Assembly (NCBI GenBank): GCA_046290465.1
Contig: JBKAGP010000001.1
Coordinates: 1,664,001-1,728,000 of the forward strand
Source: Planctomycetota bacterium
GTDB taxonomy: Bacteria > Planctomycetota > UBA1135 > UBA2386
Length of the DNA stretch: 64,000 nt
Direction of reading: 5' to 3'
The position numbers and the translations under genes are program-made. Shown here in pieces: positions 1 through 64,000 of the stretch. How positions within the stretch are numbered: the stretch's first letter is position 1; every line of letters starts with the position of its first letter. The notes below the pieces were generated by a model. It was not told where the DNA came from, did not search any database, and saw only the letters and a list, made by a program, of their open reading frames with translations.

Positions 1-1520
1 ACCGCCCGGCCCATCGACGCCAGGTAGCTGTTCTCGAGGTGCGCTGCGGCCTCGCGCGCGTCGACCTCTGCCAGCCGCTCGGCGACGCCTTCGCCGCCCT
101 GCGCCTCGATCGTCTGCCGTTCCTGCGTGAACTTCTGCTCGAGCTCCTCGGAGCGCGGGAAGTAGGCGAGTGCCCAGACGATGATCGTCGCGACGAAGAT
201 CACCGTGCCGGCGGTCTTCAAAAAGCCCTTGACCGCGAACCAGGTGTGCATGCCGACGAGCTTGAGCCGCGGCCGCTGGTAGACCGGCAGCTCCATCGCG
301 AGCATCGACTCGCCGCCCTTGAGCGCCGTGCGGCGCAACACCAGCGCCACCAGGATCGCGGTGACGATGCCGACCGCATAGAGCGCGAACAGCATCAGGC
401 CGGCCTGCATCGACGGGAAGAACGCGGCCAGCAGCACCACGTAGACCGGCAGCCGCGCCGAACACGACATCAGCGGCGCGACCGCGATGGTCGCCAGGCG
501 GTCGCGTTCGTCGCCGAGGATGCGGCTGGCGGCGATGCCCGGGATCGCGCACGCAAAGCTGCTCGCCAGCGGGATGAAGCTCTTGCCGGACAGGCCGAAG
601 CCGCGCAGCAGACGGTCGAGCAGGAACACCGCGCGGGCCATGTAGCCGGTCGCCTCGATGATCGTCACGAACGCGATCAACAGCGCGATCTGCGGCACGA
701 AGATCAGCGAGCTGCCGACGCCGTTGATGATGCCGTCGACCAGGAAGCTGCGCACCACGCCCTCGGACGTGATCGCCTCGGCACCCGATGTCACCCAGTC
801 CTGCGCCGCCTCGATCCAGCCCATGAACGGATCGGCGACCGTGAACACCAGCTGGAACATCACCAGCACCACGCCGACCAGCACCACCGGCCCGAACAGC
901 GGGTGCAGCAGCAGCCGGTCGAGGCGGTCCGTGCGCGAACGCGCGATCGTGCGCCGCAGCTCGGTGCCGTGCTGCACCGGTTCGCCGGCCGACGCCGACG
1001 ACACCAGCGGCGCGGTCGCGAGCCGTTCGCGCAGCACGTCGCAGCCCTTGCCGCTGGCGCCGTCGACGACCAGCAGCGGCAGGCCGATCGCACGCTCGAG
1101 CTGGTCGGCGTCGATCGGGAAGCCCTCGGCGAGTGCGACATCGACCTTGGTGACGGCGACGACGATCGGCAGGCCCAGCGTGCGCAGCTGCTGCAGCAGC
1201 TGCAGTTCGATCGCGAGCTTGGCCGCGTCGAGCACGAAGCAGATCAGGTCGGGCCGCCGGGTCGGATCCCGCAGCTGGTCGATCGCGACCTGCTCGTCCC
1301 GGCTGTGCGGCTCCAGCGACGACACGCCGGGCAGGTCGACGACCTGCAGCTCGACCTCCCCTACCGTGGTCGACGACTCGATCGACTCGACCGACGTGCC
1401 GGGGAAGTTGACGGGCCGCTGCAGGCTGCCCGTCAGGTGCATCAGCAGCGAGGTCTTGCCGGAGTTGGCGCGGCCGAACAGGACGACGCGGCGGGCGCCG
1501 ACGCTCGCGGCGGCGCTCAC
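1..1520 (-). CDS. feoB: Ferrous iron transporter FeoB (3' end runs off the window)
   Basis: Not in the ORF track; translated by hand. GTG at 1520 overlaps the feoA stop (GTGA). Motifs: G1 GRANSGKT, G2 VNFPGTSVE, G3 DLPG, G4 TKVD, then membrane motifs EATGYMARAVFLLD, GKSFIPL..SFACAIP, PLMSCSARLPVY and MELPVY. Confidence 0.95.
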   Translation of the reverse strand, partial: MSAAASVGARRVVLFGRANSGKTSLLMHLTGSLQRPVNFPGTSVESIESSTTVGEVELQVVDLPGVSSLEPHSRDEQVAIDQLRDPTRRPDLICFVLDAAKLAIELQLLQQLRTLGLPIVVAVTKVDVALAEGFPIDADQLERAIGLPLLVVDGASGKGCDVLRERLATAPLVSSASAGEPVQHGTELRRTIARSRTDRLDRLLLHPLFGPVVLVGVVLVMFQLVFTVADPFMGWIEAAQDWVTSGAEAITSEGVVRSFLVDGIINGVGSSLIFVPQIALLIAFVTIIEATGYMARAVFLLDRLLRGFGLSGKSFIPLASSFACAIPGIAASRILGDERDRLATIAVAPLMSCSARLPVYVVLLAAFFPSMQAGLMLFALYAVGIVTAILVALVLRRTALKGGESMLAMELPVYQRPRLKLVGMHTWFAVKGFLKTAGTVIFVATIIVWALAYFPRSEELEQKFTQERQTIEAQGGEGVAERLAEVDAREAAAHLENSYLASMGRA

Positions 1521-1807
1521 TCAGCCGTCTCCGCGCACGGCGTCACCCGCACGCGCGCCGCCTCGGAGCGACGCAGCGCGAGGCGGTAGCCCTGCACGCG
1601 GAACAGCAACGGGTCTCCCAACGGCGCGGTCGTGATCCGCTCGATCACCACGCCCGGCCAGATCCCGGCCGCGGCCAGCCGCGCGCTGAGCGCGTCGTCG
1701 CCGTCGATTCCGAGCACCCGGACCGGCTTCGTGGCGACGCCATCCAGGCTCTGCACGGCGGACGGCGACGCGGTCGCGAGATGGCAATCGACGGAGCTGG
1801 CGGTCAC
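1517..1807 (-). CDS. feoA: FeoA SH3-like protein
   Basis: RLAAAGIWPG...APLGDPLLFRVQGYRLALRRSEA is the FeoA signature; directly upstream of and overlapping feoB. Confidence 0.92.
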   Translation of the reverse strand: MTASSVDCHLATASPSAVQSLDGVATKPVRVLGIDGDDALSARLAAAGIWPGVVIERITTAPLGDPLLFRVQGYRLALRRSEAARVRVTPCAETAE

Positions 1808-1850
1808 TGGCGAACGGCTGGGAGGACGGAACGGCGGATCGAAGGGTCAG

Positions 1851-1867
1851 TTGAGACAGAGTCTCAA
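1851..1867. promoter_or_regulatory. Palindromic operator TTGAGAC-AGA-GTCTCAA, probable Fur-family iron box
   Basis: Perfect 7-3-7 AT-rich inverted repeat in a very GC-rich background, about 45 bp upstream of the feoA start. Resembles TTGAnAnnnnnTnTCAA Fur-type boxes. Confidence 0.65.
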
Positions 1868-1967
1868 GTGCAGCATTGTCGATCGAGCCGACGAGGAATG
1901 CAAGTGGGCTGTCCGGCGATCGGCGAGACCGTTGCCATGGGCCGCCAGATCCCGACACTCGCCCGCC

Positions 1968-4055
1968 ATGCAGCCGACCGCACACACCACCACCGTCAAG
2001 ATCGCTGGCACCGAGGTCTCGTTCGAGACCGGCCGGATCGCCCGCCAGGCTTCGGGCGCGGTGCTGGCCCGCTGCGGCGACAACGTCGTGCTCGCGACGG
2101 TCACCGCGGCCTCCCAACCCAAGCCCGGACAGGACTTCTTCCCCCTGACGGTCGAGTACCGCGAGAAGTTCGCCGGCGCCGGCAAGATCCCCGGCGCGTT
2201 CGGCAAGCGCGAGGGCCGCATCACCGACCACGAGGTGCTGGTCTGCCGGCTGATCGACCGCAGCGTGCGTTCGCTGTTCCCCGAGCACTACAAGAACGAC
2301 GTGCAGCTGCAGGTGCAGGTGCTCAGCTGCGAGCCGACCAGCGACCTCGAGAGCCTGGCGATCCTCGCCGCCTGCTGCGCGCTGCACATCAGCCCGGTGC
2401 CGTGCAACGGCCCGATCGCCGGCCTGCGCGTCTGGCGCCTCGACGACACCTGGCAGGCGTTCGTCGGCCGCGACAAGGCGCAGGAGGCCGACCTCGAGTT
2501 CTCGGTCGCGGTCGGCCCCGAGGGGCTGGTGATGCTCGAGGGCGAGGCCAAGGAGGCCAGCGAAGCGGACGCGGTCGCGGCGATCGCGCAGGCGACCGAG
2601 TGGATCGAACGCTGCCACAAGGCGTTCGACGAGCTGGCCGCCAAGACCGGCCGGGTCAAGCAGCCCGCGCCCGACGCGCCCGAGCTGCCCGACCTGCCGG
2701 CCGACACCGACGCGGCTTTGAAGCAGGCGCTGCAGATCCAGAGCAAGCCCGAACGCCGCGCCGCGATCGCCGCGGCCGAGGCGGCGTGGCTCGACACGCT
2801 CGACGACGACGGCAAGGCGATGGCGAAGCAGGCCTACGGCGACGCGGTCTGGGAGCAGATGCGCGAGAACGTGCTGGCCACCGGCAAGCGCCTCGATGGC
2901 CGCGGCAAGACCGACATCCGCACGATCTGGAGCGAGGTCGGGCTGTTGCCGCGCGCACACGGCTCGGCGCTGTTCACGCGCGGTGAGACGCAGGCGATCG
3001 TGACCTGCACGCTCGGCAGCCCGGACGACGCGCTGCGCATGGGCAACCTCGCCGACGACAACGACCGCAAGCCGTTCTTCCTGCACTACAACTTCCCGCC
3101 ATACTCGGTCGGTGAGATCCGGCCGCTGCGCGGTCCGGGCCGCCGCGAGATCGGCCACGGCTCGCTGGCGCGCCGCGGCCTGCAGCCGCTGATCCCCGAC
3201 CAGTCGAAGTTCCCGTTCACGATCCGGATCGAGTCGGAGATCACCGAGTCGAACGGCAGTTCGTCGATGGCGACAGTGTGCGGCGGCTCGATGGCGATGA
3301 TGCACGCCGGCGTGCCGATCGAACGGCCGCTGGCCGGCATCGCGATGGGCCTGATCTCCGACGGCACGCGGCACGCGGTGCTCAGCGACATCATCGGCGA
3401 CGAGGACCACCTCGGCGACATGGACTTCAAGGTGGTCGGCACCAGGGACGGCATCACCGCGATCCAGCTCGACAACAAGCTCGGCGGCCTGCCCGACGAA
3501 GTGCTCGGGCAGGCGCTGTCGCAGGCGCGCGAGGGCCGCCTGCACATCCTGGACGAGATGGCCCGCACCATCGCCGAGCCCGGCGAACCGTCGCGGCACG
3601 TGCCGCAGGCGTTCCATCTGGCAATCATGCCGGACGCGGTCGGCGCGCTGATCGGGCCGCGCGGCGCCAACATCAAGGGCATCACCGAAGCCACCGGTGC
3701 GCGCGTCAGCGTCGACGACCACGGCGGCGTGCTGATCTACGCGACCGACGCGACCAGCGCGACCCGCGCCAAGGCGATGGTGCAGCGTTCGGCCGGCATC
3801 CTGCACGTCGGCAAGTGCTACCGCGGCACCGTCACCGGCGTGAAGGACTTCGGCGCGTTCGTGCGCATCAACGCGGTCAACGAAGGCCTGGTGCCGATCG
3901 AAGAACTCGACAAGGACCGCGTGCAGCGCGCCACCGACATCGCCAAGGAAGGCGACGAGATGATCGTCACGGTGCTCGGCGCCGACGATCGCGGCCGCCT
4001 GCGGCTGTCGCGGCGCCAGGCGCTCGGGGTCACCGACGCGCAGATCGAGTTCTGA
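1968..4055 (+). CDS. pnp: Polyribonucleotide nucleotidyltransferase (PNPase)
   Basis: FETGRIARQASG, FFPLTVEYRE, RLIDRSVR, FLHYNFPPYSVGE, RREIGHG, ESNGSSSMA, DEDHLGDMDFKV, KH domain (IGPRG) and S1 domain. Start taken at ATG 1968. Confidence 0.95.
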   Translation: MQPTAHTTTVKIAGTEVSFETGRIARQASGAVLARCGDNVVLATVTAASQPKPGQDFFPLTVEYREKFAGAGKIPGAFGKREGRITDHEVLVCRLIDRSVRSLFPEHYKNDVQLQVQVLSCEPTSDLESLAILAACCALHISPVPCNGPIAGLRVWRLDDTWQAFVGRDKAQEADLEFSVAVGPEGLVMLEGEAKEASEADAVAAIAQATEWIERCHKAFDELAAKTGRVKQPAPDAPELPDLPADTDAALKQALQIQSKPERRAAIAAAEAAWLDTLDDDGKAMAKQAYGDAVWEQMRENVLATGKRLDGRGKTDIRTIWSEVGLLPRAHGSALFTRGETQAIVTCTLGSPDDALRMGNLADDNDRKPFFLHYNFPPYSVGEIRPLRGPGRREIGHGSLARRGLQPLIPDQSKFPFTIRIESEITESNGSSSMATVCGGSMAMMHAGVPIERPLAGIAMGLISDGTRHAVLSDIIGDEDHLGDMDFKVVGTRDGITAIQLDNKLGGLPDEVLGQALSQAREGRLHILDEMARTIAEPGEPSRHVPQAFHLAIMPDAVGALIGPRGANIKGITEATGARVSVDDHGGVLIYATDATSATRAKAMVQRSAGILHVGKCYRGTVTGVKDFGAFVRINAVNEGLVPIEELDKDRVQRATDIAKEGDEMIVTVLGADDRGRLRLSRRQALGVTDAQIEF

Positions 4056-4135
4056 GCAGGCACGGGATCCGGGCTGCGCCAGCGTCGGCGCGGATCCGGA
4101 CTTGTGCCGATTCCCCTCCGTCCTACCTCCCGCAC

Positions 4136-4699
4136 ATGCCGCCCCTCGCCCGTCGTCTCGGCATCGCCGCTCTGTTGCTGCCTGCGCTGCTGCTCGGCTC
4201 CTGCATCAAGGAACGCCGCTACCGCGTCATGGAGGACCTCGACACCGGCACCAGCCTCGCGCCGGAGACCGGCGTCGAGATCGTCGGCGACGTCGGCGGC
4301 GAAGCGCACTTCGAGCAGTACCTGACGCTGTTCGCGCGGAGCAACCTGCAGGGCGTGCAGGGCACGCTGCTGTCGAGCGCCGACGAACCGCTGCTCGAAG
4401 AACGGCTGTTGATCCCGCTGCTCGATCCGGTGCTGGCGCGGCTGTCCGCCATCGCCAATGGCACCACGCGTATCGGCACGGCCCAACGCGTCGCGATGGG
4501 CCGCGCGATCGCAGCCGCCGAAGAACTCGGCGCCGACACGCTGCTGGCGCCGCGCGTCGAGATCGTCACCCAGAGCCTGACGTTCCTCGTGCCGCTCGGC
4601 TGGCTCTACAGCCGCGGGGTGGTCGAGGTGCGCGCCAAGGCGGTGCGGCTCGGATCCCGACCGGGAGAGACCCAGGCCGGCGACGATGACGACCGCTGA
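4136..4699 (+). CDS. Hypothetical lipoprotein
   Basis: MPPLARRLGIAALLLPALLLGS-C lipobox. The C-terminal AEELGADTLL...VEVRAKAVRL loosely resembles YbjQ/UPF0145-like folds. Confidence 0.6.
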   Translation: MPPLARRLGIAALLLPALLLGSCIKERRYRVMEDLDTGTSLAPETGVEIVGDVGGEAHFEQYLTLFARSNLQGVQGTLLSSADEPLLEERLLIPLLDPVLARLSAIANGTTRIGTAQRVAMGRAIAAAEELGADTLLAPRVEIVTQSLTFLVPLGWLYSRGVVEVRAKAVRLGSRPGETQAGDDDDR

Positions 4700-5501
4700 G
4701 GCCGACCCCCGACGGCTGCCGGCGATGCGGGCGCTGCTGGCGATCGCAGCGGCGGCGACGCTCGCAGCGTGCAGCGTGGTGCGCGGCCCCGCGATCCCGG
4801 TCTGGCACCGACTGCACGAGGCTCCGGCCGGGCCGGCGAGCGGCCTGGTCGTGATGTTGCCCGGCATCGGGGACACCGGCGAGGACTTCGTGCGCAACGA
4901 CATGGTCGCACGCATCCACGCGGTCGCCCCCCACCTCGACGTCGCCACCGTCGACGCCAACCTCGGCTACCACGTTCGCGGCATCCTGGCCGAACGCGTG
5001 CACCAGGACGTGATCCAGCCGCGGCGCGATCGCTACCGCGAGATCTGGATCGTCGGCATCTCGCTCGGAGGCCTCGGCGCCACGACCTACGCGGCGAGCT
5101 ACCCGCACGTCGTCGACGGCGTGCTGCTGCTGGCGCCGTTCCTCGGCGAAGACGACGTCGTCGACGAAGTCGCGCGGGCCGGCGGCGTGCGCTCGTGGTC
5201 GGCGCCCGAGCTCGATCGCTTCGCCAACCCGATGCGGCGCCTCACGCACCGGGCGTGGAGCTGGGCGCGCGAGGTGGCCGAAGGCACCGGCGACCAGCCG
5301 GTCGTGCTGCTGGGCTACGGCCGGCACGACCGCTACGCCCGCGCCCACGGCATGCTCGCCGAGGCGCTGCCCGCGGGCAGCGTCGCGACCGTGGACGGCG
5401 CGCACGACTGGCAGGCCTGGCGCGACCTGTTCGACGTGCTCCTGCCACTGGCGTTCGGCGAGGCGCCGTCCGATCGCGGCCGCGAGCGCTTCGCGCCGTA
5501 G
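4686..5501 (+). CDS. Alpha/beta-hydrolase lipoprotein
   Basis: Lipobox LAAC, oxyanion-hole MLPGIGD, nucleophile elbow GISLGG, C-terminal DGAHDW catalytic His. Confidence 0.8.
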   Translation: MTTAEADPRRLPAMRALLAIAAAATLAACSVVRGPAIPVWHRLHEAPAGPASGLVVMLPGIGDTGEDFVRNDMVARIHAVAPHLDVATVDANLGYHVRGILAERVHQDVIQPRRDRYREIWIVGISLGGLGATTYAASYPHVVDGVLLLAPFLGEDDVVDEVARAGGVRSWSAPELDRFANPMRRLTHRAWSWAREVAEGTGDQPVVLLGYGRHDRYARAHGMLAEALPAGSVATVDGAHDWQAWRDLFDVLLPLAFGEAPSDRGRERFAP

Positions 5502-5560
5502 ACGGCGGGCTGCACCACGCTCTGGCACCTCGGGCCCTGGTCATATCAGGCCTTGGCACC

Positions 5561-8500
5561 TCAGCGTTCGGCGACGACGCGCACGGCCGAGGCGTGCTCG
5601 CCCGGCGCGACGACCACATCTTCCAGCCGGATGCGCTGCGCGTGCAGCGCCGGTTGGCCGTGGCGCCGCTGGTACTCGAGTCGCGCGCCCCGCTCGGCAA
5701 GCTGCGACGGCCAGACGAAGATCGGCCAGGTGCCGGCGACGAACGGGTCGAGGCGCAGCCGGCCGTCGGCGTCGGTGCGCCCGAACGTCTGCCACGCGGC
5801 TCTACCGAACAGCACGTCCCGATCGGCCAGCGCTTCGCCGCCGGGGCCGCGCAGCTGCAGCTCCAGCGACGCCGTCTGCAGCTGCAGGTCGACGGTTCGC
5901 CGTCCGGGTCCCGCGATCCGGACCACGGTCTGCAGCTGCTGCCCCGCGCCCGCAGCCGGCTGCGTCGAGATCACCAGCAGCAGATCGCCGGGCAACGTCG
6001 TCAACTCGAACCGCCCCTGGTCGTCGGCCGTGCCCATCGACTGGCTGGTCACCAGCCGGCCGACCGCGTCGCGGTCGTGCGTGCCCATCGCGTTGACGAA
6101 CGCGTGTGGAGCCAGCGCGCCGTCGACGTGCACCTGCAGTTCGATCGTCGCCGGATCCATCGCGGAAACGTCGAACGCCCGTTCGATCGTCGCCCCCTCG
6201 TCGACCACGAGTTCGGCGAGCACCCGATCCGCGAAGCCGTCGAAGTGGAGCTGCCAGGTCCCCGGCTCGAGCGCGAACTCGAAGGCGCCCCGTTCGTCGA
6301 AGCGCAGCGGTGGCCGCGTCACCGGCGGATGTTCGATGCTGCCACGCGTGAGGCGCAGGCCGAGGTCGCGCGAGCCCCGACGCGCCGCACGCGCGTCGAT
6401 CATCGCGCGCAGCCGCTGCACGACGTCGATCGGCACCAGCCGTCCACGCACGAGGCCACCGGGCGACACGTCGACGACCAGGTCCCCGTCCCCGCGCAGG
6501 TCGATCGGTCGCGCCTGGTCCGGAACCCCATCGCCCGCGACCACCAGCGCCAGCGGCCCTGGTGGACCTTCGAGCCACAGCGCGCCCTGTTCGTCCGACA
6601 CGCCGCGCTGCACCAGGCGCGCGTCCTCCCGGCCCGAGGCCCGCCGCGCGCGCATCGGCCACCGCTCGCCGCCGGGCGTGACGGTGAGCCCGCCACGGTC
6701 GGCCAGGTCGCAACGCGCCCCGGCCAACGGCCGGCCGCCGACCTGCAAGAGCACGCGCCGGCGCGCGGCCGGCACGACGCGGACGACCTGCTCGACGTCC
6801 GCCCCCTCGACCGCCGCCACCGGCAGCACCGAGGACCAGCGCACCGGCTCGCCGGGCACCTCGACGCAGACGAGGCGATCCTGCTGCCGCAGGCGCAGCG
6901 TGACCACGCCGTTCTCGTGGCGGGCCGTGTCGATCCTGGGGCCGAACGGCCAGCCGACCTCCGGGCACAGCCAGACCGCGAACCGCTCGATCGGTGCCCC
7001 CCGTTGGTCGACGACGCGCAGCGTCAGGCCGGGCTCGCGCACCATCGTCAGCCGGACCGGGCTGGCCGGATCGCCGTCCCAATCGGCCTGGGCGCGCCGC
7101 CAGCCGTCGAGGTCGGCGACCACGACGTAGCGACCGTCGGTCTGTTCGGCGAGACCTCGCACCTCGAAGCGGCCGTCGGCGCTGGTGCGCGCGTTCGCGC
7201 CGCCGAGCGAGACCGTGGCGCCGGCGACCGGCGCGCCGACGGGATCGACGACGATGCCGCGGCACACGGGCGAAAGTGGCGCAACGACGACCTCGAGCGT
7301 GCAGACCTGCTGCCCGGGTTCGATCTGCCACGAGCCGCGCGGACGCACGACCGCACGCGTGCCGTTGTCGAGCCCGAAGCGTCCGGGCGCCAGCGCCTCG
7401 CCGCCGTCGATCGTGAACGCGCCGGCCTCGTCGGCGCGGATCCGATGCGAGTAGATGCGGGAATGCGGCTCGAGCTTGCGCAGCTGGTTGCGGTTGTAGG
7501 GCTGCAGCGTCACCTCGGCGCCCGGCTGCGCGACCCCCTGCGCATCGACGATGCGACCGTGCACGATGCAGGGTACCGGCAGCAGCTGGTCGCCGAGGTC
7601 GATCCGCTCGCCCTCGACCTCGTGCCAGTCGCCTTCGACCGGCAGCCGTCCGTCGACCTGCAGCGTGACCTCGAAGCGATGGCCTTCGCGCGGGCTCGCG
7701 GCGAGTTCGAAGCGGCCGTCCGGTCCGGTCCGGACCTCGGCCTGTTCGGCCACCTTGCCACCGTCCCAATGGCGCGTGCGCAGGCGCGCCTGCACGCCCT
7801 CCAGTGGCCGCTGCTGTTCGTCGACCGCGCGACCCGAGAACGTCACGGCGGGCACCGCCTCGACCTCGGTGGGCTTCGCGGCCACCGGGACCGATTCGCG
7901 CACCAGATCGCGGTCCGGGTCGGGTTCGGCGGTCGCGACCTGAGCCGAGCCCGGCACGCCGGTGACGGCGCCTTGCGGCGCCGGCGCACGGCCGTCGTGC
8001 CAGAGCCAGACCGAGAAGGCGATCGCAGCGGCGGCGCCGCACAGGAACTTCCAGCTCATCATCATCATCCAGGTGAGGGTCAGCAGGCCGGCGGCGGCGG
8101 TCGCCGGCGCCACCGAGCCGAGGCCGAACGCGGCGACGAACGCGCCGCGCCAGTGCTCGCGCGGCGCGCGCTCGTCGAGGCTGCGGCGCAGCTGTTCGAG
8201 CCCGCGACGCAACCGGCTCTTGACGGTGGCGAGCGGCTCACCGCGCTGCGTGGCGATCTGTTGCGGCGTCTGCCCTTCGAAGTAGCGCAGCAGCAGCACC
8301 TCGCGGTACGGGTCGGCCAGCGAGCGCAGCGACGCGTGCAGACGATCGATCGCCTCGAGCCGCGCCGCCGCCGTCAGCGCCGACGGCGCCTCGTCGGGAC
8401 GGCCCGCGCCCGACGCGCGTTCCCGCCGGCGGCGCCGCGCATCCGCGGTCCGTCGCGTGCTCGCCAGGTTGCGCATGATCGTCGCCAACCAGCCGCCGAC

Positions 8501-8650
8501 CGACCGCGTCTCGACGTGGCCATGGTCGAGCGCCCGCACCGCGGTCTCCTGCACCAGGTCGTCCGCGTCCGCGGCCCCCACCAGGGCGCGCGCCAGCCCG
8601 CGCAGGGACCGGGCGTGCTCGTACAGGTCGTCGTGGGCTGGATCGTGCAT
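5561..8650 (-). CDS. ECF sigma factor fused via TM segments to repeated carboxypeptidase-regulatory-like beta domains
   Basis: Sigma2 DADDLVQET..GGWLATIMRN; sigma4 YREVLLLRYFEG..TVKSRLRRG; hydrophobic segments; repeated GR(A/I)VD..G.P..GA.V / RT.ADGRF motifs. Confidence 0.85.
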   Translation of the reverse strand: MHDPAHDDLYEHARSLRGLARALVGAADADDLVQETAVRALDHGHVETRSVGGWLATIMRNLASTRRTADARRRRRERASGAGRPDEAPSALTAAARLEAIDRLHASLRSLADPYREVLLLRYFEGQTPQQIATQRGEPLATVKSRLRRGLEQLRRSLDERAPREHWRGAFVAAFGLGSVAPATAAAGLLTLTWMMMMSWKFLCGAAAAIAFSVWLWHDGRAPAPQGAVTGVPGSAQVATAEPDPDRDLVRESVPVAAKPTEVEAVPAVTFSGRAVDEQQRPLEGVQARLRTRHWDGGKVAEQAEVRTGPDGRFELAASPREGHRFEVTLQVDGRLPVEGDWHEVEGERIDLGDQLLPVPCIVHGRIVDAQGVAQPGAEVTLQPYNRNQLRKLEPHSRIYSHRIRADEAGAFTIDGGEALAPGRFGLDNGTRAVVRPRGSWQIEPGQQVCTLEVVVAPLSPVCRGIVVDPVGAPVAGATVSLGGANARTSADGRFEVRGLAEQTDGRYVVVADLDGWRRAQADWDGDPASPVRLTMVREPGLTLRVVDQRGAPIERFAVWLCPEVGWPFGPRIDTARHENGVVTLRLRQQDRLVCVEVPGEPVRWSSVLPVAAVEGADVEQVVRVVPAARRRVLLQVGGRPLAGARCDLADRGGLTVTPGGERWPMRARRASGREDARLVQRGVSDEQGALWLEGPPGPLALVVAGDGVPDQARPIDLRGDGDLVVDVSPGGLVRGRLVPIDVVQRLRAMIDARAARRGSRDLGLRLTRGSIEHPPVTRPPLRFDERGAFEFALEPGTWQLHFDGFADRVLAELVVDEGATIERAFDVSAMDPATIELQVHVDGALAPHAFVNAMGTHDRDAVGRLVTSQSMGTADDQGRFELTTLPGDLLLVISTQPAAGAGQQLQTVVRIAGPGRRTVDLQLQTASLELQLRGPGGEALADRDVLFGRAAWQTFGRTDADGRLRLDPFVAGTWPIFVWPSQLAERGARLEYQRRHGQPALHAQRIRLEDVVVAPGEHASAVRVVAER

Positions 8651-8736
8651 CGGGATGCGGGGCTTCGCCGGGTCTGACCACACCGACGCGACTCCGGATG
8701 CAGGCCGGACAGAGTTTTTCTTCCGGGCGCTGGCGG

Positions 8737-9348
8737 CTACTCCGGTGGCCTGCCGCGCGACAGGATCACCCCGAGTCGCGCCAGCGCGCGGTGCAGCAGC
8801 ATGCGGGTGGCCGGCACGGTCTTGTCCATCTCCGCGGCGATCTGCTCGTGCGACAGGCCGAGGATCTTGGCCAGCGTGATCACCTGCGTGTAGTCGTCGG
8901 GCAGTTCGTCGAAGGCGCGCTCGAGTTCGGCCACCTCCTCACCGCGGATCGCCGCACCCGACGGCGACAGCAGCGCCCGGTAGCCCGAGTAGTAGCCGGG
9001 GTCGGTCGCCATCGGCTCGTCGCGCGCGATGTCGCGCTTCTGCGAACGCCAGTAGCGCGCGCGGTCGACGATCTTGTTCTGCGCGGTCAGGTAGAGCCAC
9101 TTCTTGAACGCCAGTTCGCCGCGCCACTCGAACCCGTCGACGTCCATCAGCACCTCGCGACAGACCGACTGCACCAGGTCCTCGCTCTGCTCGCGGGCCA
9201 GGATCGCACCACCGGCGCGCAGCCGCACGAACGCGTGCAGTTCGGGCAGGTAGCGAGACAAAAGGCCGTCGATCGCTACGCTGTCGCCTGCGGAGGCCTC
9301 CTGCACCAGTCGCCCGGTTTCGTCGCTCGGCCCGGAGTGCTCGGTCAT
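8737..9348 (-). CDS. ECF sigma-70 factor (planctomycete, Ser/Thr-kinase-associated type)
   Basis: LVQEASAGD..LLSRY, SEDLVQSV, FEWRGELAFKKWL, SPSGAA, sigma4 LPDDYTQVITL..GLSHEQIA..RMLLHRALARL. Confidence 0.88.
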   Translation of the reverse strand: MTEHSGPSDETGRLVQEASAGDSVAIDGLLSRYLPELHAFVRLRAGGAILAREQSEDLVQSVCREVLMDVDGFEWRGELAFKKWLYLTAQNKIVDRARYWRSQKRDIARDEPMATDPGYYSGYRALLSPSGAAIRGEEVAELERAFDELPDDYTQVITLAKILGLSHEQIAAEMDKTVPATRMLLHRALARLGVILSRGRPPE

Positions 9349-9385
9349 CGCCGTCGATCCTAGTCCCGTTGCGCCGCTTGTCGAG

Positions 9386-12300
9386 ATGAGCCCGTCGCCC
9401 CCACCCAGCGAAGCCGAGATCGAACGCGTCGTGTTCGAATGCCTCGAGGCGGACGACGTCGACGCGGCGTTGCAGCGGCTCGAGCGGAAGCAGCCGGCGC
9501 TGGCGGACGCCGTCCGGCAGGCGCTGCAGGGGCTGCGCGACCGCGGCCTGGTGCCCGCCGCCGGCGGCGACGAACAGCTGCCCGAACGCCTCGGCGGGTT
9601 CCGGCTGGTGCGCCAGCTCGGCATCGGCGGCATGGGCGTCGTCTACCTTGCCGAACAGGAAGACCTGGCCCGCGAGGTCGCGCTCAAGCTGATCCGCCCG
9701 GAGCACCTGTTCTTCCCCGGCAGCCGCGAACGCTTCCGACGCGAGGTCGAGGCGGTCGCGCGCCTGCAGCACGTCGGCATCGCGCAGATCCACACCGTCG
9801 GCGAGGAGCGCGGGGTGCCGTTCTACGCGATGGAGTACGTCGACGGCCCGTCGCTGTCGGCGCTGCTGCAGCAGCTGGCGACCCGGGCGCCGGCCGAGGT
9901 GCGCGGCGCCGACGTGTTGCAGGCGGTGCGCGGCGACGCACCGCCGAACGAGCTGAGCGCGTCGTCGTCGTCGACGACCCGACGGCCGTTCGAACAACCG
10001 TGGACGCAGACCTGCGTCGACACCGCCATCGAGATCGGCGAGGCGCTGCAGCACGCGCACGAACGCGGCGTGCTGCACCGCGACGTCAAGCCCTCGAACG
10101 TGCTGATCACGCGCGACGGCCGCGCCCGCCTGGTCGACTTCGGCCTGGCGCGGCTCGAGGGCGCGCAGCAACTGACCGCGACCGCCTCGCAGGTCGGCTC
10201 GCTGCCCTACCTGCCGCCCGAGCACCTCGACGGCGCGACTGCGATCCCGAGCGCCGGCCAGGACGTCTATGCGCTCGGGGTCACGCTCTACGAGATGCTG
10301 GCGCTGCGCAGCGCCTTCCAGCGCGACACCGCCGAGCAGACCCGCGCGGCGATCCGCGACGGTCGCCCGGCGCCGCTGCGCGGCCGCAACCCGGCCGTCA
10401 ACGCCGACCTCGGCACGGTGGTCGCCACCGCGATGGCGCACGATCCGGGCCAGCGCTACGCGACCATGGCCGAGTTCGTGCGCGACCTCGACAACGTGCG
10501 CAACCGTCGGCCGATCGCGGCGCGCAAGCCGAGCATCTGGACCCGCGCCGGCCGCCTGGCGCAACGGCATCCGGCGACCACCGCGAGTGTCGCCGTCGCC
10601 ATCGTGGTGGTGGCGATCGCCGCGGTGCTGTTCGCCGCGTTCGAGAGCGCCGCCCGCCACCGCTCGGACTCGCTGCGCACCGCCGCCGAACAGCGCGCCC
10701 GCGAAGCCGCGGAGGTCACCGACTTCCTGGTCGAACTGTTCCGCTTCGCCAGCCCCGACCGCGCGCTCGGCGAGGAGCTGCCGGTCGGCGTGCTGCTGCA
10801 GCAGGCCGCCGGTCGCGTGCAGCGCGAGCTCGAGGACCAGCCCGAGGTGCGCGCGCGGCTGCTCGGCACGCTCGGCCGCGTCTACAGCTGGCTCGGCGAG
10901 AACGAACGCTCGGCCGAGATGTTCGCCGAGGCCGCGGCGCTGCTGACGGCGCGACGCGGCGCGGCGGACGCCGACGTGCTCGACTACCACAACTACGAGG
11001 CCATCGACCGCACCGTGCTCGGCGACTACGAGCGCGCCGAGGAGCTGCTGCAGGAGGTCGACGAACGGCTGGCCGCGACCGATCCCGCGCGGCGCCACCA
11101 GCTCGACCTGCAGACCCGCAGGACCCGCAGCGTGCTGCTGCACACCCGCGGCGACAGCGCCGGCGCCGAACGGCTGCACCGCGAAGTGCTCGACGCGGCA
11201 CGCCAGCGGCCGGACGAGCTGACGACCCTGTGCACCGCGACCCGCACGTTCGCGCGGTTCCTCGCCGGCGAGCAGCGCTACCGCGAGGCGTTGCCGATGT
11301 TCCGCGAGGCACTGGCGCTGCACCGCCGGGCCTACCCCGAGGGCCACCCGTCGACGGTCACGACGCTGCATTCGATGGCGACGACGCTGGCGAAGCTGCA
11401 CCGTTACGACGAGGCGGTCGAGCTGGTCCAGCTGGCGCTCGAGCAGTGCCGCCACGTGTTCGGCGAGCGCCACCCGCGCATGGCGCTGGTGCACCGCAGC
11501 GCGGCGGCGGTGTTCCGCAGCTCGGGAGACCTGCAGCGCGCGCTCGCCGAGATGCAGCGCTGCGAGGCGCTGGTCCGCACCCTGCGCGACGCCTCGAACA
11601 ACTTCTTCGCCCGCACCCTCAACGACCTCGGCATCACCTACCACGAGCTCGGCCGCTACGAGGACGCGCGGCGACTGCTCGAGGAGGCGCTGGCGGCGGC
11701 GCGCGAGGCGTTTGCCGGGGACCACATCCTGACCGCGGCGCTGCTGCTCAACCTCGGCAACGCCGAGAGCGAGTACGGCCGCGCCGCCGACGCCCTCACG
11801 CACGCCGACGCCGCCGTCGCGATGATGCGCCGCATCGACCCGGACGCGCGCAGCCTGCCGCAGAGCCTCAACACGCTGGCGCTGATCCAGAGCCGGGCGG
11901 GCGGCGGCGACTCGCTGCAGGCGGCGGTCGCGACGCTCGACGAGGCCTGCGCGCTGGCCGAGCGGCTCGGCGAACTGACCTGGGAGCTTGGCCGCGCCCA
12001 CGCGATGAAGTCGTATCTCGCCAACCTGCAGAACCGCGGTGCCGACGGCGAACGGTTCGCGCGGCGCGCGCTCGAGCTGCTCGACCAGGCCAATCCCAAC
12101 GACCACCAGCGCAAGGCGCTGACGCTCTACAACGTGGCCTGGGGGCTGCTGATCCAGGGCAAGGGGCTCGCCGAGGCGGAGCCGTTCCTGCAGCGTTCGC
12201 TCGCGATGTTCGAGCGCATGCCGCAGACCTACCCGGACAAGGCCTACCCGCTCAACCACTACGGCTACGAACTGCTGCAGGAGCGCGCCGCCGAGGCCCG

Positions 12301-12574
12301 GCCGCTGCTGCTCGAGGCGCTCGAGATCCGGCGCCGGGTGCTGCCGCGCGACGCGCGCTGGCGGCTGATCACCGCCATCAACCTGGCCAGCGCGCACCAG
12401 CGACTGCGCGAGTTCGAAGCCGCCGAGGCGCTGCTGCTGGAGGTCTACGAGGTGCTCGTCGACAAGCACGGCGAGCGCTCGCCGGAGGCCCGCTCGGGCG
12501 CGCAGCGGCTGGTGTGGCTCTACCAACGCTGGAACAAGCCCGAACGCGCCGCCCATTACGAAGCCCGGAAGTGA
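9386..12574 (+). CDS. Ser/Thr protein kinase with TM helix and C-terminal TPR repeats
   Basis: LGIGGMGVVY, VALKLI, HRDVKPSN, DFGLA, GSLPYLPPE, DVYALGVTLYEML; TM segment; TPR repeats (EALALHRRAY..HP). Confidence 0.93.
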   Translation: MSPSPPPSEAEIERVVFECLEADDVDAALQRLERKQPALADAVRQALQGLRDRGLVPAAGGDEQLPERLGGFRLVRQLGIGGMGVVYLAEQEDLAREVALKLIRPEHLFFPGSRERFRREVEAVARLQHVGIAQIHTVGEERGVPFYAMEYVDGPSLSALLQQLATRAPAEVRGADVLQAVRGDAPPNELSASSSSTTRRPFEQPWTQTCVDTAIEIGEALQHAHERGVLHRDVKPSNVLITRDGRARLVDFGLARLEGAQQLTATASQVGSLPYLPPEHLDGATAIPSAGQDVYALGVTLYEMLALRSAFQRDTAEQTRAAIRDGRPAPLRGRNPAVNADLGTVVATAMAHDPGQRYATMAEFVRDLDNVRNRRPIAARKPSIWTRAGRLAQRHPATTASVAVAIVVVAIAAVLFAAFESAARHRSDSLRTAAEQRAREAAEVTDFLVELFRFASPDRALGEELPVGVLLQQAAGRVQRELEDQPEVRARLLGTLGRVYSWLGENERSAEMFAEAAALLTARRGAADADVLDYHNYEAIDRTVLGDYERAEELLQEVDERLAATDPARRHQLDLQTRRTRSVLLHTRGDSAGAERLHREVLDAARQRPDELTTLCTATRTFARFLAGEQRYREALPMFREALALHRRAYPEGHPSTVTTLHSMATTLAKLHRYDEAVELVQLALEQCRHVFGERHPRMALVHRSAAAVFRSSGDLQRALAEMQRCEALVRTLRDASNNFFARTLNDLGITYHELGRYEDARRLLEEALAAAREAFAGDHILTAALLLNLGNAESEYGRAADALTHADAAVAMMRRIDPDARSLPQSLNTLALIQSRAGGGDSLQAAVATLDEACALAERLGELTWELGRAHAMKSYLANLQNRGADGERFARRALELLDQANPNDHQRKALTLYNVAWGLLIQGKGLAEAEPFLQRSLAMFERMPQTYPDKAYPLNHYGYELLQERAAEARPLLLEALEIRRRVLPRDARWRLITAINLASAHQRLREFEAAEALLLEVYEVLVDKHGERSPEARSGAQRLVWLYQRWNKPERAAHYEARK

Positions 12575-12575
12575 C

Positions 12576-13958
<1,383 letters not shown>

Positions 13959-13960
13959 CC

Positions 13961-14039
13961 GACTTGCCGTACGACTCGTCCGCGAGCGCGAGCGCTCGCG
14001 GAAGTTGGAGGATGAACCAGGTACCGTACGGCAAGTCAG
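13961..14039. repeat. REP/REPIN-like composite hairpin: one 37-bp unit, a partial inverted copy and an inner 10-bp stem
   Basis: GACTTGCCGTACG (13961-13973) is inverted to 14025-14037; inner stem 13979-14002. Unit 14003-14039 matches the copies at 53948-54330. Confidence 0.8.
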
Positions 14040-14530
14040 CTGAGGACTCCCTTTGGGGCGAAGGCGATGGCGTCGGGGCGGGCGTGGTGCACGCGTCGGG
14101 CGGCGTCGGCTGGCAGCAGGCGGTAGGTGTGCGTGCCGACCGGGCCGCCGCGCACGACGCACAGCTGGCCGGCGCGAACTTCCTGCGCCTCGCGCGAGGA
14201 CAGCTCGAGCCACGGCAGCGCTCCCTCCCGCGTCGCGAAGTAGAACTTCACCGTGCCGGGGCCGGGCTTCTTCGCGCTTGCGATCAGCTGGTCGACGGCG
14301 ACCTGCTCCTCGCGGCGCTTGCGCTCGCGGTCGAGCTGCTCCTGCTCCTTGCGGGTCTTCTCGCGGCCCTCGTCGCGCAGCTTCTGCACCTCGTCCTGGC
14401 GCTGCTTCGCCTCCTGCTCGAGCTGCTCGCGGCCCTTTTCCTTGCGCTCGACGCGCTGCTGGTGCGCGAGCTGCTTGGCCTTCTTGTCCGAGATCAGGTT
14501 GGCCTGCTTGAGCTGGTCGCGGAGGTTCAT
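14036..14530 (-). CDS. DUF2058/YaiL-like protein
   Basis: N-terminus MNLRDQLKQANLISDKKAK followed by a charged coiled coil and a FYF..VRAGQL beta region. Confidence 0.7.
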   Translation of the reverse strand: MNLRDQLKQANLISDKKAKQLAHQQRVERKEKGREQLEQEAKQRQDEVQKLRDEGREKTRKEQEQLDRERKRREEQVAVDQLIASAKKPGPGTVKFYFATREGALPWLELSSREAQEVRAGQLCVVRGGPVGTHTYRLLPADAARRVHHARPDAIAFAPKGVLS

Positions 14531-14613
14531 GCGCGCAGTCTAGTGCAGAGCGCAGCCAGATGGGGCCATATCCGCGCTGCGCAGGCGTTCGCCGGTGCGG
14601 CCGGCCGACCGCC

Positions 14614-14910
14614 TCAGGCGCCGCCGTCGACGAGGCCCGGGTGTGCCTGGTCGAACTTGACGGCGATCCCGACGTAGCCGGCGCCCATGTTCTCGGTGCG
14701 CACCAGTTCGCCGGTCAGCACGCCATCGCGGCCCTCGATCTCGACCTCGACCGGCACGCGCCCCTCGGCGACGAAGAACACCCCCTGCTCGGAGATGTTC
14801 TGGCCGTTGCCGACCAGCTGTTCGCCGCAGAACCGGATCGTGACCCGGCTGTCCATCTCGATGCGCTCGGAACGACGGTTCTCGATCGACGCCTGCTTGT
14901 CGTCAGTCAT
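14614..14910 (-). CDS. Stand-alone PilZ-domain protein (c-di-GMP binding)
   Basis: RxxxR (NRRSER) and (D/N)xSxxG (NISEQG) motifs; GGAGG SD upstream of ATG 14910. Confidence 0.8.
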   Translation of the reverse strand: MTDDKQASIENRRSERIEMDSRVTIRFCGEQLVGNGQNISEQGVFFVAEGRVPVEVEIEGRDGVLTGELVRTENMGAGYVGIAVKFDQAHPGLVDGGA

Positions 14911-14975
14911 GGGACCTCCAGCAGGCAGCATCGGCCGGCCCGCATGCGGGACTGAACCCGCAGAGCGACTGCACT

Positions 14976-15605
14976 ATGGTGCTCGCCGTGCAAGAGAGCC
15001 GCTACGACCGCGAACCCGGATACGCCGTTCGCTACCGCGACCGACGGTTCGTCACCGGGACCGGTGCAGGCACCGACCGCCGCGAACGGCGCGCGCTGCG
15101 CCAGCTGCTGCAGCTGGCGCAGTTCGACGTCGGCCCGTGGCTCGACGCGCCGTGCGGCGCGGGCCGGCTCAGCGACGAGTTGCCCGGGCAGGTCGTGCAG
15201 GTCGACCGCGACCGCGAGATGGTCGTCGCCGTCGGCGACGGTGCCACCCGCGCATGCGCCAGCGTGCACGCGCTGCCGTTCGGGAACGGGGCGTTCGCCG
15301 GTGTGCTGTGCATGCGGTTGCTGCAGCACATCGCGACAGCTGTCGAAAGAACCGACATCCTGCGCGAACTGCGCCGCGTCAGCCGCGGTCCGATCGTCGT
15401 GTCGTTCTTCGACGCCGGCAGCCTGCAGCACCTGCGGCGGCGCCTGCGACGACTGCGCGGCAAGCGCCGCAGTGGCCGGTTCGCGGTGTCGCGCGCCGGG
15501 TTTGCGCGCGAACTGGCCGACGCCGGACTCGAACCCCTGGCGATGCGGGCCCTGCAGCGGTTCGTCGGCGAGCAGACGCTCGTGCTGTGCCGGCCGAAAA
15601 TCTGA
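14976..15605 (+). CDS. Class I SAM-dependent methyltransferase
   Basis: Motif I WLDAPCGAGR, ALPF, CMRLLQHI, LRELRRV. The true start may be GTG 14988 (leaderless). Confidence 0.8.
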   Translation: MVLAVQESRYDREPGYAVRYRDRRFVTGTGAGTDRRERRALRQLLQLAQFDVGPWLDAPCGAGRLSDELPGQVVQVDRDREMVVAVGDGATRACASVHALPFGNGAFAGVLCMRLLQHIATAVERTDILRELRRVSRGPIVVSFFDAGSLQHLRRRLRRLRGKRRSGRFAVSRAGFARELADAGLEPLAMRALQRFVGEQTLVLCRPKI

Positions 15606-15675
15606 CGCGGTAGGGAAACCCCCCTCGTTCCGCGCCGGGCACCTGTCGATACCACGGGGAAGGAGAACCGCGGAC

Positions 15676-16119
15676 ATGGTCCCCATCACCCCTACCGAAC
15701 ACCCCTCCATCGCGCCGCAGCGCACGATCGACGAGCCGCGCACCGCCAAGGCGACGCGCGTGCTGCTGGTCGAGGACGAGCCGCTGACGGCCGAGGTCTT
15801 CGCTCGCGCGCTGACCCGCGCGGGCCACGTCGTCGACATCGCGCGCGACGGCCTGCAGGCGCTCCGCCACCTCCGCGAACGTCTGCCGAGCGTGCTGGTG
15901 CTCGACATGAGCCTGCCCGCCCTGTCGGGGGCGACCGTCGTGCGCGAGCTGCGCAACAACGGCAACGACCTGCCGATCGTCGTCGTCTCGGGCAGCGAGC
16001 AGCGGCAGAGTTCGCTGACGGACGACGAACTCGCGCCCGGCATGTGGCTGACCAAGCCGATCAAGCCGCGCGACCTGGTGCAGATCGTGCGCGACCTGGT
16101 CCAGGACCGCAGCGTCTGA
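15676..16119 (+). CDS. Single-domain response regulator (CheY-like receiver)
   Basis: VLLVEDE, phospho-acceptor VLDMSLP, IVVVSG, LTKP; AAGGAG SD upstream. Confidence 0.88.
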   Translation: MVPITPTEHPSIAPQRTIDEPRTAKATRVLLVEDEPLTAEVFARALTRAGHVVDIARDGLQALRHLRERLPSVLVLDMSLPALSGATVVRELRNNGNDLPIVVVSGSEQRQSSLTDDELAPGMWLTKPIKPRDLVQIVRDLVQDRSV

Positions 16120-16157
16120 GCGTTCGCCGTGCCGGACGGCGCCCGCCCGGCGCGCGC

Positions 16158-17675
16158 CTACCGCTGGTGGAACAGCCGCGTCGCGAACGTGGTCAGCTCC
16201 GGGCGTGACCACGCCGGCCCGTAGAGCCAAGGCGTCGGGCGGTCGTGCAGCCGGCCGAGGTCGAGGCCTTGGTTCTGTTGCTCGGAGCGTGACTCGACGA
16301 ACGTCATCAGGCGATCGATGCTCTTCGAGGCCGGGTAGCCGTCGAGCGACACGAACCGAACGGGCAGGCCATCGAGCTTGTCGAGCACCTGGATCGGCAT
16401 GGCGCCGCCGCCGATCAGCACGACGCCGCTGACGTGCGGCGCGAACCGACTCAGCTGCATCGCGACCACGGCCGCGGCCTCGCGGTCGCAGACCAGCAGC
16501 GGCTTGCGGCCACCGCTCGGCAGCACTTCGGGCAGCGCCTGGATCGAGGACAGCAGCGCCGCGGGATACGGACGGCCGCCGCCGGGCGAGTCGAACACCG
16601 CGACGTTCCAGCCCTGGGCGCGGCCGAAGTCGCCGAGTTCGCGCAGCAGCCAGTGGCCCTCGCGCACCGGCGGCGCCGCCGGCCGTCGGGCGGTGACGTC
16701 GTAGGTCGGGCAGCCGGTCGCGAACACGACGGTCGGCTGCGGCTTGCCGTCCGGCGCGAGCCGCAGCAGACAGGACTGGGTGATGTCGCCGTGCGGCAGG
16801 CCGGTCGGGACGACGCCGCGCATGCCGTGCAGCGGCGCGCGGTCGGCGGCGAAGTTCGCGAGGCACTGCTCGAGCCTGAGCAGGTCGTCGACGGCATCGC
16901 TGCGCACGGCGAACGCCTCGCCGGTGTAGGCGCGGGAGACCTGGCTCGCGAAGCCGTCGAGCAGCGCGCGCGGCAAGGGCTCGAGGTCCTTGCGCAGCTC
17001 GACCGCCTTGCCCATCGCCAGCTCGGCGCGGCGCTGGTAGCCGCGCAACACGTAAAACGGCCAGCGCAGGGTCGGGTCGTGCTCGCCCGGCTCGCTGCCG
17101 TCGAAGCGCGTCTGCAGCTCGACCTGGTAGGTTCCGTCGGCAAGCTCCGAGCACGGCACCGACACCTCGGCCTGCGCCAGCCGCACGTCGGCGATCGCGG
17201 TCTTGTGGGTCAGCAGTTTCTCGAAGACCTGGGCGCCGTCGGCGTCGCGCACGACGATGCGGAACGTCATGGCGCCGGCTTCGGGCAGCGCGAACGGCAG
17301 GTTGACCGAGAAGTTGGCCGCGCGACAGGCCTCCTGGCTGCCGTCGGGGTCGACGACCTCCGGCAGCACGAACAGACCGAGGGTCGTGCGCAGGCGGAAC
17401 GCCGCGTCCGACTTGACCCCGCGCAGGTATGCGAGCGCGTTCGCGACCGGCACGAACGGCACGCCGCCGTCGTCTTCGACCAGCAGCGCTGCGACCTTCT
17501 GCACGTCGGCATCGCGGCGCCCCTGCAGTTCGTCGAAGACCTGGGCCCGACGATGCTCGAGGTGGAGGTAGCCCCACCGTTCGCGATAGACCGGGCCTTG
17601 CGCCGATGCCATCGACGTCGTGACGCCGAGCAGCATGGTCAGGCCGACGACGAGGCAAAGCGACCGGTTGCTCAT
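16158..17675 (-). CDS. Exported hypothetical protein with degenerate alpha/beta-hydrolase-like C-terminus
   Basis: Signal peptide MSNRSLCLVVGLTMLL..ASA-Q. The C-terminal strand/helix pattern (PTVVFATG, GWNVAVFD, LLVCDREAA, SGVVLIGG) resembles esterases but lacks GxSxG. Confidence 0.6.
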   Translation of the reverse strand: MSNRSLCLVVGLTMLLGVTTSMASAQGPVYRERWGYLHLEHRRAQVFDELQGRRDADVQKVAALLVEDDGGVPFVPVANALAYLRGVKSDAAFRLRTTLGLFVLPEVVDPDGSQEACRAANFSVNLPFALPEAGAMTFRIVVRDADGAQVFEKLLTHKTAIADVRLAQAEVSVPCSELADGTYQVELQTRFDGSEPGEHDPTLRWPFYVLRGYQRRAELAMGKAVELRKDLEPLPRALLDGFASQVSRAYTGEAFAVRSDAVDDLLRLEQCLANFAADRAPLHGMRGVVPTGLPHGDITQSCLLRLAPDGKPQPTVVFATGCPTYDVTARRPAAPPVREGHWLLRELGDFGRAQGWNVAVFDSPGGGRPYPAALLSSIQALPEVLPSGGRKPLLVCDREAAAVVAMQLSRFAPHVSGVVLIGGGAMPIQVLDKLDGLPVRFVSLDGYPASKSIDRLMTFVESRSEQQNQGLDLGRLHDRPTPWLYGPAWSRPELTTFATRLFHQR

Positions 17676-17927
17676 GTGGGAAGAGTAGGTTGCGGAACTT
17701 GCCATCTTCAACAACGTGACCGTGGAGCGGGTATCCCGACGGCCGCCCAAGGTAACGCGGGGCCCGCGTCGGCTCGGCACACGACGTCGGGCACGGAGGC
17801 AGGCGGCCAGCCGGTCGGCCCCGCGTAGGATGCCCACGCGCGCCGCCGCCTGCGGTCGCCCGCTTCCTCATCGACAGACAACTCCCATTTGCTGCAACGC
17901 TCCGAGCCGCTGCGGCATACCCAAGGC

Positions 17928-20621
17928 GTGACCGTAGAACAGGACTTCGCTCGCTGGCTCGACGAACGCGACGCGGACGCCCTCGCGAGGGTGTTCGACG
18001 CCACGGGCAGGAGGCTGCTGCTGCTGGCCGCCCATCTGGTCGACGGTGCGTCGGCAGGCGACCTCGTGCAGGCCACGTTCCTCGCCGCCATGACGCGCGG
18101 AGCCAGCTGGGACCGACGACGCCCACTGCAGCCTTGGCTGGCCGGCGTCCTTCAGAACGAGGCGCGGATGCGGCGCCGCAGCCAGCGGCGACGCCGCGAG
18201 GTGCAGCTCGACGACGACGGCCAGGCGCTCGCAGCCCGATCGCCCACGTTGCTCGAATCGGAGGAAGTCCTGCAACACGTACTGCGGGCGATGGACGCCC
18301 TGCCGCTCGCCTATCGTCAGGTCCTCAAGCTCCGGCTGGTGCACGACCTGCAGCCCGTCGAGATCGCGCGCAGCCTGGAGATTCCGGTCGGCACCGTGCG
18401 CTCGCAGCTGCATCGCGGGCTCGCGCGGCTGCGCGCCGCGCTCCCCGCGAGCATCGCCTCTGCCGTTGCCCTGTGCATCGGCAACGACGCACTGCTCGCG
18501 CAGGCGCGCCAGCACGTCTTGCAGTCGGCCAAGGACCTCTCGACCGCCGCCTCCCCGCGCACGCCGACGGGCGCGACGGGCACCGCCATCCTCACCACCC
18601 TGCCGTGGTTCGTGACCATGAAAGCCAAACTGCTCGCCGCGACGGGTGCGGCCCTCGTTGCCCTGCTGCTGCTCGTGTCGCTCGACGAAGGACCTCCAGA
18701 CGCGCCGCCGTCCGCGCAGCCCGGCCCCGGGGCGATCCCTCGCAGTGCCGTCGCTGCCGCGGCGCAGCCGGACCCGCCCGTCGATCGTGAGCAGCTCGTT
18801 TCGAGCGCGGCGGCGGCCTGGCAGCTGACGGTCACGGTCTGCGATCGCGCAGGAACCGGGATCCCCGACGCGGCTGTGGACGTGTGGATCCAGCCGCGGA
18901 CAGGCAGCTACTGGAACCGTTCGTCGCAAAGCTTCTTGCGCGACGACCTGGCCAGCGGCCGCACCGACGCCGCCGGCATCTTCCGCCACGACCTGGCCGC
19001 CCTCCGAGAACCGTCGGCCGTCTGGCGGGCGACCAATACGCTTTGGGTCGAGGCGCGGCTGGCCGATGCCGCCCCGCGAACGCAGGGGATCGCGCTCGCC
19101 ACACTCGACGAGACGCGGCAGCTACGCACCAGGATCGTGCTCCAGCGCGGTCGGGCTGTCGTCGGCCGCGTGCTCGACGCGGATGGGCGGCCGCTGGAGG
19201 ACGCACGGGTGCAGGCGACCGCGACGGATGCATCCGTGCGCGTCGCCGACGGCCGGAGCCGCCGCGACGGGAGCTTCCACATCGCCATCGACGACGAGGC
19301 CCCCTGGCCCGCGCGGATCGCGCTACGGCATGACCGCGAAGGCACCGCACAAGCGGCGATCCCCGCGGGCGACCCCGGCGCCTTGGTCTGCGACGTCGGC
19401 GAGATCCGCCTCGACCCGGGGGCCGCGATCCGCGGCCGAGCGGTGCTCGGTGACGGCAGCCTGATCGCAGGGATCCAGATCGAACTGGACCCGATCGCGC
19501 TCGACGCCGGCGACGACCTCGCGAGCATCAAGCGTTGGCTGCGGAACCGCAGCCGCGCCGAGCGGCGCAAGCGCACCAAGACGACGACCGACGAGGACGG
19601 ACGATTCCGCTTCTCCGGTCTGACGGCGGGTGGACGCTACCTGGTGAAGACCTGGGGGGTGCGCCCGGTGCACCAGGTCGTGCGCCCGAGCAACGCCGCC
19701 ATCGAACTGCTCGTGGACCAGCAACTGCTCACGGTCGCCGTCGTGGACGGCGACGGCGCGGCCGTTCCCGGCGCCGCGGTCGCGCTCGACGGCTTCGACC
19801 CATCTGCGAGCAACCCGTCCTGGTCGAAACGCGAGGGCATTCCCGCCGAGGGCCAGGTCTGCGGCAACTGGATCCCGTGCGGCGACGACGCGGGCAACCG
19901 CGTGCTGCTGACGCCGTTCGGGTTCGTCTGGAGCGTCTATGCATCGGACGACTCGCTGCACGCGGCGACGACGCTGCACCGCGCCCAGCCGGGCGTGTAC
20001 CGCGCCACGGCGCAGCTGACCGTCGCGCCGGAGACGCAGGTCGGAGCGCTGCACGTGACCGCCTTCGATTCCGAAGGCCGACAGGTGCAAGCCGGGGTGG
20101 CGCTGCACGCGCTCGATCGCGACCTCTACCACGACCACCGACGCAGGGTGCCCGACCCGGACGGCCTGCGCTGCGAGCTGCCCGCCGGGCGGTGGCGCGT
20201 CGAAGCCGTTCTCGGCAAGGAGCTGATCTACCTGCACGGCAACGGCGGGTTCGCGCGCGGGCACCAGCAACACGAGGTCCTGATCGAGCCTGGCAAGACC
20301 GCCGAACTCCGTCTGGAGGCGCCGACCGCGGGCCTGGTTTCGTTCGAACTCAGCGGCACCGGCCTGAAGCCCGACACGTGGCGCGCGCTCCGGGTCGAGC
20401 ACCTGGGCCGCCCTGTCGAGGTCCTGCCCGTCGAGCCGCGCGAGCCGCGCCCCGCGACACGCCATCGAGCCGCTGTCCGCCGCCTGGTTTCGCGCGGCGC
20501 CTTCGCGCCGGGGCCGCACACGTTCCTGATCCGCGGCGAGGGATTCCACGACGCGACCGTGCACGTCGAGGTGGTCGCCGATGCGTTGGCGAAGGCGACG
20601 GTGCAGCTGTTTCCGCGGTAG
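17928..20621 (+). CDS. ECF sigma factor fused via TM to carboxypeptidase-regulatory-like domains (second copy of this architecture)
   Basis: SAGDLVQATF..WLAGVLQN; sigma4 LPLAYRQVLKLR..PVEIARSL..GTVRSQLHRGLARLR; TM; GRVLDADGRPLEDARV, TTTDEDGRFRF. Confidence 0.85.
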   Translation: MTVEQDFARWLDERDADALARVFDATGRRLLLLAAHLVDGASAGDLVQATFLAAMTRGASWDRRRPLQPWLAGVLQNEARMRRRSQRRRREVQLDDDGQALAARSPTLLESEEVLQHVLRAMDALPLAYRQVLKLRLVHDLQPVEIARSLEIPVGTVRSQLHRGLARLRAALPASIASAVALCIGNDALLAQARQHVLQSAKDLSTAASPRTPTGATGTAILTTLPWFVTMKAKLLAATGAALVALLLLVSLDEGPPDAPPSAQPGPGAIPRSAVAAAAQPDPPVDREQLVSSAAAAWQLTVTVCDRAGTGIPDAAVDVWIQPRTGSYWNRSSQSFLRDDLASGRTDAAGIFRHDLAALREPSAVWRATNTLWVEARLADAAPRTQGIALATLDETRQLRTRIVLQRGRAVVGRVLDADGRPLEDARVQATATDASVRVADGRSRRDGSFHIAIDDEAPWPARIALRHDREGTAQAAIPAGDPGALVCDVGEIRLDPGAAIRGRAVLGDGSLIAGIQIELDPIALDAGDDLASIKRWLRNRSRAERRKRTKTTTDEDGRFRFSGLTAGGRYLVKTWGVRPVHQVVRPSNAAIELLVDQQLLTVAVVDGDGAAVPGAAVALDGFDPSASNPSWSKREGIPAEGQVCGNWIPCGDDAGNRVLLTPFGFVWSVYASDDSLHAATTLHRAQPGVYRATAQLTVAPETQVGALHVTAFDSEGRQVQAGVALHALDRDLYHDHRRRVPDPDGLRCELPAGRWRVEAVLGKELIYLHGNGGFARGHQQHEVLIEPGKTAELRLEAPTAGLVSFELSGTGLKPDTWRALRVEHLGRPVEVLPVEPREPRPATRHRAAVRRLVSRGAFAPGPHTFLIRGEGFHDATVHVEVVADALAKATVQLFPR

Positions 20622-20635
20622 GCCGGCCGCCCCCG

Positions 20636-21493
20636 CTACGACACGTTCAACGTCTTGTGCGTCTGCGGCACGACGCGCACGTCGAACTCGTGGCGCGCGG
20701 CGGTCGCCAGGAAGCGCATCAGGTCGCGGGACGGCAGGGCGCGCTTGCACTCGCCGAACGGCGTGACCGGCTGCAGGATCAGCAGGATCTTGCTGCGCAG
20801 GCCGTGCAGTTGCTCGAGCGCGCGCTCGAAGCTGATGTCCGAGACGTTGTCGGTCAGCACGATCTTGACGTCGACGGTCGCGCCGCGGCGCAGCGCGATC
20901 TCACAGCAGCGCACGTGGCGCGCACCGTGGTCGTCGCCCGGGCCGAGCAGCAGCTTCTTGTCGACCGGCTGCGCCAGCGTCTCCTTCAGCTTGTAGTCGG
21001 CGGACAGGTGGTCGACCTGGTTGATGCAGGCTTCGAGCGCCTCGGGGTCGTGCGCGGCGGTCTCGAGGTGCATGCGCACGCCGTGCTCGCGCACCGCCTG
21101 GCCGAACTCGCGCACGAACTGCGGGAACACCAGCGGCTCGCCGCCGGTGACGCTGACGCGGTGCGACTTGAGGCCCGGCATCGCGGTCGTCGCGACCTGC
21201 CGCACCAGCTCCGCTGCGCGCGACGCGCGCACCGGGTTCTGCTCCTGCTGCGTGCGCACGCCGTAGTGCACCGGCACCAGCTGCGGCGCGTCGTAGCTGT
21301 TCGGCGTGTCGCAGTAGCGGCAGCGGAACGGGCAGGTCGCGACCCGCAGGAAGGCCATCGGCATGCCGACGAACCGGCCCTCGCCCTGGACCGAGTGGAA
21401 GATCTCGATCAGCGGCGCGCGCGACTCCTTCGCCTCCTTCTGCGCCGCCTGCTTCTTCTGCTGCAGGTCGCGGAACGCGCCCTTGATGTCCAT
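20636..21493 (-). CDS. queE: 7-carboxy-7-deazaguanine synthase QueE (radical SAM)
   Basis: EIFHSVQGEG, FLRVATCPFRCRYCDT (CxxxCxxC), SVTGGEPL, LET, LQP, PQTHK. Confidence 0.88.
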   Translation of the reverse strand: MDIKGAFRDLQQKKQAAQKEAKESRAPLIEIFHSVQGEGRFVGMPMAFLRVATCPFRCRYCDTPNSYDAPQLVPVHYGVRTQQEQNPVRASRAAELVRQVATTAMPGLKSHRVSVTGGEPLVFPQFVREFGQAVREHGVRMHLETAAHDPEALEACINQVDHLSADYKLKETLAQPVDKKLLLGPGDDHGARHVRCCEIALRRGATVDVKIVLTDNVSDISFERALEQLHGLRSKILLILQPVTPFGECKRALPSRDLMRFLATAARHEFDVRVVPQTHKTLNVS

Positions 21494-21497
21494 CGGA

Positions 21498-22658
21498 CTA
21501 GGCCGTGAACCGCTCGGCGAGTTCGTTGAGCACGTCGATGCCCTGCGCCAGCTGCTCGTCCGACGCCGCGAACGAGACGCGGAAGTGCGTGTCGCGCGCC
21601 GAGAACGCCTTGCCGGGCACGATCAGCACGTTCTTCTCGATCGCGGCCTCGACGAACACGTCGCTCGCGACGTGCACGCCGTCCTTGCCCTTGGGCAGCT
21701 GCGGGAACGCGTAGAACGCGCCCTCGGGCTTCGACAGGCAAAAGGCCGGGTGCAGGCGCTCGACCAGCAGGTCGCGCTTGCCACGGTATTCGTCCTGGTA
21801 CGGCTTCAGGTCGATCTCCGGCATCGCGGCGACCAGCGCGTGCTGGAACGGCGCCGGCGCGCAGACGAACGAGAACTGCTGCAGCGTCTTGAGCGCGTCG
21901 AGCATCGCGCTCGGGCCGGTTGCGTAGCCCATGCGCCAGCCGGGCACGCCGTAGCTCTTGCTGAAGCCGCCGAGCTGGATGCAGCGATCGGTGAACTGCA
22001 GCGGCGAGCAGTAGTCGTCGGCGTAGCAGAACAGGTCGTAGATCTCGTCACTGACGACCCAGGCGCCGCACGACTCGGCGATGCGGCAGACGCCCTCGAT
22101 CTCGTCGCGCGTCAGCAGGCCGCCGGTCGGGTTGCTCGGCGAGTTGACGAACACGATCTTGGTCCGCTCGCTGACCAGGCTCGCGACCTGCTCCAGGTCG
22201 AGGCCGAAGCGCTCGCCGTCCTGCTTGGGGTAGGTGTCGTAGAACTTCACCGTCGCGCCGCAGATCGTCGCGAGGTGCTTGTACATGACGAAGTACGGGT
22301 CCGGCAGCAGGATCTCGTCGCCGGGATCGAGCAGGCTCAGGAACGACAGCATCAGCCCGCCGCTGACCCCGCTGGTCAACAGGCAGGTCTCCGGCCGCTT
22401 GCCGAGCCGCTGCTCGACGTCGTCGAGCACGATCCGGTTGAGTTCCGGCAGGCCCTGGGTGACCGTGTAGCGGTTGTGCCCCTCGCGCATCGCGCGGCAC
22501 GCCGCTTCGACCAGTTGCTCGGGCGGGTCATAGTGGGCTTGCCCGATCGACAGATTGATCGGGTCCTGCATCGTCGCCATCAGTTCGAAGATGCGACGGA
22601 TGCCACTCGGCTCGATGCCGCGCACGCGGCTCGACAGACCGATGTTGTCAGCAGCCAC
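21498..22658 (-). CDS. PLP-dependent aminotransferase class I/II
   Basis: INLSIGQ, YTVTQGLPEL, VNSPSNPTG, SDEIY, GFSKSYGVPGWRMG. Confidence 0.92.
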   Translation of the reverse strand: MAADNIGLSSRVRGIEPSGIRRIFELMATMQDPINLSIGQAHYDPPEQLVEAACRAMREGHNRYTVTQGLPELNRIVLDDVEQRLGKRPETCLLTSGVSGGLMLSFLSLLDPGDEILLPDPYFVMYKHLATICGATVKFYDTYPKQDGERFGLDLEQVASLVSERTKIVFVNSPSNPTGGLLTRDEIEGVCRIAESCGAWVVSDEIYDLFCYADDYCSPLQFTDRCIQLGGFSKSYGVPGWRMGYATGPSAMLDALKTLQQFSFVCAPAPFQHALVAAMPEIDLKPYQDEYRGKRDLLVERLHPAFCLSKPEGAFYAFPQLPKGKDGVHVASDVFVEAAIEKNVLIVPGKAFSARDTHFRVSFAASDEQLAQGIDVLNELAERFTA

Positions 22659-22792
22659 GGGGACCTCGCGCGTGCGGGCAGACGTGGCGGGCAGCGACGC
22701 CCGCCAAGGGGGCGGTCACGGCCCGGGAGGCCACGGCCACGGAAACGGTCACGGAAGAACGTTCAGGAACAGACGAAACGGATACCGGACGG

Positions 22793-23005
22793 CTACTTGT
22801 CGTCCTTCTCGTCCTTCTTGTCCTTCTTCTTCTTCTTCTTGGTCACGACCTTGAACTTGGTGCGGACCTTCGGGAGGCCGGTGACGCCGTCTTCCTCGCT
22901 CCAGCGACCGGCCTTCTTCAGCGCAGCGATGCGCTCGACGCGCGTCCAGACGTTGCGTTGACCGACACCGGTGCCCTTGGACCTGAGACTGCTGTGGATC
23001 GACAT
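22793..23005 (-). CDS. PVC-superphylum small basic protein
   Basis: MSIHSSL...RNVWTRVERIAALK..GRW....GLPKVR plus a Lys-rich tail matches the Chlamydiae/Verrucomicrobia/Planctomycetes signature protein. Confidence 0.88.
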   Translation of the reverse strand: MSIHSSLRSKGTGVGQRNVWTRVERIAALKKAGRWSEEDGVTGLPKVRTKFKVVTKKKKKKDKKDEKDDK

Positions 23006-23062
23006 TGGAGTGTTCTGTCTTGGGCCGCACCGTCCGTGCGGCGGAAAATGAGGGCGAGCAGT

Positions 23063-23683
23063 CTACCGGATCTTCATGACCGTTGGCCACTGCGAATCCT
23101 CGATTCGCAGCTTGCAGAACAACTCGTCCGGCACGTCGTTCGGCATGTTGAGCAGCCGATCGCGCGAGGCCTTCTCTTCGGCCTCACCGGAGAAGTAGAC
23201 CGCAGTGACCCAGATCACGCCGTTGCCACGGGGCCATGGATACGGGCGCGCCTTCGGCAGGCCGTGCTGGACCAGGTAGGCGGCGAGATCCGAGGCCTTC
23301 TGGCGCGCCCCCGCCTCGTCGAGACTTTCGGTCAACGGGTAGGCCGTCACGATGAACGCCCGGTCCTCGAGCGCGGTCGTGTCGACCTCCTTGACGAAGT
23401 TGGGCTTCTGGCCGATCCGCGCGTTGAGCGGGTTGTTGTCGTCGCTGCCGCCACCGAGGCGGTCGCCGACCAGGAACCCGCCGCCGAACGCGACCATCAG
23501 GCCGATCGCGAACACCAGCATCGGGACCGTCTGGCCCTTGTCCTTGCGGCGGCTCCTGCCGAACCGACCGAGCAGGCCGTCGATCGCGCCGAAGAACGAC
23601 GAACCGAAGCCACCGCGGGAACCGCGAGAACGAGACTTGCCGCGCGAACCGAGCAGCATCGCGATGTCGCTTGTCTTGCGCAC
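23063..23683 (-). CDS. Hypothetical single-TM membrane protein
   Basis: GTG at 23683; basic N-terminus, TM LVFAIGLMVAFGGGFLVG, small alpha/beta extracytoplasmic domain (possibly SPOR-like). Confidence 0.55.
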   Translation of the reverse strand: MRKTSDIAMLLGSRGKSRSRGSRGGFGSSFFGAIDGLLGRFGRSRRKDKGQTVPMLVFAIGLMVAFGGGFLVGDRLGGGSDDNNPLNARIGQKPNFVKEVDTTALEDRAFIVTAYPLTESLDEAGARQKASDLAAYLVQHGLPKARPYPWPRGNGVIWVTAVYFSGEAEEKASRDRLLNMPNDVPDELFCKLRIEDSQWPTVMKIR

Positions 23684-23835
23684 CGAATCACCCCCAACGC
23701 CCCGCGAGGGGCGCGAACCAGCAGACTGTAAGGACCCACCGGGGAAGGTGGGCTGACCGAACCGAGGTGACCAGACCCCGGCGCGCCGCACAGTATCGCG
23801 GCCAACGCATCGGCGCAAACAGCGCGCGTCGAGAA

Positions 23836-26637
23836 TCAGCCTTCGGCGATCTCGAGCAGCAGCTTCATCACGCGCGGGTCGGCGTCCTTGCCCGGCTCGA
23901 GCAGGTAGGTGCGCGCCGCCTTCCTGGCATCGTCGGGCTCACCCTGCTTCTGCAGCACCTTGGCCAGCAGGTAGACCTGACGGCCGGCATCCTGCTGGTG
24001 GCGGTGCTGCCACGCGATCGCCTGCACGCACAGCTCCTCGAGTTCGTCGAGGTCGGGATCGGGCTGGCGATACAGCGCCGTCGCGAGCAGCCACGAAGCC
24101 CAGTGCTGGTCCGGATCCAGGCGCAGGCAGCGCCGGAACGCCACGATCGCCTCGTCGACCTTGCCGTCCTTCAGGCTCTTGACGCCGAGGCTCTCCGAGT
24201 GCCCCCACAGCTTGCCGAGTTGCTCTTGGATGCCGGCGTCGTCGAACTCGTCGGGCGCGACCTCGAGGCAACGCCCCCACGCCTCGGCGGCGGCGTCGAG
24301 ATCCTTGCGCAGCAGGCTGTCGTAGCCGAGCGCCGCCAGGCTCGCCGCCAGCTGGCGCCGCGCGTCCTCGTAGTCGGGCAGCAGCTCGACCGCCTTCTCG
24401 AGGTAGCGCACGGCGATCGCGTAGCTGCGCTGCTCCTGCGCGAGCTTGCCCATCACCAGGTAGGCCTTGCTCTCGTCCGCGTTGTAGCGCAGCGCGTCCT
24501 CGACCAGCCGCTTGACCTCGGCGCGCTTGTCCGGGTCGTGCAGCAACTCGTAGGCGCGCCCGATCAGCAGGTTCGACAGGATCTTGCCGGAGTCGCGATC
24601 GTCGGGCTGCAGCTGCATGTAGGCGGTCAGGTACTGCTCGGCCTCGCGCAGCCGGTTGAGCCCGACCAGCGCCAGCGCGACCTCCTGCAACAACCGCGGA
24701 TCGCTGCGCTGTTCGAAGCCCTTGCGCGCGAACTCGAGCGCGCCGTCGTAGAGCCGCTTCTCGCGCATCAGCCGCGACGCGCCGAGCCACGCGGTCGCGT
24801 CCTGCGGTCGCAGCTCGGTCGCCTTGCGGAAGCAGCGCAGCGCCGACGTCACGCGGTCGCGCGCCTGGTCCCACAGCGCCTGCGCCAGCCACAGACCGGC
24901 GTGGTCGGGATGCCGTTCGCGCGCCGCGGCGAGCCGCGCATCGACCGCCGCCGCGCGCGCGTCGTCGTCGTCGAGCCGCGGCGCCTGGCCGTCCCGGGCC
25001 TTCTTCAGCAGCTCCGGCTGCAGCGCCTTCAGCTCGCGCGTCGCCGCGAACGCGATCACCTGCGGATGCTCCGGCGCCTGGTCCTTGGCGGCCACCAGCA
25101 CCGCCTCGGCCTGCTGGTCACGGCCGTGCAGCTGCAGCGGCTCGAACGCGTCGAGCTGCGCCTGCAGCAGCTGGTCGCTCGCCAGCCGTCGACGCTGCTC
25201 GGTGGTCTCGAGCGCCAGCTGGGCGCGCGCGGCGCGGATCGCGCCCTCGGCGTGGTTGGCGGCCCCCTCGTAGTCGGCGACCGCCATCGCCAGCTGCCGC
25301 AACAGCACGCGGGCGCGCAGCTCGTGCACCGGGTAGCGCGCGGCCTTGACCGCGGCGTCGAGGTGCGGCGTCAACCGATCGATCGACACGTTCGGGGTGC
25401 GCATGCGGTCGTAGACCAGGTTGAGGTGCGCGACGGCGTTGTGCTCGTCGGCCTCGAGGCTGGTCCGCCACAGCGTCGCGTCGTCCTGGAAGTCGTGGGC
25501 GCGGCCGGCACCGAGCCACAGCAGCGGCAGCGCGAGCGCCGCCGCGAGCCACGGGCCGCGGGCGTGGACCAGCGCGGTCGCGGCCGTCAACGCCAGCGCC
25601 AGGCCGGGGACCGCGAGGTAGAGGTAGCGATCCGCCGCGGCGATCGCCGACGCCGGATACGCGGTGTTGAACGGCAGCAGCGCCAGCACGAACGCGCACA
25701 GGCCGGCGCCGATCGCGCGGGTGCGCCGCGGGATCGCGAGGCCGATGCCGAGCGCGACGAACGCCAGCAGCGCGACCGTTCCGGGCAGCCACTGCGCGCG
25801 GAACGCCTCGAGCGTGTCGACCTCGGGGTAGAGCACGTTGAGCCGCGTCGGCCACACCGCCGTCGTCAGGTAGTGCCAGAACGCACCGGGCACCTGCGCG
25901 AGCCGCGAGCCCGACTCGGACGCGGCCATCGTGCCCTGCGCGGCGGCGACCTGCTGGTGCATCAGCGCCAGCAGCGCGGCGGCGCCGAACGACAGCAGCG
26001 GTGCGGCGAACCGCCGGCGATCGCCCCCCACCCACAGCGCCACGCCGACGCCGAGTAGCGGCAGCACCACGGCGGTGGCGTTCGACAGCATCGCGAGCAC
26101 CGTCAGCACGACCACGCCGGCCAGGCGCTGCGGCGACGGTGCCCTGGCGAAGCGCGCGGTCTGCAGCAGCGCCCAGAACACGAACAGGCCCGACAGCACG
26201 TACTTCCTGCTGCTGACCCACGCGACCGATTCGCACAGCGCCGGGTGCACCACGAAGATCGCGGCGGTGACGTGCGCGGCGAGGCGCGGCACGCCGAGCG
26301 TCGTCAGCAGCCGCACCAGCACCACCGCGGCGATCGCGTGCAGCAGCAGCGCGTGCAGGTGCGGCAGGAACGGCGCGTCGCCGGCGACCGCGAAGTCGAG
26401 CCACATCGACGTGTGCGCGACCGGCAGGTAGGCGTTGGCGATCGGTTCGGTCCAGATCGCGCCGAGGCCGGCGACGAACTCGGGGTTGTCGGGACCGAAG
26501 AAGAAGTTGTCGTCGAACTGCAGCAACTCGGCGCCGAGCGCCGCGGGCAGGTAGACGATCAGCGCCAGCAGCACCATGCAGAGCCAGGTCGGCCACTGCG
26601 GTGCGGGCGCCGTGATGGGGTCTGGGCTCGCGTTCAT
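23836..26637 (-). CDS. TMTC-like GT-C membrane protein (putative protein O-mannosyltransferase) with long TPR tail
   Basis: Luminal DD (QFDDN), Y.P motif (AYLPV), LLLHA, HPALCESVAWVSSRK, ADRYLY, 'DDATLW', then many TPRs. Confidence 0.8.
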   Translation of the reverse strand: MNASPDPITAPAPQWPTWLCMVLLALIVYLPAALGAELLQFDDNFFFGPDNPEFVAGLGAIWTEPIANAYLPVAHTSMWLDFAVAGDAPFLPHLHALLLHAIAAVVLVRLLTTLGVPRLAAHVTAAIFVVHPALCESVAWVSSRKYVLSGLFVFWALLQTARFARAPSPQRLAGVVVLTVLAMLSNATAVVLPLLGVGVALWVGGDRRRFAAPLLSFGAAALLALMHQQVAAAQGTMAASESGSRLAQVPGAFWHYLTTAVWPTRLNVLYPEVDTLEAFRAQWLPGTVALLAFVALGIGLAIPRRTRAIGAGLCAFVLALLPFNTAYPASAIAAADRYLYLAVPGLALALTAATALVHARGPWLAAALALPLLWLGAGRAHDFQDDATLWRTSLEADEHNAVAHLNLVYDRMRTPNVSIDRLTPHLDAAVKAARYPVHELRARVLLRQLAMAVADYEGAANHAEGAIRAARAQLALETTEQRRRLASDQLLQAQLDAFEPLQLHGRDQQAEAVLVAAKDQAPEHPQVIAFAATRELKALQPELLKKARDGQAPRLDDDDARAAAVDARLAAARERHPDHAGLWLAQALWDQARDRVTSALRCFRKATELRPQDATAWLGASRLMREKRLYDGALEFARKGFEQRSDPRLLQEVALALVGLNRLREAEQYLTAYMQLQPDDRDSGKILSNLLIGRAYELLHDPDKRAEVKRLVEDALRYNADESKAYLVMGKLAQEQRSYAIAVRYLEKAVELLPDYEDARRQLAASLAALGYDSLLRKDLDAAAEAWGRCLEVAPDEFDDAGIQEQLGKLWGHSESLGVKSLKDGKVDEAIVAFRRCLRLDPDQHWASWLLATALYRQPDPDLDELEELCVQAIAWQHRHQQDAGRQVYLLAKVLQKQGEPDDARKAARTYLLEPGKDADPRVMKLLLEIAEG

Positions 26638-26715
26638 CGGAGAGGGGGCGCACACGTTACCAGTCGGGGCGCAGCCGCGCTTGCCTTCGGCGCCGGGCAT
26701 GGCAAGCTCGCACGC

Positions 26716-27867
26716 GTGTTCCCCGCCCCCTCCGCCCGGCACCTCGCTTCGCAGCAGCCGCAGCTCGCCCGTTCGCTGCGGGAGCGCGGCCGCGAGGTCT
26801 GGCCGCTGCTGCGCCGCGACGCCGACCTCGGCCAGGTGGTCACCGTGCACCGCGAACGGCCCGATCGCCTTGCCGAGACGGCGCTCTGGCGCGCCGGCGA
26901 GCCGGTGTTCCTGCCGGGCGTGCTCGGCGACGTCGAGCACCGCGAACGCGACGCGATCGCCGCCTGCCTGCAGATGTTCGACCGGCTGCGCGCCGAACGC
27001 AGCGAGTTCCTCGACGAGCTCGAGGTGCGCCTGCACGACGACGACTGGCTGCGCTATGCGGGCAGCACCGTCGACCAGGACGACCCGCGCGAGGTCGAAC
27101 GGTGCTTCGTCGACGTCGAGATCGACGGCCAGGTGGTCGCCCAGGATCTGTGGGCCAAGCTCGCCTGGATCACCGAGGATCCGAGCGACAGCTCGCTGCG
27201 GGTGCGCTTCTCCAACGGCCTCGACCAGCTCGAGGAGTGGATGACGACCAGCGACCATACCGCCAGCCAGGTCGACCGGTTCGCGCTGCACGCGTTCCCC
27301 GAGTGCCGCGCGGTGCTGTCCTGCGCCCCGCTGCGCGAACGGCTGGACCGGCTGGTCGCGCAGCCGCACCGGCTGTCCGAGCGCATCGTCTACAACAACG
27401 CCCCCAACGGCGGCGCGGTGTTCCACCACGACGCCGAGCCGGGCCAGCTCGGGGTGGTGTTCTCGCAGCTCGAGGGCCGCACCGCGTGGTTCTCGCTGAG
27501 CAAGCGGCGGCTGGCGCGCCTGCTGGTGCAGGTCGGCTTCTGCCGCCGACGCGACGCGATGCAGGTGCTCGACGAGGCCTGCGACCCGGACCTGCTCGAG
27601 CTGATCAACCGCGACGAGGGCTTCGCCCGGCTGCTGGCGGCACACGGCGCGCTGTTCGTGCTGCGCGCCGGCGACGCGATCCTGCTGCCGTCGCACGGCG
27701 TCGACGACGTCGCCTGGCACAGCGTGCTGGCGATCGGCGACCGGCCGAGCCTGGCGCACTCGTACGGGCTGTTTCCGCGGGCCGACGACTACGACGTCGT
27801 CGGCGATCCCTGGCTCGGCGAGCGCGCCGCCGCTACGAAGGGCGTCCCAAGTACAATGTCACGATGA
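26716..27867 (+). CDS. Hypothetical protein with C-terminal JmjC/cupin-like Fe(II)/2OG oxygenase motifs
   Basis: FHHDAE (HxD), QLEGRTAW, LRAGDAILLP...WHSV (distal His). Start uncertain (GTG 26716). Confidence 0.65.
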   Translation: MFPAPSARHLASQQPQLARSLRERGREVWPLLRRDADLGQVVTVHRERPDRLAETALWRAGEPVFLPGVLGDVEHRERDAIAACLQMFDRLRAERSEFLDELEVRLHDDDWLRYAGSTVDQDDPREVERCFVDVEIDGQVVAQDLWAKLAWITEDPSDSSLRVRFSNGLDQLEEWMTTSDHTASQVDRFALHAFPECRAVLSCAPLRERLDRLVAQPHRLSERIVYNNAPNGGAVFHHDAEPGQLGVVFSQLEGRTAWFSLSKRRLARLLVQVGFCRRRDAMQVLDEACDPDLLELINRDEGFARLLAAHGALFVLRAGDAILLPSHGVDDVAWHSVLAIGDRPSLAHSYGLFPRADDYDVVGDPWLGERAAATKGVPSTMSR

Positions 27868-28745
27868 ACGACGGCCGCAGCAGCCTCGAACAGCACCTGC
27901 AGCTCTGGGCGGAGGCCTACGGGCCCGACCTGGCCGTGCCCAGAGGGCAGGCAGAGCCCAAGGGCCAGGTGGAGCCGCGACGGGCCGCCCCGCCCGCGGC
28001 CGAGGCTGCCGCCCCGCAGCCGGCGGCAGCAACCCCGGCGGCCGCAACCCCGGCCGCAGCAACCCCGGCCGCGCCGGCGCCGCCGCCCGGGCAGCCGTCC
28101 ACCGCCGCCCGACCTGCGCGCCCCGCCGAAGCAGCGCCGCAACCCGCTGCCGAAGAACAGGATGAAGCGGTAGCCGCGCTGCGCGCGCTGCGCTCCGAAG
28201 TGCTGCCGTGCACCAGGTGCAAGCTGCACATGGGTCGCCGCATGACGGTGTTCGGCGAAGGCAACCCGCACGCGCGGGTGATGTTCATCGGCGAGGCCCC
28301 CGGCGCCAAGGAGGACCAGTCGGGGCGCCCGTTCGTCGGCCCGGCCGGCCAGCTTCTCGACCGCATCATCGAGGGAGCCATGGGATTACGGCGACAGGAC
28401 GTGTTCATCGCCAACATCAACAAGTGCCGCCCGCCCAACAACCGCGCACCAGAGGCCGACGAGGTCGCGGCGTGCCTGCCGTTCTTGAAGCAGCAGGTCG
28501 AGATCGTCCGGCCGGAGGTGCTGGTGTGCCTGGGCCGCACCGCCGCGCAGAACCTGCTCGGCTCGACCGAGTCGACCACCGCGATGCGGCGCCGCCAGCA
28601 CGAGTACGCCGACACCCCGGTGATCGTGACCTGGCACCCGGCCTACCTGCTGCGCGAGCCGTCGCGCAAGCGGGAGACCTGGGAGGACATCAAGAAGGTC
28701 AACAAGCTGCTCGGTCTGCCAGAAGTGCCGCCCACCAAGGCGTAG
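27864..28745 (+). CDS. Uracil-DNA glycosylase family 4 with Ala/Pro-rich N-terminal linker
   Basis: [60 protein letters not shown]. Confidence 0.93.
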
Positions 28746-29133
28746 GCCGCCGCTGCCGGGCCGTTCGCCGGCAGGGCGAATCTCTCCGCAAACTCGGAGG
28801 GAAGGGCTTGTTGCAACCTTGACCGACCCATCGCAGGTCGATAGGGTCCGGCGTCCCTACGGCCTCTTTGCGTCCCGAGGAGGTCTGGGCTCACCCGGAG
28901 CAACGGGTCGCTTCTCTCTCCCCTCCCCGTCGTCTGTGGCATGCAGGACGGTCCGAGAACGGCGGCGCGCCAACCGAAGTGAGTGCTCTTTGCTCCGCTG
29001 GTTCCGGCCCGACGCTGCGCGCGCAGCCGAGTGCCGAACGCGTCCCGCGCCGCCCTCACGAACGCGCGGCTGCGCACCTTCGGAGCCACCAAAGCCCCCC
29101 TCTCCCCGATCGCCACTTTTGCAGGCATTCAGC

Positions 29134-31752
29134 ATGATCAAGGTTCAGACCCTGCGCTTGCGCGGCCTCTGTGCGTCCTCCCTGTTGGCCCTCGCCGCTT
29201 GCTCCGGCACGCCGACGGACTTCGTTGACGTCCAGACCGGCTCTTCCGAAGGCACCCCGCTGACGAAGACGACCACCCTCGACGACATCACCTACGGCGT
29301 CCAAGACCCGCAAGGCCAAGACCCGCAAGGGCGCGCCGCCCTCGTCAAGAAGGCGGTCGAGAACGCTCGCCGTTCGCTCGAGCTGCGCCTGTTCGAGGAC
29401 GCCCGCAACGAAGCCGCGTTCGCGCTCGAACTCGACTCGAACAACGCCGAGGCGCGCGACATCCTGCGTCGCTGCCGTCAGGTGCTCGGCGAGGAGACCA
29501 ACGCCGGCGACAACAGCTTCCGCAACCTGGTGATGACCGAGCGCATCAAGCAGGAACGGGAGCGCGCGCTGGTCAACAACGAGATCGCCCTCGGCAAGGC
29601 CGAGATGGACCTCGAGAACTACGGCCGCGCGATCGACCGCTTCGAGCGCGCCGTCACGGCCCTGCGCTTCTCGGCCTACGTGCAGCCCAACGACCCGCTT
29701 CGCACCGAAGCCGAGTCGCTGCTCGAGCAGGCTCGCCAGGCCAGCCGCAGCGCGCTGCAGCAGGCCGAGCAGGACGCCAAGGCCGCCAGTGAGGCCGAGC
29801 TCGCCCGCATCGCGCGCGACCGGGAGATCGCCCGCGAGCTGAGCGTCGAGCGCCTGCTGGAAGCCGCCAACGTCAAGTTCCAGAACGGCGAGTACGCCGA
29901 CTCGGTCAACCTGGTCGACCAGGCCCTGCGCCTCGACCCGATCAACCCGACGGCGATGGCGCTCCGCGACCTCGCCGACCGCGCGCGCCACAACGCGCAG
30001 ATGGACCTCAACCGCGAGCGCTGGCGCACCGAGTGGAACAAGACGTTCACCGAGCTGAAGCACAGCGCCGTGCCGCAGACCGAGACGGTCGTGTTCGACC
30101 CGTCGCGCTGGGCGGTCGTCAACCAGCGCAAGCCGGCCAGCTACGCGCAGGCCGAGTCGCTCGAGTCGCCGCAGAACCAGGCGGTGCAGAAGCTGCTGAA
30201 CGAGACCGTGCTCGAGCACAACTTCGCCAGCGCCACCGTCGAGGACTGGGCCAACTACTACGCCCAGGTCACCGGCGCGACGTTCTTCGTCAGCGAAGAC
30301 GTCAAGGGCATGGACGCCGAGACGACCACGCTCAACGAGTTCCGCCTGCCGCGCCGCTCGGTCGCGGGCGCGCTGAAGGCCATCCAGGCCACGACTGGCG
30401 TCGCCTACAAGATCAAGGACGGCCTGGTCATGCTGGTCACGCCGGAGAACGCGATCGGCAAGCTCGACCTGCAGCCGTTCAACGTCACCGAGCTGGTCTC
30501 GGGCGTGCAGAGCAAGCCGGGTCCCGACCTGCGCCTGAAGGTGCCGGGCGACGACGCGCCGCTGTTCCCCGAGGTCGATGAGGAGCCGCAGCCGTCGGTC
30601 GTCGACGACACCCGTCTGGTCGAGCTGCTGCAGGCGACGATCGCCCCCGACAAGTGGGAAGGCTCGCCGTTCACGATGAACTTCCAGGGCGGCGTGCTCT
30701 ACGTGCGCGCCGACCGCCCGACGCTCGAAGCCGTCGGCAAGCTGCTCAACGAGCTGCGCCGCCACGTCGGCATCCAGATCGACATCGAGTCGCGCTTCCT
30801 GAGCGTCGAGGACAGCTTCCTCGAGGACGTCGGCATCGACCTCCGCGGCCTGGGCAACCAGAGCGCGCAGGGCCTCGCCGGTCGCGGCCTCGAGAAGCAG
30901 GGCGACCGCTCGAACGCCGGCTTCGACGACTTCGGCCCCCGCCAGCAGCAGAACGCCGCGGTGCCCGGCATCGTCGGCACCGGCACCGAGCCGGGCATCT
31001 TCTTCGACGACGGCGAGGACGGCGACGCGATGGCCCGCGTCGAGAACCTGTTCAACTCGACGCTCGGCGGCCGCAACGGCGGCCTGACGAACGCCGGCGG
31101 CCTGTCGCTGCAATACGCCTTCCTCGACGACACCGAGGTCGAGGTCGTGCTGCGTGCGGTCAGCAAGCAGGAGCGTTCGGAGCAGATCGAGGCGCCGCGC
31201 CTGCTGGTGTTCAACAACACCCGCGCGTCGATGCACTTCCTGCGGAACATCAGCTACATCCGCGACTTCGAGGTCGAAATCGCGCAGGCGGCGGCGGTGG
31301 CCAACCCGGTCATCGGCACCGTGCACGACGGCGTCGCGCTGGACGTGCGCCCCGTCGTCGACAGCGACCTGAAGTTCATCACGATGGAGCTCCGCCCCAC
31401 CGTGATGGCGCTGCAGCTGCCGATCCCGACGTTCACGACGACGCTCGGCGTCGGCCAGCCGATCTCGATCCAGCTGCCGGAGGTCACCCTCCAGCGCGTC
31501 CGCACGACGGTCACCGTCCCGGACGGCAGCACGATGATGCTCGGCGGCATGCGCCTCGTGGAGCGCCAGAACCTGCGTTCGACGGTCCCGCTGCTCGGCA
31601 GCCTGCCGGGCCTCAGCTGGCTGTTCAGCCGCAACGGCACGTCGGTCCAGAACCGCAAGATGCTGATCCTGATCCGCAGCAAGATCGTGCTGATGGAAGA
31701 GCTCGAGCCGGATCCGGCGACCCTGCCGACCGACATCATCTCGATGCGCTAG
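29134..31752 (+). CDS. Secretin-family outer-membrane lipoprotein A with N-terminal TPR/coiled-coil region
   Basis: Lipobox LALAAC. N3-like segment (LYVRA...VGKLLNELRR), QIDIESRFL, APRLLVFNN, GVALDVRPVV, TTVTVPDGSTMMLGG, VPLLGSLP.LSWLF..K.LILIR: the secretin C-domain signature. Confidence 0.88.
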   Translation: MIKVQTLRLRGLCASSLLALAACSGTPTDFVDVQTGSSEGTPLTKTTTLDDITYGVQDPQGQDPQGRAALVKKAVENARRSLELRLFEDARNEAAFALELDSNNAEARDILRRCRQVLGEETNAGDNSFRNLVMTERIKQERERALVNNEIALGKAEMDLENYGRAIDRFERAVTALRFSAYVQPNDPLRTEAESLLEQARQASRSALQQAEQDAKAASEAELARIARDREIARELSVERLLEAANVKFQNGEYADSVNLVDQALRLDPINPTAMALRDLADRARHNAQMDLNRERWRTEWNKTFTELKHSAVPQTETVVFDPSRWAVVNQRKPASYAQAESLESPQNQAVQKLLNETVLEHNFASATVEDWANYYAQVTGATFFVSEDVKGMDAETTTLNEFRLPRRSVAGALKAIQATTGVAYKIKDGLVMLVTPENAIGKLDLQPFNVTELVSGVQSKPGPDLRLKVPGDDAPLFPEVDEEPQPSVVDDTRLVELLQATIAPDKWEGSPFTMNFQGGVLYVRADRPTLEAVGKLLNELRRHVGIQIDIESRFLSVEDSFLEDVGIDLRGLGNQSAQGLAGRGLEKQGDRSNAGFDDFGPRQQQNAAVPGIVGTGTEPGIFFDDGEDGDAMARVENLFNSTLGGRNGGLTNAGGLSLQYAFLDDTEVEVVLRAVSKQERSEQIEAPRLLVFNNTRASMHFLRNISYIRDFEVEIAQAAAVANPVIGTVHDGVALDVRPVVDSDLKFITMELRPTVMALQLPIPTFTTTLGVGQPISIQLPEVTLQRVRTTVTVPDGSTMMLGGMRLVERQNLRSTVPLLGSLPGLSWLFSRNGTSVQNRKMLILIRSKIVLMEELEPDPATLPTDIISMR

Positions 31753-31794
31753 GCAGCTGCATCACCGGCCGGTGGACCCACCAGCCAGAAGAAG

Positions 31795-31832
31795 ACGGCC
31801 GGCATCGCAAGATGCCGGCCGTTTCGGTTTTG
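31795..31832 (+). terminator. Intrinsic terminator after secretin A
   Basis: 12-bp perfect stem ACGGCCGGCATC-GCAA-GATGCCGGCCGT followed by TTCGGTTTT. Confidence 0.75.
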
Positions 31833-32102
31833 CGCGCATGCCGGCCCGGCGCCCTCCGACGCCCGCGACGTGCGCCGCGACCGCGGCGGCCCGCCCCTCC
31901 CCCGCCGACGCCGCCTTGGAACACATGAACCCATCGCTATCCTGCGCCGTTCCACCCCTCGGCGGAGTGCGGCTTTGGCCCCCGAACCCGCACTCTGATC
32001 GCGACTTCCGGTGCCGTCTCCCCTCGTCGGCACCCGTCCACCCATTTTCGGTTCCCGAATTCCCTGCAGCCCTTCTCTGCAGCCAACCATCGGAGTCTGT
32101 CT

Positions 32103-34985
32103 GTGATCAGCCTTCTCGCGCGCCTCGACGGCGCCAAGTTCGCGGCGCTCGCGCTTGCCATCGGCACGCTTTCGCCTGCCCTGCTCGCCCAGGATCAGCT
32201 GGGTCGCGAGATCAACTTCGTGCGTGCCCTCGCCAAGGACATGCGCTTCATCGAGCTGGCCAAGTCCGAGGCGGAGCGCCTCGCGACCGCGTTCCGCGGC
32301 GCCGGTGACCAGGACAAGATCGCGCAACTGTCGGTCGAGGTCGCCTACTACGGCGCCCGCTCGCGCAGCGACCGCAACCAGCAGCGCGCGCTGTTCAAGG
32401 AGACCGTCGACAAGTCGCAGGACCTGATCGACCGCTCGACGGACGCCGACGTCAAGCTGCAGGCGCAGTCGACGCTGGCCAACGCGACGCAGGACTTCGG
32501 CCAGTTCCTGATCGAGGAACTCGACATCGCGCGCACCGAGTCGCCGGAGCGCGTCGCCGAACTGCAGGCCGAGGCGATCGAGGTCCTGAAGGCCGGCAAG
32601 GCCGCCTGCAAGGACGTTCGCGCCGCGCTCGAGAGCCAGCGGGGCGACGACCCGCAGAAGGAGATCGAGTTCTTCCTGATGTGGATGAAGGAAGCCGTGC
32701 TGACGCGCGAGCAGGCCAAGGCCGACAAGGAGAACCGCAACGTGCTCGTCGACCGCGCCATCGAGGAGCTCGAAGAGATGGTGCTCGAAGCCGGCGAGGA
32801 GTCGGCGCTCGGCCTGCGCGGCCTGTTCGAGATCGCGCAGTGCTACGAGGTCAAGGGCGAGATGTCCGAGGCCATCGACTGGTACAGCAGCACCATCGAG
32901 TCGATCACGACCGCGCTGAGCGACCACGAGAAGGGCGAGCTGCAGCTGACCGGCGACATGCTGAACTTCCTGTTCGGCATGATGCAGGAGGTCTACGTGC
33001 GCGCCGGTGAGACGATGGCCCGCGAAGGCGCCGAGGGCACCGAGGAGCTGTTCACCAACTTCCGCAAGCACATTGCGCAGTTCGGCGAGAAGGGCGTCGA
33101 CCTGTTCGACGTGGTCTCGGAGAGCTACGGCCACCTGATGCTGCTCGCCGAGAGCCGCTGGAAGGCCGAGTCCGGCGACCCGCAGAAGGTGCAGGAAGCG
33201 CTCGCGATGACGCAGCGCATCAACGACAAGCACCCGGCCGACTACGTCGGCGTCAAGGCCAAGGCCGTGCTGGCCGACATCCTGGCGCTGCAGAAGGACC
33301 TGGTGTCGGGCTCGCTGCTGTTCGAGGTCGGCAAGGGCGAACTGCAGAAGAAGAACTACGAGGCCGCGGTCCAGAACCTGCGCGGCGCGATCGCCGCGTT
33401 GACCGCCGAGGAGAAGAAGACCCTCGGCATGGAAGCGCACCTGATGCTCGGCAACGCCTACCGCCGCACCGACCGCCAGCTCGAGGCGATCATCGCGCTG
33501 GTCGAGGGCGCCAAGCTCTACGGCGACAAGGCCGACCCGATCTCCAACGACGCCGGCGACGCGATCGACCGCGCGGTCTCGGCGCACAAGCGCGAGACCA
33601 AGGACGATCCGTTCTTCGCCAGCTTCTGGAGCGAGGCGATCAACGAGGCCGCCAAGATCAACACCGGCGGCGCCGACAAGGTCGCCTACAAGGAAGGCAC
33701 CAAGCTGTTCAACGAACGCAAGTGGGCCGAGGCCGCAGCGGAGTTCGCCAAGGTCACCTCCGACTACGTCTACTACGAGCAGGCCGCGGTGCGCGTCGCG
33801 CGCGCCTACGCGTCGGCCGGCGACTTCGCCAAGTCGCGCGAGGCGCTCGCCAAGTACCGCCAGTACGTCGCCGGCAACGAACTGCACGCCCGCGACACCG
33901 GCAAGCAGCAGGTCCGCAAGGCCGCGCTCGCGTCGGGCGCCTACAACGACGTGCAGATCGCCTACTACGAAGCGCGCGGCAACGACAAGTTCGGCATCGA
34001 GCGCGACCTGTCGAAGTACGGCGCCGCGGTCGACGCGGTGAACAACTTCCTCAGCAACTTCTCGGCCGACGGCGACGTCTACGTGCCGCAGGTGCTGGCC
34101 TTCCTCGGCCGCCTGCACATCGACACCGGCGCGCTCGACAAGGCCGAGCAGGCCTACACGCAGCTGAAGGGCAAGGACGGCACGCGCGCCGCGCGTCTGG
34201 CGACCGAGATCTTCAAGGAGTACCAGAACCAGGTGAAGGGCCTCGTCGCCGAGCTCGACAAGGGCATCGCCGCGGGCAAGACGGACCAGCAGCTGGCCGA
34301 CCAGAACCGCGAGATCGCGGAGGCCCGCCGCAAGCTGACCGCGCTCGGCACCGACTACATCAAGAGCTCGCCGGAGCCGCAGCTCGCGATCCTGGTCAAC
34401 ACGATGCTCAACTGGCAGCAGCTCGAGGAGTGGGAGCGCGTCGACGAGGTCGCCAAGAAGACCCTGGCGCTCTACGGCGACGTCAGCGACGAGGCTTCGA
34501 AGAACGTCGTCGACCAGCTGGTCCGCCCGATGGTCGGTGAGGCGCTGCTGCAGCAGCGTCGCTTCCAGGAGGCCTACGACATGCTGATCGCGGCCGAGAA
34601 GGCCAACCCGGCCCAGTGGGAGCTCAAGCGCCAGATCGCGCGTGCGCTCGGCGGCTGGTTCGAGTTCTCGAAGACGGGTGCCGCGGTTCGTGAGCCCGGC
34701 CTGGACCGTCCGATCGAGGCCTACATGAAGTACTACGGCGACCCCGAGAAGTCCTACCGCATCTGGGCGACGCGTCCGGACGTGAAGAAGTTCAGCCTCG
34801 AGTGGTACCGCTTCATGTGGGAGTCGTTCTGGTTCGCCAAGCAGGCCGGCAAGAAGGACAGCAGCTACGAGGACATCGCCGACAAGTTCTACCGCATCGC
34901 GCGGAGCACGAACGACTTCGCGACCCTGCTGACCTACGGCGCGGAAGGCAAGAAGCTGCACAGCTACTTCCAGACCAACCGCTAG
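32103..34985 (+). CDS. Large exported TPR-like alpha-helical protein (960 aa)
   Basis: Signal peptide ending ALLA-Q; helical repeats (GLFEIAQCY..GEMSEAIDWY; AYKEGTKLFNERKWAEAAAEF); strong codon bias. Confidence 0.8.
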   Translation: MISLLARLDGAKFAALALAIGTLSPALLAQDQLGREINFVRALAKDMRFIELAKSEAERLATAFRGAGDQDKIAQLSVEVAYYGARSRSDRNQQRALFKETVDKSQDLIDRSTDADVKLQAQSTLANATQDFGQFLIEELDIARTESPERVAELQAEAIEVLKAGKAACKDVRAALESQRGDDPQKEIEFFLMWMKEAVLTREQAKADKENRNVLVDRAIEELEEMVLEAGEESALGLRGLFEIAQCYEVKGEMSEAIDWYSSTIESITTALSDHEKGELQLTGDMLNFLFGMMQEVYVRAGETMAREGAEGTEELFTNFRKHIAQFGEKGVDLFDVVSESYGHLMLLAESRWKAESGDPQKVQEALAMTQRINDKHPADYVGVKAKAVLADILALQKDLVSGSLLFEVGKGELQKKNYEAAVQNLRGAIAALTAEEKKTLGMEAHLMLGNAYRRTDRQLEAIIALVEGAKLYGDKADPISNDAGDAIDRAVSAHKRETKDDPFFASFWSEAINEAAKINTGGADKVAYKEGTKLFNERKWAEAAAEFAKVTSDYVYYEQAAVRVARAYASAGDFAKSREALAKYRQYVAGNELHARDTGKQQVRKAALASGAYNDVQIAYYEARGNDKFGIERDLSKYGAAVDAVNNFLSNFSADGDVYVPQVLAFLGRLHIDTGALDKAEQAYTQLKGKDGTRAARLATEIFKEYQNQVKGLVAELDKGIAAGKTDQQLADQNREIAEARRKLTALGTDYIKSSPEPQLAILVNTMLNWQQLEEWERVDEVAKKTLALYGDVSDEASKNVVDQLVRPMVGEALLQQRRFQEAYDMLIAAEKANPAQWELKRQIARALGGWFEFSKTGAAVREPGLDRPIEAYMKYYGDPEKSYRIWATRPDVKKFSLEWYRFMWESFWFAKQAGKKDSSYEDIADKFYRIARSTNDFATLLTYGAEGKKLHSYFQTNR

Positions 34986-35021
34986 TCCCCCACCGCAACA
35001 CACATCCAAGGACTGACCACG

Positions 35022-36140
35022 ATGCGATTCCTCCCCCTGTTGTTGCCGGTGGCGCTGCTGCTGCCGGCCACCGCGACCGCCCAGAAGATCAACGACGTCG
35101 TCCTCAAGAAGGACGGCGCGCGGGTGCGCGGTCTCGAGATCACCGACTTCCTGCTCTCGGGCGTGCGCGGCAAGCGCGGCTCGGATGACTTCGAGCTGCC
35201 CGCGCACCTCGTCAAGGACATCGAGTGGAGCGACCTGCCCGAAGAGTTCACCGCCGGCAAGGGCGCGATGGGCCGCGGCGACTTCGCCGCCGCCGCGCAG
35301 TTCTTCGGCGCGGTGCAGAGCGACCGGCCGCTGGTGAAGGCCGACGCCGAGTTCTTCAAGATCAAGGCCGCCGTCGCCGGCATCGGCGCGGACAAGGGCG
35401 CCGCCGCCACCGCGGCGTCGCACATGAAGGACTGGATCAGCAGCAACGTGAACCACTGGCGCACGCCCGAGGCCCTGCTGCTGCAGGGTCGCGCCGAGCG
35501 CCTGGCCGGCACCGCCGGCGCGGCCACGACGACGCTGAAGGAACTCGACGACCGCGCGATCCGCGACGGCTTCGGCACGATCTGGAGCGCGCGCGCCAAG
35601 TACGAACTGGCCCTGACGCTGGTCGCCGACGGCAAGGCCGCCGAGGCCCGCACGCAGTTCAAGTCGGCCAGCTCGGCCGCCGACACGGCGCTCAGCACGA
35701 CCGATACCGACAAGCCGGAGCTCGAGAACCTGAAGACGCTCGCGCGCGTCGGCGAAGGCGAGACCTACCTCGTCGACAAGGACTTCAAGCAGGCGGCGGC
35801 GTTCTTCAAGAGCCTCGCCAACAGCAGCACGCCCGCGCTGAAGGCCGCCGCGGCCGCCGGCGAGGGCGAAGCGATCTTCCTCGACGCCGTCGCCAAGGAC
35901 GACGCCAACGGCCTGCGCCGCGCGCAGATGGCGCTGGCTCGCGCCAGCGTCTTCGACAGCACCAGCGGCGAGTCGAGCGCCAAGGCGAACTACTACCTCG
36001 GCCGCTGCCTGCTGGCGCTCGGCGCGCAGAAGGAGGGCGACTCGTTCAAGCAACGCGCCCAGCAGTACTTCGAGATCGTCTACACGTCGTACCCGTCGAC
36101 CCGCTGGGCCGGCCTGGCGAAGACCGAGTCGCAGAAGTAG
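35022..36140 (+). CDS. Exported TPR-like protein with N-terminal small beta domain
   Basis: Signal peptide ..ATA-Q; DVVLKKDGARVRG beta motif; TPRs (AKANYYLGRC; YPSTRWA, a YbgF/CpoB-like C-terminus). Confidence 0.8.
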   Translation: MRFLPLLLPVALLLPATATAQKINDVVLKKDGARVRGLEITDFLLSGVRGKRGSDDFELPAHLVKDIEWSDLPEEFTAGKGAMGRGDFAAAAQFFGAVQSDRPLVKADAEFFKIKAAVAGIGADKGAAATAASHMKDWISSNVNHWRTPEALLLQGRAERLAGTAGAATTTLKELDDRAIRDGFGTIWSARAKYELALTLVADGKAAEARTQFKSASSAADTALSTTDTDKPELENLKTLARVGEGETYLVDKDFKQAAAFFKSLANSSTPALKAAAAAGEGEAIFLDAVAKDDANGLRRAQMALARASVFDSTSGESSAKANYYLGRCLLALGAQKEGDSFKQRAQQYFEIVYTSYPSTRWAGLAKTESQK

Positions 36141-36337
36141 TCGTCGCTCTGCCGCTGGGCCAACCCGCTGGGCCAACCCGCCTGGCAGGGCGCCACGAGG
36201 CCGTTCCCGGCGCAGATTTGTTTGCGCCGGGGGCTTCCCAGCGGCCCCCCGGTCGAGCAAACTTCCTCCCCCCTCTTTTTCGAATCCTTCGAAGCCCCTC
36301 TCCCCCGCCTCGCGCCCGTTGTGAGGCCGCAGTTCCC

Positions 36338-37060
36338 ATGATCCTCAAGCACGTGCCGTCCGTTCGGTTCCTCGCCGTTTCCGCGCCCCTTCTGTTCGCC
36401 AGCTCGCTGTTCGCCCAGGAAGGGGATGGCGGCGCGACGGAGAAGCCGGGCTTCCTCGAAGACGTCATCGACAACGCCGGCGTCATCGGTGGCCTCATCG
36501 TCCTCATGTCGATCATCGCGCTGGCGCTGATCATCGAGAACTTCATGTCGATCAAGCGCGAGAAGATCGCGCCGCCCGACCTGCTCGACGAGATCGAGGC
36601 GCTGTTCGACGGCGAGAACTTCCAGGACGCGGTCGAGCTGTGCGAGCAGGAGAAGAACTACATGACCAACGTCGTCGGCGCTGGTCTGTCGAAGCTCGGC
36701 CACGAGTTCGAGACCATGCAGACGTCGATCCGCGAGATGCAGACCGAGGAGTCGGTCAAGCTCTTCCAGAAGATCGGCTGGCTGTCGCTGATCTCGGCCA
36801 TCGCGCCGATGATGGGTCTGTTCGGCACGGTGACGGGCATGTTCGACACGTTCGGCACGATCGCGGCGTCGGGCGGCAACGTCTCGCCGGCGAAGCTCGC
36901 AGGCGGCATTAAGGGCGCGCTCGTCACGACGATGCTCGGCCTGATGGTCGCCATCCCGGTCGGCATCGGCTTCTTCGTGATGCGCAACCGCGTCATCCGC
37001 ACCTCGACGGAAGTCAACGCCATCACCGAGGACCTGTTCGAGCGCTTCCGCTCGAAGTAG
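36338..37060 (+). CDS. exbB: MotA/TolQ/ExbB proton-channel protein
   Basis: Signal-like N-terminus, TM1, then IAPMMGLFGTVTGM and GIKGALVTTMLGLMVAIP. Confidence 0.92.
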   Translation: MILKHVPSVRFLAVSAPLLFASSLFAQEGDGGATEKPGFLEDVIDNAGVIGGLIVLMSIIALALIIENFMSIKREKIAPPDLLDEIEALFDGENFQDAVELCEQEKNYMTNVVGAGLSKLGHEFETMQTSIREMQTEESVKLFQKIGWLSLISAIAPMMGLFGTVTGMFDTFGTIAASGGNVSPAKLAGGIKGALVTTMLGLMVAIPVGIGFFVMRNRVIRTSTEVNAITEDLFERFRSK

Positions 37061-37184
37061 TCCCCCGGAACAGGCCGATCCGAGCCGCACCGAACCTCCC
37101 GCACGGGAACCACGTTCGTAGCGGCCTGGATCTCACCCCGCATCGCGTCGCCCCACGGCGGCGCACAACCGGAGGAACCGCCGA

Positions 37185-37727
37185 GTGAACATCGAAAAAA
37201 TCGTTCAGGAGGAGCTCGACATGGACATGACGCCCATGATCGATTGCGTCTTCCTGCTGATGATCTTCTTCGTGCTGGTCATCGACCTCAGCCAGAAGAA
37301 CCTCGAGGACCTGATCCTGCCGCGTGCAGAGTTCCAGGAGCCTGACGACGAGCCGCCCGAGAACCGCCCGATCCTGAACGTGCTGCAGAACGGCACGGTC
37401 ATCTATCAGGGCAAGGTCTACTACGACGCGCTCAAGGACGGCAAGAACTACGCCCCCATCAAGAAGCTGCTCGCGGAGATCCGCCGTGTCGGCATCACCA
37501 ACAAGACGCTGCACCTCGTCCCGAAGGACGTCGGCGGGGTCGACGCGATGGTGATGGACGAGCCGGTGCTGATCCGTGCCGACAAGTGGACCGAATGGCA
37601 CTACGTCGGCGAGATCATGAAGCAGTGCTCGCAGCCCGACATCGCGTTCTGGAAGGTGCAGCTTGCCCTTTCGGAAGAGGACAAGGAAACCGGCGAGAAG
37701 AACACCAGCCTGACGAGGGGGCAGTAA
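37185..37727 (+). CDS. exbD: ExbD/TolR family protein 1
   Basis: DMTPMIDCVFLLMIFF with the essential TM Asp; periplasmic VLIRADK; GGAGG SD, GTG start. Confidence 0.9.
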   Translation: MNIEKIVQEELDMDMTPMIDCVFLLMIFFVLVIDLSQKNLEDLILPRAEFQEPDDEPPENRPILNVLQNGTVIYQGKVYYDALKDGKNYAPIKKLLAEIRRVGITNKTLHLVPKDVGGVDAMVMDEPVLIRADKWTEWHYVGEIMKQCSQPDIAFWKVQLALSEEDKETGEKNTSLTRGQ

Positions 37728-37730
37728 GCC

Positions 37731-38279
37731 ATGAGCGCAATCGACGACGCCCAGGAAGAAGCCAAGGCCGACATGACGCCGATGATCGACGTCGTGTTCC
37801 TGATGATCATCTTCTTCATCTGCATCGAGTTCAAAGTCCTCGAGTCGAAGCTCGACGCGTTCCTGCCGACGGACAAGGGCAGCCAGAACACCGTCGTGGA
37901 GCCCGAAGAGCAGCTCGCCATCAAGATCCACGTCGAGAGCAACGGCTCCAAGGACTTCAGCAAGTACGGTGGTCAGGGCATCAACCCGGGAACGGGTCGC
38001 CCGAACCGCTTCGTGCTGAACGGCCACAAGGTGAAGTGGGAGATCGGCCCGAAGCCGGTCTACTCGCTCGCCGAGGTCCAGAAGGAGCTGAAGCGGATCG
38101 CCGACGATCCGGCCAGCCAGATCCCGGACAAGAAGACCGGTGGCACCAAGCTGATGAGCTGTGTCATCGAGGCCTACCCGGGCACCTACTACGAAGACGT
38201 CGCCAAGACCAACGACGCCGCCAACAACGCCGGCTTCACGGAAGTCAACTTCGGCGGCGGCCTCGGCCCGGGCAAGTAG
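37731..38279 (+). CDS. exbD: ExbD/TolR family protein 2
   Basis: DMTPMIDVVFLMIIFF with the essential Asp; C-terminal VIEA..GTYYEDV..AGFTEVNF. Confidence 0.88.
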   Translation: MSAIDDAQEEAKADMTPMIDVVFLMIIFFICIEFKVLESKLDAFLPTDKGSQNTVVEPEEQLAIKIHVESNGSKDFSKYGGQGINPGTGRPNRFVLNGHKVKWEIGPKPVYSLAEVQKELKRIADDPASQIPDKKTGGTKLMSCVIEAYPGTYYEDVAKTNDAANNAGFTEVNFGGGLGPGK

Positions 38280-38405
38280 GGCAGCAGACGCGGGCAACTC
38301 CAGCCCGCTTCTCCAGCCAGCTCCTCTTGCAAGCTGGCCGCTGCACTCTCCCGCTGCACTCTCCCGCTGGCCGCAGCCCGCCCCCCGCGGGCAGCTCGGC
38401 GCCCC

Positions 38406-38444
38406 GAACAGGCCCGCACCCCGGTGCGGGCCTGTTCTGGTTTT
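38406..38444 (+). terminator. Intrinsic terminator after exbD2
   Basis: 14-bp stem GAACAGGCCCGCAC-CCCG-GTGCGGGCCTGTTC followed by TGGTTTT. Confidence 0.75.
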
Positions 38445-38825
38445 GCAGTGCCTCGCGGCCGCGCCCACCCCACCCCGGTCGGGTTCTCGAGTACTGCCCC
38501 GGCATTGCGACACTGCCGGCCGCAACCACGCCCCCATTGGCTCCACAACCCACTGCCACATCGCGAAAAACCCCTGGCACGACCTCTCGGGTGCCGCTAG
38601 CGTTTGGCCCCTTGCGACCGGCTCTCCCTACGTTTGCCGGCCGCAACAACGTCCGCTCCGTGTCGTCGCAAGTCCCTCTCGATCGGTCGCATGTGAAACG
38701 TCCCCTCCACATGCGGCGATGCCTCCACATCGTGTTCGTCCACCGATCGCTTGTCGCCGTCTCGGAAATCGGGCCCATCCCCAATGGGTCCAATCGCAAT
38801 CTGGTTACGCACCGAGCGTGAAACG

Positions 38826-41420
38826 ATGGCTCTCGAACATCCGCGCCTTCTCGCTGCTTCGCTGACGGTCGCCTTCCTGGCGGCCTCCTGCTCCACCCCG
38901 AACGACGGCTCCAACGAGTCGTCGAACCCGAACGTCGCCAACGAGTCCAACTCGAACGGCGGCTCGGCGATGACGGGCGAGCCTTCCTCCAACCAAGACC
39001 CGCAGTCCCCCGGCCGGCAAGGCCAGGGCACGGTCGCCGACCAGCGCAAGGCCGTGCTGGTTGCCAACTGGCTCGACAATGCGCGCAAGCTGCGCATGCA
39101 GGGCGAGCTGCAGGCGGCCAAGCTCGAGCTGCTGAAGGCCAAGGACCTGGCGCCCACCAACGAGCAGGTGCGCAGCGAACTGGCTGCGGTGCAGGCCGAG
39201 CTCGGCGAGCCGGTCGGCGTCATCACCACCTACGGTGACGAGGTCATGCGCCTGCAGAAGATCGCCGAGGAGCGCGCCCGCGCCACGGTGCAGAACCAGC
39301 TGCAGACCGCCCAGCAGCAGATGGCGGACAAGAACTTCGCCGGCGCGATCGAAGAGCTGCGCCGCGCGTCGCTCGCGATCGAGATCAAGGACGACGTCGA
39401 CTGGATGGGCCTGCCCAGCCAGGTCGCCGCGGCCAAGGCCGAGGCCGAGCGCCTCTACGACGAGCAGCAACGCTCCAGCCAGGCGGCCGAGAACGCCCAG
39501 CTGGCCGAGCAGCTGCGCCGCGAGTTCGAGCGCAACCAGGCGCGCAAGCGCGCGCAGGTCGACGGCCTGATCCAGCAGTCGCAGGTTGCCTTCGAGGCGC
39601 GCCAGTTCGAGCGTTCGCAGGACTTCGCCCAGCGCGCGCTGGAGATGGACCCGTCGAACTCGCTGGCCTACGAGATGCTCAACGCCGCGACCAAGGCGGC
39701 GCGTGACTCGGCCAACGACGACTACTGGCGCCGTCGCGCCCTCGAGATCCGGCAGATGCTCGAGGCGCACGAGGAGCTCAAGACGCCCCAGACCGACATC
39801 CTGGTCATGGACGACGAGGTCTGGGAGCGCGCCAACCGGCGCAGCACCCGCCGCGGCGACAAGCGCCTGCTCAGCCCCGAGGACGCGGCGCTGACGCAGC
39901 TGGTCGACACCGCGCAGGTCGGCCGTCTCACCTACACGGACGAGACCGGCGCCTACCTCGACGTGCTCAAGAACCTGAGCCTGATCACGGGCGTGCAGAT
40001 CCTGACCACGCCGGAAGCGCGCACCGTCATCGAGGACGAGAGCCTGACCGTCGTCATCGAGCTGGCCTCGTCGATGACGCTCAAGAACTTCCTCAACCAC
40101 ATGGTCTCGCGCAGCGAGAACCTCGCCTGGACGATCCGCGAAGGCGTGGTCGTGGTCGGCGACAAGTCGCAGGCCGCCGGCACGCTGATCACCGAGATCT
40201 ACCCGGTCAAGGACCTGATCTTCCAGCAGACGCAGTTCCTGCCGCCGACCATCCGCGACATCCCGACCGAGGACGCCGGCGATGTCCCGCGCACCGGCGG
40301 TGAGGGCGACGATCCGATCGCCGGCATCGAGCTGACCGACCTGGTCGACACGCTGATGAACGCCACGGACCCGACCTACTGGGAGACCGAAGGCGTCGAG
40401 ATCCGCCCGGAGGACTCGGGCCTGCTGTCGGTGACGGCGAGCCCGGAGATGCAGGACAAGCTGGTCAAGGTGCTGGCGAACATGCGTCGCTTCCAGACGC
40501 CGATCGTCACCATCGACTCGAAGTTCCTGACCATCTCCCGCAACTTCCTGCAGGAGATCGGCATCGACATCCGCGGCCTCGGCGGCTCGGGCAACAAGGG
40601 CGACACCGTGTCGCTCGACGACGTCACCAACGGCCTGGTCAACAACGCTTCGCGCGGCCAGGACAACGGCGGCACCGGCGACCCGGCGGCCAACCCGCTG
40701 GCCGGCGCGTTCTTCAACGACGGCAGCGACGGCGACATCCGCGCCCGCACCGAGAACTACTTCGTCAACGACCTGGGTCGCGTGCTCTCCCCCACCGGTG
40801 GCCTGACCGCCGGCTGGACGCTGATCGACGACACCCAGCTCAACCTGATCCTGCGCGCCGTCGAGAAGCGCCAGGACGGCGAGGTCGTCAACAGCCAGAT
40901 CCTGTCGGTCGTCAACCGCGGCCGCGGCCACGTCGCCGTCATCAACCAGACGGCCTACGTGCGCGACTTCGACGTCGAAGTGGCGCAGGCGGCGTTCATC
41001 GCCGACCCGAAGGTCGACGTGATCCAGGACGGCATCGTGCTGGACGTGCAGCCGATCATCCAGAACGACCGGAAGTACATCACGCTCAACCTCAACCCGA
41101 CGGTTGCCGAACTGCAGCGCCCGATCCCGACGTTCACGACGTCGCTCGCCGGCTCGACGCTGCCGGTCACGGTCCAGCTGCCGAACCTCACGGTCACGAA
41201 CTTCTCGACGACCGTGAAGGTCCCGGACGGCGGCACGGTGCTGCTGGGCGGCCTGCGTCAGGTGCTCACCAAGGAGCGCCGCGCCGAGGTCCCGCTGCTG
41301 TCGCGCCTGCCGCTGATCTCGTTCCTGTTCAAGCAGGAGGGCTCGGCCGACGAGAACCGCAGCCTGATGGTGATGGTGCGCGCGCAGATCACCGACATCG
41401 TCGAAGAGAGCGAGCGCTAG
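38826..41420 (+). CDS. Secretin-family outer-membrane lipoprotein B, paralog of 29134-31752
   Basis: Lipobox FLAASC; coiled-coil/TPR N-terminus; IVTIDSKFL, AYVRDFDVEVAQAA, GIVLDVQP, TTVKVPDGGTVLLGG, VPLLSRLPLISFLF..LMVMVRA. Confidence 0.88.
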   Translation: MALEHPRLLAASLTVAFLAASCSTPNDGSNESSNPNVANESNSNGGSAMTGEPSSNQDPQSPGRQGQGTVADQRKAVLVANWLDNARKLRMQGELQAAKLELLKAKDLAPTNEQVRSELAAVQAELGEPVGVITTYGDEVMRLQKIAEERARATVQNQLQTAQQQMADKNFAGAIEELRRASLAIEIKDDVDWMGLPSQVAAAKAEAERLYDEQQRSSQAAENAQLAEQLRREFERNQARKRAQVDGLIQQSQVAFEARQFERSQDFAQRALEMDPSNSLAYEMLNAATKAARDSANDDYWRRRALEIRQMLEAHEELKTPQTDILVMDDEVWERANRRSTRRGDKRLLSPEDAALTQLVDTAQVGRLTYTDETGAYLDVLKNLSLITGVQILTTPEARTVIEDESLTVVIELASSMTLKNFLNHMVSRSENLAWTIREGVVVVGDKSQAAGTLITEIYPVKDLIFQQTQFLPPTIRDIPTEDAGDVPRTGGEGDDPIAGIELTDLVDTLMNATDPTYWETEGVEIRPEDSGLLSVTASPEMQDKLVKVLANMRRFQTPIVTIDSKFLTISRNFLQEIGIDIRGLGGSGNKGDTVSLDDVTNGLVNNASRGQDNGGTGDPAANPLAGAFFNDGSDGDIRARTENYFVNDLGRVLSPTGGLTAGWTLIDDTQLNLILRAVEKRQDGEVVNSQILSVVNRGRGHVAVINQTAYVRDFDVEVAQAAFIADPKVDVIQDGIVLDVQPIIQNDRKYITLNLNPTVAELQRPIPTFTTSLAGSTLPVTVQLPNLTVTNFSTTVKVPDGGTVLLGGLRQVLTKERRAEVPLLSRLPLISFLFKQEGSADENRSLMVMVRAQITDIVEESER

Positions 41421-41461
41421 TCGCCGACCAGACCCGCCGCCGGAGGACGACCGGCGGCGAG

Positions 41462-41506
41462 CGAACGAGCCGCCGCGGCCCTGGCCGCGGCGGCTCGTTC
41501 GGTTTT
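41462..41506 (+). terminator. Intrinsic terminator after secretin B
   Basis: 18-bp perfect stem CGAACGAGCCGCCGCGGC-CCTG-GCCGCGGCGGCTCGTTCG followed by GTTTT. Confidence 0.75.
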
Positions 41507-41611
41507 GCGCGCTTGCTGCGCGCGCGCACCTTGCCAGCGCGCCCGTCTTGCGCCACAACTAACCGGCGGAGTCTCTCCCCCACCGCGCCCGGACTTGGCG
41601 AGCCCACCACC

Positions 41612-42331
41612 ATGACCAAGCCCCTCGACGCCATCTTCTTCGACATCGACGACACGCTGTTCTCGACGACCGTGTTCGCCGACAAGGCGCGTCGCAACGC
41701 CGTCGACGCGATGATCCGCGCCGGTCTGCAGGCCGACCGCAAGGACGCGATGCGCGAGTTGGAGGACGTGATCGCCGAGTTCTCGAGCAACTACGGCGGC
41801 CACTTCGACAAGGTGCTGGATCGCCTCGGCAAGGAGTCGCACGAGGGCCACAACCGGGCCGTCATCGTGGCCGCCGGCGTGGTCGCCTACCACGGCACCA
41901 AGGAGAGCGAGCTGAAGGTCTACGACGACGTCTACGCGACGCTGAAGTGGCTCGCCGACAAGCCAATCGTGCGCGGCATCATCTCGGCCGGCATCACGAT
42001 CAAGCAGGCCGAGAAGCTCGTGCGCCTCGACGTGCTCGAGTTCGTCACGCCGTCGGCGATCTTCTTCACCGACCAGGTCGGCTTCAGCAAGCCCAACCAC
42101 AAGCTCTACAAGCGCGCGCTGCAGCCGTTCGGGCTCGACCCGTCGCGCTGCATCTACGTCGGCGACAACCCGACGCACGACATCGATCCCTGCAACGAGC
42201 TCGGCTGGACCACCGTGCGCATCCGCCGCAGCGGCCGCTACGCGCACGTCGACGGCCAGACCGAGGCCGACCACGAGATCCGCGACTTCCTCGAACTGCG
42301 CCGCCTGCTCGAGACCGAGTACGGGCTGTAG
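41612..42331 (+). CDS. HAD-superfamily hydrolase, subfamily IA
   Basis: Motif I FFDIDDTL, motif II GIISAG, motif III SKP, motif IV YVGDNPTHDI. Confidence 0.9.
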   Translation: MTKPLDAIFFDIDDTLFSTTVFADKARRNAVDAMIRAGLQADRKDAMRELEDVIAEFSSNYGGHFDKVLDRLGKESHEGHNRAVIVAAGVVAYHGTKESELKVYDDVYATLKWLADKPIVRGIISAGITIKQAEKLVRLDVLEFVTPSAIFFTDQVGFSKPNHKLYKRALQPFGLDPSRCIYVGDNPTHDIDPCNELGWTTVRIRRSGRYAHVDGQTEADHEIRDFLELRRLLETEYGL

Positions 42332-42429
42332 CGGCCGATCGGTCTCGGTGACCAGGAGCAGGGTGGCCAGGCGCACGGTGGCCTGGCGCACGGTGGCCAG
42401 GCTGCGACCAGCGCCCCGCGCCTACGCCC

Positions 42430-43521
42430 CTACTTGAGCTGCTCCCAGAAGTCCTCGGGCATGTCGTGCGCGATCTTCAGCGCGCCGTTGCTGCCGCCGT
42501 AGATCGGCTCCTCGATGCGGATCACCTTGCCGCCGCCGAGGTGCTCCTTCATCGCGTTCTCGACCGCGCTGTCGAGTCCCTTGACCATCGAACCGCCGCC
42601 GGCGAGCAGCACGCGGTCCTTCAGCCGGGCCTGGAACTCCGGGTCGAACGTCGAGACCAGCTTCTTGATGCCCTCGAGGATCGGCTCGATCAGGATCGAG
42701 CAGGCCTTCTGCAGCTGGTCGGTCAGGTCGAACTGGGTCGGCTTGCCGTCGACCGGCAGCTCGACCTTGACGCGCTCGGGGGCGTCTCCGACGAAGCCGT
42801 AGCGCTCCTTGATCTGCTTGATCATCTGCACCGTGAACTGCGCGCCCGGGCAGCTCGCTTCGATCTGCCTCGCCAGCTCGGCATCGACCGCGTCGCCGGC
42901 GATGTCGAACATCACCTGGTCGGTCTCCTCCGGCATCGTGCCGTGCATGCGGCAGAGGTCGGTGGTGCCTGCGCCGATGTCGATGACCAGCACGTCCTCG
43001 AGCCAGTCGAGGCCGTAGGCGACCGCGAACGGCTCCGAGCACAGCATCACCGAGTCGACCGTCTCGCGAGCGGCTTCGATGATCGCCTCGCGGTTCTTCA
43101 TCGAGGCTTCGGCCGGCGCGCCGATCACGCAGTAGACCAGCTCGTCCGAGCGCGGCTTGGCCAGCCGGATGGCTTCGGCGATCAGGTCACGCGCGGCCTT
43201 CATGTTGGCCTTGGACTCCTCGTCGGCGTCGGCGCCGCTCTTGATGACGCCCTTCTCGAGCGGCTTGTAGAGCTTCAGCGACATGCGCTTCTCGATCGCT
43301 TCCTTGCCGAACAGCACGTCCTTCTTGAGGAGCTTCTTGGCGACGACGTCCTTCGGGTAGCCGACGGTCGAGAAGACCGTCTCGCGGACGCCGTTGCTCG
43401 CCGACACCGAAGTGCGCGACGTGCCGAGGTCCATCCCGATGTAGAGCACGCCGTGGTCCTTGTTGGCGTCGTCGCCGCCCTGACCGGCCGCGTTCGTATC
43501 CGTGTCGTTCGTATCCGTCAT
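42430..43521 (-). CDS. mamK: MamK-like bacterial actin
   Basis: LYIGMDLGTS, STVGYPKDVVAKKLL, VIGAPAEAS..N, SEPFAVAYGLD.L, IDIGAGTTDLC.MHGT.P..DQ, QARLKDRVLLAGGGS, GALKIA..MP..FWEQL. These follow the MamK-specific pattern as I recall it (VVGYPKD, SEPF..YGL, GTVP..EDQ, C-terminal YW..L) rather than MreB. Confidence 0.85.
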   Translation of the reverse strand: MTDTNDTDTNAAGQGGDDANKDHGVLYIGMDLGTSRTSVSASNGVRETVFSTVGYPKDVVAKKLLKKDVLFGKEAIEKRMSLKLYKPLEKGVIKSGADADEESKANMKAARDLIAEAIRLAKPRSDELVYCVIGAPAEASMKNREAIIEAARETVDSVMLCSEPFAVAYGLDWLEDVLVIDIGAGTTDLCRMHGTMPEETDQVMFDIAGDAVDAELARQIEASCPGAQFTVQMIKQIKERYGFVGDAPERVKVELPVDGKPTQFDLTDQLQKACSILIEPILEGIKKLVSTFDPEFQARLKDRVLLAGGGSMVKGLDSAVENAMKEHLGGGKVIRIEEPIYGGSNGALKIAHDMPEDFWEQLK

Positions 43522-43548
43522 GAGTTCCTAACCTCCAACTGGCGGACC

Positions 43549-44343
43549 TCAGGCGCCCTTGCTGCGCTTCTGCAGCTTCAGGTTGGCCTTGAAGATGTCC
43601 GCCATCAGTTCTTTCTTCTTGCCGGCCTGCGTGTCGGATTCGTCGAGGCCCTGGACCTCACGATAGATCGACGAGATCCCGGACTCGACATCCTTCATCG
43701 CCGAGACCTTCGCGAGCCGCTGCTCGGTCGACGCCAGCGTATCGTTGAGCTTCTTGATGCGCCGCTGCAGGTTGCCGACCTCGCGGTCCTGCAGCGCCTT
43801 GCGCGCGGTCTCGGCGGTCTTGCGCTCACCGCCGACGACGTCCATCACCAGCGCCATCAGCCGCTCTTCGACGGTGCCCATGTCGGCCTCGCCGCCGCCG
43901 GCCAGCGAACGCACGACCTCGGCGACCTTGGTCGCGATCTCGGCGTTCTCGCCCTGGTAGCGGGTCGCCAGCTCGACCGCGTCCTGCTCGAGCTTGAGCT
44001 TCAGCGCGCCCTGCTTCTGCGCCAGTTCGCGGCGCATCAGGTCGATCTCCTCCTCGGCGCGCTCACGCGCCCGCTCGACCTCGGACTTCTCGCGCTGCAG
44101 GTCCTCGTTGCTGCGCAGCAGGCGCAGGAACTCGGCCTTGGTCGACTCCGCGACCGCCTCGCGCTCGATGCCGACCAGCCGCGACTTGAGGCTGCGGTGC
44201 ACCGCCGCCTCGATCAGCGCGATGATGCGATCGATGCCGAGCACGTTGACGTTCTGGACGCCCTTCTTCTTGAGCTTGTCCAGCGACGTGCGGAACGACA
44301 TCTGCCGCACCGCGTCCTTCAGCGTCTCCTTGAACCCGGCCAC
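43549..44343 (-). CDS. Coiled-coil protein of unknown function
   Basis: GTG start 4 nt after the upstream stop; two long heptad regions (LQREKSEVERARERAEEEIDLMRRELAQ; EVGNLQRRIKKLNDTLASTEQRL); no TM. Confidence 0.8.
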   Translation of the reverse strand: MAGFKETLKDAVRQMSFRTSLDKLKKKGVQNVNVLGIDRIIALIEAAVHRSLKSRLVGIEREAVAESTKAEFLRLLRSNEDLQREKSEVERARERAEEEIDLMRRELAQKQGALKLKLEQDAVELATRYQGENAEIATKVAEVVRSLAGGGEADMGTVEERLMALVMDVVGGERKTAETARKALQDREVGNLQRRIKKLNDTLASTEQRLAKVSAMKDVESGISSIYREVQGLDESDTQAGKKKELMADIFKANLKLQKRSKGA

Positions 44344-44346
44344 GCG

Positions 44347-45117
44347 CTACTCCGCCTCCTCCGGGATCGGGTCGTAGGCCAGCCGCCGGTCGCTGTCCGG
44401 GTCCTGGCCGCGCACCTCGGTGACGAACGTGCCGAGCACGTTGCCGCCCATGTCGCTGAGCACCTGCCACGCGTCGCGCGACTGCTTCTTCAGCGAGTGC
44501 TCGAGCCGCACCACCAGCAGCGTGCCGTCGGCCGCCGACGACAGCACGCCGGCGTCGGTCGACGGCAGCACCGGCGGCGTGTCGATGACGACGTACTGGA
44601 ACCGTTCCTTCAGCCGCTGCAGCAGCTGATCGAGGCGCGACGAGCTGAGCACCTCGGCCGGATTCTCGACGCGCGAACCGGCCCCCAGCAACATCAGGTT
44701 GCGGTAGCCCGCGGGGCGCAGCAGCTTGTCGACCGGCGCGTGGCCGAGCAGCACGTCGGTCAGGCCGGCCTCGTGGTTGAGGTTGAGGTAGCGCTCGCAG
44801 CTCGGCCGCCGCAGGTCCGCGTCGACCAGCACGACCTCCTGCCGCTCGAGTTCGGCGAACGCCATCGCGAGGTTCAGCGCCGACACCGTCTTGCCCTCGC
44901 CGCGCACCGCCGAGGTCACCACCAGCGTCTTCGGCTCGCCGTCCGGGTTCATCGCCACCAGGCGGTTGCGCAGCCCGCGCACCTGCTCGGCGCGGAAGCC
45001 CGCAGGCTCGTGGAACAGCACCAGGTACGGGTTCACCGACTGGTCGACGACGACGACCATGTCGTCCTCCCCGAGCTCGGGATCACCTGGTTGGGTTGGC
45101 TTCTTGCGACGGAACAT
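44347..45117 (-). CDS. CpsD/CapB (BY-kinase)-like P-loop ATPase
   Basis: AEQVRGLRNRL, Walker A TSAVRGEGKT, A' LVDADLRRP, GLTDVL, NPAEVL, Walker B VIDTPP, DGTLLVVR. Confidence 0.87.
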   Translation of the reverse strand: MFRRKKPTQPGDPELGEDDMVVVVDQSVNPYLVLFHEPAGFRAEQVRGLRNRLVAMNPDGEPKTLVVTSAVRGEGKTVSALNLAMAFAELERQEVVLVDADLRRPSCERYLNLNHEAGLTDVLLGHAPVDKLLRPAGYRNLMLLGAGSRVENPAEVLSSSRLDQLLQRLKERFQYVVIDTPPVLPSTDAGVLSSAADGTLLVVRLEHSLKKQSRDAWQVLSDMGGNVLGTFVTEVRGQDPDSDRRLAYDPIPEEAE

Positions 45118-45325
45118 GCAGACGGACGCGGCTGTAGCCGCTCATCGGGTTTTCGGAATCCGTGCGGGTCGCACTTGTTCCGGACTGGATGCGATTGGCG
45201 GATACGAGACGCCCGCACGGGCGGGCAGCCGCTGTGGGCGCCGGCAAGCCGCCATGCGAACGGCAACTCGTGACGTGGTGCGCGCCCACGGCTTTGCAGT
45301 GTATAGCGATTTGGAATCGCGGGGA

Positions 45326-45922
45326 CTACGGACAAACGCGTCCGGAAAAACCGGGGCCCGAGAATGCTCCGGTGCCATCGAGGTCGAACGTCAGCCAGCC
45401 GAACCGGAACCGGTAGGCCTCGACCGCGCCACTGGCGCCGAGCGTCGCCGTGACCTCGCCGCCGCCCAGCGCCGGGCAGAGCCGCACCTCGGTACGGCCG
45501 CCATCGGCCGCGCGCTCGGCCAGCACGCGCGCCGACGTCGGCGGCACGGCCAGTTCGGCCAGGATGCCGGCGAGCACCAGCGCCAGGTGCGGCTCGGCGT
45601 CGGCCAGCGGCGGCGGCGCCCGGTAGTCGCCGTCCGGCGTGCTCGCCGCAAGGCCGCCCTGCCGTGCCGTGACGTCGAGCACCTTGCCACCGATGTCCGG
45701 AAACAGCTGCACGCGCAGCACCCCGTCGGACCGGTCCCAGACGCCGTCGAACACGCCGGCGAGCTGGTCGGACTCGAGTTCGAGCACGAACGTGCCGCCG
45801 AGCTGGCCGGCGAGCGGCATCGGCGCGACGCGCTGCAGCGTGCTCGCGGTCGGCGGCCCGAACGAACGGCACCCGGCGACCACGAGCAGCGCCAGCAACA
45901 GCGACCGCGAGCGCCTCGTCAT
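45326..45922 (-). CDS. Hypothetical lipoprotein (last gene of the MMPL operon)
   Basis: MTRRSRSLLLALLVVAG-C lipobox; ATG overlaps the MMPL stop; beta-rich (LolA/LolB-like is a guess). Confidence 0.6.
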   Translation of the reverse strand: MTRRSRSLLLALLVVAGCRSFGPPTASTLQRVAPMPLAGQLGGTFVLELESDQLAGVFDGVWDRSDGVLRVQLFPDIGGKVLDVTARQGGLAASTPDGDYRAPPPLADAEPHLALVLAGILAELAVPPTSARVLAERAADGGRTEVRLCPALGGGEVTATLGASGAVEAYRFRFGWLTFDLDGTGAFSGPGFSGRVCP

Positions 45923-48276
45923 CCGGCCCTCCGCGTGCGCGCCAGCAGCGGCGCCAGGACGAACAGGCAGCTCAGCATGCACGCCATCGAGCCGAACGCC
46001 ACCACGCCGCCGAGCAGCTGCAGGCCGGGCGTAGCCGCCAGCAGCAGCGACGAGAATCCGAGCACCGTGCCGACGCTGGTGCGCACGATGCCGACCCCGG
46101 TCGCGCCGGTGTCGGTCGCACCGTGGCGGTAGTGGCCGACCAGGTGCACGCCCTCGTCGACCCCGATGCCGAGCACGAACGGCACCGACACGAAGCTGAT
46201 CATCGACAGCGGCACGTCGAACAGCCGCAGCAGCACCAGCGTCACCACCAGCCCGAGCACGCTCGGCACCAGCGCCAGCAGGCCGTGTCGCAGCGAGCGC
46301 AGCCACCAGGTGACCATGCCGACCGCGAGCAGCGCGGCGATCCAGCACGCCCGCTGCAGGTCGCGCACCAGCATCTCCTCGAGCGCCGCGGTCAGCGTCG
46401 GCCCGCCGTGCAGCACGACGTCGTCGCCGGCGACCTCGCGCAGCTGCTGCTGCAGGTCGAAGAACGCCTCCCGATCCTGGCGCTGCGCCGGCCACAGCGT
46501 CACCGCGCGGTGCGGCCGTCCTTCGAACGTGACAACCTTGCCGGCGGCGGGCGCGTCGCCGTCGTTCGCCAGCCGCCGCTGCAGGTCCGCCAGCGCTGGC
46601 CGGAACGCGGCCGCCTGCAGCCCCTCCCGGTCCAGCGCGGCCTCGGCCCGGCCGACGAAGCCGTCGAGATCGGCCCGGCACGCCTGCACCGCCGCGCGGC
46701 CGGCGGCGGTGTCGCGACGATCGAGGCCGGTCCAGAAGCGCAGCTGCTGCCGTTCGCGCAGCCCGACCAGCGCGGCGTGCAGCGGCGACGCGTCGACCTG
46801 CTCGGGCCACAGCGCCAACACCGGCACGGTCGAGAAGCCGACGCGCTGCTCGATCGTGCGCCGCGCCGCCGACACCGGGTCGCCCTTCGGCCGCACCGCT
46901 TCGGCTTCGGCCGACAGCTCGATGCCGGCGACCAGCAGGTAGCCGACGCCGGCGAGCGCCAGCGCGATGGCCGCCCACGCCGAAAGCGGCGCCGCCCGGT
47001 GCAGCAGCCAGCGATCGGCGGCCGCGGCCAGCGCGCTGCGCTCCGGATCGGGACGGTCGCCGGCCCAGCGCAGCAGCACCGGCAGGGCGAAGATCGTGAA
47101 CAGCACGCTGCCGACGAGGCCGAGCGCCAGCAGCAGGCCGAACGCGCGCAGGCCGCCCTCGGTGCCGGCTCCGATCGCCAGGAACGTCACCGCCGTCGTC
47201 ATCATGTCGATCAGCAGTTCGGGCACCGTGGTGCGCTGCACCTCGCGCACCGCGTCGTCGTGCGCCAGCTCGAGCCGCGCGCGCCGGTAGCGGGCCGCGT
47301 AGTGGATCGCGAAGTCGACCCCGAGGCCGCACAGCACCGCGACCGCAGCGACCGCCACCGTCGGCAGCGCGCCGAAGCAGACCGCGCCGAACGGGATCGC
47401 CCACAGGATCGACAGCATCGCCGGCAGCTGCACCAGCAGCGGCAGGCGCACGCCGCGCATCACCCAGCACAGGTAGAGCGCGATCGCCAGCACCGACCAG
47501 GTGCTGGCGCGTTCGAAGTCGGCCTTGATGCGACGCTGGTCGGCACGCGCGATCGCGTAGCCGCCGAACACGTCGGCCTCGACGTCGAGCGCCTGCAGTT
47601 CGCGGTCGACGAACGCACACAGCTCGGTCGCGAAGTCGGCGTCGTAGGCGTCCCGGGTGCCGCGCAGCTGCAGCAGCGCGCGGGTGCCCTGCTCGAGCAG
47701 CAGCAGGTCCGTGCCCTCGTCGAAGCCGAGCGCCGCGAGCGGATCGGCGTCGGCCAGCACGAAGCGCAGCCCCAGCGGATCCCGCAGCGCCAGCTCGCGC
47801 GCCGCGAGCGGGTCGTCGGCGAGGTCGAACGCGAGCTCCGTGGCCGCCTCCTGCAGCCCTTCCGCCGACAGCCGCGCCGACAGCCGCGCCAGCTGGTCGT
47901 CGTCGAGCTGCCACAGCGGCGCCCGTTCGAAGTGCGCGCGCTGCTCGGCGAACAGCTCACCGCGAGTGCTGGCGACCGCGTCGATCTGCGCGGACGCGCG
48001 CAGCCGTTCGGCGAGTCGGCCGACCTTGTCGGCCAACCCGTCGCCGCGCAGCAGCAGCCACATCACGCGCGCCGGCCGCGAACGGTCGTCGAGCAGCTGC
48101 GCGATGCGCACGTGCGGGTGGTCCGACGGCAGCACCCGCGAGATGTCGGGCTCGAAGCGCACCAGCGGCCAGGCCAGCAGCGCCAGGATCGTGACGACCA
48201 GCGCCGCCGAGATCGTCATGCGCGGCCGCCGCAGCGGCAGCGTGACGACCGTCTCGAACCAGCGCGGCGCACTCAC
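45919..48276 (-). CDS. MMPL/RND-family lipid exporter
   Basis: Two repeats with GLGVDFAIH and GIGVDEGVH, about 12 TMs; GTG overlaps the upstream stop. Confidence 0.87.
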   Translation of the reverse strand: MSAPRWFETVVTLPLRRPRMTISAALVVTILALLAWPLVRFEPDISRVLPSDHPHVRIAQLLDDRSRPARVMWLLLRGDGLADKVGRLAERLRASAQIDAVASTRGELFAEQRAHFERAPLWQLDDDQLARLSARLSAEGLQEAATELAFDLADDPLAARELALRDPLGLRFVLADADPLAALGFDEGTDLLLLEQGTRALLQLRGTRDAYDADFATELCAFVDRELQALDVEADVFGGYAIARADQRRIKADFERASTWSVLAIALYLCWVMRGVRLPLLVQLPAMLSILWAIPFGAVCFGALPTVAVAAVAVLCGLGVDFAIHYAARYRRARLELAHDDAVREVQRTTVPELLIDMMTTAVTFLAIGAGTEGGLRAFGLLLALGLVGSVLFTIFALPVLLRWAGDRPDPERSALAAAADRWLLHRAAPLSAWAAIALALAGVGYLLVAGIELSAEAEAVRPKGDPVSAARRTIEQRVGFSTVPVLALWPEQVDASPLHAALVGLRERQQLRFWTGLDRRDTAAGRAAVQACRADLDGFVGRAEAALDREGLQAAAFRPALADLQRRLANDGDAPAAGKVVTFEGRPHRAVTLWPAQRQDREAFFDLQQQLREVAGDDVVLHGGPTLTAALEEMLVRDLQRACWIAALLAVGMVTWWLRSLRHGLLALVPSVLGLVVTLVLLRLFDVPLSMISFVSVPFVLGIGVDEGVHLVGHYRHGATDTGATGVGIVRTSVGTVLGFSSLLLAATPGLQLLGGVVAFGSMACMLSCLFVLAPLLARTRRAG

Positions 48277-49613
48277 GCGTCGTCTCTCTGCAGCAGCCGT
48301 TCGAGCTGTTCGCGGACCAGCTTGCCGCGCTCGCTGCGCGGCAGCGATGGCACCACCGTGATCCGTCGCGGCACCTTGGCCGCCGGCAGCACCTCGGCGC
48401 AGTGGCGCCGCACGCGTTCGGCGCAGGCGTCGTCCGATGCGACGATCGCGGCGCACGCCGCGCGCCCCTGCTCGTCGCGCCACGGCAGCACCGCGACGTC
48501 CTGCACGTCGTCGAGCTGCGCGATGATGCGTTCGACCTCGCGCGGGTCGACCTTGTGCCCGCCGACGTCGAACACGTCGCCGGCGCGGCCCTGCAGCACC
48601 AGCTCGCCGTCGACGAACGCCCCGAGGTCGGGCGCGACGAAGCGGCCGCCGGCCGGGTTGCCGCAGCCGGACAGCGCGGTGCCGACCGCCGGCGAGGTCA
48701 CCACCACGCGGCCGTCGTCGTCGATCGTCACGTCGACGCCGTCGACCGGCCTGCCGACCGTGCCGCGCTCGGCCGCCTCGCCGGTGCGGTCGTAGCTGAT
48801 GCCGCCGCTCTCGGTCGAGCCGTAGAACGTATGCACCGGCAGGGTGAAGCGCCGCCGGAACGCGGCCGCGACGTCGCGCTGCAGCACCGCCCCCGCCGAC
48901 AGCACCAGCCGCAGGCTGTCGGGCAGCGCGGGCGCGCCGCTGCACAGCGCGCGCAGCAGCGCCGGCACCGCCGGCAGCACCGTGGGTGCCGCCGCGCGCA
49001 TCGCGCCGAGCAGGCCGAGCGGGCCGCTGCCCGGCAGCACCAGTTCGCGGCCCCGGCAGAGCGCCGGCACCAGCAGGTTGCCGACGCCGTAGCTGAACGA
49101 CATCGGCACCGCGGCCAGCACCCGGTCGCCGTCGCCGATGCCCATGGTCCCTTCCAGCGCCGCGCCGTCCGCCAGCAGCTCGGCATCGCCGACCGCGACC
49201 GCGTTGGGTTCGCCGGTCGACCCCGACGTCAACTTGATCGCGCGGTGCTGCCCGGCCGGCGCGCGGCCCTCGCACGGCAGCACGCGCGGTGCCGGCGCAT
49301 CGACGACGATCGCACGCAGCCCGAATCGCGCCGCCAGGTCCAACCGCGGCGCCCGCGGATCGGCCGCGTCGAACAGCATCGCCGCGTCGCCGCGCCGGAC
49401 GCAGGCCAGGAACGCCCCGAGGAACGCGAAGCCGTCCCGCACGCACAGCCCGACCCTCGAGCCCACCGGCGTGCCTGCCAGCAGCTGCTCGAAGAGGCCG
49501 GCGCTTGCATCCAGGTCGGCCCGGCAGCGAATCCCGTCGGGCGTCCATGCGACCGTGGCCGTCGGGTCGGCTTCGAGCAGCGCGGCAAAGGCATCACGGA
49601 CCGTCAACGGCAT
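48273..49613 (-). CDS. AMP-binding (acyl-CoA/acyl-ACP ligase-like) enzyme
   Basis: LTSGSTGEP, PMSFSYG, FYGSTESG, DLG, GR..DVFDVGGHKVDPREVE, LPRSERGK. Confidence 0.88.
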   Translation of the reverse strand: MPLTVRDAFAALLEADPTATVAWTPDGIRCRADLDASAGLFEQLLAGTPVGSRVGLCVRDGFAFLGAFLACVRRGDAAMLFDAADPRAPRLDLAARFGLRAIVVDAPAPRVLPCEGRAPAGQHRAIKLTSGSTGEPNAVAVGDAELLADGAALEGTMGIGDGDRVLAAVPMSFSYGVGNLLVPALCRGRELVLPGSGPLGLLGAMRAAAPTVLPAVPALLRALCSGAPALPDSLRLVLSAGAVLQRDVAAAFRRRFTLPVHTFYGSTESGGISYDRTGEAAERGTVGRPVDGVDVTIDDDGRVVVTSPAVGTALSGCGNPAGGRFVAPDLGAFVDGELVLQGRAGDVFDVGGHKVDPREVERIIAQLDDVQDVAVLPWRDEQGRAACAAIVASDDACAERVRRHCAEVLPAAKVPRRITVVPSLPRSERGKLVREQLERLLQRDDA

Positions 49614-49733
49614 GGAACGCCGAGCGAGACTACGGACTGCCCCCGAACCGGCAAGCCTGCATTGCCCCAGGGACGCCACAACCCGGCCAAACGCGGGACC
49701 TGACGCGTCCGCACCGCTACACTCCAGGCGCAC

Positions 49734-50021
49734 ATGACCAACCAGGTATCGGTCGACCAGCTCAAGGTGATGCTCGTCGACAAGCTCAACTTGAAGTCGG
49801 TGACCGCCGACCAGATCACCGACGATCACGCCCTGTTCGGCCCCGAGGGCCTCGGCCTCGACTCCGTCGACGCGCTCGAACTGGTGCTCGCGATCGAGTC
49901 CGAGTATGGCATCCAGATCCAGGACGAAGAGGTCGGCCGCGAGGCCTTCCACTCCGTGCAGGTGCTCTGCAACTTCATCAACCAACGCCTCGCCGCGGGC
50001 GACGCATCCGCCGGCGCGTGA
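49734..50021 (+). CDS. Acyl carrier protein
   Basis: LFGPEGLGLDSVDALELV with the phosphopantetheine Ser. Confidence 0.92.
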   Translation: MTNQVSVDQLKVMLVDKLNLKSVTADQITDDHALFGPEGLGLDSVDALELVLAIESEYGIQIQDEEVGREAFHSVQVLCNFINQRLAAGDASAGA

Positions 50022-51211
50022 ACGAGCAGGTCGTCGTCACCGGCGTCGGCTCCGTCAGCGGACTCGGCGCCACCGCGGAACAGCTGTGGCAGCGCGCGCT
50101 GCAGGGCCAGCGCGGCATGCGCGAACTCGACCTGTTCTCGACCGACAGCCATCGCACGCGGCTGGCGGTCCAGGTCGACGATGCGTCGCTGCCCGCGCGG
50201 TTCGCCCACCTGGCGCGGGCCGATCGCTTCGGCTGCACCGCGACCGCGGCGGCCGTCGCCGGCCTGCCCACCGAGGCGCTGCATTCGCCGCGCGCCGGCG
50301 TGTTCTTCGGCAGCAGCACCGGTGCCTTGTTCGAGGGCGAACGGTTCCTCAAGGAGCTGCTGGCCGAACGCGAGGGCGACCTGCACACGATCGTCGGCCT
50401 GCAGAACGACGGGCCCGGCAACGCGGTCGCGCACGAGTTTGCGGTGCGCGGCCCGGTGATGACGTTCTCGACCGCGTGCACGTCGGCCAACGTCGCGCTC
50501 GGCGCCGCACTCGACGCGCTGCGCTCGGGCGAGGTCGACGTCGCGATCGCCGGTGGCGCCGACGAACTGTGCGAGATCACCTACGCCGGCTTCAACAGCC
50601 TGCGCGCGATCGACGCCAGGCCGACGCGGCCGTTCCGCGCGGATCGCGCCGGCCTGTCGATGGGCGAGGGCTCGGGCGTGCTGCTGCTCGAGACCCGTAG
50701 CCATGCCGAGGCACGCGGCGCGACCGTGCTGGCCGAGCTGTGCGGCGCGGCGCGCTCCTGCGACGCGCAGCACGTCTCGGCGCCGGATCCCGAAGGCATC
50801 GGGGCCGCGACCGCGATCGAGACGGCGCTGCGCGAAGGCGGCTTGACCGCGGCGGACGTGACGTTCGTCAACGCGCACGGCACCGGCACGCCGCACAACG
50901 ACGTCTCCGAGAGCCACGCGATGCGCCGCGTGTTCGGCGAGCGCACGGCGCAGCTGCCGATCACGTCGACCAAGAGCATGGTCGGCCACCTGCTGGGTGC
51001 TGCCGGCGGCATCGAAGCGGTGCTGACCGTGCAGGCGATCGTGCACCGGCTGCTGCCGCCGACCGCCGGCGACGCGCCCGCCGACCCCGAGCTCTTTCTC
51101 GACGTGGTCGTCGACGAACCGCGGGCGCTGCCGACGCGCAACGTCGGCCTGTCCACCAACCTGGCGTTCGGCGGCAACAACGCCGTCGTGGTGCTGAGGA
51201 GCGTCTCGTGA
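50018..51211 (+). CDS. Beta-ketoacyl-ACP synthase (FabF-like KS, active)
   Basis: STACTSA (Cys), NAHGTGT..ND (His), KSMVGHLLGAAG (His), NLAFGGNN; GTGA overlap with the ACP. Confidence 0.92.
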   Translation: MNEQVVVTGVGSVSGLGATAEQLWQRALQGQRGMRELDLFSTDSHRTRLAVQVDDASLPARFAHLARADRFGCTATAAAVAGLPTEALHSPRAGVFFGSSTGALFEGERFLKELLAEREGDLHTIVGLQNDGPGNAVAHEFAVRGPVMTFSTACTSANVALGAALDALRSGEVDVAIAGGADELCEITYAGFNSLRAIDARPTRPFRADRAGLSMGEGSGVLLLETRSHAEARGATVLAELCGAARSCDAQHVSAPDPEGIGAATAIETALREGGLTAADVTFVNAHGTGTPHNDVSESHAMRRVFGERTAQLPITSTKSMVGHLLGAAGGIEAVLTVQAIVHRLLPPTAGDAPADPELFLDVVVDEPRALPTRNVGLSTNLAFGGNNAVVVLRSVS

Positions 51212-52401
51212 GCGACGTCGTGGTCACCGGGGTCGGTTGCCTCGGCGCCTACGGGCTCGGCCTCGACGCCCTGCGCACCGCGCTGGCCGCCGGTGCTCCG
51301 CTGGCCAGCGAGGTCGATCGCTCCGCCGGCTACCACCGCCGGGGTTCGGCGCAGACCGTCGCGTCGTGCGGCGAGCTGTCGTTCGAGCCGTGGCTGTCCG
51401 AGGATGCCGGCCGCCGGATGAGCGACCTGTCGCAGTATGCGGTCACCTGCGCGCGCATGGCGCTGCACGACGCCGGCCTCGACGAGGTCCCGAAGGAGCG
51501 CACGGCGGTCTCGATCGCGACCGCGTTCGGTCCCGGCGGCTTCACCGAACGGCTGGCGCTGCAGGTGCTGCAGAAAGGTGGCAAGTTCGCGTCGCCGTTC
51601 TTGTTCACCGACTGCGTCGCCAACGCCGCCGCCGGCCAGATCGCGATCGCGACCGGTGCGCGCGGCGCCAACACGACCATCTGCCAGCGTGAGGCCGGCC
51701 CGCTGCTGGCCGTCGGCCAGGCGATGCTCGACCTGCAGCTCGGCCGCGCCGACGTCTGCCTGGCCGGCGCGATCGACGAGCTCAAGCCGCTGTCGCACGC
51801 GATCCTCGACCGCTTCCGCGCGGTCGCGCGGCCGCGTGACGGCGAGGAGCTGCCACGGCCGTTCGACGCGCGCCGCAATGGTTACCTCGCCGGCGAAGGC
51901 GGCGCGGTGCTGGTGCTCGAACGCGAGCAGCACGCGCGTGCCCGCGGCGCCACCGTGCTGGCTCGCGTGCGCGCGGCGGCGCGCGGCTTCGACCCGACCG
52001 CCCCGCGCACCGGGATCGGCCAGGGCCACCGCGAGCTCGCTGCGCTGCTGCGCGACCGCATCGGCGACGGGCTGCTGGCCGAGACCGACACCGTCGTCAG
52101 CGCGGCCAGCGGCGCCGTGCGCGGCGACGCGCTCGAGGCCCAGGTGCTCGCAGCGGCGCTGCCCCACGCTCCGCGCGTGCTGGCGCCGAAGGCCGTCACC
52201 GGCGAGTTCGGCGGCGGCACGCTGGCACCGGCCATTTTGGCTCTGCAGGGGGCAAGGTTCGCGGTGCCGGTTGGCTGCAACCACCCCGATCCCATGCTCG
52301 AAGTCCGGCTCGAAGCCGGCCCCGCGCACGCGCAACGGCTGCTGTGTTCGGCACACGGCGCGGGCGGCGTCAGCGCCTGGATCCTGTTCGAACGACCATG
52401 A
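51208..52401 (+). CDS. KS-like chain-length-factor partner (catalytically inactive)
   Basis: KS fold (PFDARRNG..GEGGAVLVLE), but the Cys position reads TICQREAG (Glu) and both catalytic His are lost (SAASG, TGEFGG). Confidence 0.82.
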   Translation: MSDVVVTGVGCLGAYGLGLDALRTALAAGAPLASEVDRSAGYHRRGSAQTVASCGELSFEPWLSEDAGRRMSDLSQYAVTCARMALHDAGLDEVPKERTAVSIATAFGPGGFTERLALQVLQKGGKFASPFLFTDCVANAAAGQIAIATGARGANTTICQREAGPLLAVGQAMLDLQLGRADVCLAGAIDELKPLSHAILDRFRAVARPRDGEELPRPFDARRNGYLAGEGGAVLVLEREQHARARGATVLARVRAAARGFDPTAPRTGIGQGHRELAALLRDRIGDGLLAETDTVVSAASGAVRGDALEAQVLAAALPHAPRVLAPKAVTGEFGGGTLAPAILALQGARFAVPVGCNHPDPMLEVRLEAGPAHAQRLLCSAHGAGGVSAWILFERP

Positions 52402-53951
52402 CGAATCCCGACTACGACCTCGTCATCCTCGGCGGCGGCCTCGCCGGCGGCCTGCTGGCGCGCCAGATGCGGCTACAGCGCCAGGACCTCAAGGTGCTCG
52501 TGCTCGAGCGCCGCACCGAGACCTCCTACAAAGTCGGCGAAGCGACCGTCGAGCTGTTCTCCAACTACCTGGTCCGCAAGCTCGGCCTGACGACCTACCT
52601 CTACGAGAACCACCTGCCGAAGAACGGCCTGCGGTTCTTCTTCGACCGGGAGGGCATGGACGCGAAGATCACCGAGATGAGCGAGATCGGCAGCTACGGC
52701 CTGCCGTTCCACCCGAGCTTCCAGCTCGACCGCTCGGCCCTCGAACGCGAACTGCTCGACGGCAGCGCCGCCCGCGGCGCCGATGTGCTCGAGGGCTGCA
52801 AGGTCACCGACGTGATCTTCGGTGACCCCCACCACGAGGTCGAGTTCGAAGAGAACGGCGCGACGCGCAAGGTGTCGACCACGTGGGTCGTCGACGCGAC
52901 CGGCCGCACCAGCCTGATCGCCAAGAAGCTGGACCTGCGCGTTCCGGAGCGGCAGCACCGCTGCCTCGCCTCGTGGGGACGCCTCGGCAACGTCGTCGAC
53001 CTCGACGCGCACGAGATCGACCAGGCGTGGCGCGACCGCACCCGCAACACGTCACGGCGGCTGTCGACGGTGCACTTCATGCATCGCGGCCACTGGGTCT
53101 GGCTGATCCCGCTGCGCGGCGGCGTCACCAGCATCGGCGTGGTCGGCGACACCCGCCACGTCAGCCGCGAGGTGCTGAGCCAGAAGGGGCTGCAGGGCTT
53201 CCTGCGCGGCCAGCGCGCCTGCCAGGAGCTGATCGCCGACGCCGAGTGGCTCGACTTCGGCGCCTACGGCCAGCTCGCCTACGGCACCAAGCAGTGGATC
53301 GGCGACCGCTGGGCCGTGGTCGGCGAGGCCGCGGCGTTCAGCGACCCGTTCTACAGCCCGGGCAGCGACTTCATCACGCTGGCCAACGACTACGTCAGCG
53401 ACCTGATCGCGCGCAGCCACGACGGTGAGGACATCGACGAACGCCGGAAGCTCTACGAGGGCTACCTGCAGTTCCGCTACCAGGCCAACCTGCCGCTCTA
53501 TCGCGAACAGTACGACTTGTTCGGCAGCTATGAGCTGATGTCGATCAAGTGGAACTTCGACATCGCCGCCTACTACGCGCTGTGGGTCAACAGCTACCTG
53601 CAGGACCTGCACCTCGACGTCGACGAGCTGCGGCACGAACTGCGGCAGTCGACGTTCGTCATCAAGGCGCTCGAACGCTTCGCCGCGCTGTTCAACCAGA
53701 CCGAGCGCAAGGTCAGCGCCGACGGCAACTACCACCGCAAGAACCTCGGCGAGTTCGGCGAGGGGCTGGGCGACCTGACGTTCCCGACCGAGGTCGGCAT
53801 GATGGACCGCAAGCAGGCCGAGGCCTACTCGCTGGAGGCGTTCGCCAAGGCGCGCGCCCGCTGCTTCGAACTGCTCGACCACCCCGTGCAGCAAGAGGAG
53901 AAGCTAGGCTTCGTCGACTTCGTCAACGGCCGAGCCCTCCAACCCAACTGA
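52398..53951 (+). CDS. Flavin-dependent halogenase-family protein
   Basis: GGGLAG, KVGEAT, LPKNGLRF (Lys at the catalytic position), FQLDR, DATGR, WVWLIP (WxWxIP), FSDPFYSPG. Confidence 0.82.
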   Translation: MTNPDYDLVILGGGLAGGLLARQMRLQRQDLKVLVLERRTETSYKVGEATVELFSNYLVRKLGLTTYLYENHLPKNGLRFFFDREGMDAKITEMSEIGSYGLPFHPSFQLDRSALERELLDGSAARGADVLEGCKVTDVIFGDPHHEVEFEENGATRKVSTTWVVDATGRTSLIAKKLDLRVPERQHRCLASWGRLGNVVDLDAHEIDQAWRDRTRNTSRRLSTVHFMHRGHWVWLIPLRGGVTSIGVVGDTRHVSREVLSQKGLQGFLRGQRACQELIADAEWLDFGAYGQLAYGTKQWIGDRWAVVGEAAAFSDPFYSPGSDFITLANDYVSDLIARSHDGEDIDERRKLYEGYLQFRYQANLPLYREQYDLFGSYELMSIKWNFDIAAYYALWVNSYLQDLHLDVDELRHELRQSTFVIKALERFAALFNQTERKVSADGNYHRKNLGEFGEGLGDLTFPTEVGMMDRKQAEAYSLEAFAKARARCFELLDHPVQQEEKLGFVDFVNGRALQPN

Positions 53952-54330
53952 GTTGCCGTACGGTACGCGGTTCATCCTCCAACTTTCCCCCGCCGGAAGT
54001 TGCAGGATCAGCCAGGCACCGTGCCGCAACCCGGGCTGCGAGCGCTGGGCCATGGCGCGCTGCAACCGCCGCTAGAACGCGTCGAGGCAGCGCTCCACCG
54101 CGCGTTCGCTCTGGGGTGACCGCCAGCAGCGGACGAAGCTGGCGGTGCACGAACCCGCAGCTGAACGATCCGCTCGCCCCGTCTCGCTGCGTCGCAACGT
54201 CTCGCTGCGTGGTTGCCTCGCTGCCACGCAACGTCGCTACTCGCTGGCGACCGGCTCGCCCTCAGCGGACTCGGCCACCCGTGCCCTCACGAACGTTGCA
54301 GGATGAACCAGGTACCGTACCGCAACTCAG
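53948..54330. repeat. Cluster of three ~37-bp REP-like units between convergent genes
   Basis: 53948-53984 forward; 53998-54034 (degenerate) and 54294-54330 inverted. Consensus CTGA(G/C)TTGC(C/G)GTACGGTACnnGGTTCATCCT(C/G)CAAC. Confidence 0.82.
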
Positions 54331-56042
54331 CGGCCGCGGCGGCGGCGGCCGGAGAGTTGGTCCTTCTTCATCTTGGCGGTGACTTCCTTGTCGCCGCGCT
54401 GGAACGTGAACTCGACCGAGTCGCCCTCGGTCTCGCGCGCGAACTGGAAGATCTGGCGCAGCGAGGTCAGCTGCTTGCCGCCGATCTTGGTCAGCTTGTC
54501 GCCGGCCTTGACGCCCATCTTGGCGGCGCGGCCGTCCTTCTGCACCGACTTGAACGTGAAGCCGTCCATCTCGGCCTCGAACCACGCGGCGGCGAACGCC
54601 GACGACTGGCCGCCGCCGCGACGACGCGTGCGGATGTTCTCACGGTCGAGCAGCGTGTCCATGTTGGCCGTGCCGAGCGCGGCCATCGCGACCACGGTCG
54701 CCGTGTGCCGCTGGTACTCCTCGATCGCCACGTCGAACGTGTCCCACTGCGTGTGCCACGTGTGCTGGAAGTAGTCGCTGCGACCCTTCAGACCCCAGCC
54801 GAGGCCCGGCACCTTGGCCGCCAGGAACGACGCATGGTCGCTGCCGCCCCGACCGCCGCCGATCTGCGCGACGCCGCGCAGTTCGAAGACCGGGCCGTCC
54901 CAGTCCTGGTCCGGCGCGCGCAGCAGACGGTTGACCTGGGCCGCGATCGGCTCGAGCTGCTCCTTCATCTTGTGCGTCACGGTCAGCGACTGCGCCCAGT
55001 TGGTGCCGGTGTCGTGGTTGAAGCACGCCGACACCTTCTCCATGTTCGCGCGGTGCCGCTGCACGAAGCCACGGCTGCCGAGCAGCCCCTGCTCCTCACC
55101 GCCCCACAGGCAGAACTTGATCGAACGCTTCGGCTTGGCGCCGAGCGTCGCCAGGATGCGCGCCGACTCCATCGTCGTCGCACTGCCGGTGCCGTTGTCG
55201 GTGCAGCCCTGCGCCTGGTGCCAGCTGTCGAGGTGCGACGACACCACCACCCACTCGTCCGGCTTCTCGGTGCCTTCGAGCGTCGCGATCACGTTGTGCA
55301 GCTTGATCGGCCCCGGCTTGAACTCGTTCTGGATGTCGAACTGGCAGACCGGCTGCTTGCCCTCGTCGAACAGCGACCACAGCCGATCGAAGTCGTCGGC
55401 GCGCACCGCGATCTCCGGCAGCTTCGGCGCCTGGTCGACCGGCATGCGAGCGACCCGCGAATCGCCGAACACGCGCACGCGCGTCGGATACTTCTGGTTG
55501 GGGTCGTTGGCGCGGTAGACGACGCCGAGCGCGCCCGCCTCCTCGACCGCCTTGCGCACGCGGCTGGTCGGCTTGCGGCGCGAGATCACCCACTTGCCCT
55601 TGGTGTCGGCGACCGCCTCGTCCGTCGAAGAACGCGGCGCCTCGACGAAGCCCGCGGTCTGCATGCCGTCGGTGCCCGCCGTCCACGCGTCGGTCGCGAC
55701 GTACATGTCGAGCTCGATCGGCTCGACGATGCGGCCGATCCACTTGCCGCGCGACCACACCGTCTGCCACTCGTCCCACTCCTCGAGCTCGACCTTCAGG
55801 CCCATCTTCTCGAAGTGGTCCCTGGCCCATTCGCACGCCTTGGTGAAGTTCTCGGAGCCGGTCAGCCGGTGGCCGATGCTGCCGGTCATCTCACCGAGGA
55901 TCGCGTGCACCTGGCTGTTCTCGATGCCCTCCTTGGCGATGCGCGCCGCCATCTCGTCGGACAGAGGCTTCTGGGCCTCCTGCGCGAAGGCGAGCGAGGA
56001 CAGCAGCGGGAGGGCGAGGGACGACGTGCGCAGGAACGGCAT
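54327..56042 (-). CDS. Exported M28 metallopeptidase (carboxypeptidase Q-like) with PA and C-terminal PDZ domains
   Basis: GHRLTGS, SHLDSW, GCTDNGTG, WGGEEQGLLGS, NHD, GSDHASF, WHTQWDT; PDZ AAKMGVKAGDKL. Confidence 0.9.
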   Translation of the reverse strand: MPFLRTSSLALPLLSSLAFAQEAQKPLSDEMAARIAKEGIENSQVHAILGEMTGSIGHRLTGSENFTKACEWARDHFEKMGLKVELEEWDEWQTVWSRGKWIGRIVEPIELDMYVATDAWTAGTDGMQTAGFVEAPRSSTDEAVADTKGKWVISRRKPTSRVRKAVEEAGALGVVYRANDPNQKYPTRVRVFGDSRVARMPVDQAPKLPEIAVRADDFDRLWSLFDEGKQPVCQFDIQNEFKPGPIKLHNVIATLEGTEKPDEWVVVSSHLDSWHQAQGCTDNGTGSATTMESARILATLGAKPKRSIKFCLWGGEEQGLLGSRGFVQRHRANMEKVSACFNHDTGTNWAQSLTVTHKMKEQLEPIAAQVNRLLRAPDQDWDGPVFELRGVAQIGGGRGGSDHASFLAAKVPGLGWGLKGRSDYFQHTWHTQWDTFDVAIEEYQRHTATVVAMAALGTANMDTLLDRENIRTRRRGGGQSSAFAAAWFEAEMDGFTFKSVQKDGRAAKMGVKAGDKLTKIGGKQLTSLRQIFQFARETEGDSVEFTFQRGDKEVTAKMKKDQLSGRRRRGR

Positions 56043-56230
56043 GCTATGCAGGTTCGGGGAGTTCGGAGCAGTCCATACAAACAGACCCCACTGCGAATGC
56101 GAGCGCGGCAACGGTCCCGAATGCGTCCCGATCCTGCCCCGCCGACGTCCAGACGCAGGCAGCTCGCCGGCGCGCCAGGTCCGCGCATGCCGCTTGCCGT
56201 AGGGCCGCGACCATTGGGTATCCTCGCAGC

Positions 56231-59200
56231 GTGCTCGATCGCTTCCACCCTACCGTCGCCACCTGGTTCCGCGACCGCCTCGGCGACCCGTCACCACCGC
56301 AGGTCGCAGGCTGGCCGCACATCGCCGGCGGCGAGCACACCCTGATCGCCGCGCCAACCGGCTCTGGCAAGACGCTCGCCGCGTTCCTGCACGCGCTCGA
56401 CGACCTGCTGCGACTCGGCGACGCGCTCGGCGACGACCTGCACGTCGTCTACGTCTCGCCGCTGCGCGCGCTGGCCAACGACGTGCAGAAGAACCTGCAG
56501 CAGCCACTCGCCGAACTGCGCGCGCGCAACCCGTCGCTGCCGGACGTGCGCGTCGCGGTGCGCAGCGGCGACACGCCCCAGAAGGACCGCCAGGCGATGC
56601 TGCGCAAGCCGCCGCACATCCTGGTGACGACGCCCGAGTCGCTCTACATCCTGACGACGACCGAGCGCGGCCGCGCGATGCTCGGCAAGGCACGCACGCT
56701 GATCGTCGACGAGATCCATGCGCTCGCCGGCAGCAAGCGCGGCAGCCACTTCGCACTGACCTGCGAACGGTTCGACCACCTGGTGCGCGAGCAGGGCGGG
56801 CAGCTGCAGCGCATCGGCTTGTCGGCGACCCAGAAGCCGATCGAGCAGACCGCGGGGCTCTTGGCCGGCCGCGGCCGCGACTGCCGGATCGTCGACGTCG
56901 GCCACCGACGCGAACTCGACCTCGCCGTCGTCGTGCCCGGCGCACCGCTCGACACGATCTGCAGCGGCGAGACCTGGACCGAGGTGTTCGCCCGCATCTG
57001 CGCGCTGATCGAACAGCACCGCACGACCCTGGTGTTCACCAACACCCGCAAGATGGCCGAGCGCGTCGCCGCGCGGCTGCGCGAGACGCTCGGCAAGGAG
57101 GCGGTCACCAGCCACCACGGCTCCCTTGCCAAGGAACGCCGCCTCGACGCCGAGCAGCGGCTCAAGCGCGGGGAGCTGCGCGCGCTGGTCGCGACCAGTT
57201 CGCTGGAGCTCGGCATCGACGTCGGCGACGTCGAACTGGTCGTGCAGATCGGGCCGACGCCGACGATCGCCGCGTTCCTGCAGCGCGTCGGCCGCGCCGG
57301 CCACACGCTCGGCGCCACCCCGAAGGGCCGCCTGTTCCCGCTGACCCGCGACGAACTGGTCGCCGCCGCGGCGACCGTGCACGCGGTGCGCGCGGGCGAA
57401 CTCGACCGGACGATCCAGCCGCAGAACGCGCTCGACATCCTGGCGCAGCAGATCGTCGCCGCCGGCGCGACTGCGACCTGGGCCGAGGACGAGCTGTTCG
57501 AACTGGTCACGACGGCCTGGCCGTTCCGCACGCTCTCGCGCGAGCGCTTCGACGCGGTGCTGGCGATGCACGCCGACGGCCGCACCGCGCTGCTGCACAG
57601 GGACTCGGTGCACGGCACGGTGCGCGGCACGCGGCGCGCGCGGCTGACCGCGGTGACCTGCGGCGGCGCGATCCCCGACGTCGCCGACTGGCAGGTCGTG
57701 CTCGACGACGACGACACCCCGGTCGGCACGGTGCACGAGGACTTCGCGATCGAGTCGTCGATCGGCGACGTGTTCCAGCTCGGCACCACCAGCTGGCAGG
57801 TCCGCCGCATCAGCAACGGCACGCTGCGCGTGGCCGACGCCCACGGCGTGCCGCCGAGCCTGCCGTTCTGGATCGCCGAGGGGCCGTCGCGATCGGACGA
57901 GCTGGCGCGCGCGGTGTCGCGCGTGCGCCAGCGCGGCGTCGACGTCGGCTGGCTGCGCGAGGCGTGCGGGCTCGGCGACGACGCTGCCGAACAGCTCGCC
58001 GAATACCTGCAGCAGGGCCGCGACGCGCTCGGCGCGACCCCGTCGCACGACACGCTGGTGCTCGAACGGTTCTTCGACGAGACCGGCGGCCAGCAGCTGA
58101 TCCTGCACGCGCCGTTCGGCAGCCGCATCAACCGCGCGTTCGGCCTGGCGCTGCGCAAGCGGTTCTGCGTCGGCTTCGGCTTCGAGCTGCAGGCGGCGGC
58201 CAACGAAGAGGCGCTGCTGATCTCGCTCGGCCCGATGCACAGCTTCCCGCTGACCGACGTCTGGCAGTTCTTGAACCCGAAGACGGTCAAGGACGTGCTG
58301 ATCCAGGCGATGCTGCCGGCTCCGCTGTTCCAGGCCCGCTGGCGCTGGAACGTCACGCGCTCGCTGCTGGTCGAGCGGTTCCGATCCGGTGGCAAGGTCC
58401 CGGCGCCGCTGCTGCGGTTCCGCGCCGACGACGCACTGGCGACCGCGTTCCCGGCCGCGCAGGCGTGTCCCGAGACGCTCCCCGGCGGGCCGATCGACGT
58501 GCCGCTCGACCACCCGATGGTCGACCAGACCGTGCACGACAGCCTCTACGAGGCGATGGACTTCGACGGTCTGCACGCGCTGCTGGTCCGGATCCAGAAC
58601 GGCGGCGTGCAGCTGCTCGAGTGCGAGCGCAGCGAACCGTCGCCGTTCGCCGCCAGCATCCTCAACGCGATGCCGTACGCGTTCCTCGACGACGCCCCGC
58701 TCGAAGAGCGACGCACCCAGGCGGTCGTCACCGCGCAACGCGGCGGCGCCGCGCGCACCCGTGACGAGTCCGACAGCGAGCTCGACCCCGACGCACTGCA
58801 GCAGGTCCGCGAGGAGTGTTGGCCGGAGCCGCGCGACGCCGCCGAACTGCACGAGGCGCTCGGCTGGATGGGCTGGCTCGAGCGCAGCGAGGTCGGTGAC
58901 GACTGGCGGCCGTGGCTCGACGAGCTGCTCGCCGACGGCCGCGCGCTGCCCGACGGCGAACGGCTGTTCGCGCCGGAGGCCGATCGCGCCCCGCTGGCCG
59001 CGTGGCGCGGTCGCCTCGAAGCGGTCATCCCGGTCTGGGACGACCAGCTCGACGACGACGACCGCGAATCGCTGCGCGCGCTCGAGGCCGAAGGCACCGC
59101 GATGCGCGCGCGCTGCCAGGGCCGCGAGCTGTGGGCCCACCGCCGCCTGCTCGCGCGCGTGCGCCGCGCCATGGTCGAACGGCTGCGCCGCGCGGTGCGG

Positions 59201-60061
59201 CCGGTCAGCAAGGCGGACTACGAGGCGTTCGTTCCGATCTGGCAGAAGGCGACCCCGACGACGCGGCGCACCGGTCCGCTCGGACTGTCGGAGACCCTGT
59301 CGCAGCTCGGCTGCCTCGCCTGCCCGACCGAGCGCTGGGAGGACGAGGTGCTGCCCAACCACCTCGATCGCTACCACCGCGAGTGGCTCGACCAGGTGAC
59401 GCTGTCCGGCGAACTGGTCTGGCTGCGGCTCTGGGGGCCCTGGCGCGGACCGCTGTCGAAGCTGCCGCTGTCGATCGTGCCGCGCAGCGAGCTGCACCTG
59501 TGGCTGCAGCTGCCGCTCGACCGCGCCGACGTCGACGACCTCGGCGGCGACGCGCGCGGCCTCTACGACCTGCTGCAAGAACGCGGCGCGCTGTTCCCCA
59601 CCGACCTGCAGGCCCACGCCAAGCTGCTGCCGAGCCACTTCGAGGACGCGCTCGGGGAGCTGGTCGGCGCCGGGCTGGTGACCTGCGACTCGTTCGCCGC
59701 GATGCGGCAGCTGGCGATCGCGCCGAGCAAGCGACGCTTCCCGCTGTTCGCGGTCGGCCGCTGGAGCCTGCTGCCGGTGCCGGCCGCCGACACCCGCGCC
59801 AGCGACGAGGCGATCGAGATGGTCGCCGGTGCGCTGCTGCGACGGTTCGGGGTGCTGAGCCACGCGCTGCTGCTCGACCACAAGGTGCCGATCCCGTGGC
59901 GCCTGCTGCTGCGCACGCTGCGGCAGTTCGAGCTGCGCGGCGACGTGCGCGGCGGCCGCTTCGTCAGCGGCTGGGCCGGCGAGCAGTACGCGCTGCCCGA
60001 CGCGGTGGCCGAGCTGCGCCGCGTCGCACGGGCCGATGCGAACGCCAAGAGCGCGGGCTGA
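56231..60061 (+). CDS. lhr: Lhr-family DEAD/DEAH helicase (long form)
   Basis: APTGSGKT, SPLRAL.ND, TTPESL, DEIH, GLSAT, HHGSL, SLELGID, QRVGRAGH; C-terminal RGGRFVSGWAGEQYALP. Confidence 0.93.
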   Translation: MLDRFHPTVATWFRDRLGDPSPPQVAGWPHIAGGEHTLIAAPTGSGKTLAAFLHALDDLLRLGDALGDDLHVVYVSPLRALANDVQKNLQQPLAELRARNPSLPDVRVAVRSGDTPQKDRQAMLRKPPHILVTTPESLYILTTTERGRAMLGKARTLIVDEIHALAGSKRGSHFALTCERFDHLVREQGGQLQRIGLSATQKPIEQTAGLLAGRGRDCRIVDVGHRRELDLAVVVPGAPLDTICSGETWTEVFARICALIEQHRTTLVFTNTRKMAERVAARLRETLGKEAVTSHHGSLAKERRLDAEQRLKRGELRALVATSSLELGIDVGDVELVVQIGPTPTIAAFLQRVGRAGHTLGATPKGRLFPLTRDELVAAAATVHAVRAGELDRTIQPQNALDILAQQIVAAGATATWAEDELFELVTTAWPFRTLSRERFDAVLAMHADGRTALLHRDSVHGTVRGTRRARLTAVTCGGAIPDVADWQVVLDDDDTPVGTVHEDFAIESSIGDVFQLGTTSWQVRRISNGTLRVADAHGVPPSLPFWIAEGPSRSDELARAVSRVRQRGVDVGWLREACGLGDDAAEQLAEYLQQGRDALGATPSHDTLVLERFFDETGGQQLILHAPFGSRINRAFGLALRKRFCVGFGFELQAAANEEALLISLGPMHSFPLTDVWQFLNPKTVKDVLIQAMLPAPLFQARWRWNVTRSLLVERFRSGGKVPAPLLRFRADDALATAFPAAQACPETLPGGPIDVPLDHPMVDQTVHDSLYEAMDFDGLHALLVRIQNGGVQLLECERSEPSPFAASILNAMPYAFLDDAPLEERRTQAVVTAQRGGAARTRDESDSELDPDALQQVREECWPEPRDAAELHEALGWMGWLERSEVGDDWRPWLDELLADGRALPDGERLFAPEADRAPLAAWRGRLEAVIPVWDDQLDDDDRESLRALEAEGTAMRARCQGRELWAHRRLLARVRRAMVERLRRAVRPVSKADYEAFVPIWQKATPTTRRTGPLGLSETLSQLGCLACPTERWEDEVLPNHLDRYHREWLDQVTLSGELVWLRLWGPWRGPLSKLPLSIVPRSELHLWLQLPLDRADVDDLGGDARGLYDLLQERGALFPTDLQAHAKLLPSHFEDALGELVGAGLVTCDSFAAMRQLAIAPSKRRFPLFAVGRWSLLPVPAADTRASDEAIEMVAGALLRRFGVLSHALLLDHKVPIPWRLLLRTLRQFELRGDVRGGRFVSGWAGEQYALPDAVAELRRVARADANAKSAG

Positions 60062-60086
60062 TCGCCTCGCCCCCCGGCGCGGGCCG

Positions 60087-60440
60087 ATGAACGCGTCGAG
60101 GAACGACGTGACCAACACCAGCCGACGCGATGCCTACTCCGCGCGCGTGATGCTCCGCCGCATCGGCGGGCGCGACGAGCAGTTCGGAGCGACGATCCGC
60201 GAGCGCATCGACGAGATGATGGCGTTCCTGGACGCGGTCATCCTGCGCCTGCCGGACGATCCGCCCGACGACATGGTCGAAGAACTCGAGCGCGTCGTCA
60301 CCACCCTCAGCACCGCCGACGCCAGCCTCGCCAGCGGCAACAGCACCGCATCCCTGCAGATGATCGACCTCGCCCGAGCCCGCCTCGAGCGCTTCGTCCG
60401 CAAGACCCCCTCCCTCCCCGATCCAAACACCGCAACCTGA
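60087..60440 (+). CDS. Small helical hypothetical protein
   Basis: ORF with typical codon usage directly after lhr; amphipathic helices; no motif recognised. Confidence 0.55.
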   Translation: MNASRNDVTNTSRRDAYSARVMLRRIGGRDEQFGATIRERIDEMMAFLDAVILRLPDDPPDDMVEELERVVTTLSTADASLASGNSTASLQMIDLARARLERFVRKTPSLPDPNTAT

Positions 60441-60493
60441 ACCCGGTTCCGTATGCGGCGCCAGACACCGCATACGGAACCGGGTTCAGGTTG
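60433..60493. repeat. 26-bp perfect inverted repeat (REP-related; possible bidirectional terminator)
   Basis: CAACCTGAACCCGGTTCCGTATGCGG, 9-nt loop, then its exact reverse complement. The arms contain the TGA stops of both convergent genes. Confidence 0.85.
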
Positions 60494-61027
60494 TGGCTTC
60501 GAGCAGGGCGGGGAGGTCGAGTTGGTCGCCGCCGGCGCGGTCCTGCCATTGGTAGCGGAGGGTGCCTGTGGCGTCGAAGACCAGGGCGCCGCCCTGCTGC
60601 CAGGGGTCGCCCTGGACGCGGGCGGGCAGGAAGCCGCCGAACAGCGCGCGCAGGCCGTGCAGGATCGTGCGCCAGTGGAACGTCGCCAGCACGCCGCGCT
60701 TCATGCCGGCGGCGGTGAAGGCGTCGCGCGACGGATCGCCCAGCACCGGGCAGGAGAGCTGCTGGTCGTCGCGGAACGCTTTGGCCATCGCCGGGGTGCC
60801 GGGGCCGACGAACACCATCTGCGCGCCGCGCTCGGCGAACTGCTGCTCGTGGCCGCGCAACTGCGCGACCCGTTCGCGGGTGAACAGTCAACCGAAGTGC
60901 CGCACGAACACGACCACCAGCGCGCCGCCTGCCGACGACGGTTCCGCGCCGCCGGGCAGCAGGCTGCGCAGCGTCACCGGCCGGTCGTCGCCGTCGCGCA
61001 GCGCGACGTCGAGCACGTCGTCGGGAC

Positions 61028-61031
<4 letters not shown>
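60486..61031 (-). CDS. Peroxiredoxin-like AhpC/TSA (SelL/PRXL2-type) protein with in-frame TGA, probable selenocysteine at codon 48
   Basis: ATG 61031 overlaps the sulfatase stop. It reads ...LVVVFVRHFG-TGA-LFTRERVAQLR..., in frame with ORF 60486-60860 (VFVGPG, VLGDP, GDPWQQGG). The TGA occupies the first Cys of the family motif RHxGCxxC. Confidence 0.85.
60851..60887 (-). promoter_or_regulatory. Candidate bacterial SECIS hairpin
   Basis: Downstream of the TGA: stem GGUCGCGC/GCGCGGCC with loop AGUU, 25 nt after the UGA. An alternative hairpin ACCCG-CGAA-CGGGU lies closer. Confidence 0.55.

Positions 61032-64000
<2,969 letters not shown>

Follow-up and report, generated by a model that had tools for sequence, protein, structure and literature searches.

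A planctomycete gene cluster with an ExbB–ExbD–ExbD motor and TPR proteins between two lipoprotein secretins

The window analyzed here is a 64,000-nucleotide stretch (C1:1664001-1728000) of the complete genome of a marine planctomycete, with a GC content of ~70%. Between positions 29134 and 41420 it carries seven co-oriented genes on the + strand, in the order secretin A, TPR960, p372, ExbB, ExbD1, ExbD2, and secretin B (Table 1). The seven-gene cluster is confirmed: every gene named in a preliminary description of this DNA was found, and the strong codon bias attributed to them appears as GC3 values of 0.89-0.96 across all seven. That gene list was one short, having missed an eighth co-oriented gene that encodes a HAD-family hydrolase.

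Table 1. Features of the locus and its flanks, in window coordinates
Feature	Position	Strand	Identifying evidence
Family-4 uracil-DNA glycosylase	27864..28745	+	PF03167, 143.8 bits
Secretin A	29134..31752	+	PF00263, lipobox LALAAC
Hairpin 1	31795..31822	+	12-bp GC-rich stem, then TTTCGGTTTTG
TPR960	32103..34985	+	TPR_16, TPR_2, TPR_19, TPR_8
p372	35022..36140	+	AF2 model, TPR superhelix; resembles CpoB/YbgF
ExbB/TolQ-like	36338..37060	+	PF01618
ExbD1 (TolR-like), 180 aa	37185..37727	+	PF02472, TM Asp
ExbD2 (TolR-like), 182 aa	37731..38279	+	PF02472, TM Asp
Hairpin 2	38406..38437	+	14-bp stem, then CTGGTTTTG
Secretin B	38826..41420	+	PF00263, lipoprotein signal ending AASC
HAD-family hydrolase	41612..42331	+	PF00702 and PF13419

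The two secretins are full-length paralogs with 30% identity. Both are lipoprotein precursors (872 aa for secretin A, 864 aa for secretin B) with a common architecture, in which a helical/TPR region at the N terminus is followed by N-domains and, at the C terminus, the secretin domain. The true start of secretin A is the Met ahead of its lipobox, in agreement with the start assigned earlier. Against PF00263 (cut-off 27.5 bits), secretin B scores 82.9 bits and secretin A 85.1 bits, the latter match spanning residues 781-957 of the longer ORF; in a genome-wide scan with the same family, the pair reaches 89.7 and 88, and five canonical copies reach 132-149. In an AF2 model of secretin B (889-aa ORF numbering), residues 95-343 are helical, residues 376-490 and 528-596 form alpha/beta N-domains, and residues 710-881 form a barrel; an Asp/Gly-rich insert at 597-708 is conserved and modeled with low confidence. 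Foldseek matches of secretin B are BfpB, InvG, GspD, and PilQ, with PilF for the TPR part, and its atlas neighbors include Verrucomicrobiota TPR-secretin clusters.

Equivalog models for PilQ, GspD, and MshL give the secretins 56-107 bits against cut-offs of 250-351. GspD (TIGR02517) scores are 71 and 56 bits for secretins A and B (cut-off 351), and PilQ (TIGR02515) scores are 76 and 63 bits (cut-off 284). The best NCBIfam matches of secretin A are MshL (107 bits) and the Amuc_1098 family (81 bits), both far under their cut-offs. Only one NCBIfam model, Amuc_1098 (NF042912), also covers the N-terminal half of secretin A (297-818, 81 bits); secretins A and B score 80.9 and 51.9 bits against it, with a cut-off of 750. 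The preliminary description had asked whether the secretins belong with canonical T2SS/T4P clusters; a tree sets secretins A and B apart, as a clade that separates from the five canonical secretins of the genome with SH-aLRT 99, and the secretin A and secretin B subtrees mirror each other. The pair is an anciently duplicated, separate clade, not copies of the canonical T2SS/T4P secretins of this genome. Of 301 Planctomycetota genomes sampled, 206 have a secretin-B-like gene. Five small genomes (2.0-2.9 Mb) retain the secretin pair in addition to 3-4 canonical secretins. All five have T2SSE matches (5-12 each), so that they offer no case of the secretin pair without T2SSE ATPases and do not discriminate.

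Both TPR proteins are exported. TPR960 (960 aa) has a signal peptide ending in LLAQ and matches several TPR families, and its orthologs occupy the corresponding position in relatives. For p372 (372 aa), Pfam gives no match and CpoB/YbgF (TIGR02795) a weak one (34 bits, cut-off 90). Its AF2 model (mean pLDDT 90.6) has a five-stranded beta domain at the N terminus (25-68) followed by a superhelix of TPRs (74-371), so the TPR label given to it earlier is correct by fold and not by Pfam. Foldseek matches of p372 are TPR superhelices, including LGN and consensus TPR proteins; it also resembles 9hmf_K, a Campylobacter motor scaffold, which is a periplasmic TPR scaffold of a flagellar stator. Relatives of p372 fall into 440 representative clusters at E<=1e-30.

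ExbB scores 86.2 bits against PF01618 and begins with a signal-like segment; its best NCBIfam match is TolQ (77 bits, cut-off 221), and its equivalog score is 52 bits against cut-offs of 135-206. ExbD1 and ExbD2 score 55.4 and 52.8 bits against PF02472, with a TolR equivalog score of 26 against a cut-off of 127. All 13 sequences aligned for each ExbD paralog have the TM Asp within the motif TPMID, in line with the earlier observation that both proteins keep this essential residue. PF01618 and PF02472 matches above cut-off, together with the conserved ExbD TM Asp, place the proteins in the 5:2 motor family. As an ortholog marker, ExbB was rejected: its syntenic orthologs drop to 33-37% identity, a range that overlaps paralogs.

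The arrangement recurs across Planctomycetota. Of 69 related loci whose upstream flank extends 3.5 kb or more, 67 have ExbB-ExbD1-ExbD2 just upstream of secretin B, on one strand; of 62 whose upstream flank extends 9.9 kb or more, 58 have secretin A together with the motor. The arrangement is kept in 17/20 order-level loci. The motor sits between both secretins in 10 of the 11 loci from ten other families, a layout that most lineages share even where protein identity falls to 30-35%. In genomes G077, G169, and G124, in which the block is broken, secretin A still lies 5-6 kb from ExbB-ExbD. Unlinked secretins and exbBDD-TPR blocks in relatives had been named as the observation that would overturn the preliminary description; linkage in 67/69, 17/20, and 10/11 loci is mostly the opposite outcome.

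Exceptions fall on both sides of the pairing. In G025, G033, and G034 the two secretins are adjacent and the motor is not within 20 kb; G025 carries a TPR-TPR-ExbB-ExbD-ExbD cassette on a different contig. No secretin lies within 17-20 kb of the motor cassette in G047, G136, or G086. Family f13 has p372-like proteins in 11/15 genomes and secretin-B-like proteins in 0/15 (E<=1e-40), and G082, a member of that family, has a TPR-ExbB-ExbD-ExbD cassette with no secretin nearby; the motor cassette is therefore not dependent on these secretins. The converse pattern in families f34 (p372 in 0/10, secretin B in 10/10) and f21 (0/15 and 12/15) may be a sensitivity problem, and mismatched presence of p372 and secretin B is otherwise uninformative in both directions because of TPR divergence, paralogous cassettes, and fixed thresholds. 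Because the unrelated uracil-DNA glycosylase and HAD flanks are equally conserved, frozen gene order and not function may account for part of the synteny.

Clusters in other families carry additional genes. A PilM-like gene of the Amuc_1101 family lies upstream of secretin A in loci L144, L147, and L019, a neighborhood that points to pilus-type ancestry, and a gene for a sulfatase-family TPR lipoprotein lies between ExbD2 and secretin B. The present genome contains no ortholog or remnant of the sulfatase-TPR gene and, when queried with the PilM-like proteins of relatives, no Amuc_1101-like PilM; its sole PilM-like match (C1:6093101) stands beside a canonical secretin.

On the 5′ side of secretin A are the uracil-DNA glycosylase, directly upstream here and likewise in L148, L149, and L018, and a protein of no assigned family. 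On the 3′ side, the HAD hydrolase gene follows secretin B at a distance of no more than 1.5 kb in 66 of the 68 loci that have 1 kb or more of flank, and its product has no signal peptide. Both the hydrolase and the glycosylase are probably not machine parts. Two minus-strand readings were rejected: the ORF dn324 (41417-42391) is an antisense shadow of the HAD gene, and the N-terminal third of a long TPR ORF (~26800-27759) gives way to a plus-strand gene. A BY-kinase-like ATPase is encoded near the cluster on the opposite strand in this family, and BY-kinase/MamK-like neighbors are conserved within the family only.

The two terminator-like hairpins noted earlier near 31795 and 38406 are both present. 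The one after secretin A and the one after ExbD2 are each likely intrinsic terminators, which suggests three transcription units; terminator-like sites are not in excess across the region (11 found, 9.1 +/- 3.5 expected from shuffles). The gap between ExbD2 and secretin B is a 547-bp spacer with the hairpin and otherwise no ORF, and in 27000-43000 no Rfam family reached its gathering score. Parts of secretin A, exbB, exbD1-exbD2, and secretin B are represented among RNA-library contigs from three studies. These contigs come from mixed strains (95-99% identity), give neither strand nor transcript ends, and are uninformative for uncovered bins; the support they lend is weak because DNA carry-over is possible.

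Genome-wide profile matches for TonB, TonB-dependent receptors, pilins, and GspE-type ATPases all fall outside the window, as the preliminary description had reported. The window is free of T2SSE, T2SSF, and N_methyl matches, of which the genome has 13, 12, and 18 (prepilin), respectively, elsewhere, and of TonB_C and TonB-dependent receptors, with 2 TonB_C and 4 receptor-barrel matches elsewhere. TolB_N scores over cut-off in 0 of 11 genomes, this complete genome included. A separate complete TonB locus lies at C1:5631482-5637439, and another ExbB-ExbD pair, with a better-scoring ExbD, lies at C1:627076-627955. By count alone, the five canonical secretins would suffice for the approximately six platform-gene sites of the genome. 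The locus has no TonB-, TolA-, or vWA-type transducer to carry force across the periplasm, an observation against mechanical coupling of motor and secretins; the window likewise encodes no alternative energizer or partner, an observation in favor of it.

The literature searched (supplements aside) contains no paper on a secretin–ExbB/ExbD system. The earlier characterization of the machine as new has to be qualified: the TPR-motor cassette and PVC TPR-secretins are already published (PMC12204202 and PMC4960237, each available in part). The 2025 report describes, in the portion available, a PVC-wide cassette made up of a gene for a TPR protein, one resembling tolQ, and two resembling tolR (PMC12204202). 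The consecutive p372, ExbB, ExbD1, and ExbD2 genes match its core order of a TPR protein, a TolQ-like protein, and two different TolR-like proteins with the proton-binding Asp. That cassette has a vWA/SHLS-type transducer downstream, whereas here secretin B follows ExbD2 and the VWA family is absent from the Pfam matches of the locus genes; the word "secretin" does not occur in that report.

Among classical envelope systems, the Ton system has MotA_ExbB and ExbD Pfam domains in common with the locus, as well as the essential Asp of ExbD, but the window has neither TonB nor a TonB-dependent receptor, which sets the locus outside that system. For the Tol-Pal system, the best NCBIfam matches are TolQ, TolR, and CpoB, all below their cut-offs; there is no TolA at the locus and no TolB_N in the genome, and the locus is likewise not assigned to Tol-Pal. 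With the T4aP/T2SS secretins and liposecretins (PilQ/PilF, RcpA/TadD, BfpB, MshL), secretins A and B share the secretin domain, the N-domains, and a lipoprotein signal, which we take to be a trait of the liposecretin class. They differ in having the pilotin-like TPR fused to the secretin and in the conserved Asp/Gly-rich insert, and the window has no ATPase, platform protein, or pilin and no adjacent pilMNOP.

To our knowledge, the Glt machinery has no secretin, and the window ORFs scanned with general profiles include no Glt outer-membrane barrel and no TonB-like GltG/J. In the Myxococcus gliding motor AglRQS, a single TolQ-like subunit and a pair of TolR-like subunits are combined with exported TPR proteins (PMC3169522, available in part). 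The earlier comparison with this motor is a layout analogy only, because no Glt-type or TonB-like partner appeared among the window ORFs scanned.

The nearest architectural counterpart of the secretins is Amuc_1098 of Akkermansia muciniphila, likewise a long PVC-type secretin with an N-terminal TPR domain; the resemblance is real, and scores far under the 750-bit cut-off leave family membership unsupported. Compared with the Akkermansia locus MUL2 (Amuc_1099-1102), the window has two secretins, an embedded motor, and no PilM-like (Amuc_1101) gene. MUL1 presumably contains ExbB/ExbD-like genes, a listing not found in the searched literature. In the available portions of the reports, MUL1 and MUL2 are required for mucin uptake (PMC12418764, PMC13174399, PMC12570417). 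The mucin utilization loci, to which pili and a complex of periplasmic proteins are attributed, are required for intracellular accumulation of mucin products (PMC12418764, PMC13174399), and the TPR-secretin Amuc_1098, adjacent to MUL2, is the most abundant outer-membrane protein in Akkermansia (PMC4960237).

Whether the seven genes form one conserved Planctomycetota envelope apparatus, with the motor working on the secretins via the TPR proteins, is in our judgment evenly balanced. This coupled reading is partly supported, in that the linkage backs it: from linkage we infer a PMF motor that would be coupled through TPR scaffolds to a secretin pore, and we infer likewise the physical contacts, the 5:2 stoichiometry, the transport direction, and the substrate. 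The cluster may be a previously undescribed means of driving the transport of large molecules; so far, only gene order speaks for this. In such an apparatus, an inner-membrane ExbB pentamer around a heteromeric ExbD1/ExbD2 pair would constitute a proton-driven 5:2-type motor; TPR960 and the CpoB-like p372, always encoded directly before exbB, would serve as periplasmic scaffold or adaptor; and the two paralogous lipoprotein secretins, each with its own pilotin-like TPR domain, would provide the outer-membrane pore or pores. The motor would act on the secretin through the TPR proteins, for example by opening a gate or pulling a substrate, and would take the place that an ATPase-driven pilus or pseudopilus has in known secretin machines. 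The likeliest task would be transport of large polymers, probably glycans, through the outer membrane; import is slightly favored over export. The most specific version is the core of a long-sought planctomycete polymer-uptake machine, in which a secretin pore, possibly of both paralogs, has its gate worked by the TonB-less ExbB-ExbD1-ExbD2 motor via periplasmic TPR adaptors, so that whole polymers enter the periplasm; we offer it tentatively and regard it as doubtful. Crateriform pits occur on planctomycete surfaces. That this cluster is their molecular basis is speculation, drawn partly from the available portion of PMC11131199.

Three other accounts bear on the same observations. The cluster could hold two independent systems that are neighbors by history, with pilus-like secretins (PilM-linked and Akkermansia MUL2-like) whose remaining parts lie elsewhere and a TPR-ExbB-ExbD-ExbD cassette that is a general PVC energizer for another output. 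Just as syntenic flanking housekeeping genes, hairpin terminators between the units, modules that are split in the genomes noted above (G025, G033, G034, G047, G136, and G086), a cassette without these secretins in G082, the PilM-like gene upstream of secretin A in other families, and the T2SSE and prepilin-type matches elsewhere in the genome all fit this account. We nevertheless consider it unlikely: the motor stays between the secretins in most lineages even at the lowest identities, secretin A remains with the motor in the three broken-block genomes, the only PilM-like match here adjoins a canonical secretin, and the canonical secretins suffice by count for the platform-gene sites.

A Tol-Pal-like role in envelope maintenance, in which the motor and the CpoB-like TPR proteins tether or constrict the outer membrane via the secretin lipoproteins, replacing TolA-TolB-Pal and transporting nothing, would explain the TolQ, TolR, and CpoB/YbgF matches (all below cut-offs), the missing TolB_N, and retention in 2-Mb genomes, as a housekeeping function would predict. 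This role is quite unlikely, in that secretins form pores and are not known to act as tethers, the locus genes encode no peptidoglycan-binding OmpA/Pal-type domain, and the ExbB-ExbD pair elsewhere in the genome, with its better ExbD scores, could itself be a Tol-like motor. The same coupled apparatus might instead work outwards, in PMF-driven export of polymers or proteins or in surface motility, for which the AglRQS/Glt and type 9 GldLM motors are models. Known secretin systems all export or extrude, and the subunit layout is that of the Myxococcus gliding motor (PMC3169522, in part), but the Akkermansia loci, the only experimentally studied relatives, are tied to uptake in the available text (PMC12418764, PMC13174399). 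The nearby BY-kinase-like ATPase would suit outward work, but such neighbors are conserved within the family only, and no Glt-type or TonB-like partner appeared among the scanned window ORFs; we judge this direction very unlikely.

All characterized secretin machines known to us (type II and III secretion, type IV pili, Tad, and filamentous phage) use cytoplasmic ATPases, and all characterized ExbBD/TolQR motors known to us act via TonB-, TolA-, or Glt-type transducers. If the parts described here cooperate, they would represent a new way to energize an outer-membrane pore, with a transducer-less motor between two dedicated secretins; if the polymer-uptake reading is true, this would be the first secretin run on proton-motive force and not by an ATPase-driven filament. 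Members of the Planctomycetota have an important part in degrading complex glycans of marine and fresh waters. Only four TonB-dependent receptor matches occur in this genome. The window offers a minimal, seven-gene version of the cluster in a complete genome, without the PilM-like and sulfatase-family TPR lipoprotein genes of other families, which helps delimit the conserved core and makes the cluster a short, testable parts list.

Gene order in the cluster—secretin A, a 960-aa TPR protein (TPR960), a 372-aa TPR protein (p372), ExbB, ExbD1, ExbD2, and secretin B—is conserved across the phylum to a degree far exceeding chance. Genes were called by codon-position G+C; long spurious ORFs are frequent because the window has a G+C content of ~70%. 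The seven co-oriented genes of the preliminary description were recovered (GC3 0.89–0.96), with the same start for secretin A (29134). By Pfam, the two outermost genes encode secretin domains (85.1 bits for secretin A and 82.9 for secretin B; cut-off 27.5), TPR960 matches several TPR families, the fourth gene encodes a MotA_ExbB domain (86.2 bits), and the next two encode ExbD domains (55.4 bits for ExbD1 and 52.8 for ExbD2). N-terminal signals are of lipoprotein type on both secretins, and TPR960 and p372 carry signal peptides. The transmembrane Asp ascribed to both ExbD proteins is present in a TPMID motif, invariant in 13/13 aligned sequences of each paralog. The two hairpins reported earlier are also there, followed on the plus strand by T-rich tails, and would divide the cluster into three putative transcription units.

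A Pfam search of p372 gave no match, and its match to CpoB/YbgF is weak (34 bits; cut-off 90). In its AlphaFold2 model (mean pLDDT 90.6), a TPR superhelix comes after a beta domain of five strands, and Foldseek returned TPR proteins, one of them a chain of the periplasmic scaffold in the Campylobacter flagellar motor.

The flanking genes correct the preliminary description: A family-4 uracil-DNA glycosylase gene lies directly 5′ of secretin A, and a HAD-family hydrolase gene follows secretin B on the same strand (table below). Two long minus-strand ORFs were rejected as antisense shadows, one of the HAD gene and one of a real plus-strand gene. Their translations give significant tblastn matches in relatives even so, a trap in high-GC genomes. 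The window also holds a minus-strand trio encoding an actin-like protein of the MamK family (414 bits; cut-off 400), a coiled-coil protein of 264 aa, and a P-loop ATPase resembling BY-kinases (122 bits against eps_fam; cut-off 108), kept 3′ of the HAD gene in many same-family loci. Elsewhere, two large ORFs join regions 2 and 4 of ECF sigma factors to CarboxypepD_reg and Ig-like domains as putative fusions, and a DUF2058 gene adjoins a small PilZ-domain gene.

Features of the window and of loci from relatives (L-numbers; coordinates within each locus)
Feature	Location	Strand	Remark
Seven-gene cluster	29134-41420	plus	secretin A to secretin B
Uracil-DNA glycosylase gene	27864-28745		family 4
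HAD-family hydrolase gene	41612-42331	plus	3′ of secretin B
Long ORF	41417-42391	minus	rejected; shadow of HAD gene
Long ORF	26800-27759	minus	rejected; shadow of plus-strand gene
Asp/Gly-rich insert	about 40540-40875		in secretin B
MamK/coiled-coil/BY-kinase-like trio	42430-45117	minus	three genes
Sigma-factor fusion ORF	5561-8938	minus	putative
Sigma-factor fusion ORF	17829-20621	plus	putative
DUF2058 and PilZ-domain genes	14036-14973	minus	adjoining
Sulfatase-family TPR lipoprotein	L114:10854-12767		relative
Sulfatase-family TPR lipoprotein	L117:10902-12869		relative
PilM-like and second gene	L144:5936-8630		relative
PilM-like and second gene	L147:5954-8574		relative
PilM-like and second gene	L019:15957-17810		relative

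All 41 relatives have secretin-B-like genes, as do 206 of the 301 genomes in a phylum-wide sample (E ≤ 1e-40), mostly with two matches each. The preliminary description had named linkage in relatives as its own test, and the linkage held: in 17 of 20 order-level loci, ExbB-ExbD1-ExbD2 lies 5′ of secretin B and is co-oriented with it, with secretin A further 5′ in 16 of those 17 and a contig end before that position in the other (L032). Both secretins flank the motor in 10 of 11 loci from ten other families, loci picked for having both secretin matches on one contig; two further genomes are accounted for by contig ends. Among 80 loci from a genome collection, the motor is 5′ of secretin B in 67 of the 69 with at least 3.5 kb upstream, and secretin A plus motor are present in 58 of the 62 with at least 9.9 kb, counts that are not independent because these loci partly overlap other genomes counted and are close kin of one another. 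One of the 80 (L034; secretin B 88% identical) comes from a MAG whose record names a gammaproteobacterial genus; since the others are Planctomycetota or unclassified, this contig is probably mis-binned.

Departures from this order also occur. In the remaining three of the 20 order-level loci (G033, G025, and G034), the two secretins are adjacent, with no motor within the 20 kb fetched. Five more distant secretin-B matches have no motor within 10 kb; of the genomes concerned, three have their best ExbB match 5–6 kb from the secretin-A type. Three other genomes have the motor cassette alone, with no secretin in 17–20 kb. Five genomes of 2.0–2.9 Mb keep the long, low-scoring secretin pair (9–10 kb apart in four) together with 3–4 canonical secretins.

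Secretins A and B share 30% identity from end to end (E 2e-97) and are thus paralogs with one architecture. Of the seven secretins in the complete 6.59-Mb genome, five canonical ones score 132–149 bits, against 88–90 for secretins A and B. In a tree of 55 sequences—a quick search with long outgroup branches—the A and B types jointly stand apart from the five canonical copies (SH-aLRT 99); the A sequences make up a single clade (support 80), and a branch with support 79 sets the B sequences to one side. The A and B subtrees mirror each other, a pattern pointing to a single ancient duplication after which the two types diverged together. The secretin B model has a helical/TPR region predicted with confidence, then a pair of alpha/beta N-domains, a low-confidence conserved Asp/Gly-rich stretch, and the secretin barrel. 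Foldseek matched it to secretins of all classes, liposecretin BfpB ranking first, and matched its TPR part to the pilotin PilF; PDB sequence matches of the secretins cover the C-terminal barrel only. NCBIfam hits for both—MshL, PilQ, GspD, and the Akkermansia Amuc_1098 family—each fall far under the curated cut-off. The Asp/Gly-rich insert (residues 597–708 of the 889-aa secretin B ORF), between the last N-domain and the barrel, is common to secretin A and has many invariant residues (e.g., an FFxDGxDGD motif); it may serve in metal binding or as a gate.

Relatives extend the parts list. Between ExbD2 and secretin B, many other families have a 640–655-aa lipoprotein that combines a sulfatase-family domain with C-terminal TPRs; Thr (motif TLPSH) stands where we take a Cys or Ser nucleophile to be usual, and this genome has no ortholog of the protein. 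Directly 5′ of secretin A, some families have a PilM-like gene of the Amuc_1101 family together with another gene (314–334 aa, no known family). No such PilM-like gene is present in the window, and the genome's only PilM is canonical and adjoins a canonical secretin. With the sulfatase-TPR and PilM-like genes missing, the window represents the minimal seven-gene form. Seven loci (L116, L113, L121, L125, L135, L141, and L142) have three or four extra ExbD-like transmembrane segments each after the two ExbD genes; these may correspond to the "transpore helix" proteins, likewise ExbD-like, of PMC12204202.

At least 14 metagenome runs, marine and host-associated, contain near-identical DNA. Four RNA libraries from three studies yielded assembled contigs, which are no proof of transcription, over parts of secretin A, exbB, exbD1-exbD2, and secretin B; one stretch, nearly identical, spans the exbD1/exbD2 junction.

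Conserved order is weaker proof of joint function here than it looks, because the whole block is unusually stable: The uracil-DNA glycosylase and HAD hydrolase genes, without evident envelope role, are conserved flanks also across distant families, the latter ≤1.5 kb from secretin B in 66 of 68 loci. The modules are also separable, as G025 illustrates, with a TPR(1120 aa)-TPR(438 aa)-ExbB-ExbD-ExbD cassette on one contig and a PilM-like-secretin A-secretin B locus on another. In profile searches, 140 of the 301 genomes yielded p372 relatives, frequently two apiece, among them 11 of 15 genomes of a family without a secretin-B-like gene at the threshold used; one complete genome of that family encodes a large protein, a p372-like protein, ExbB, ExbD, and ExbD, then a tRNA synthetase. 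The TPR-motor cassette is thus a module in its own right.

The preliminary description reported no secretion ATPase, pilin, or TonB parts in the window, and indeed none of the genome's 13 T2SSE, 12 T2SSF, 18 prepilin-type, 2 TonB_C, or 4 TonB-dependent-receptor matches lies there. The motor core resembles the PVC TPR-tolQ-tolR-tolR cassette, which has a vWA-type transducer in PMC12204202, whereas none follows ExbD2 in the window. A rival reading gives the cluster a Tol-like envelope role, and the absence of TolB_N matches from this genome and from ten relatives keeps that reading in play. Membership tests did not place the cluster in Tol-Pal or Ton, with GspD or PilQ, in the Amuc_1098 family, or in the complete vWA cassette; they placed it only in the broad Pfam families and with the cassette's TPR-tolQ-tolR-tolR core.

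Among secretins that have been studied, the nearest is Akkermansia Amuc_1098, a 907-aa TPR-plus-secretin protein described in PMC4960237 as that organism's most abundant outer-membrane protein. It adjoins the mucin utilization locus MUL2, which carries PilM-like and pilin-like genes. Intracellular accumulation of mucin products requires MUL genes (PMC13174399 and PMC12418764), and PMC12570417 terms mul1A a mucin transport gene. Full-text literature searches found no paper linking a secretin with ExbB/ExbD. We put at about even the chance that the cluster encodes one envelope apparatus, probably for polymer transport, in which the ExbB-ExbD1-ExbD2 motor, without a transducer, would act through TPR adaptors on a dedicated secretin pair. 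Relative to published knowledge, the cluster is a known PVC motor cassette newly combined with PVC-type TPR-secretins.

Follow-up and report, generated by a model that had tools for sequence, protein, structure and literature searches.

A MamK-family actin encoded together with a helical protein and a BY-kinase-fold ATPase in a planctomycete genome

Described relatives of the locus

The kind of actin analyzed here is not new: in 2019, Wiegand et al. (bioRxiv 10.1101/817700) gave the name saltatorellin to a second, MamK-like actin present in the Saltatorellus clade. The same preprint reports that the Poly30 MamK-like protein, fused to mCherry, formed filaments both in E. coli and in M. gryphiswaldense with mamK deleted (10.1101/817700), and the G+C content of the clade is stated elsewhere to be about 70% (10.64898/2026.10.26.761892). 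Another described relative is BeeR, an actin of Verrucomicrobiota that is tubular and three-stranded, which is also MamK related, comes from a PVC-group bacterium that is not magnetotactic, and is described as having an unknown function (PMC11929497). The MamK systems of magnetotactic bacteria, with their adaptors MamJ, MamY, and McaA/McaB, use an actin of the same subfamily and would share with the present locus the combination of a filament and an adaptor, but the locus differs from them by the absence of magnetosome genes, of which MamP, MamI, and MamQ were searched for. The adaptor family described below matches no Pfam or NCBIfam family. To our knowledge, no BY-kinase-type ATPase partner has been reported for MamK.

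The locus lies in a window of 64,000 nucleotides, which is the whole stretch of DNA that was analyzed, and has the following features:

44347 to 45117, minus strand: BY-kinase-fold P-loop ATPase, 256 aa, assigned by the TIGR01007 profile and conserved motifs
43549 to 44343, minus strand: helical adaptor protein, 264 aa, GTG start, with a helical AlphaFold2 model and no match to a Pfam or NCBIfam family
43552 to 43866, minus strand: conserved C-terminal module of the adaptor, residues 160 to 264, delimited by an alignment of 28 modules and a profile search
42430 to 43521, minus strand: MamK-family (saltatorellin-type) actin P0001, 363 aa, assigned by the NCBIfam MamK profile

The whole locus occupies positions 42430 to 45117, and the ORF coordinates confirmed the tight spacing of the three genes described in an earlier note on this DNA, with gaps of 3 nt between the ATPase and adaptor genes and 27 nt between the adaptor and actin genes. 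GC3 was 0.95 to 0.96 in all three ORFs, which is usual for coding frames in 70% G+C DNA. A consensus scan for promoters and terminators from 42200 to 45700 gave 0 and 0 sites, a scan that is uninformative at 70% G+C. A contig from a relative (X19, 90 to 95% alike) spans the adaptor-actin junction from 42877 to 43736; the run from which it came may be DNA.

The window actin resembles saltatorellin in being a second actin beside MreB, nearest to MamK, in a planctomycete genome of ~70% G+C. The published primers encode the termini MTDITTD... and ...YWEQLK, and those of P0001, MTDTNDT... and ...FWEQLK, are similar but not identical to them. YWEQLK-type ends were found within the actin family, and the MTDITTD start was found in none of the proteins retrieved, among which the published Poly30 sequence was not present. 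The window actin is a putative ortholog of the Poly30 protein. The two partner genes, the wide range of the C-terminal module, and the swapped heads reported below are not described in the main text of 10.1101/817700, and the helical adaptor and the ATPase appear to be undescribed so far as actin partners.

The actin, the adaptor, and the ATPase

The actin scored 414.4 bits in a profile search with the NCBIfam MamK model NF040964, just above the cut-off of 400, and 212.4 bits with the BeeR equivalog model, which is under its cut-off of 530. The MreB models NF010539 (70.2 bits, cut-off of 293) and TIGR00904 (54.5 bits, cut-off of 365.75) were both far below their cut-offs, the ParM score was only 22 bits, and the Pfam MreB_Mbl domain model was passed at 66 bits, which is a general actin-fold match only. 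The closest solved structure was MamK 5jyg (249 bits over residues 24 to 362), followed by BeeR 8r2n (140 bits) and MreB 1jce (47 bits), placing P0001 far nearer to MamK than to BeeR; as a partial parallel to the 30- to 50-residue N-terminal extension of BeeR (PMC11929497), P0001 has ~23 low-complexity residues. The window actin was the single NCBIfam MamK match above the cut-off in the 6.59-Mb genome, and MreB proper (438 bits) is encoded elsewhere in the same genome, making the window actin a second actin. By these profile and structure matches, the protein belongs to the MamK clade and does not fall within MreB, which upholds the assignment made in the earlier note. D31-L-G-T-S35, S162-E-P-F165, D181...D188, and G308-G-G-S311 were invariant in an alignment of nine actin sequences, and the motif set DLGTS, SEPF, DIGAGTTD, and GGGS, which we take to be the nucleotide-binding motifs of the actin fold, was invariant among relatives. 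More than 120 clusters were 73 to 92% identical to the actin, and the sequences indicate that strong conservation acts on the actin protein.

The AlphaFold2 model of the adaptor was almost wholly helical (mean pLDDT of 74), with an N-terminal head at about residues 1 to 55, long helices from residues 61 to 229, and a C-terminal helix from residues 240 to 263 that is separated from the long helices by a low-confidence loop. The head was modeled with low confidence (pLDDT of 59 to 69), with a short extended segment and helices at residues 27 to 55. The adaptor probably forms a coiled-coil dimer. The alignment of the 28 modules gave the consensus LxRRIxKL..TE..L...G[IV]xS[IV]YRxVQGL...KKxLMxxIFxANLxLQK over about 100 residues, and the module profile matched 1095 representatives at an E value of ≤1e-3, nearly always at a C-terminal position. 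Profiles of helical proteins are prone to false matches, a tendency countered here by the non-heptad motifs and by gene position. We propose this module as a candidate actin-binding element.

A word-indexed homologue search with the module returned 203 near relatives, which were mostly nameless or labeled "hypothetical" and two of which had a precomputed Pfam entry; stray labels among the 203 were prefoldin subunit 5, YlxW, and Skp. The best ESM Atlas score for the adaptor was 0.84, a value that shuffled proteins also exceed, and all of its matches there were "hypothetical." PADLOC matched neither the actin nor the ATPase, and its match of the adaptor to LmuB (E value of 0.0009, 15.5 bits) was treated as noise.

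The ATPase scored 121.9 bits against the TIGR01007 BY-kinase domain model (eps_fam; cut-off of 108.05). Its closest solved chains were CapA/CapB, BceF, VpsO, Etk, and Wzc, the nearest being the CapA/CapB chimera 4jlv at 106 bits, compared to 40 bits for MinD. Walker A (GEGKT), Walker A' (VDADLRRP), and Walker B (IDTPPV) were all intact, and GEGK[TS], VDADLRxP, and IDTPPV were conserved across 27 aligned homologues. None of these 27 proteins had a C-terminal tyrosine cluster, most having one tyrosine (RLAYD or RFSYR) and some none, and kinase activity is therefore uncertain. The ATPase is like the Firmicutes BY-kinases CapB and PtkA in being a soluble protein of ~250 aa whose kinase fold carries Walker A, A', and B motifs. 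By analogy with the dependence of these enzymes on the activators CapA and TkmA, it probably requires the product of a neighboring gene as a partner. Unlike CapB and PtkA, it has one conserved C-terminal tyrosine in place of a cluster, and it is tied to an actin adaptor, with no membrane activator or polysaccharide genes found beside it: Pfam scans detected no Wzz/CapA-like, Wza, or glycosyltransferase genes next to the ATPase gene, upstream of which 3 kb contained no confident gene call.

Co-occurrence, gene order, and swapped heads

We found the actin in 145 and the C-terminal module in 105 of 401 sampled Planctomycetota genomes. All 105 were inside the 145, and the 256 genomes that were negative for the actin all lacked the module. 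The remaining 40 actin-positive genomes had no module at an E value of ≤1e-6, and the pairing of adaptor and actin is therefore not universal; these genomes were mostly from families with ~50%-identical actins, an example being L055, in which the gene upstream of the actin gene encodes an FG-GAP/ASH protein. Both the actin and the module were present as a single chromosomal copy in the genome studied here.

Apart from a few entries with other submitter labels, the search for related loci yielded Planctomycetota MAGs alone. Among loci with enough flank in the 80 nearest species genomes, which as related genomes are non-independent samples, the adaptor gene was directly upstream of the actin gene in 70 of 70 and the ATPase gene was adjacent in 65 of 70. 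In 20 loci from across the phylum, examined over ±8 kb, a module-bearing gene was directly upstream of the actin gene in 18, and the ATPase gene adjoined in 9, with 3 co-directional and 6 divergent arrangements, so that the linkage survives rearrangement. No further gene family was common to the 20 loci. Among 29 actin loci examined with 1.5-kb flanks, 26 had the adaptor gene and 13 had the ATPase gene. The type of partner also clustered on a tree built from 39 of roughly 100 actin loci and rooted with the genome's own MreB, an outgroup with a very long branch, requiring 12 changes versus 22.7 after shuffling.

Relatives of the adaptor carried other heads. A GGDEF head took the place of the adaptor head in 28 of 113 representatives plus 7 loci; an intact GG[DE]EF was found in none of these GGDEF-headed relatives, and RxxD, read by eye five residues before the degenerate site, was kept in 30 of 35 rows. 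In a further locus (L130), a single ORF of 367 aa beside an actin gene comprised the ATPase domain and the module, and the same arrangement was found in P0370, P0379, and P0303, for which the source label was Mrp/MinD-like ATPase; the Walker A lysine was missing from the fused ATPase heads of P0370 and P0379. These fusions and swapped heads link the ATPase, the adaptor, and the actin. Taken together, the sequence comparisons support the behavior of the three genes as one module. For the three-part system proposed in the earlier note, the conserved gene order, the strict co-occurrence of adaptor and actin, and the ATPase-adaptor fusions stood up; the ATPase gene was adjacent in only 9 of the 20 phylum-wide loci.

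Proposed mechanism and alternative readings

We lean toward the reading that the three genes form one cytoskeletal module of non-magnetotactic Planctomycetota in which the ATPase controls the filament through the adaptor. The MamK-type (saltatorellin) actin would polymerize with ATP into filaments, to which the helical adaptor would attach directly through a short loop motif and the amphipathic last helix of its C-terminal module. The other end of the adaptor would be the signal input, formed here by a small N-terminal head working with the separate BY-kinase-type ATPase, whose catalytic motifs are intact, and in other lineages by fusion of the module to a dead GGDEF domain with RxxD or to a P-loop ATPase domain. 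The nucleotide state of the ATPase, or tyrosine phosphorylation, would then control where or when tethering or assembly of the filament takes place, with the ATPase presumably acting through the adaptor. The cellular role may be shape change, division, or positioning in cells lacking FtsZ. The positioning of a non-magnetosome cargo, put forward in the earlier note, may be a further candidate. A broader version is more speculative, and we offer it tentatively: one adaptor family may plug interchangeable sensor heads (a tyrosine-kinase-type ATPase as a separate partner, a P-loop domain in fusion, or a GGDEF domain that is dead yet still reads c-di-GMP) into a MamK-type filament, giving a signal-gated actin cytoskeleton in which a second messenger or phosphorylation sets anchoring and which drives shape change or FtsZ-independent division.

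Cell division in Planctomycetota proceeds without FtsZ, and changes of shape are reported for the Saltatorellus clade, with this actin as the sole proposed driver. For the control of saltatorellin-type actin, the adaptor and the ATPase are concrete candidates. With a partner family that has swappable signaling heads, and with a kinase-type ATPase linked to it, what was an orphan actin becomes open to testing, making it possible to ask which protein tethers the filament, which signal gates it, and what the filament moves.

Several other readings of the locus were weighed against this one. That it might be what is left of a magnetosome gene cluster after decay is suggested by the MamK family score above the cut-off and by the magnetosome clusters reported in some Planctomycetota MAGs (PMC7602337). 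This reading is effectively refuted by the strong conservation of the actin protein, by its presence with conserved partners of its own in 145 of the 401 sampled genomes, and by the family profile searches of the 6.59-Mb genome, which yielded no member of the MamP (best score of 23 bits, cut-off of 300), MamI (zero matches), or MamQ (best score of 70 bits, cut-off of 250) families. Pfam scans of 25 window ORFs likewise detected no MamA, MamB, MamE, MamM, MamO, or mreC/mreD, and the earlier observation that the actin lies outside any magnetosome island holds genome-wide for the three families searched; a "MamK family" annotation in Planctomycetota genomes is no sign of magnetotaxis. MreB is the track for Agl-Glt gliding, and the earlier note had suggested that the filament could likewise be the cytoplasmic track of the secretin/ExbB-ExbD-ExbD envelope machine encoded nearby; a role as stator partner of that machine was weighed along with it. 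The HAD, secretin, and ExbD genes are convergent to the operon in the window, this neighborhood was kept in 39 of the 50 near relatives whose downstream sequence ran to 4 kb or more and persisted down to about 66% actin and about 46 to 50% secretin identity, and synteny downstream of the operon outlasted upstream synteny. However, because the two loci are convergent with the HAD hydrolase gene between them, they would share no transcript. Secretin, ExbD, and HAD genes were found within ±8 kb in 0 of 18 loci from other families, the actin and secretin loci were megabases apart in two single-contig relatives (G389 and G384), and the triad was kept without a secretin neighbor in two loci (L084 and L116). 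Secretin was detected at an E value of ≤1e-40 in 270 of the 401 genomes, versus 145 for the actin, including families in which no actin was found (15 of 16 genomes in f28, 7 of 8 in f14, 3 of 3 in f11, and 3 of 4 in f20). With adjacency confined to a single clade and secretin widespread without the actin, the suggested track is unsupported and seems to us highly improbable, and we think that the module is not part of the neighboring secretin/ExbBD machine.

ParR has a small N-terminal head and a C-terminal peptide that binds the actin, and the architecture of the adaptor is parallel to it, including the extended segment and helices modeled at residues 27 to 55; by analogy with ParM-ParR-parC and Alp7A-Alp7R, a small adaptor encoded next to the actin and dedicated to it may capture the filament here as well, through its C-terminal tail. 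A chromosomal ParMRC/Alp7-like system for DNA segregation, with a ParR-like adaptor that binds DNA through its N-terminal head and the actin through its C-terminal tail, would also suit a phylum described as lacking FtsZ (PMC11032199). We nonetheless regard it as very unlikely, given that no iterated centromere-like repeats were found upstream, where only 2-copy, low-identity, chance-like matches occurred from 45050 to 46000, that the adaptor head was modeled with low confidence, and that the heads of its relatives are GGDEF or ATPase domains, which are signaling domains and not DNA-binding folds. Unlike the ParM and Alp7A systems, the locus is chromosomal, in a single copy, and phylum-wide, and its adaptor gene precedes the actin gene; the conservation of the actin across its many clusters is also unlike that of plasmid ParM and Alp proteins, which evolve fast. 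A further alternative concerns the ATPase, which could be an ordinary polysaccharide-export BY-kinase that merely neighbors the actin-adaptor pair, leaving a two-part module. The TIGR01007 score, the capsule and EPS kinases among its nearest solved structures, and the 11 of 20 phylum-wide loci in which it is missing next to the actin gene are in keeping with this, but the lack of a tyrosine cluster and of detected polysaccharide-export neighbors is not, and we consider it very unlikely. The adjacency of the ATPase gene in nearly all near relatives persists divergently in other families, and proteins in which the ATPase domain is fused to the module exist.

The operon and the identity of its actin

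A three-gene operon on the minus strand encodes a BY-kinase-fold P-loop ATPase, a helical protein that we call the adaptor, and a MamK-family actin (P0001):

44347-45117, minus strand, P-loop ATPase, 256 aa
43549-44343, minus strand, helical adaptor, 264 aa, GTG start
42430-43521, minus strand, MamK-family actin, 363 aa

The earlier note had described three tightly spaced genes here, and this was borne out: the gaps are 3 nt (ATPase to adaptor) and 27 nt (adaptor to actin), and the GC3 of all three ORFs is 0.95 to 0.96, which is coding-type. The G+C content of the window is approximately 70%, and the source genome is a single contig of 6.59 Mb. The ATPase matched the TIGR01007 profile at 121.9 bits (cut-off, 108), and its top solved relatives were CapA/CapB, BceF, VpsO, Etk, and Wzc at 73 to 106 bits, with MinD at approximately 40 bits. 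Its Walker A, A', and B motifs are intact, and it carries a single tyrosine near the C terminus and no tyrosine cluster. The adaptor had no match among the Pfam or NCBIfam families. Its predicted structure (mean pLDDT of 74, pTM of 0.33) is almost entirely helical, with helices at residues 61 to 149 and 155 to 229 and a separate final helix at residues 240 to 263 that is preceded by a low-confidence loop.

The actin scored 414.4 bits against the NCBIfam MamK model, over its cut-off of 400, and fell below the cut-offs of the BeeR model (212 versus 530 bits) and both MreB models (70 versus 293 and 54.5 versus 366 bits), in agreement with the earlier note's assignment of a MamK-type, non-MreB actin. 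The closest solved structure was Magnetospirillum MamK 5jyg (249 bits, E value of 6.5e-73, residues 24 to 362), followed by BeeR 8r2n at 140 bits and MreB 1jce at 47 bits. P0001 is the sole MamK-family match over the cut-off in the whole genome, which encodes a separate true MreB (438 bits) elsewhere. The magnetosome context that the earlier note reported as absent was sought genome-wide with the models for MamP, MamI, and MamQ, and none of the three gave a match over the cut-off: the top MamP score was 23 bits (cut-off, 300), MamI had zero matches, and the top MamQ score of 70 bits (cut-off, 250) fits a generic LemA protein. That the operon is a magnetosome remnant can, for practical purposes, be excluded.

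The kind of actin found here already has a name, and P0001 is a new member of it. A 2019 preprint (bioRxiv 10.1101/817700) describes strains of the Saltatorellus clade that have MreB and a second actin, named saltatorellin, that "branches close to MamK"; a fusion of the Poly30 protein to mCherry formed filaments in E. coli and in Magnetospirillum delta-mamK, and treadmilling was proposed to drive shape-shifting. The termini given by the primers for the published gene are similar but not identical to those of P0001, and the Poly30 protein was absent from the relatives fetched for this analysis; we therefore infer orthology between P0001 and saltatorellin only as likely. In its available text, PMC11032199 cites saltatorellin and no more, and PMC11929497 describes BeeR of Verrucomicrobiota as another MamK relative of unknown function. 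Partner genes are mentioned neither in the main text of the preprint, supplements apart, nor in the available text of an mBio paper that mentions MamK-like proteins and Planctomycetota. The three-part module with its modular adaptor family seems to be undescribed in print and is a new variation on the filament-plus-adaptor theme.

Conservation of the three genes

More than 120 protein clusters are 73 to 92% identical to the operon actin, and those that are named come nearly all from Planctomycetes/Planctomycetota, with two labelled only "bacterium"; the NCBI names are "MamK family actin-like protein" or "rod shape-determining protein." Matches at an E value of ≤1e-40 were found in 145 of 401 sampled Planctomycetota genomes, with a patchy distribution by family, and 575 stretches of a species-level genome collection encode a relative of the actin.

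The gene order claimed for the operon is conserved in near relatives. Of the loci in the 80 nearest species genomes, 70 had at least 1.8 kb of upstream sequence; the adaptor lies directly upstream of the actin in all 70, and the ATPase precedes the adaptor in 65. Searches of 1.5-kb flanks with tblastn recovered the adaptor in 26 of 29 actin loci and the ATPase in 13. When an iterated profile was applied to 20 loci (12 families, 8 kb on either side), the gene immediately upstream of the actin carried the adaptor's conserved C-terminal module in 18, all except L042 and L055, and the ATPase adjoined in 9 (3 co-directional and 6 divergent); no gene family other than these two was recurrent around the actin. 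The module was present in 105 of the 401 genomes, all of them actin positive, and in none of the 256 actin-negative genomes. The 40 actin-positive genomes that lacked it at the threshold used belong mostly to families whose actins have an identity of only approximately 50%.

At L055 (9213-11900, genome G168), whose family has an actin approximately 51% identical, the upstream gene encodes an FG-GAP/ASH-domain protein of 895 aa that lacks the module and may be an alternative partner of a diverged actin subfamily. Some genomes, such as G191, G371, G071, and G345, carry two or three module genes and two actin copies. At L040 (G371:C76), a second full-length adaptor is found 7 kb from the actin, and a duplication of the module seems to have taken place in the order containing this locus.

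The adaptor module and a proposed mechanism

In alignments of the adaptor, the middle varies, and conservation is confined to a C-terminal module of approximately 100 residues with the motifs, in order, LxRRIxKL..TE..L, G[IV]xS[IV]YRxVQGL, and KKxLMxxIFxANLxLQK. A profile built from 28 modules retrieved 1095 representatives at an E value of ≤1e-3 (827 at ≤1e-10) among 1.84 billion proteins, and the module was nearly always C-terminal in proteins of 250 to 400 aa. Pfam was used to scan 113 of the 150 representatives listed (35 with lengths below 213 aa and two that had earlier ids were set aside): 28 had an N-terminal GGDEF domain, 84 had no family, and one had a weak SLOG match. GGDEF heads also occur in seven fetched loci, whereas the long-headed forms at L054 and L056 matched no Pfam family at an E value of ≤0.01. 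The I-site of GGDEF domains is well established as a site of c-di-GMP binding. None of the 28 GGDEF heads has the GG[DE]EF motif, and RxxD occurs five residues before the degenerate site in 30 of 35 aligned rows (counted by eye; two pairs of rows look like one protein each), a pattern that fits a non-catalytic c-di-GMP-binding domain. The head of L130:4766-5869, which adjoins an actin gene, is a P-loop ATPase domain, fused to the module in a single 367-aa protein. P0370, P0379, and P0303, named Mrp/MinD-like ATPases by their source, have the same architecture, and the Walker A lysine is missing from P0370 and P0379, the two of these three whose sequences were inspected. These fusions are the key evidence that ties ATPase, adaptor module, and actin into one functional unit, and they point to the module as the constant end of the adaptor, which would face the actin, and to the head as a variable regulatory input.

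The tail of ParR docks on ParM, and we propose that the C-terminal loop and helix of the adaptor would dock similarly on the actin, that the adaptor would dimerise through its long helices, and that the BY-kinase-type ATPase would act on or through the N-terminal head and so switch tethering or assembly. We consider a ParMRC-like system for DNA segregation unlikely, given that no centromere repeats were found beside the operon, the heads in relatives are not DNA-binding folds, and the protein is strongly conserved. The ATPase could also be an unrelated EPS kinase that happens to lie next door, which is unlikely given that its linkage is persistent and ATPase-module fusions exist. For the module, the observations are of identities, gene order, co-occurrence, and fusions, and in the cell it could serve to change shape, to divide without FtsZ, or to position some cargo.

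The secretin/ExbBD locus and other flanking sequence

Beyond the 3' end of the operon lie a hydrolase gene and a large envelope locus:

41513-42331, convergent to the operon, HAD hydrolase gene, nearest gene downstream
28819-41420, plus strand, envelope locus with two secretins, a TPR protein, ExbB, and two ExbD
38751-41420, plus strand, second secretin of the locus, 889 aa
37185-38279, plus strand, two ExbD genes
36200-37060, plus strand, ExbB gene

The other secretin (977 aa, with TPR) and the 960-aa TPR protein are encoded further upstream in the locus, which also holds a 372-aa ORF without a family. Of 50 near relatives for which 4 kb or more of downstream sequence was available, 39 have the secretin/ExbBD genes adjoining the operon, as against 0 of 18 loci from other families. 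L084 and L116 keep the triad and lack the secretin neighbour, and in single-contig relatives, the actin and secretin loci are megabases apart. Relatives of the 889-aa secretin (E value of ≤1e-40) were found in 270 of the 401 genomes, usually with two matches per genome, including 15/16, 7/8, and 3/3 genomes of f28, f14, and f11, families that yielded no actin match; many genomes without a match to such an actin therefore have the machine. These counts speak against the earlier note's idea that the filament is a track of the secretin/ExbBDD machine, and the neighbourhood looks like synteny inherited within one clade.

Upstream of the operon, the only ORFs in approximately 3 kb (45118-48273) are long ones that overlap one another on both strands (862, 1209, and 890 aa), and none of them matched a Pfam family. 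The nearest relatives have an AMP-ligase gene approximately 5 kb upstream of their actin. The matches to AMP-binding domains in the 570-aa ORF at 48273-49985 (minus strand) do not begin until residue 250; its start has probably been called too far upstream, or else its N-terminal portion has another identity. At 17889-20621 (plus strand), a 910-aa ORF combines ECF-type sigma-70 regions 2 and 4 (residues 47 to 183) with Big_1 and CarboxypepD_reg domains and, if real, is an unusually long sigma-factor fusion. DNA near-identical to 42300-45400 (54 to 100% of sampled words) was found in sequencing runs X1 to X15 (13 studies), which are labelled as algae, coral, aquaculture, and marine metagenomes; this gives no more than a hint that the habitat is marine and on host surfaces.
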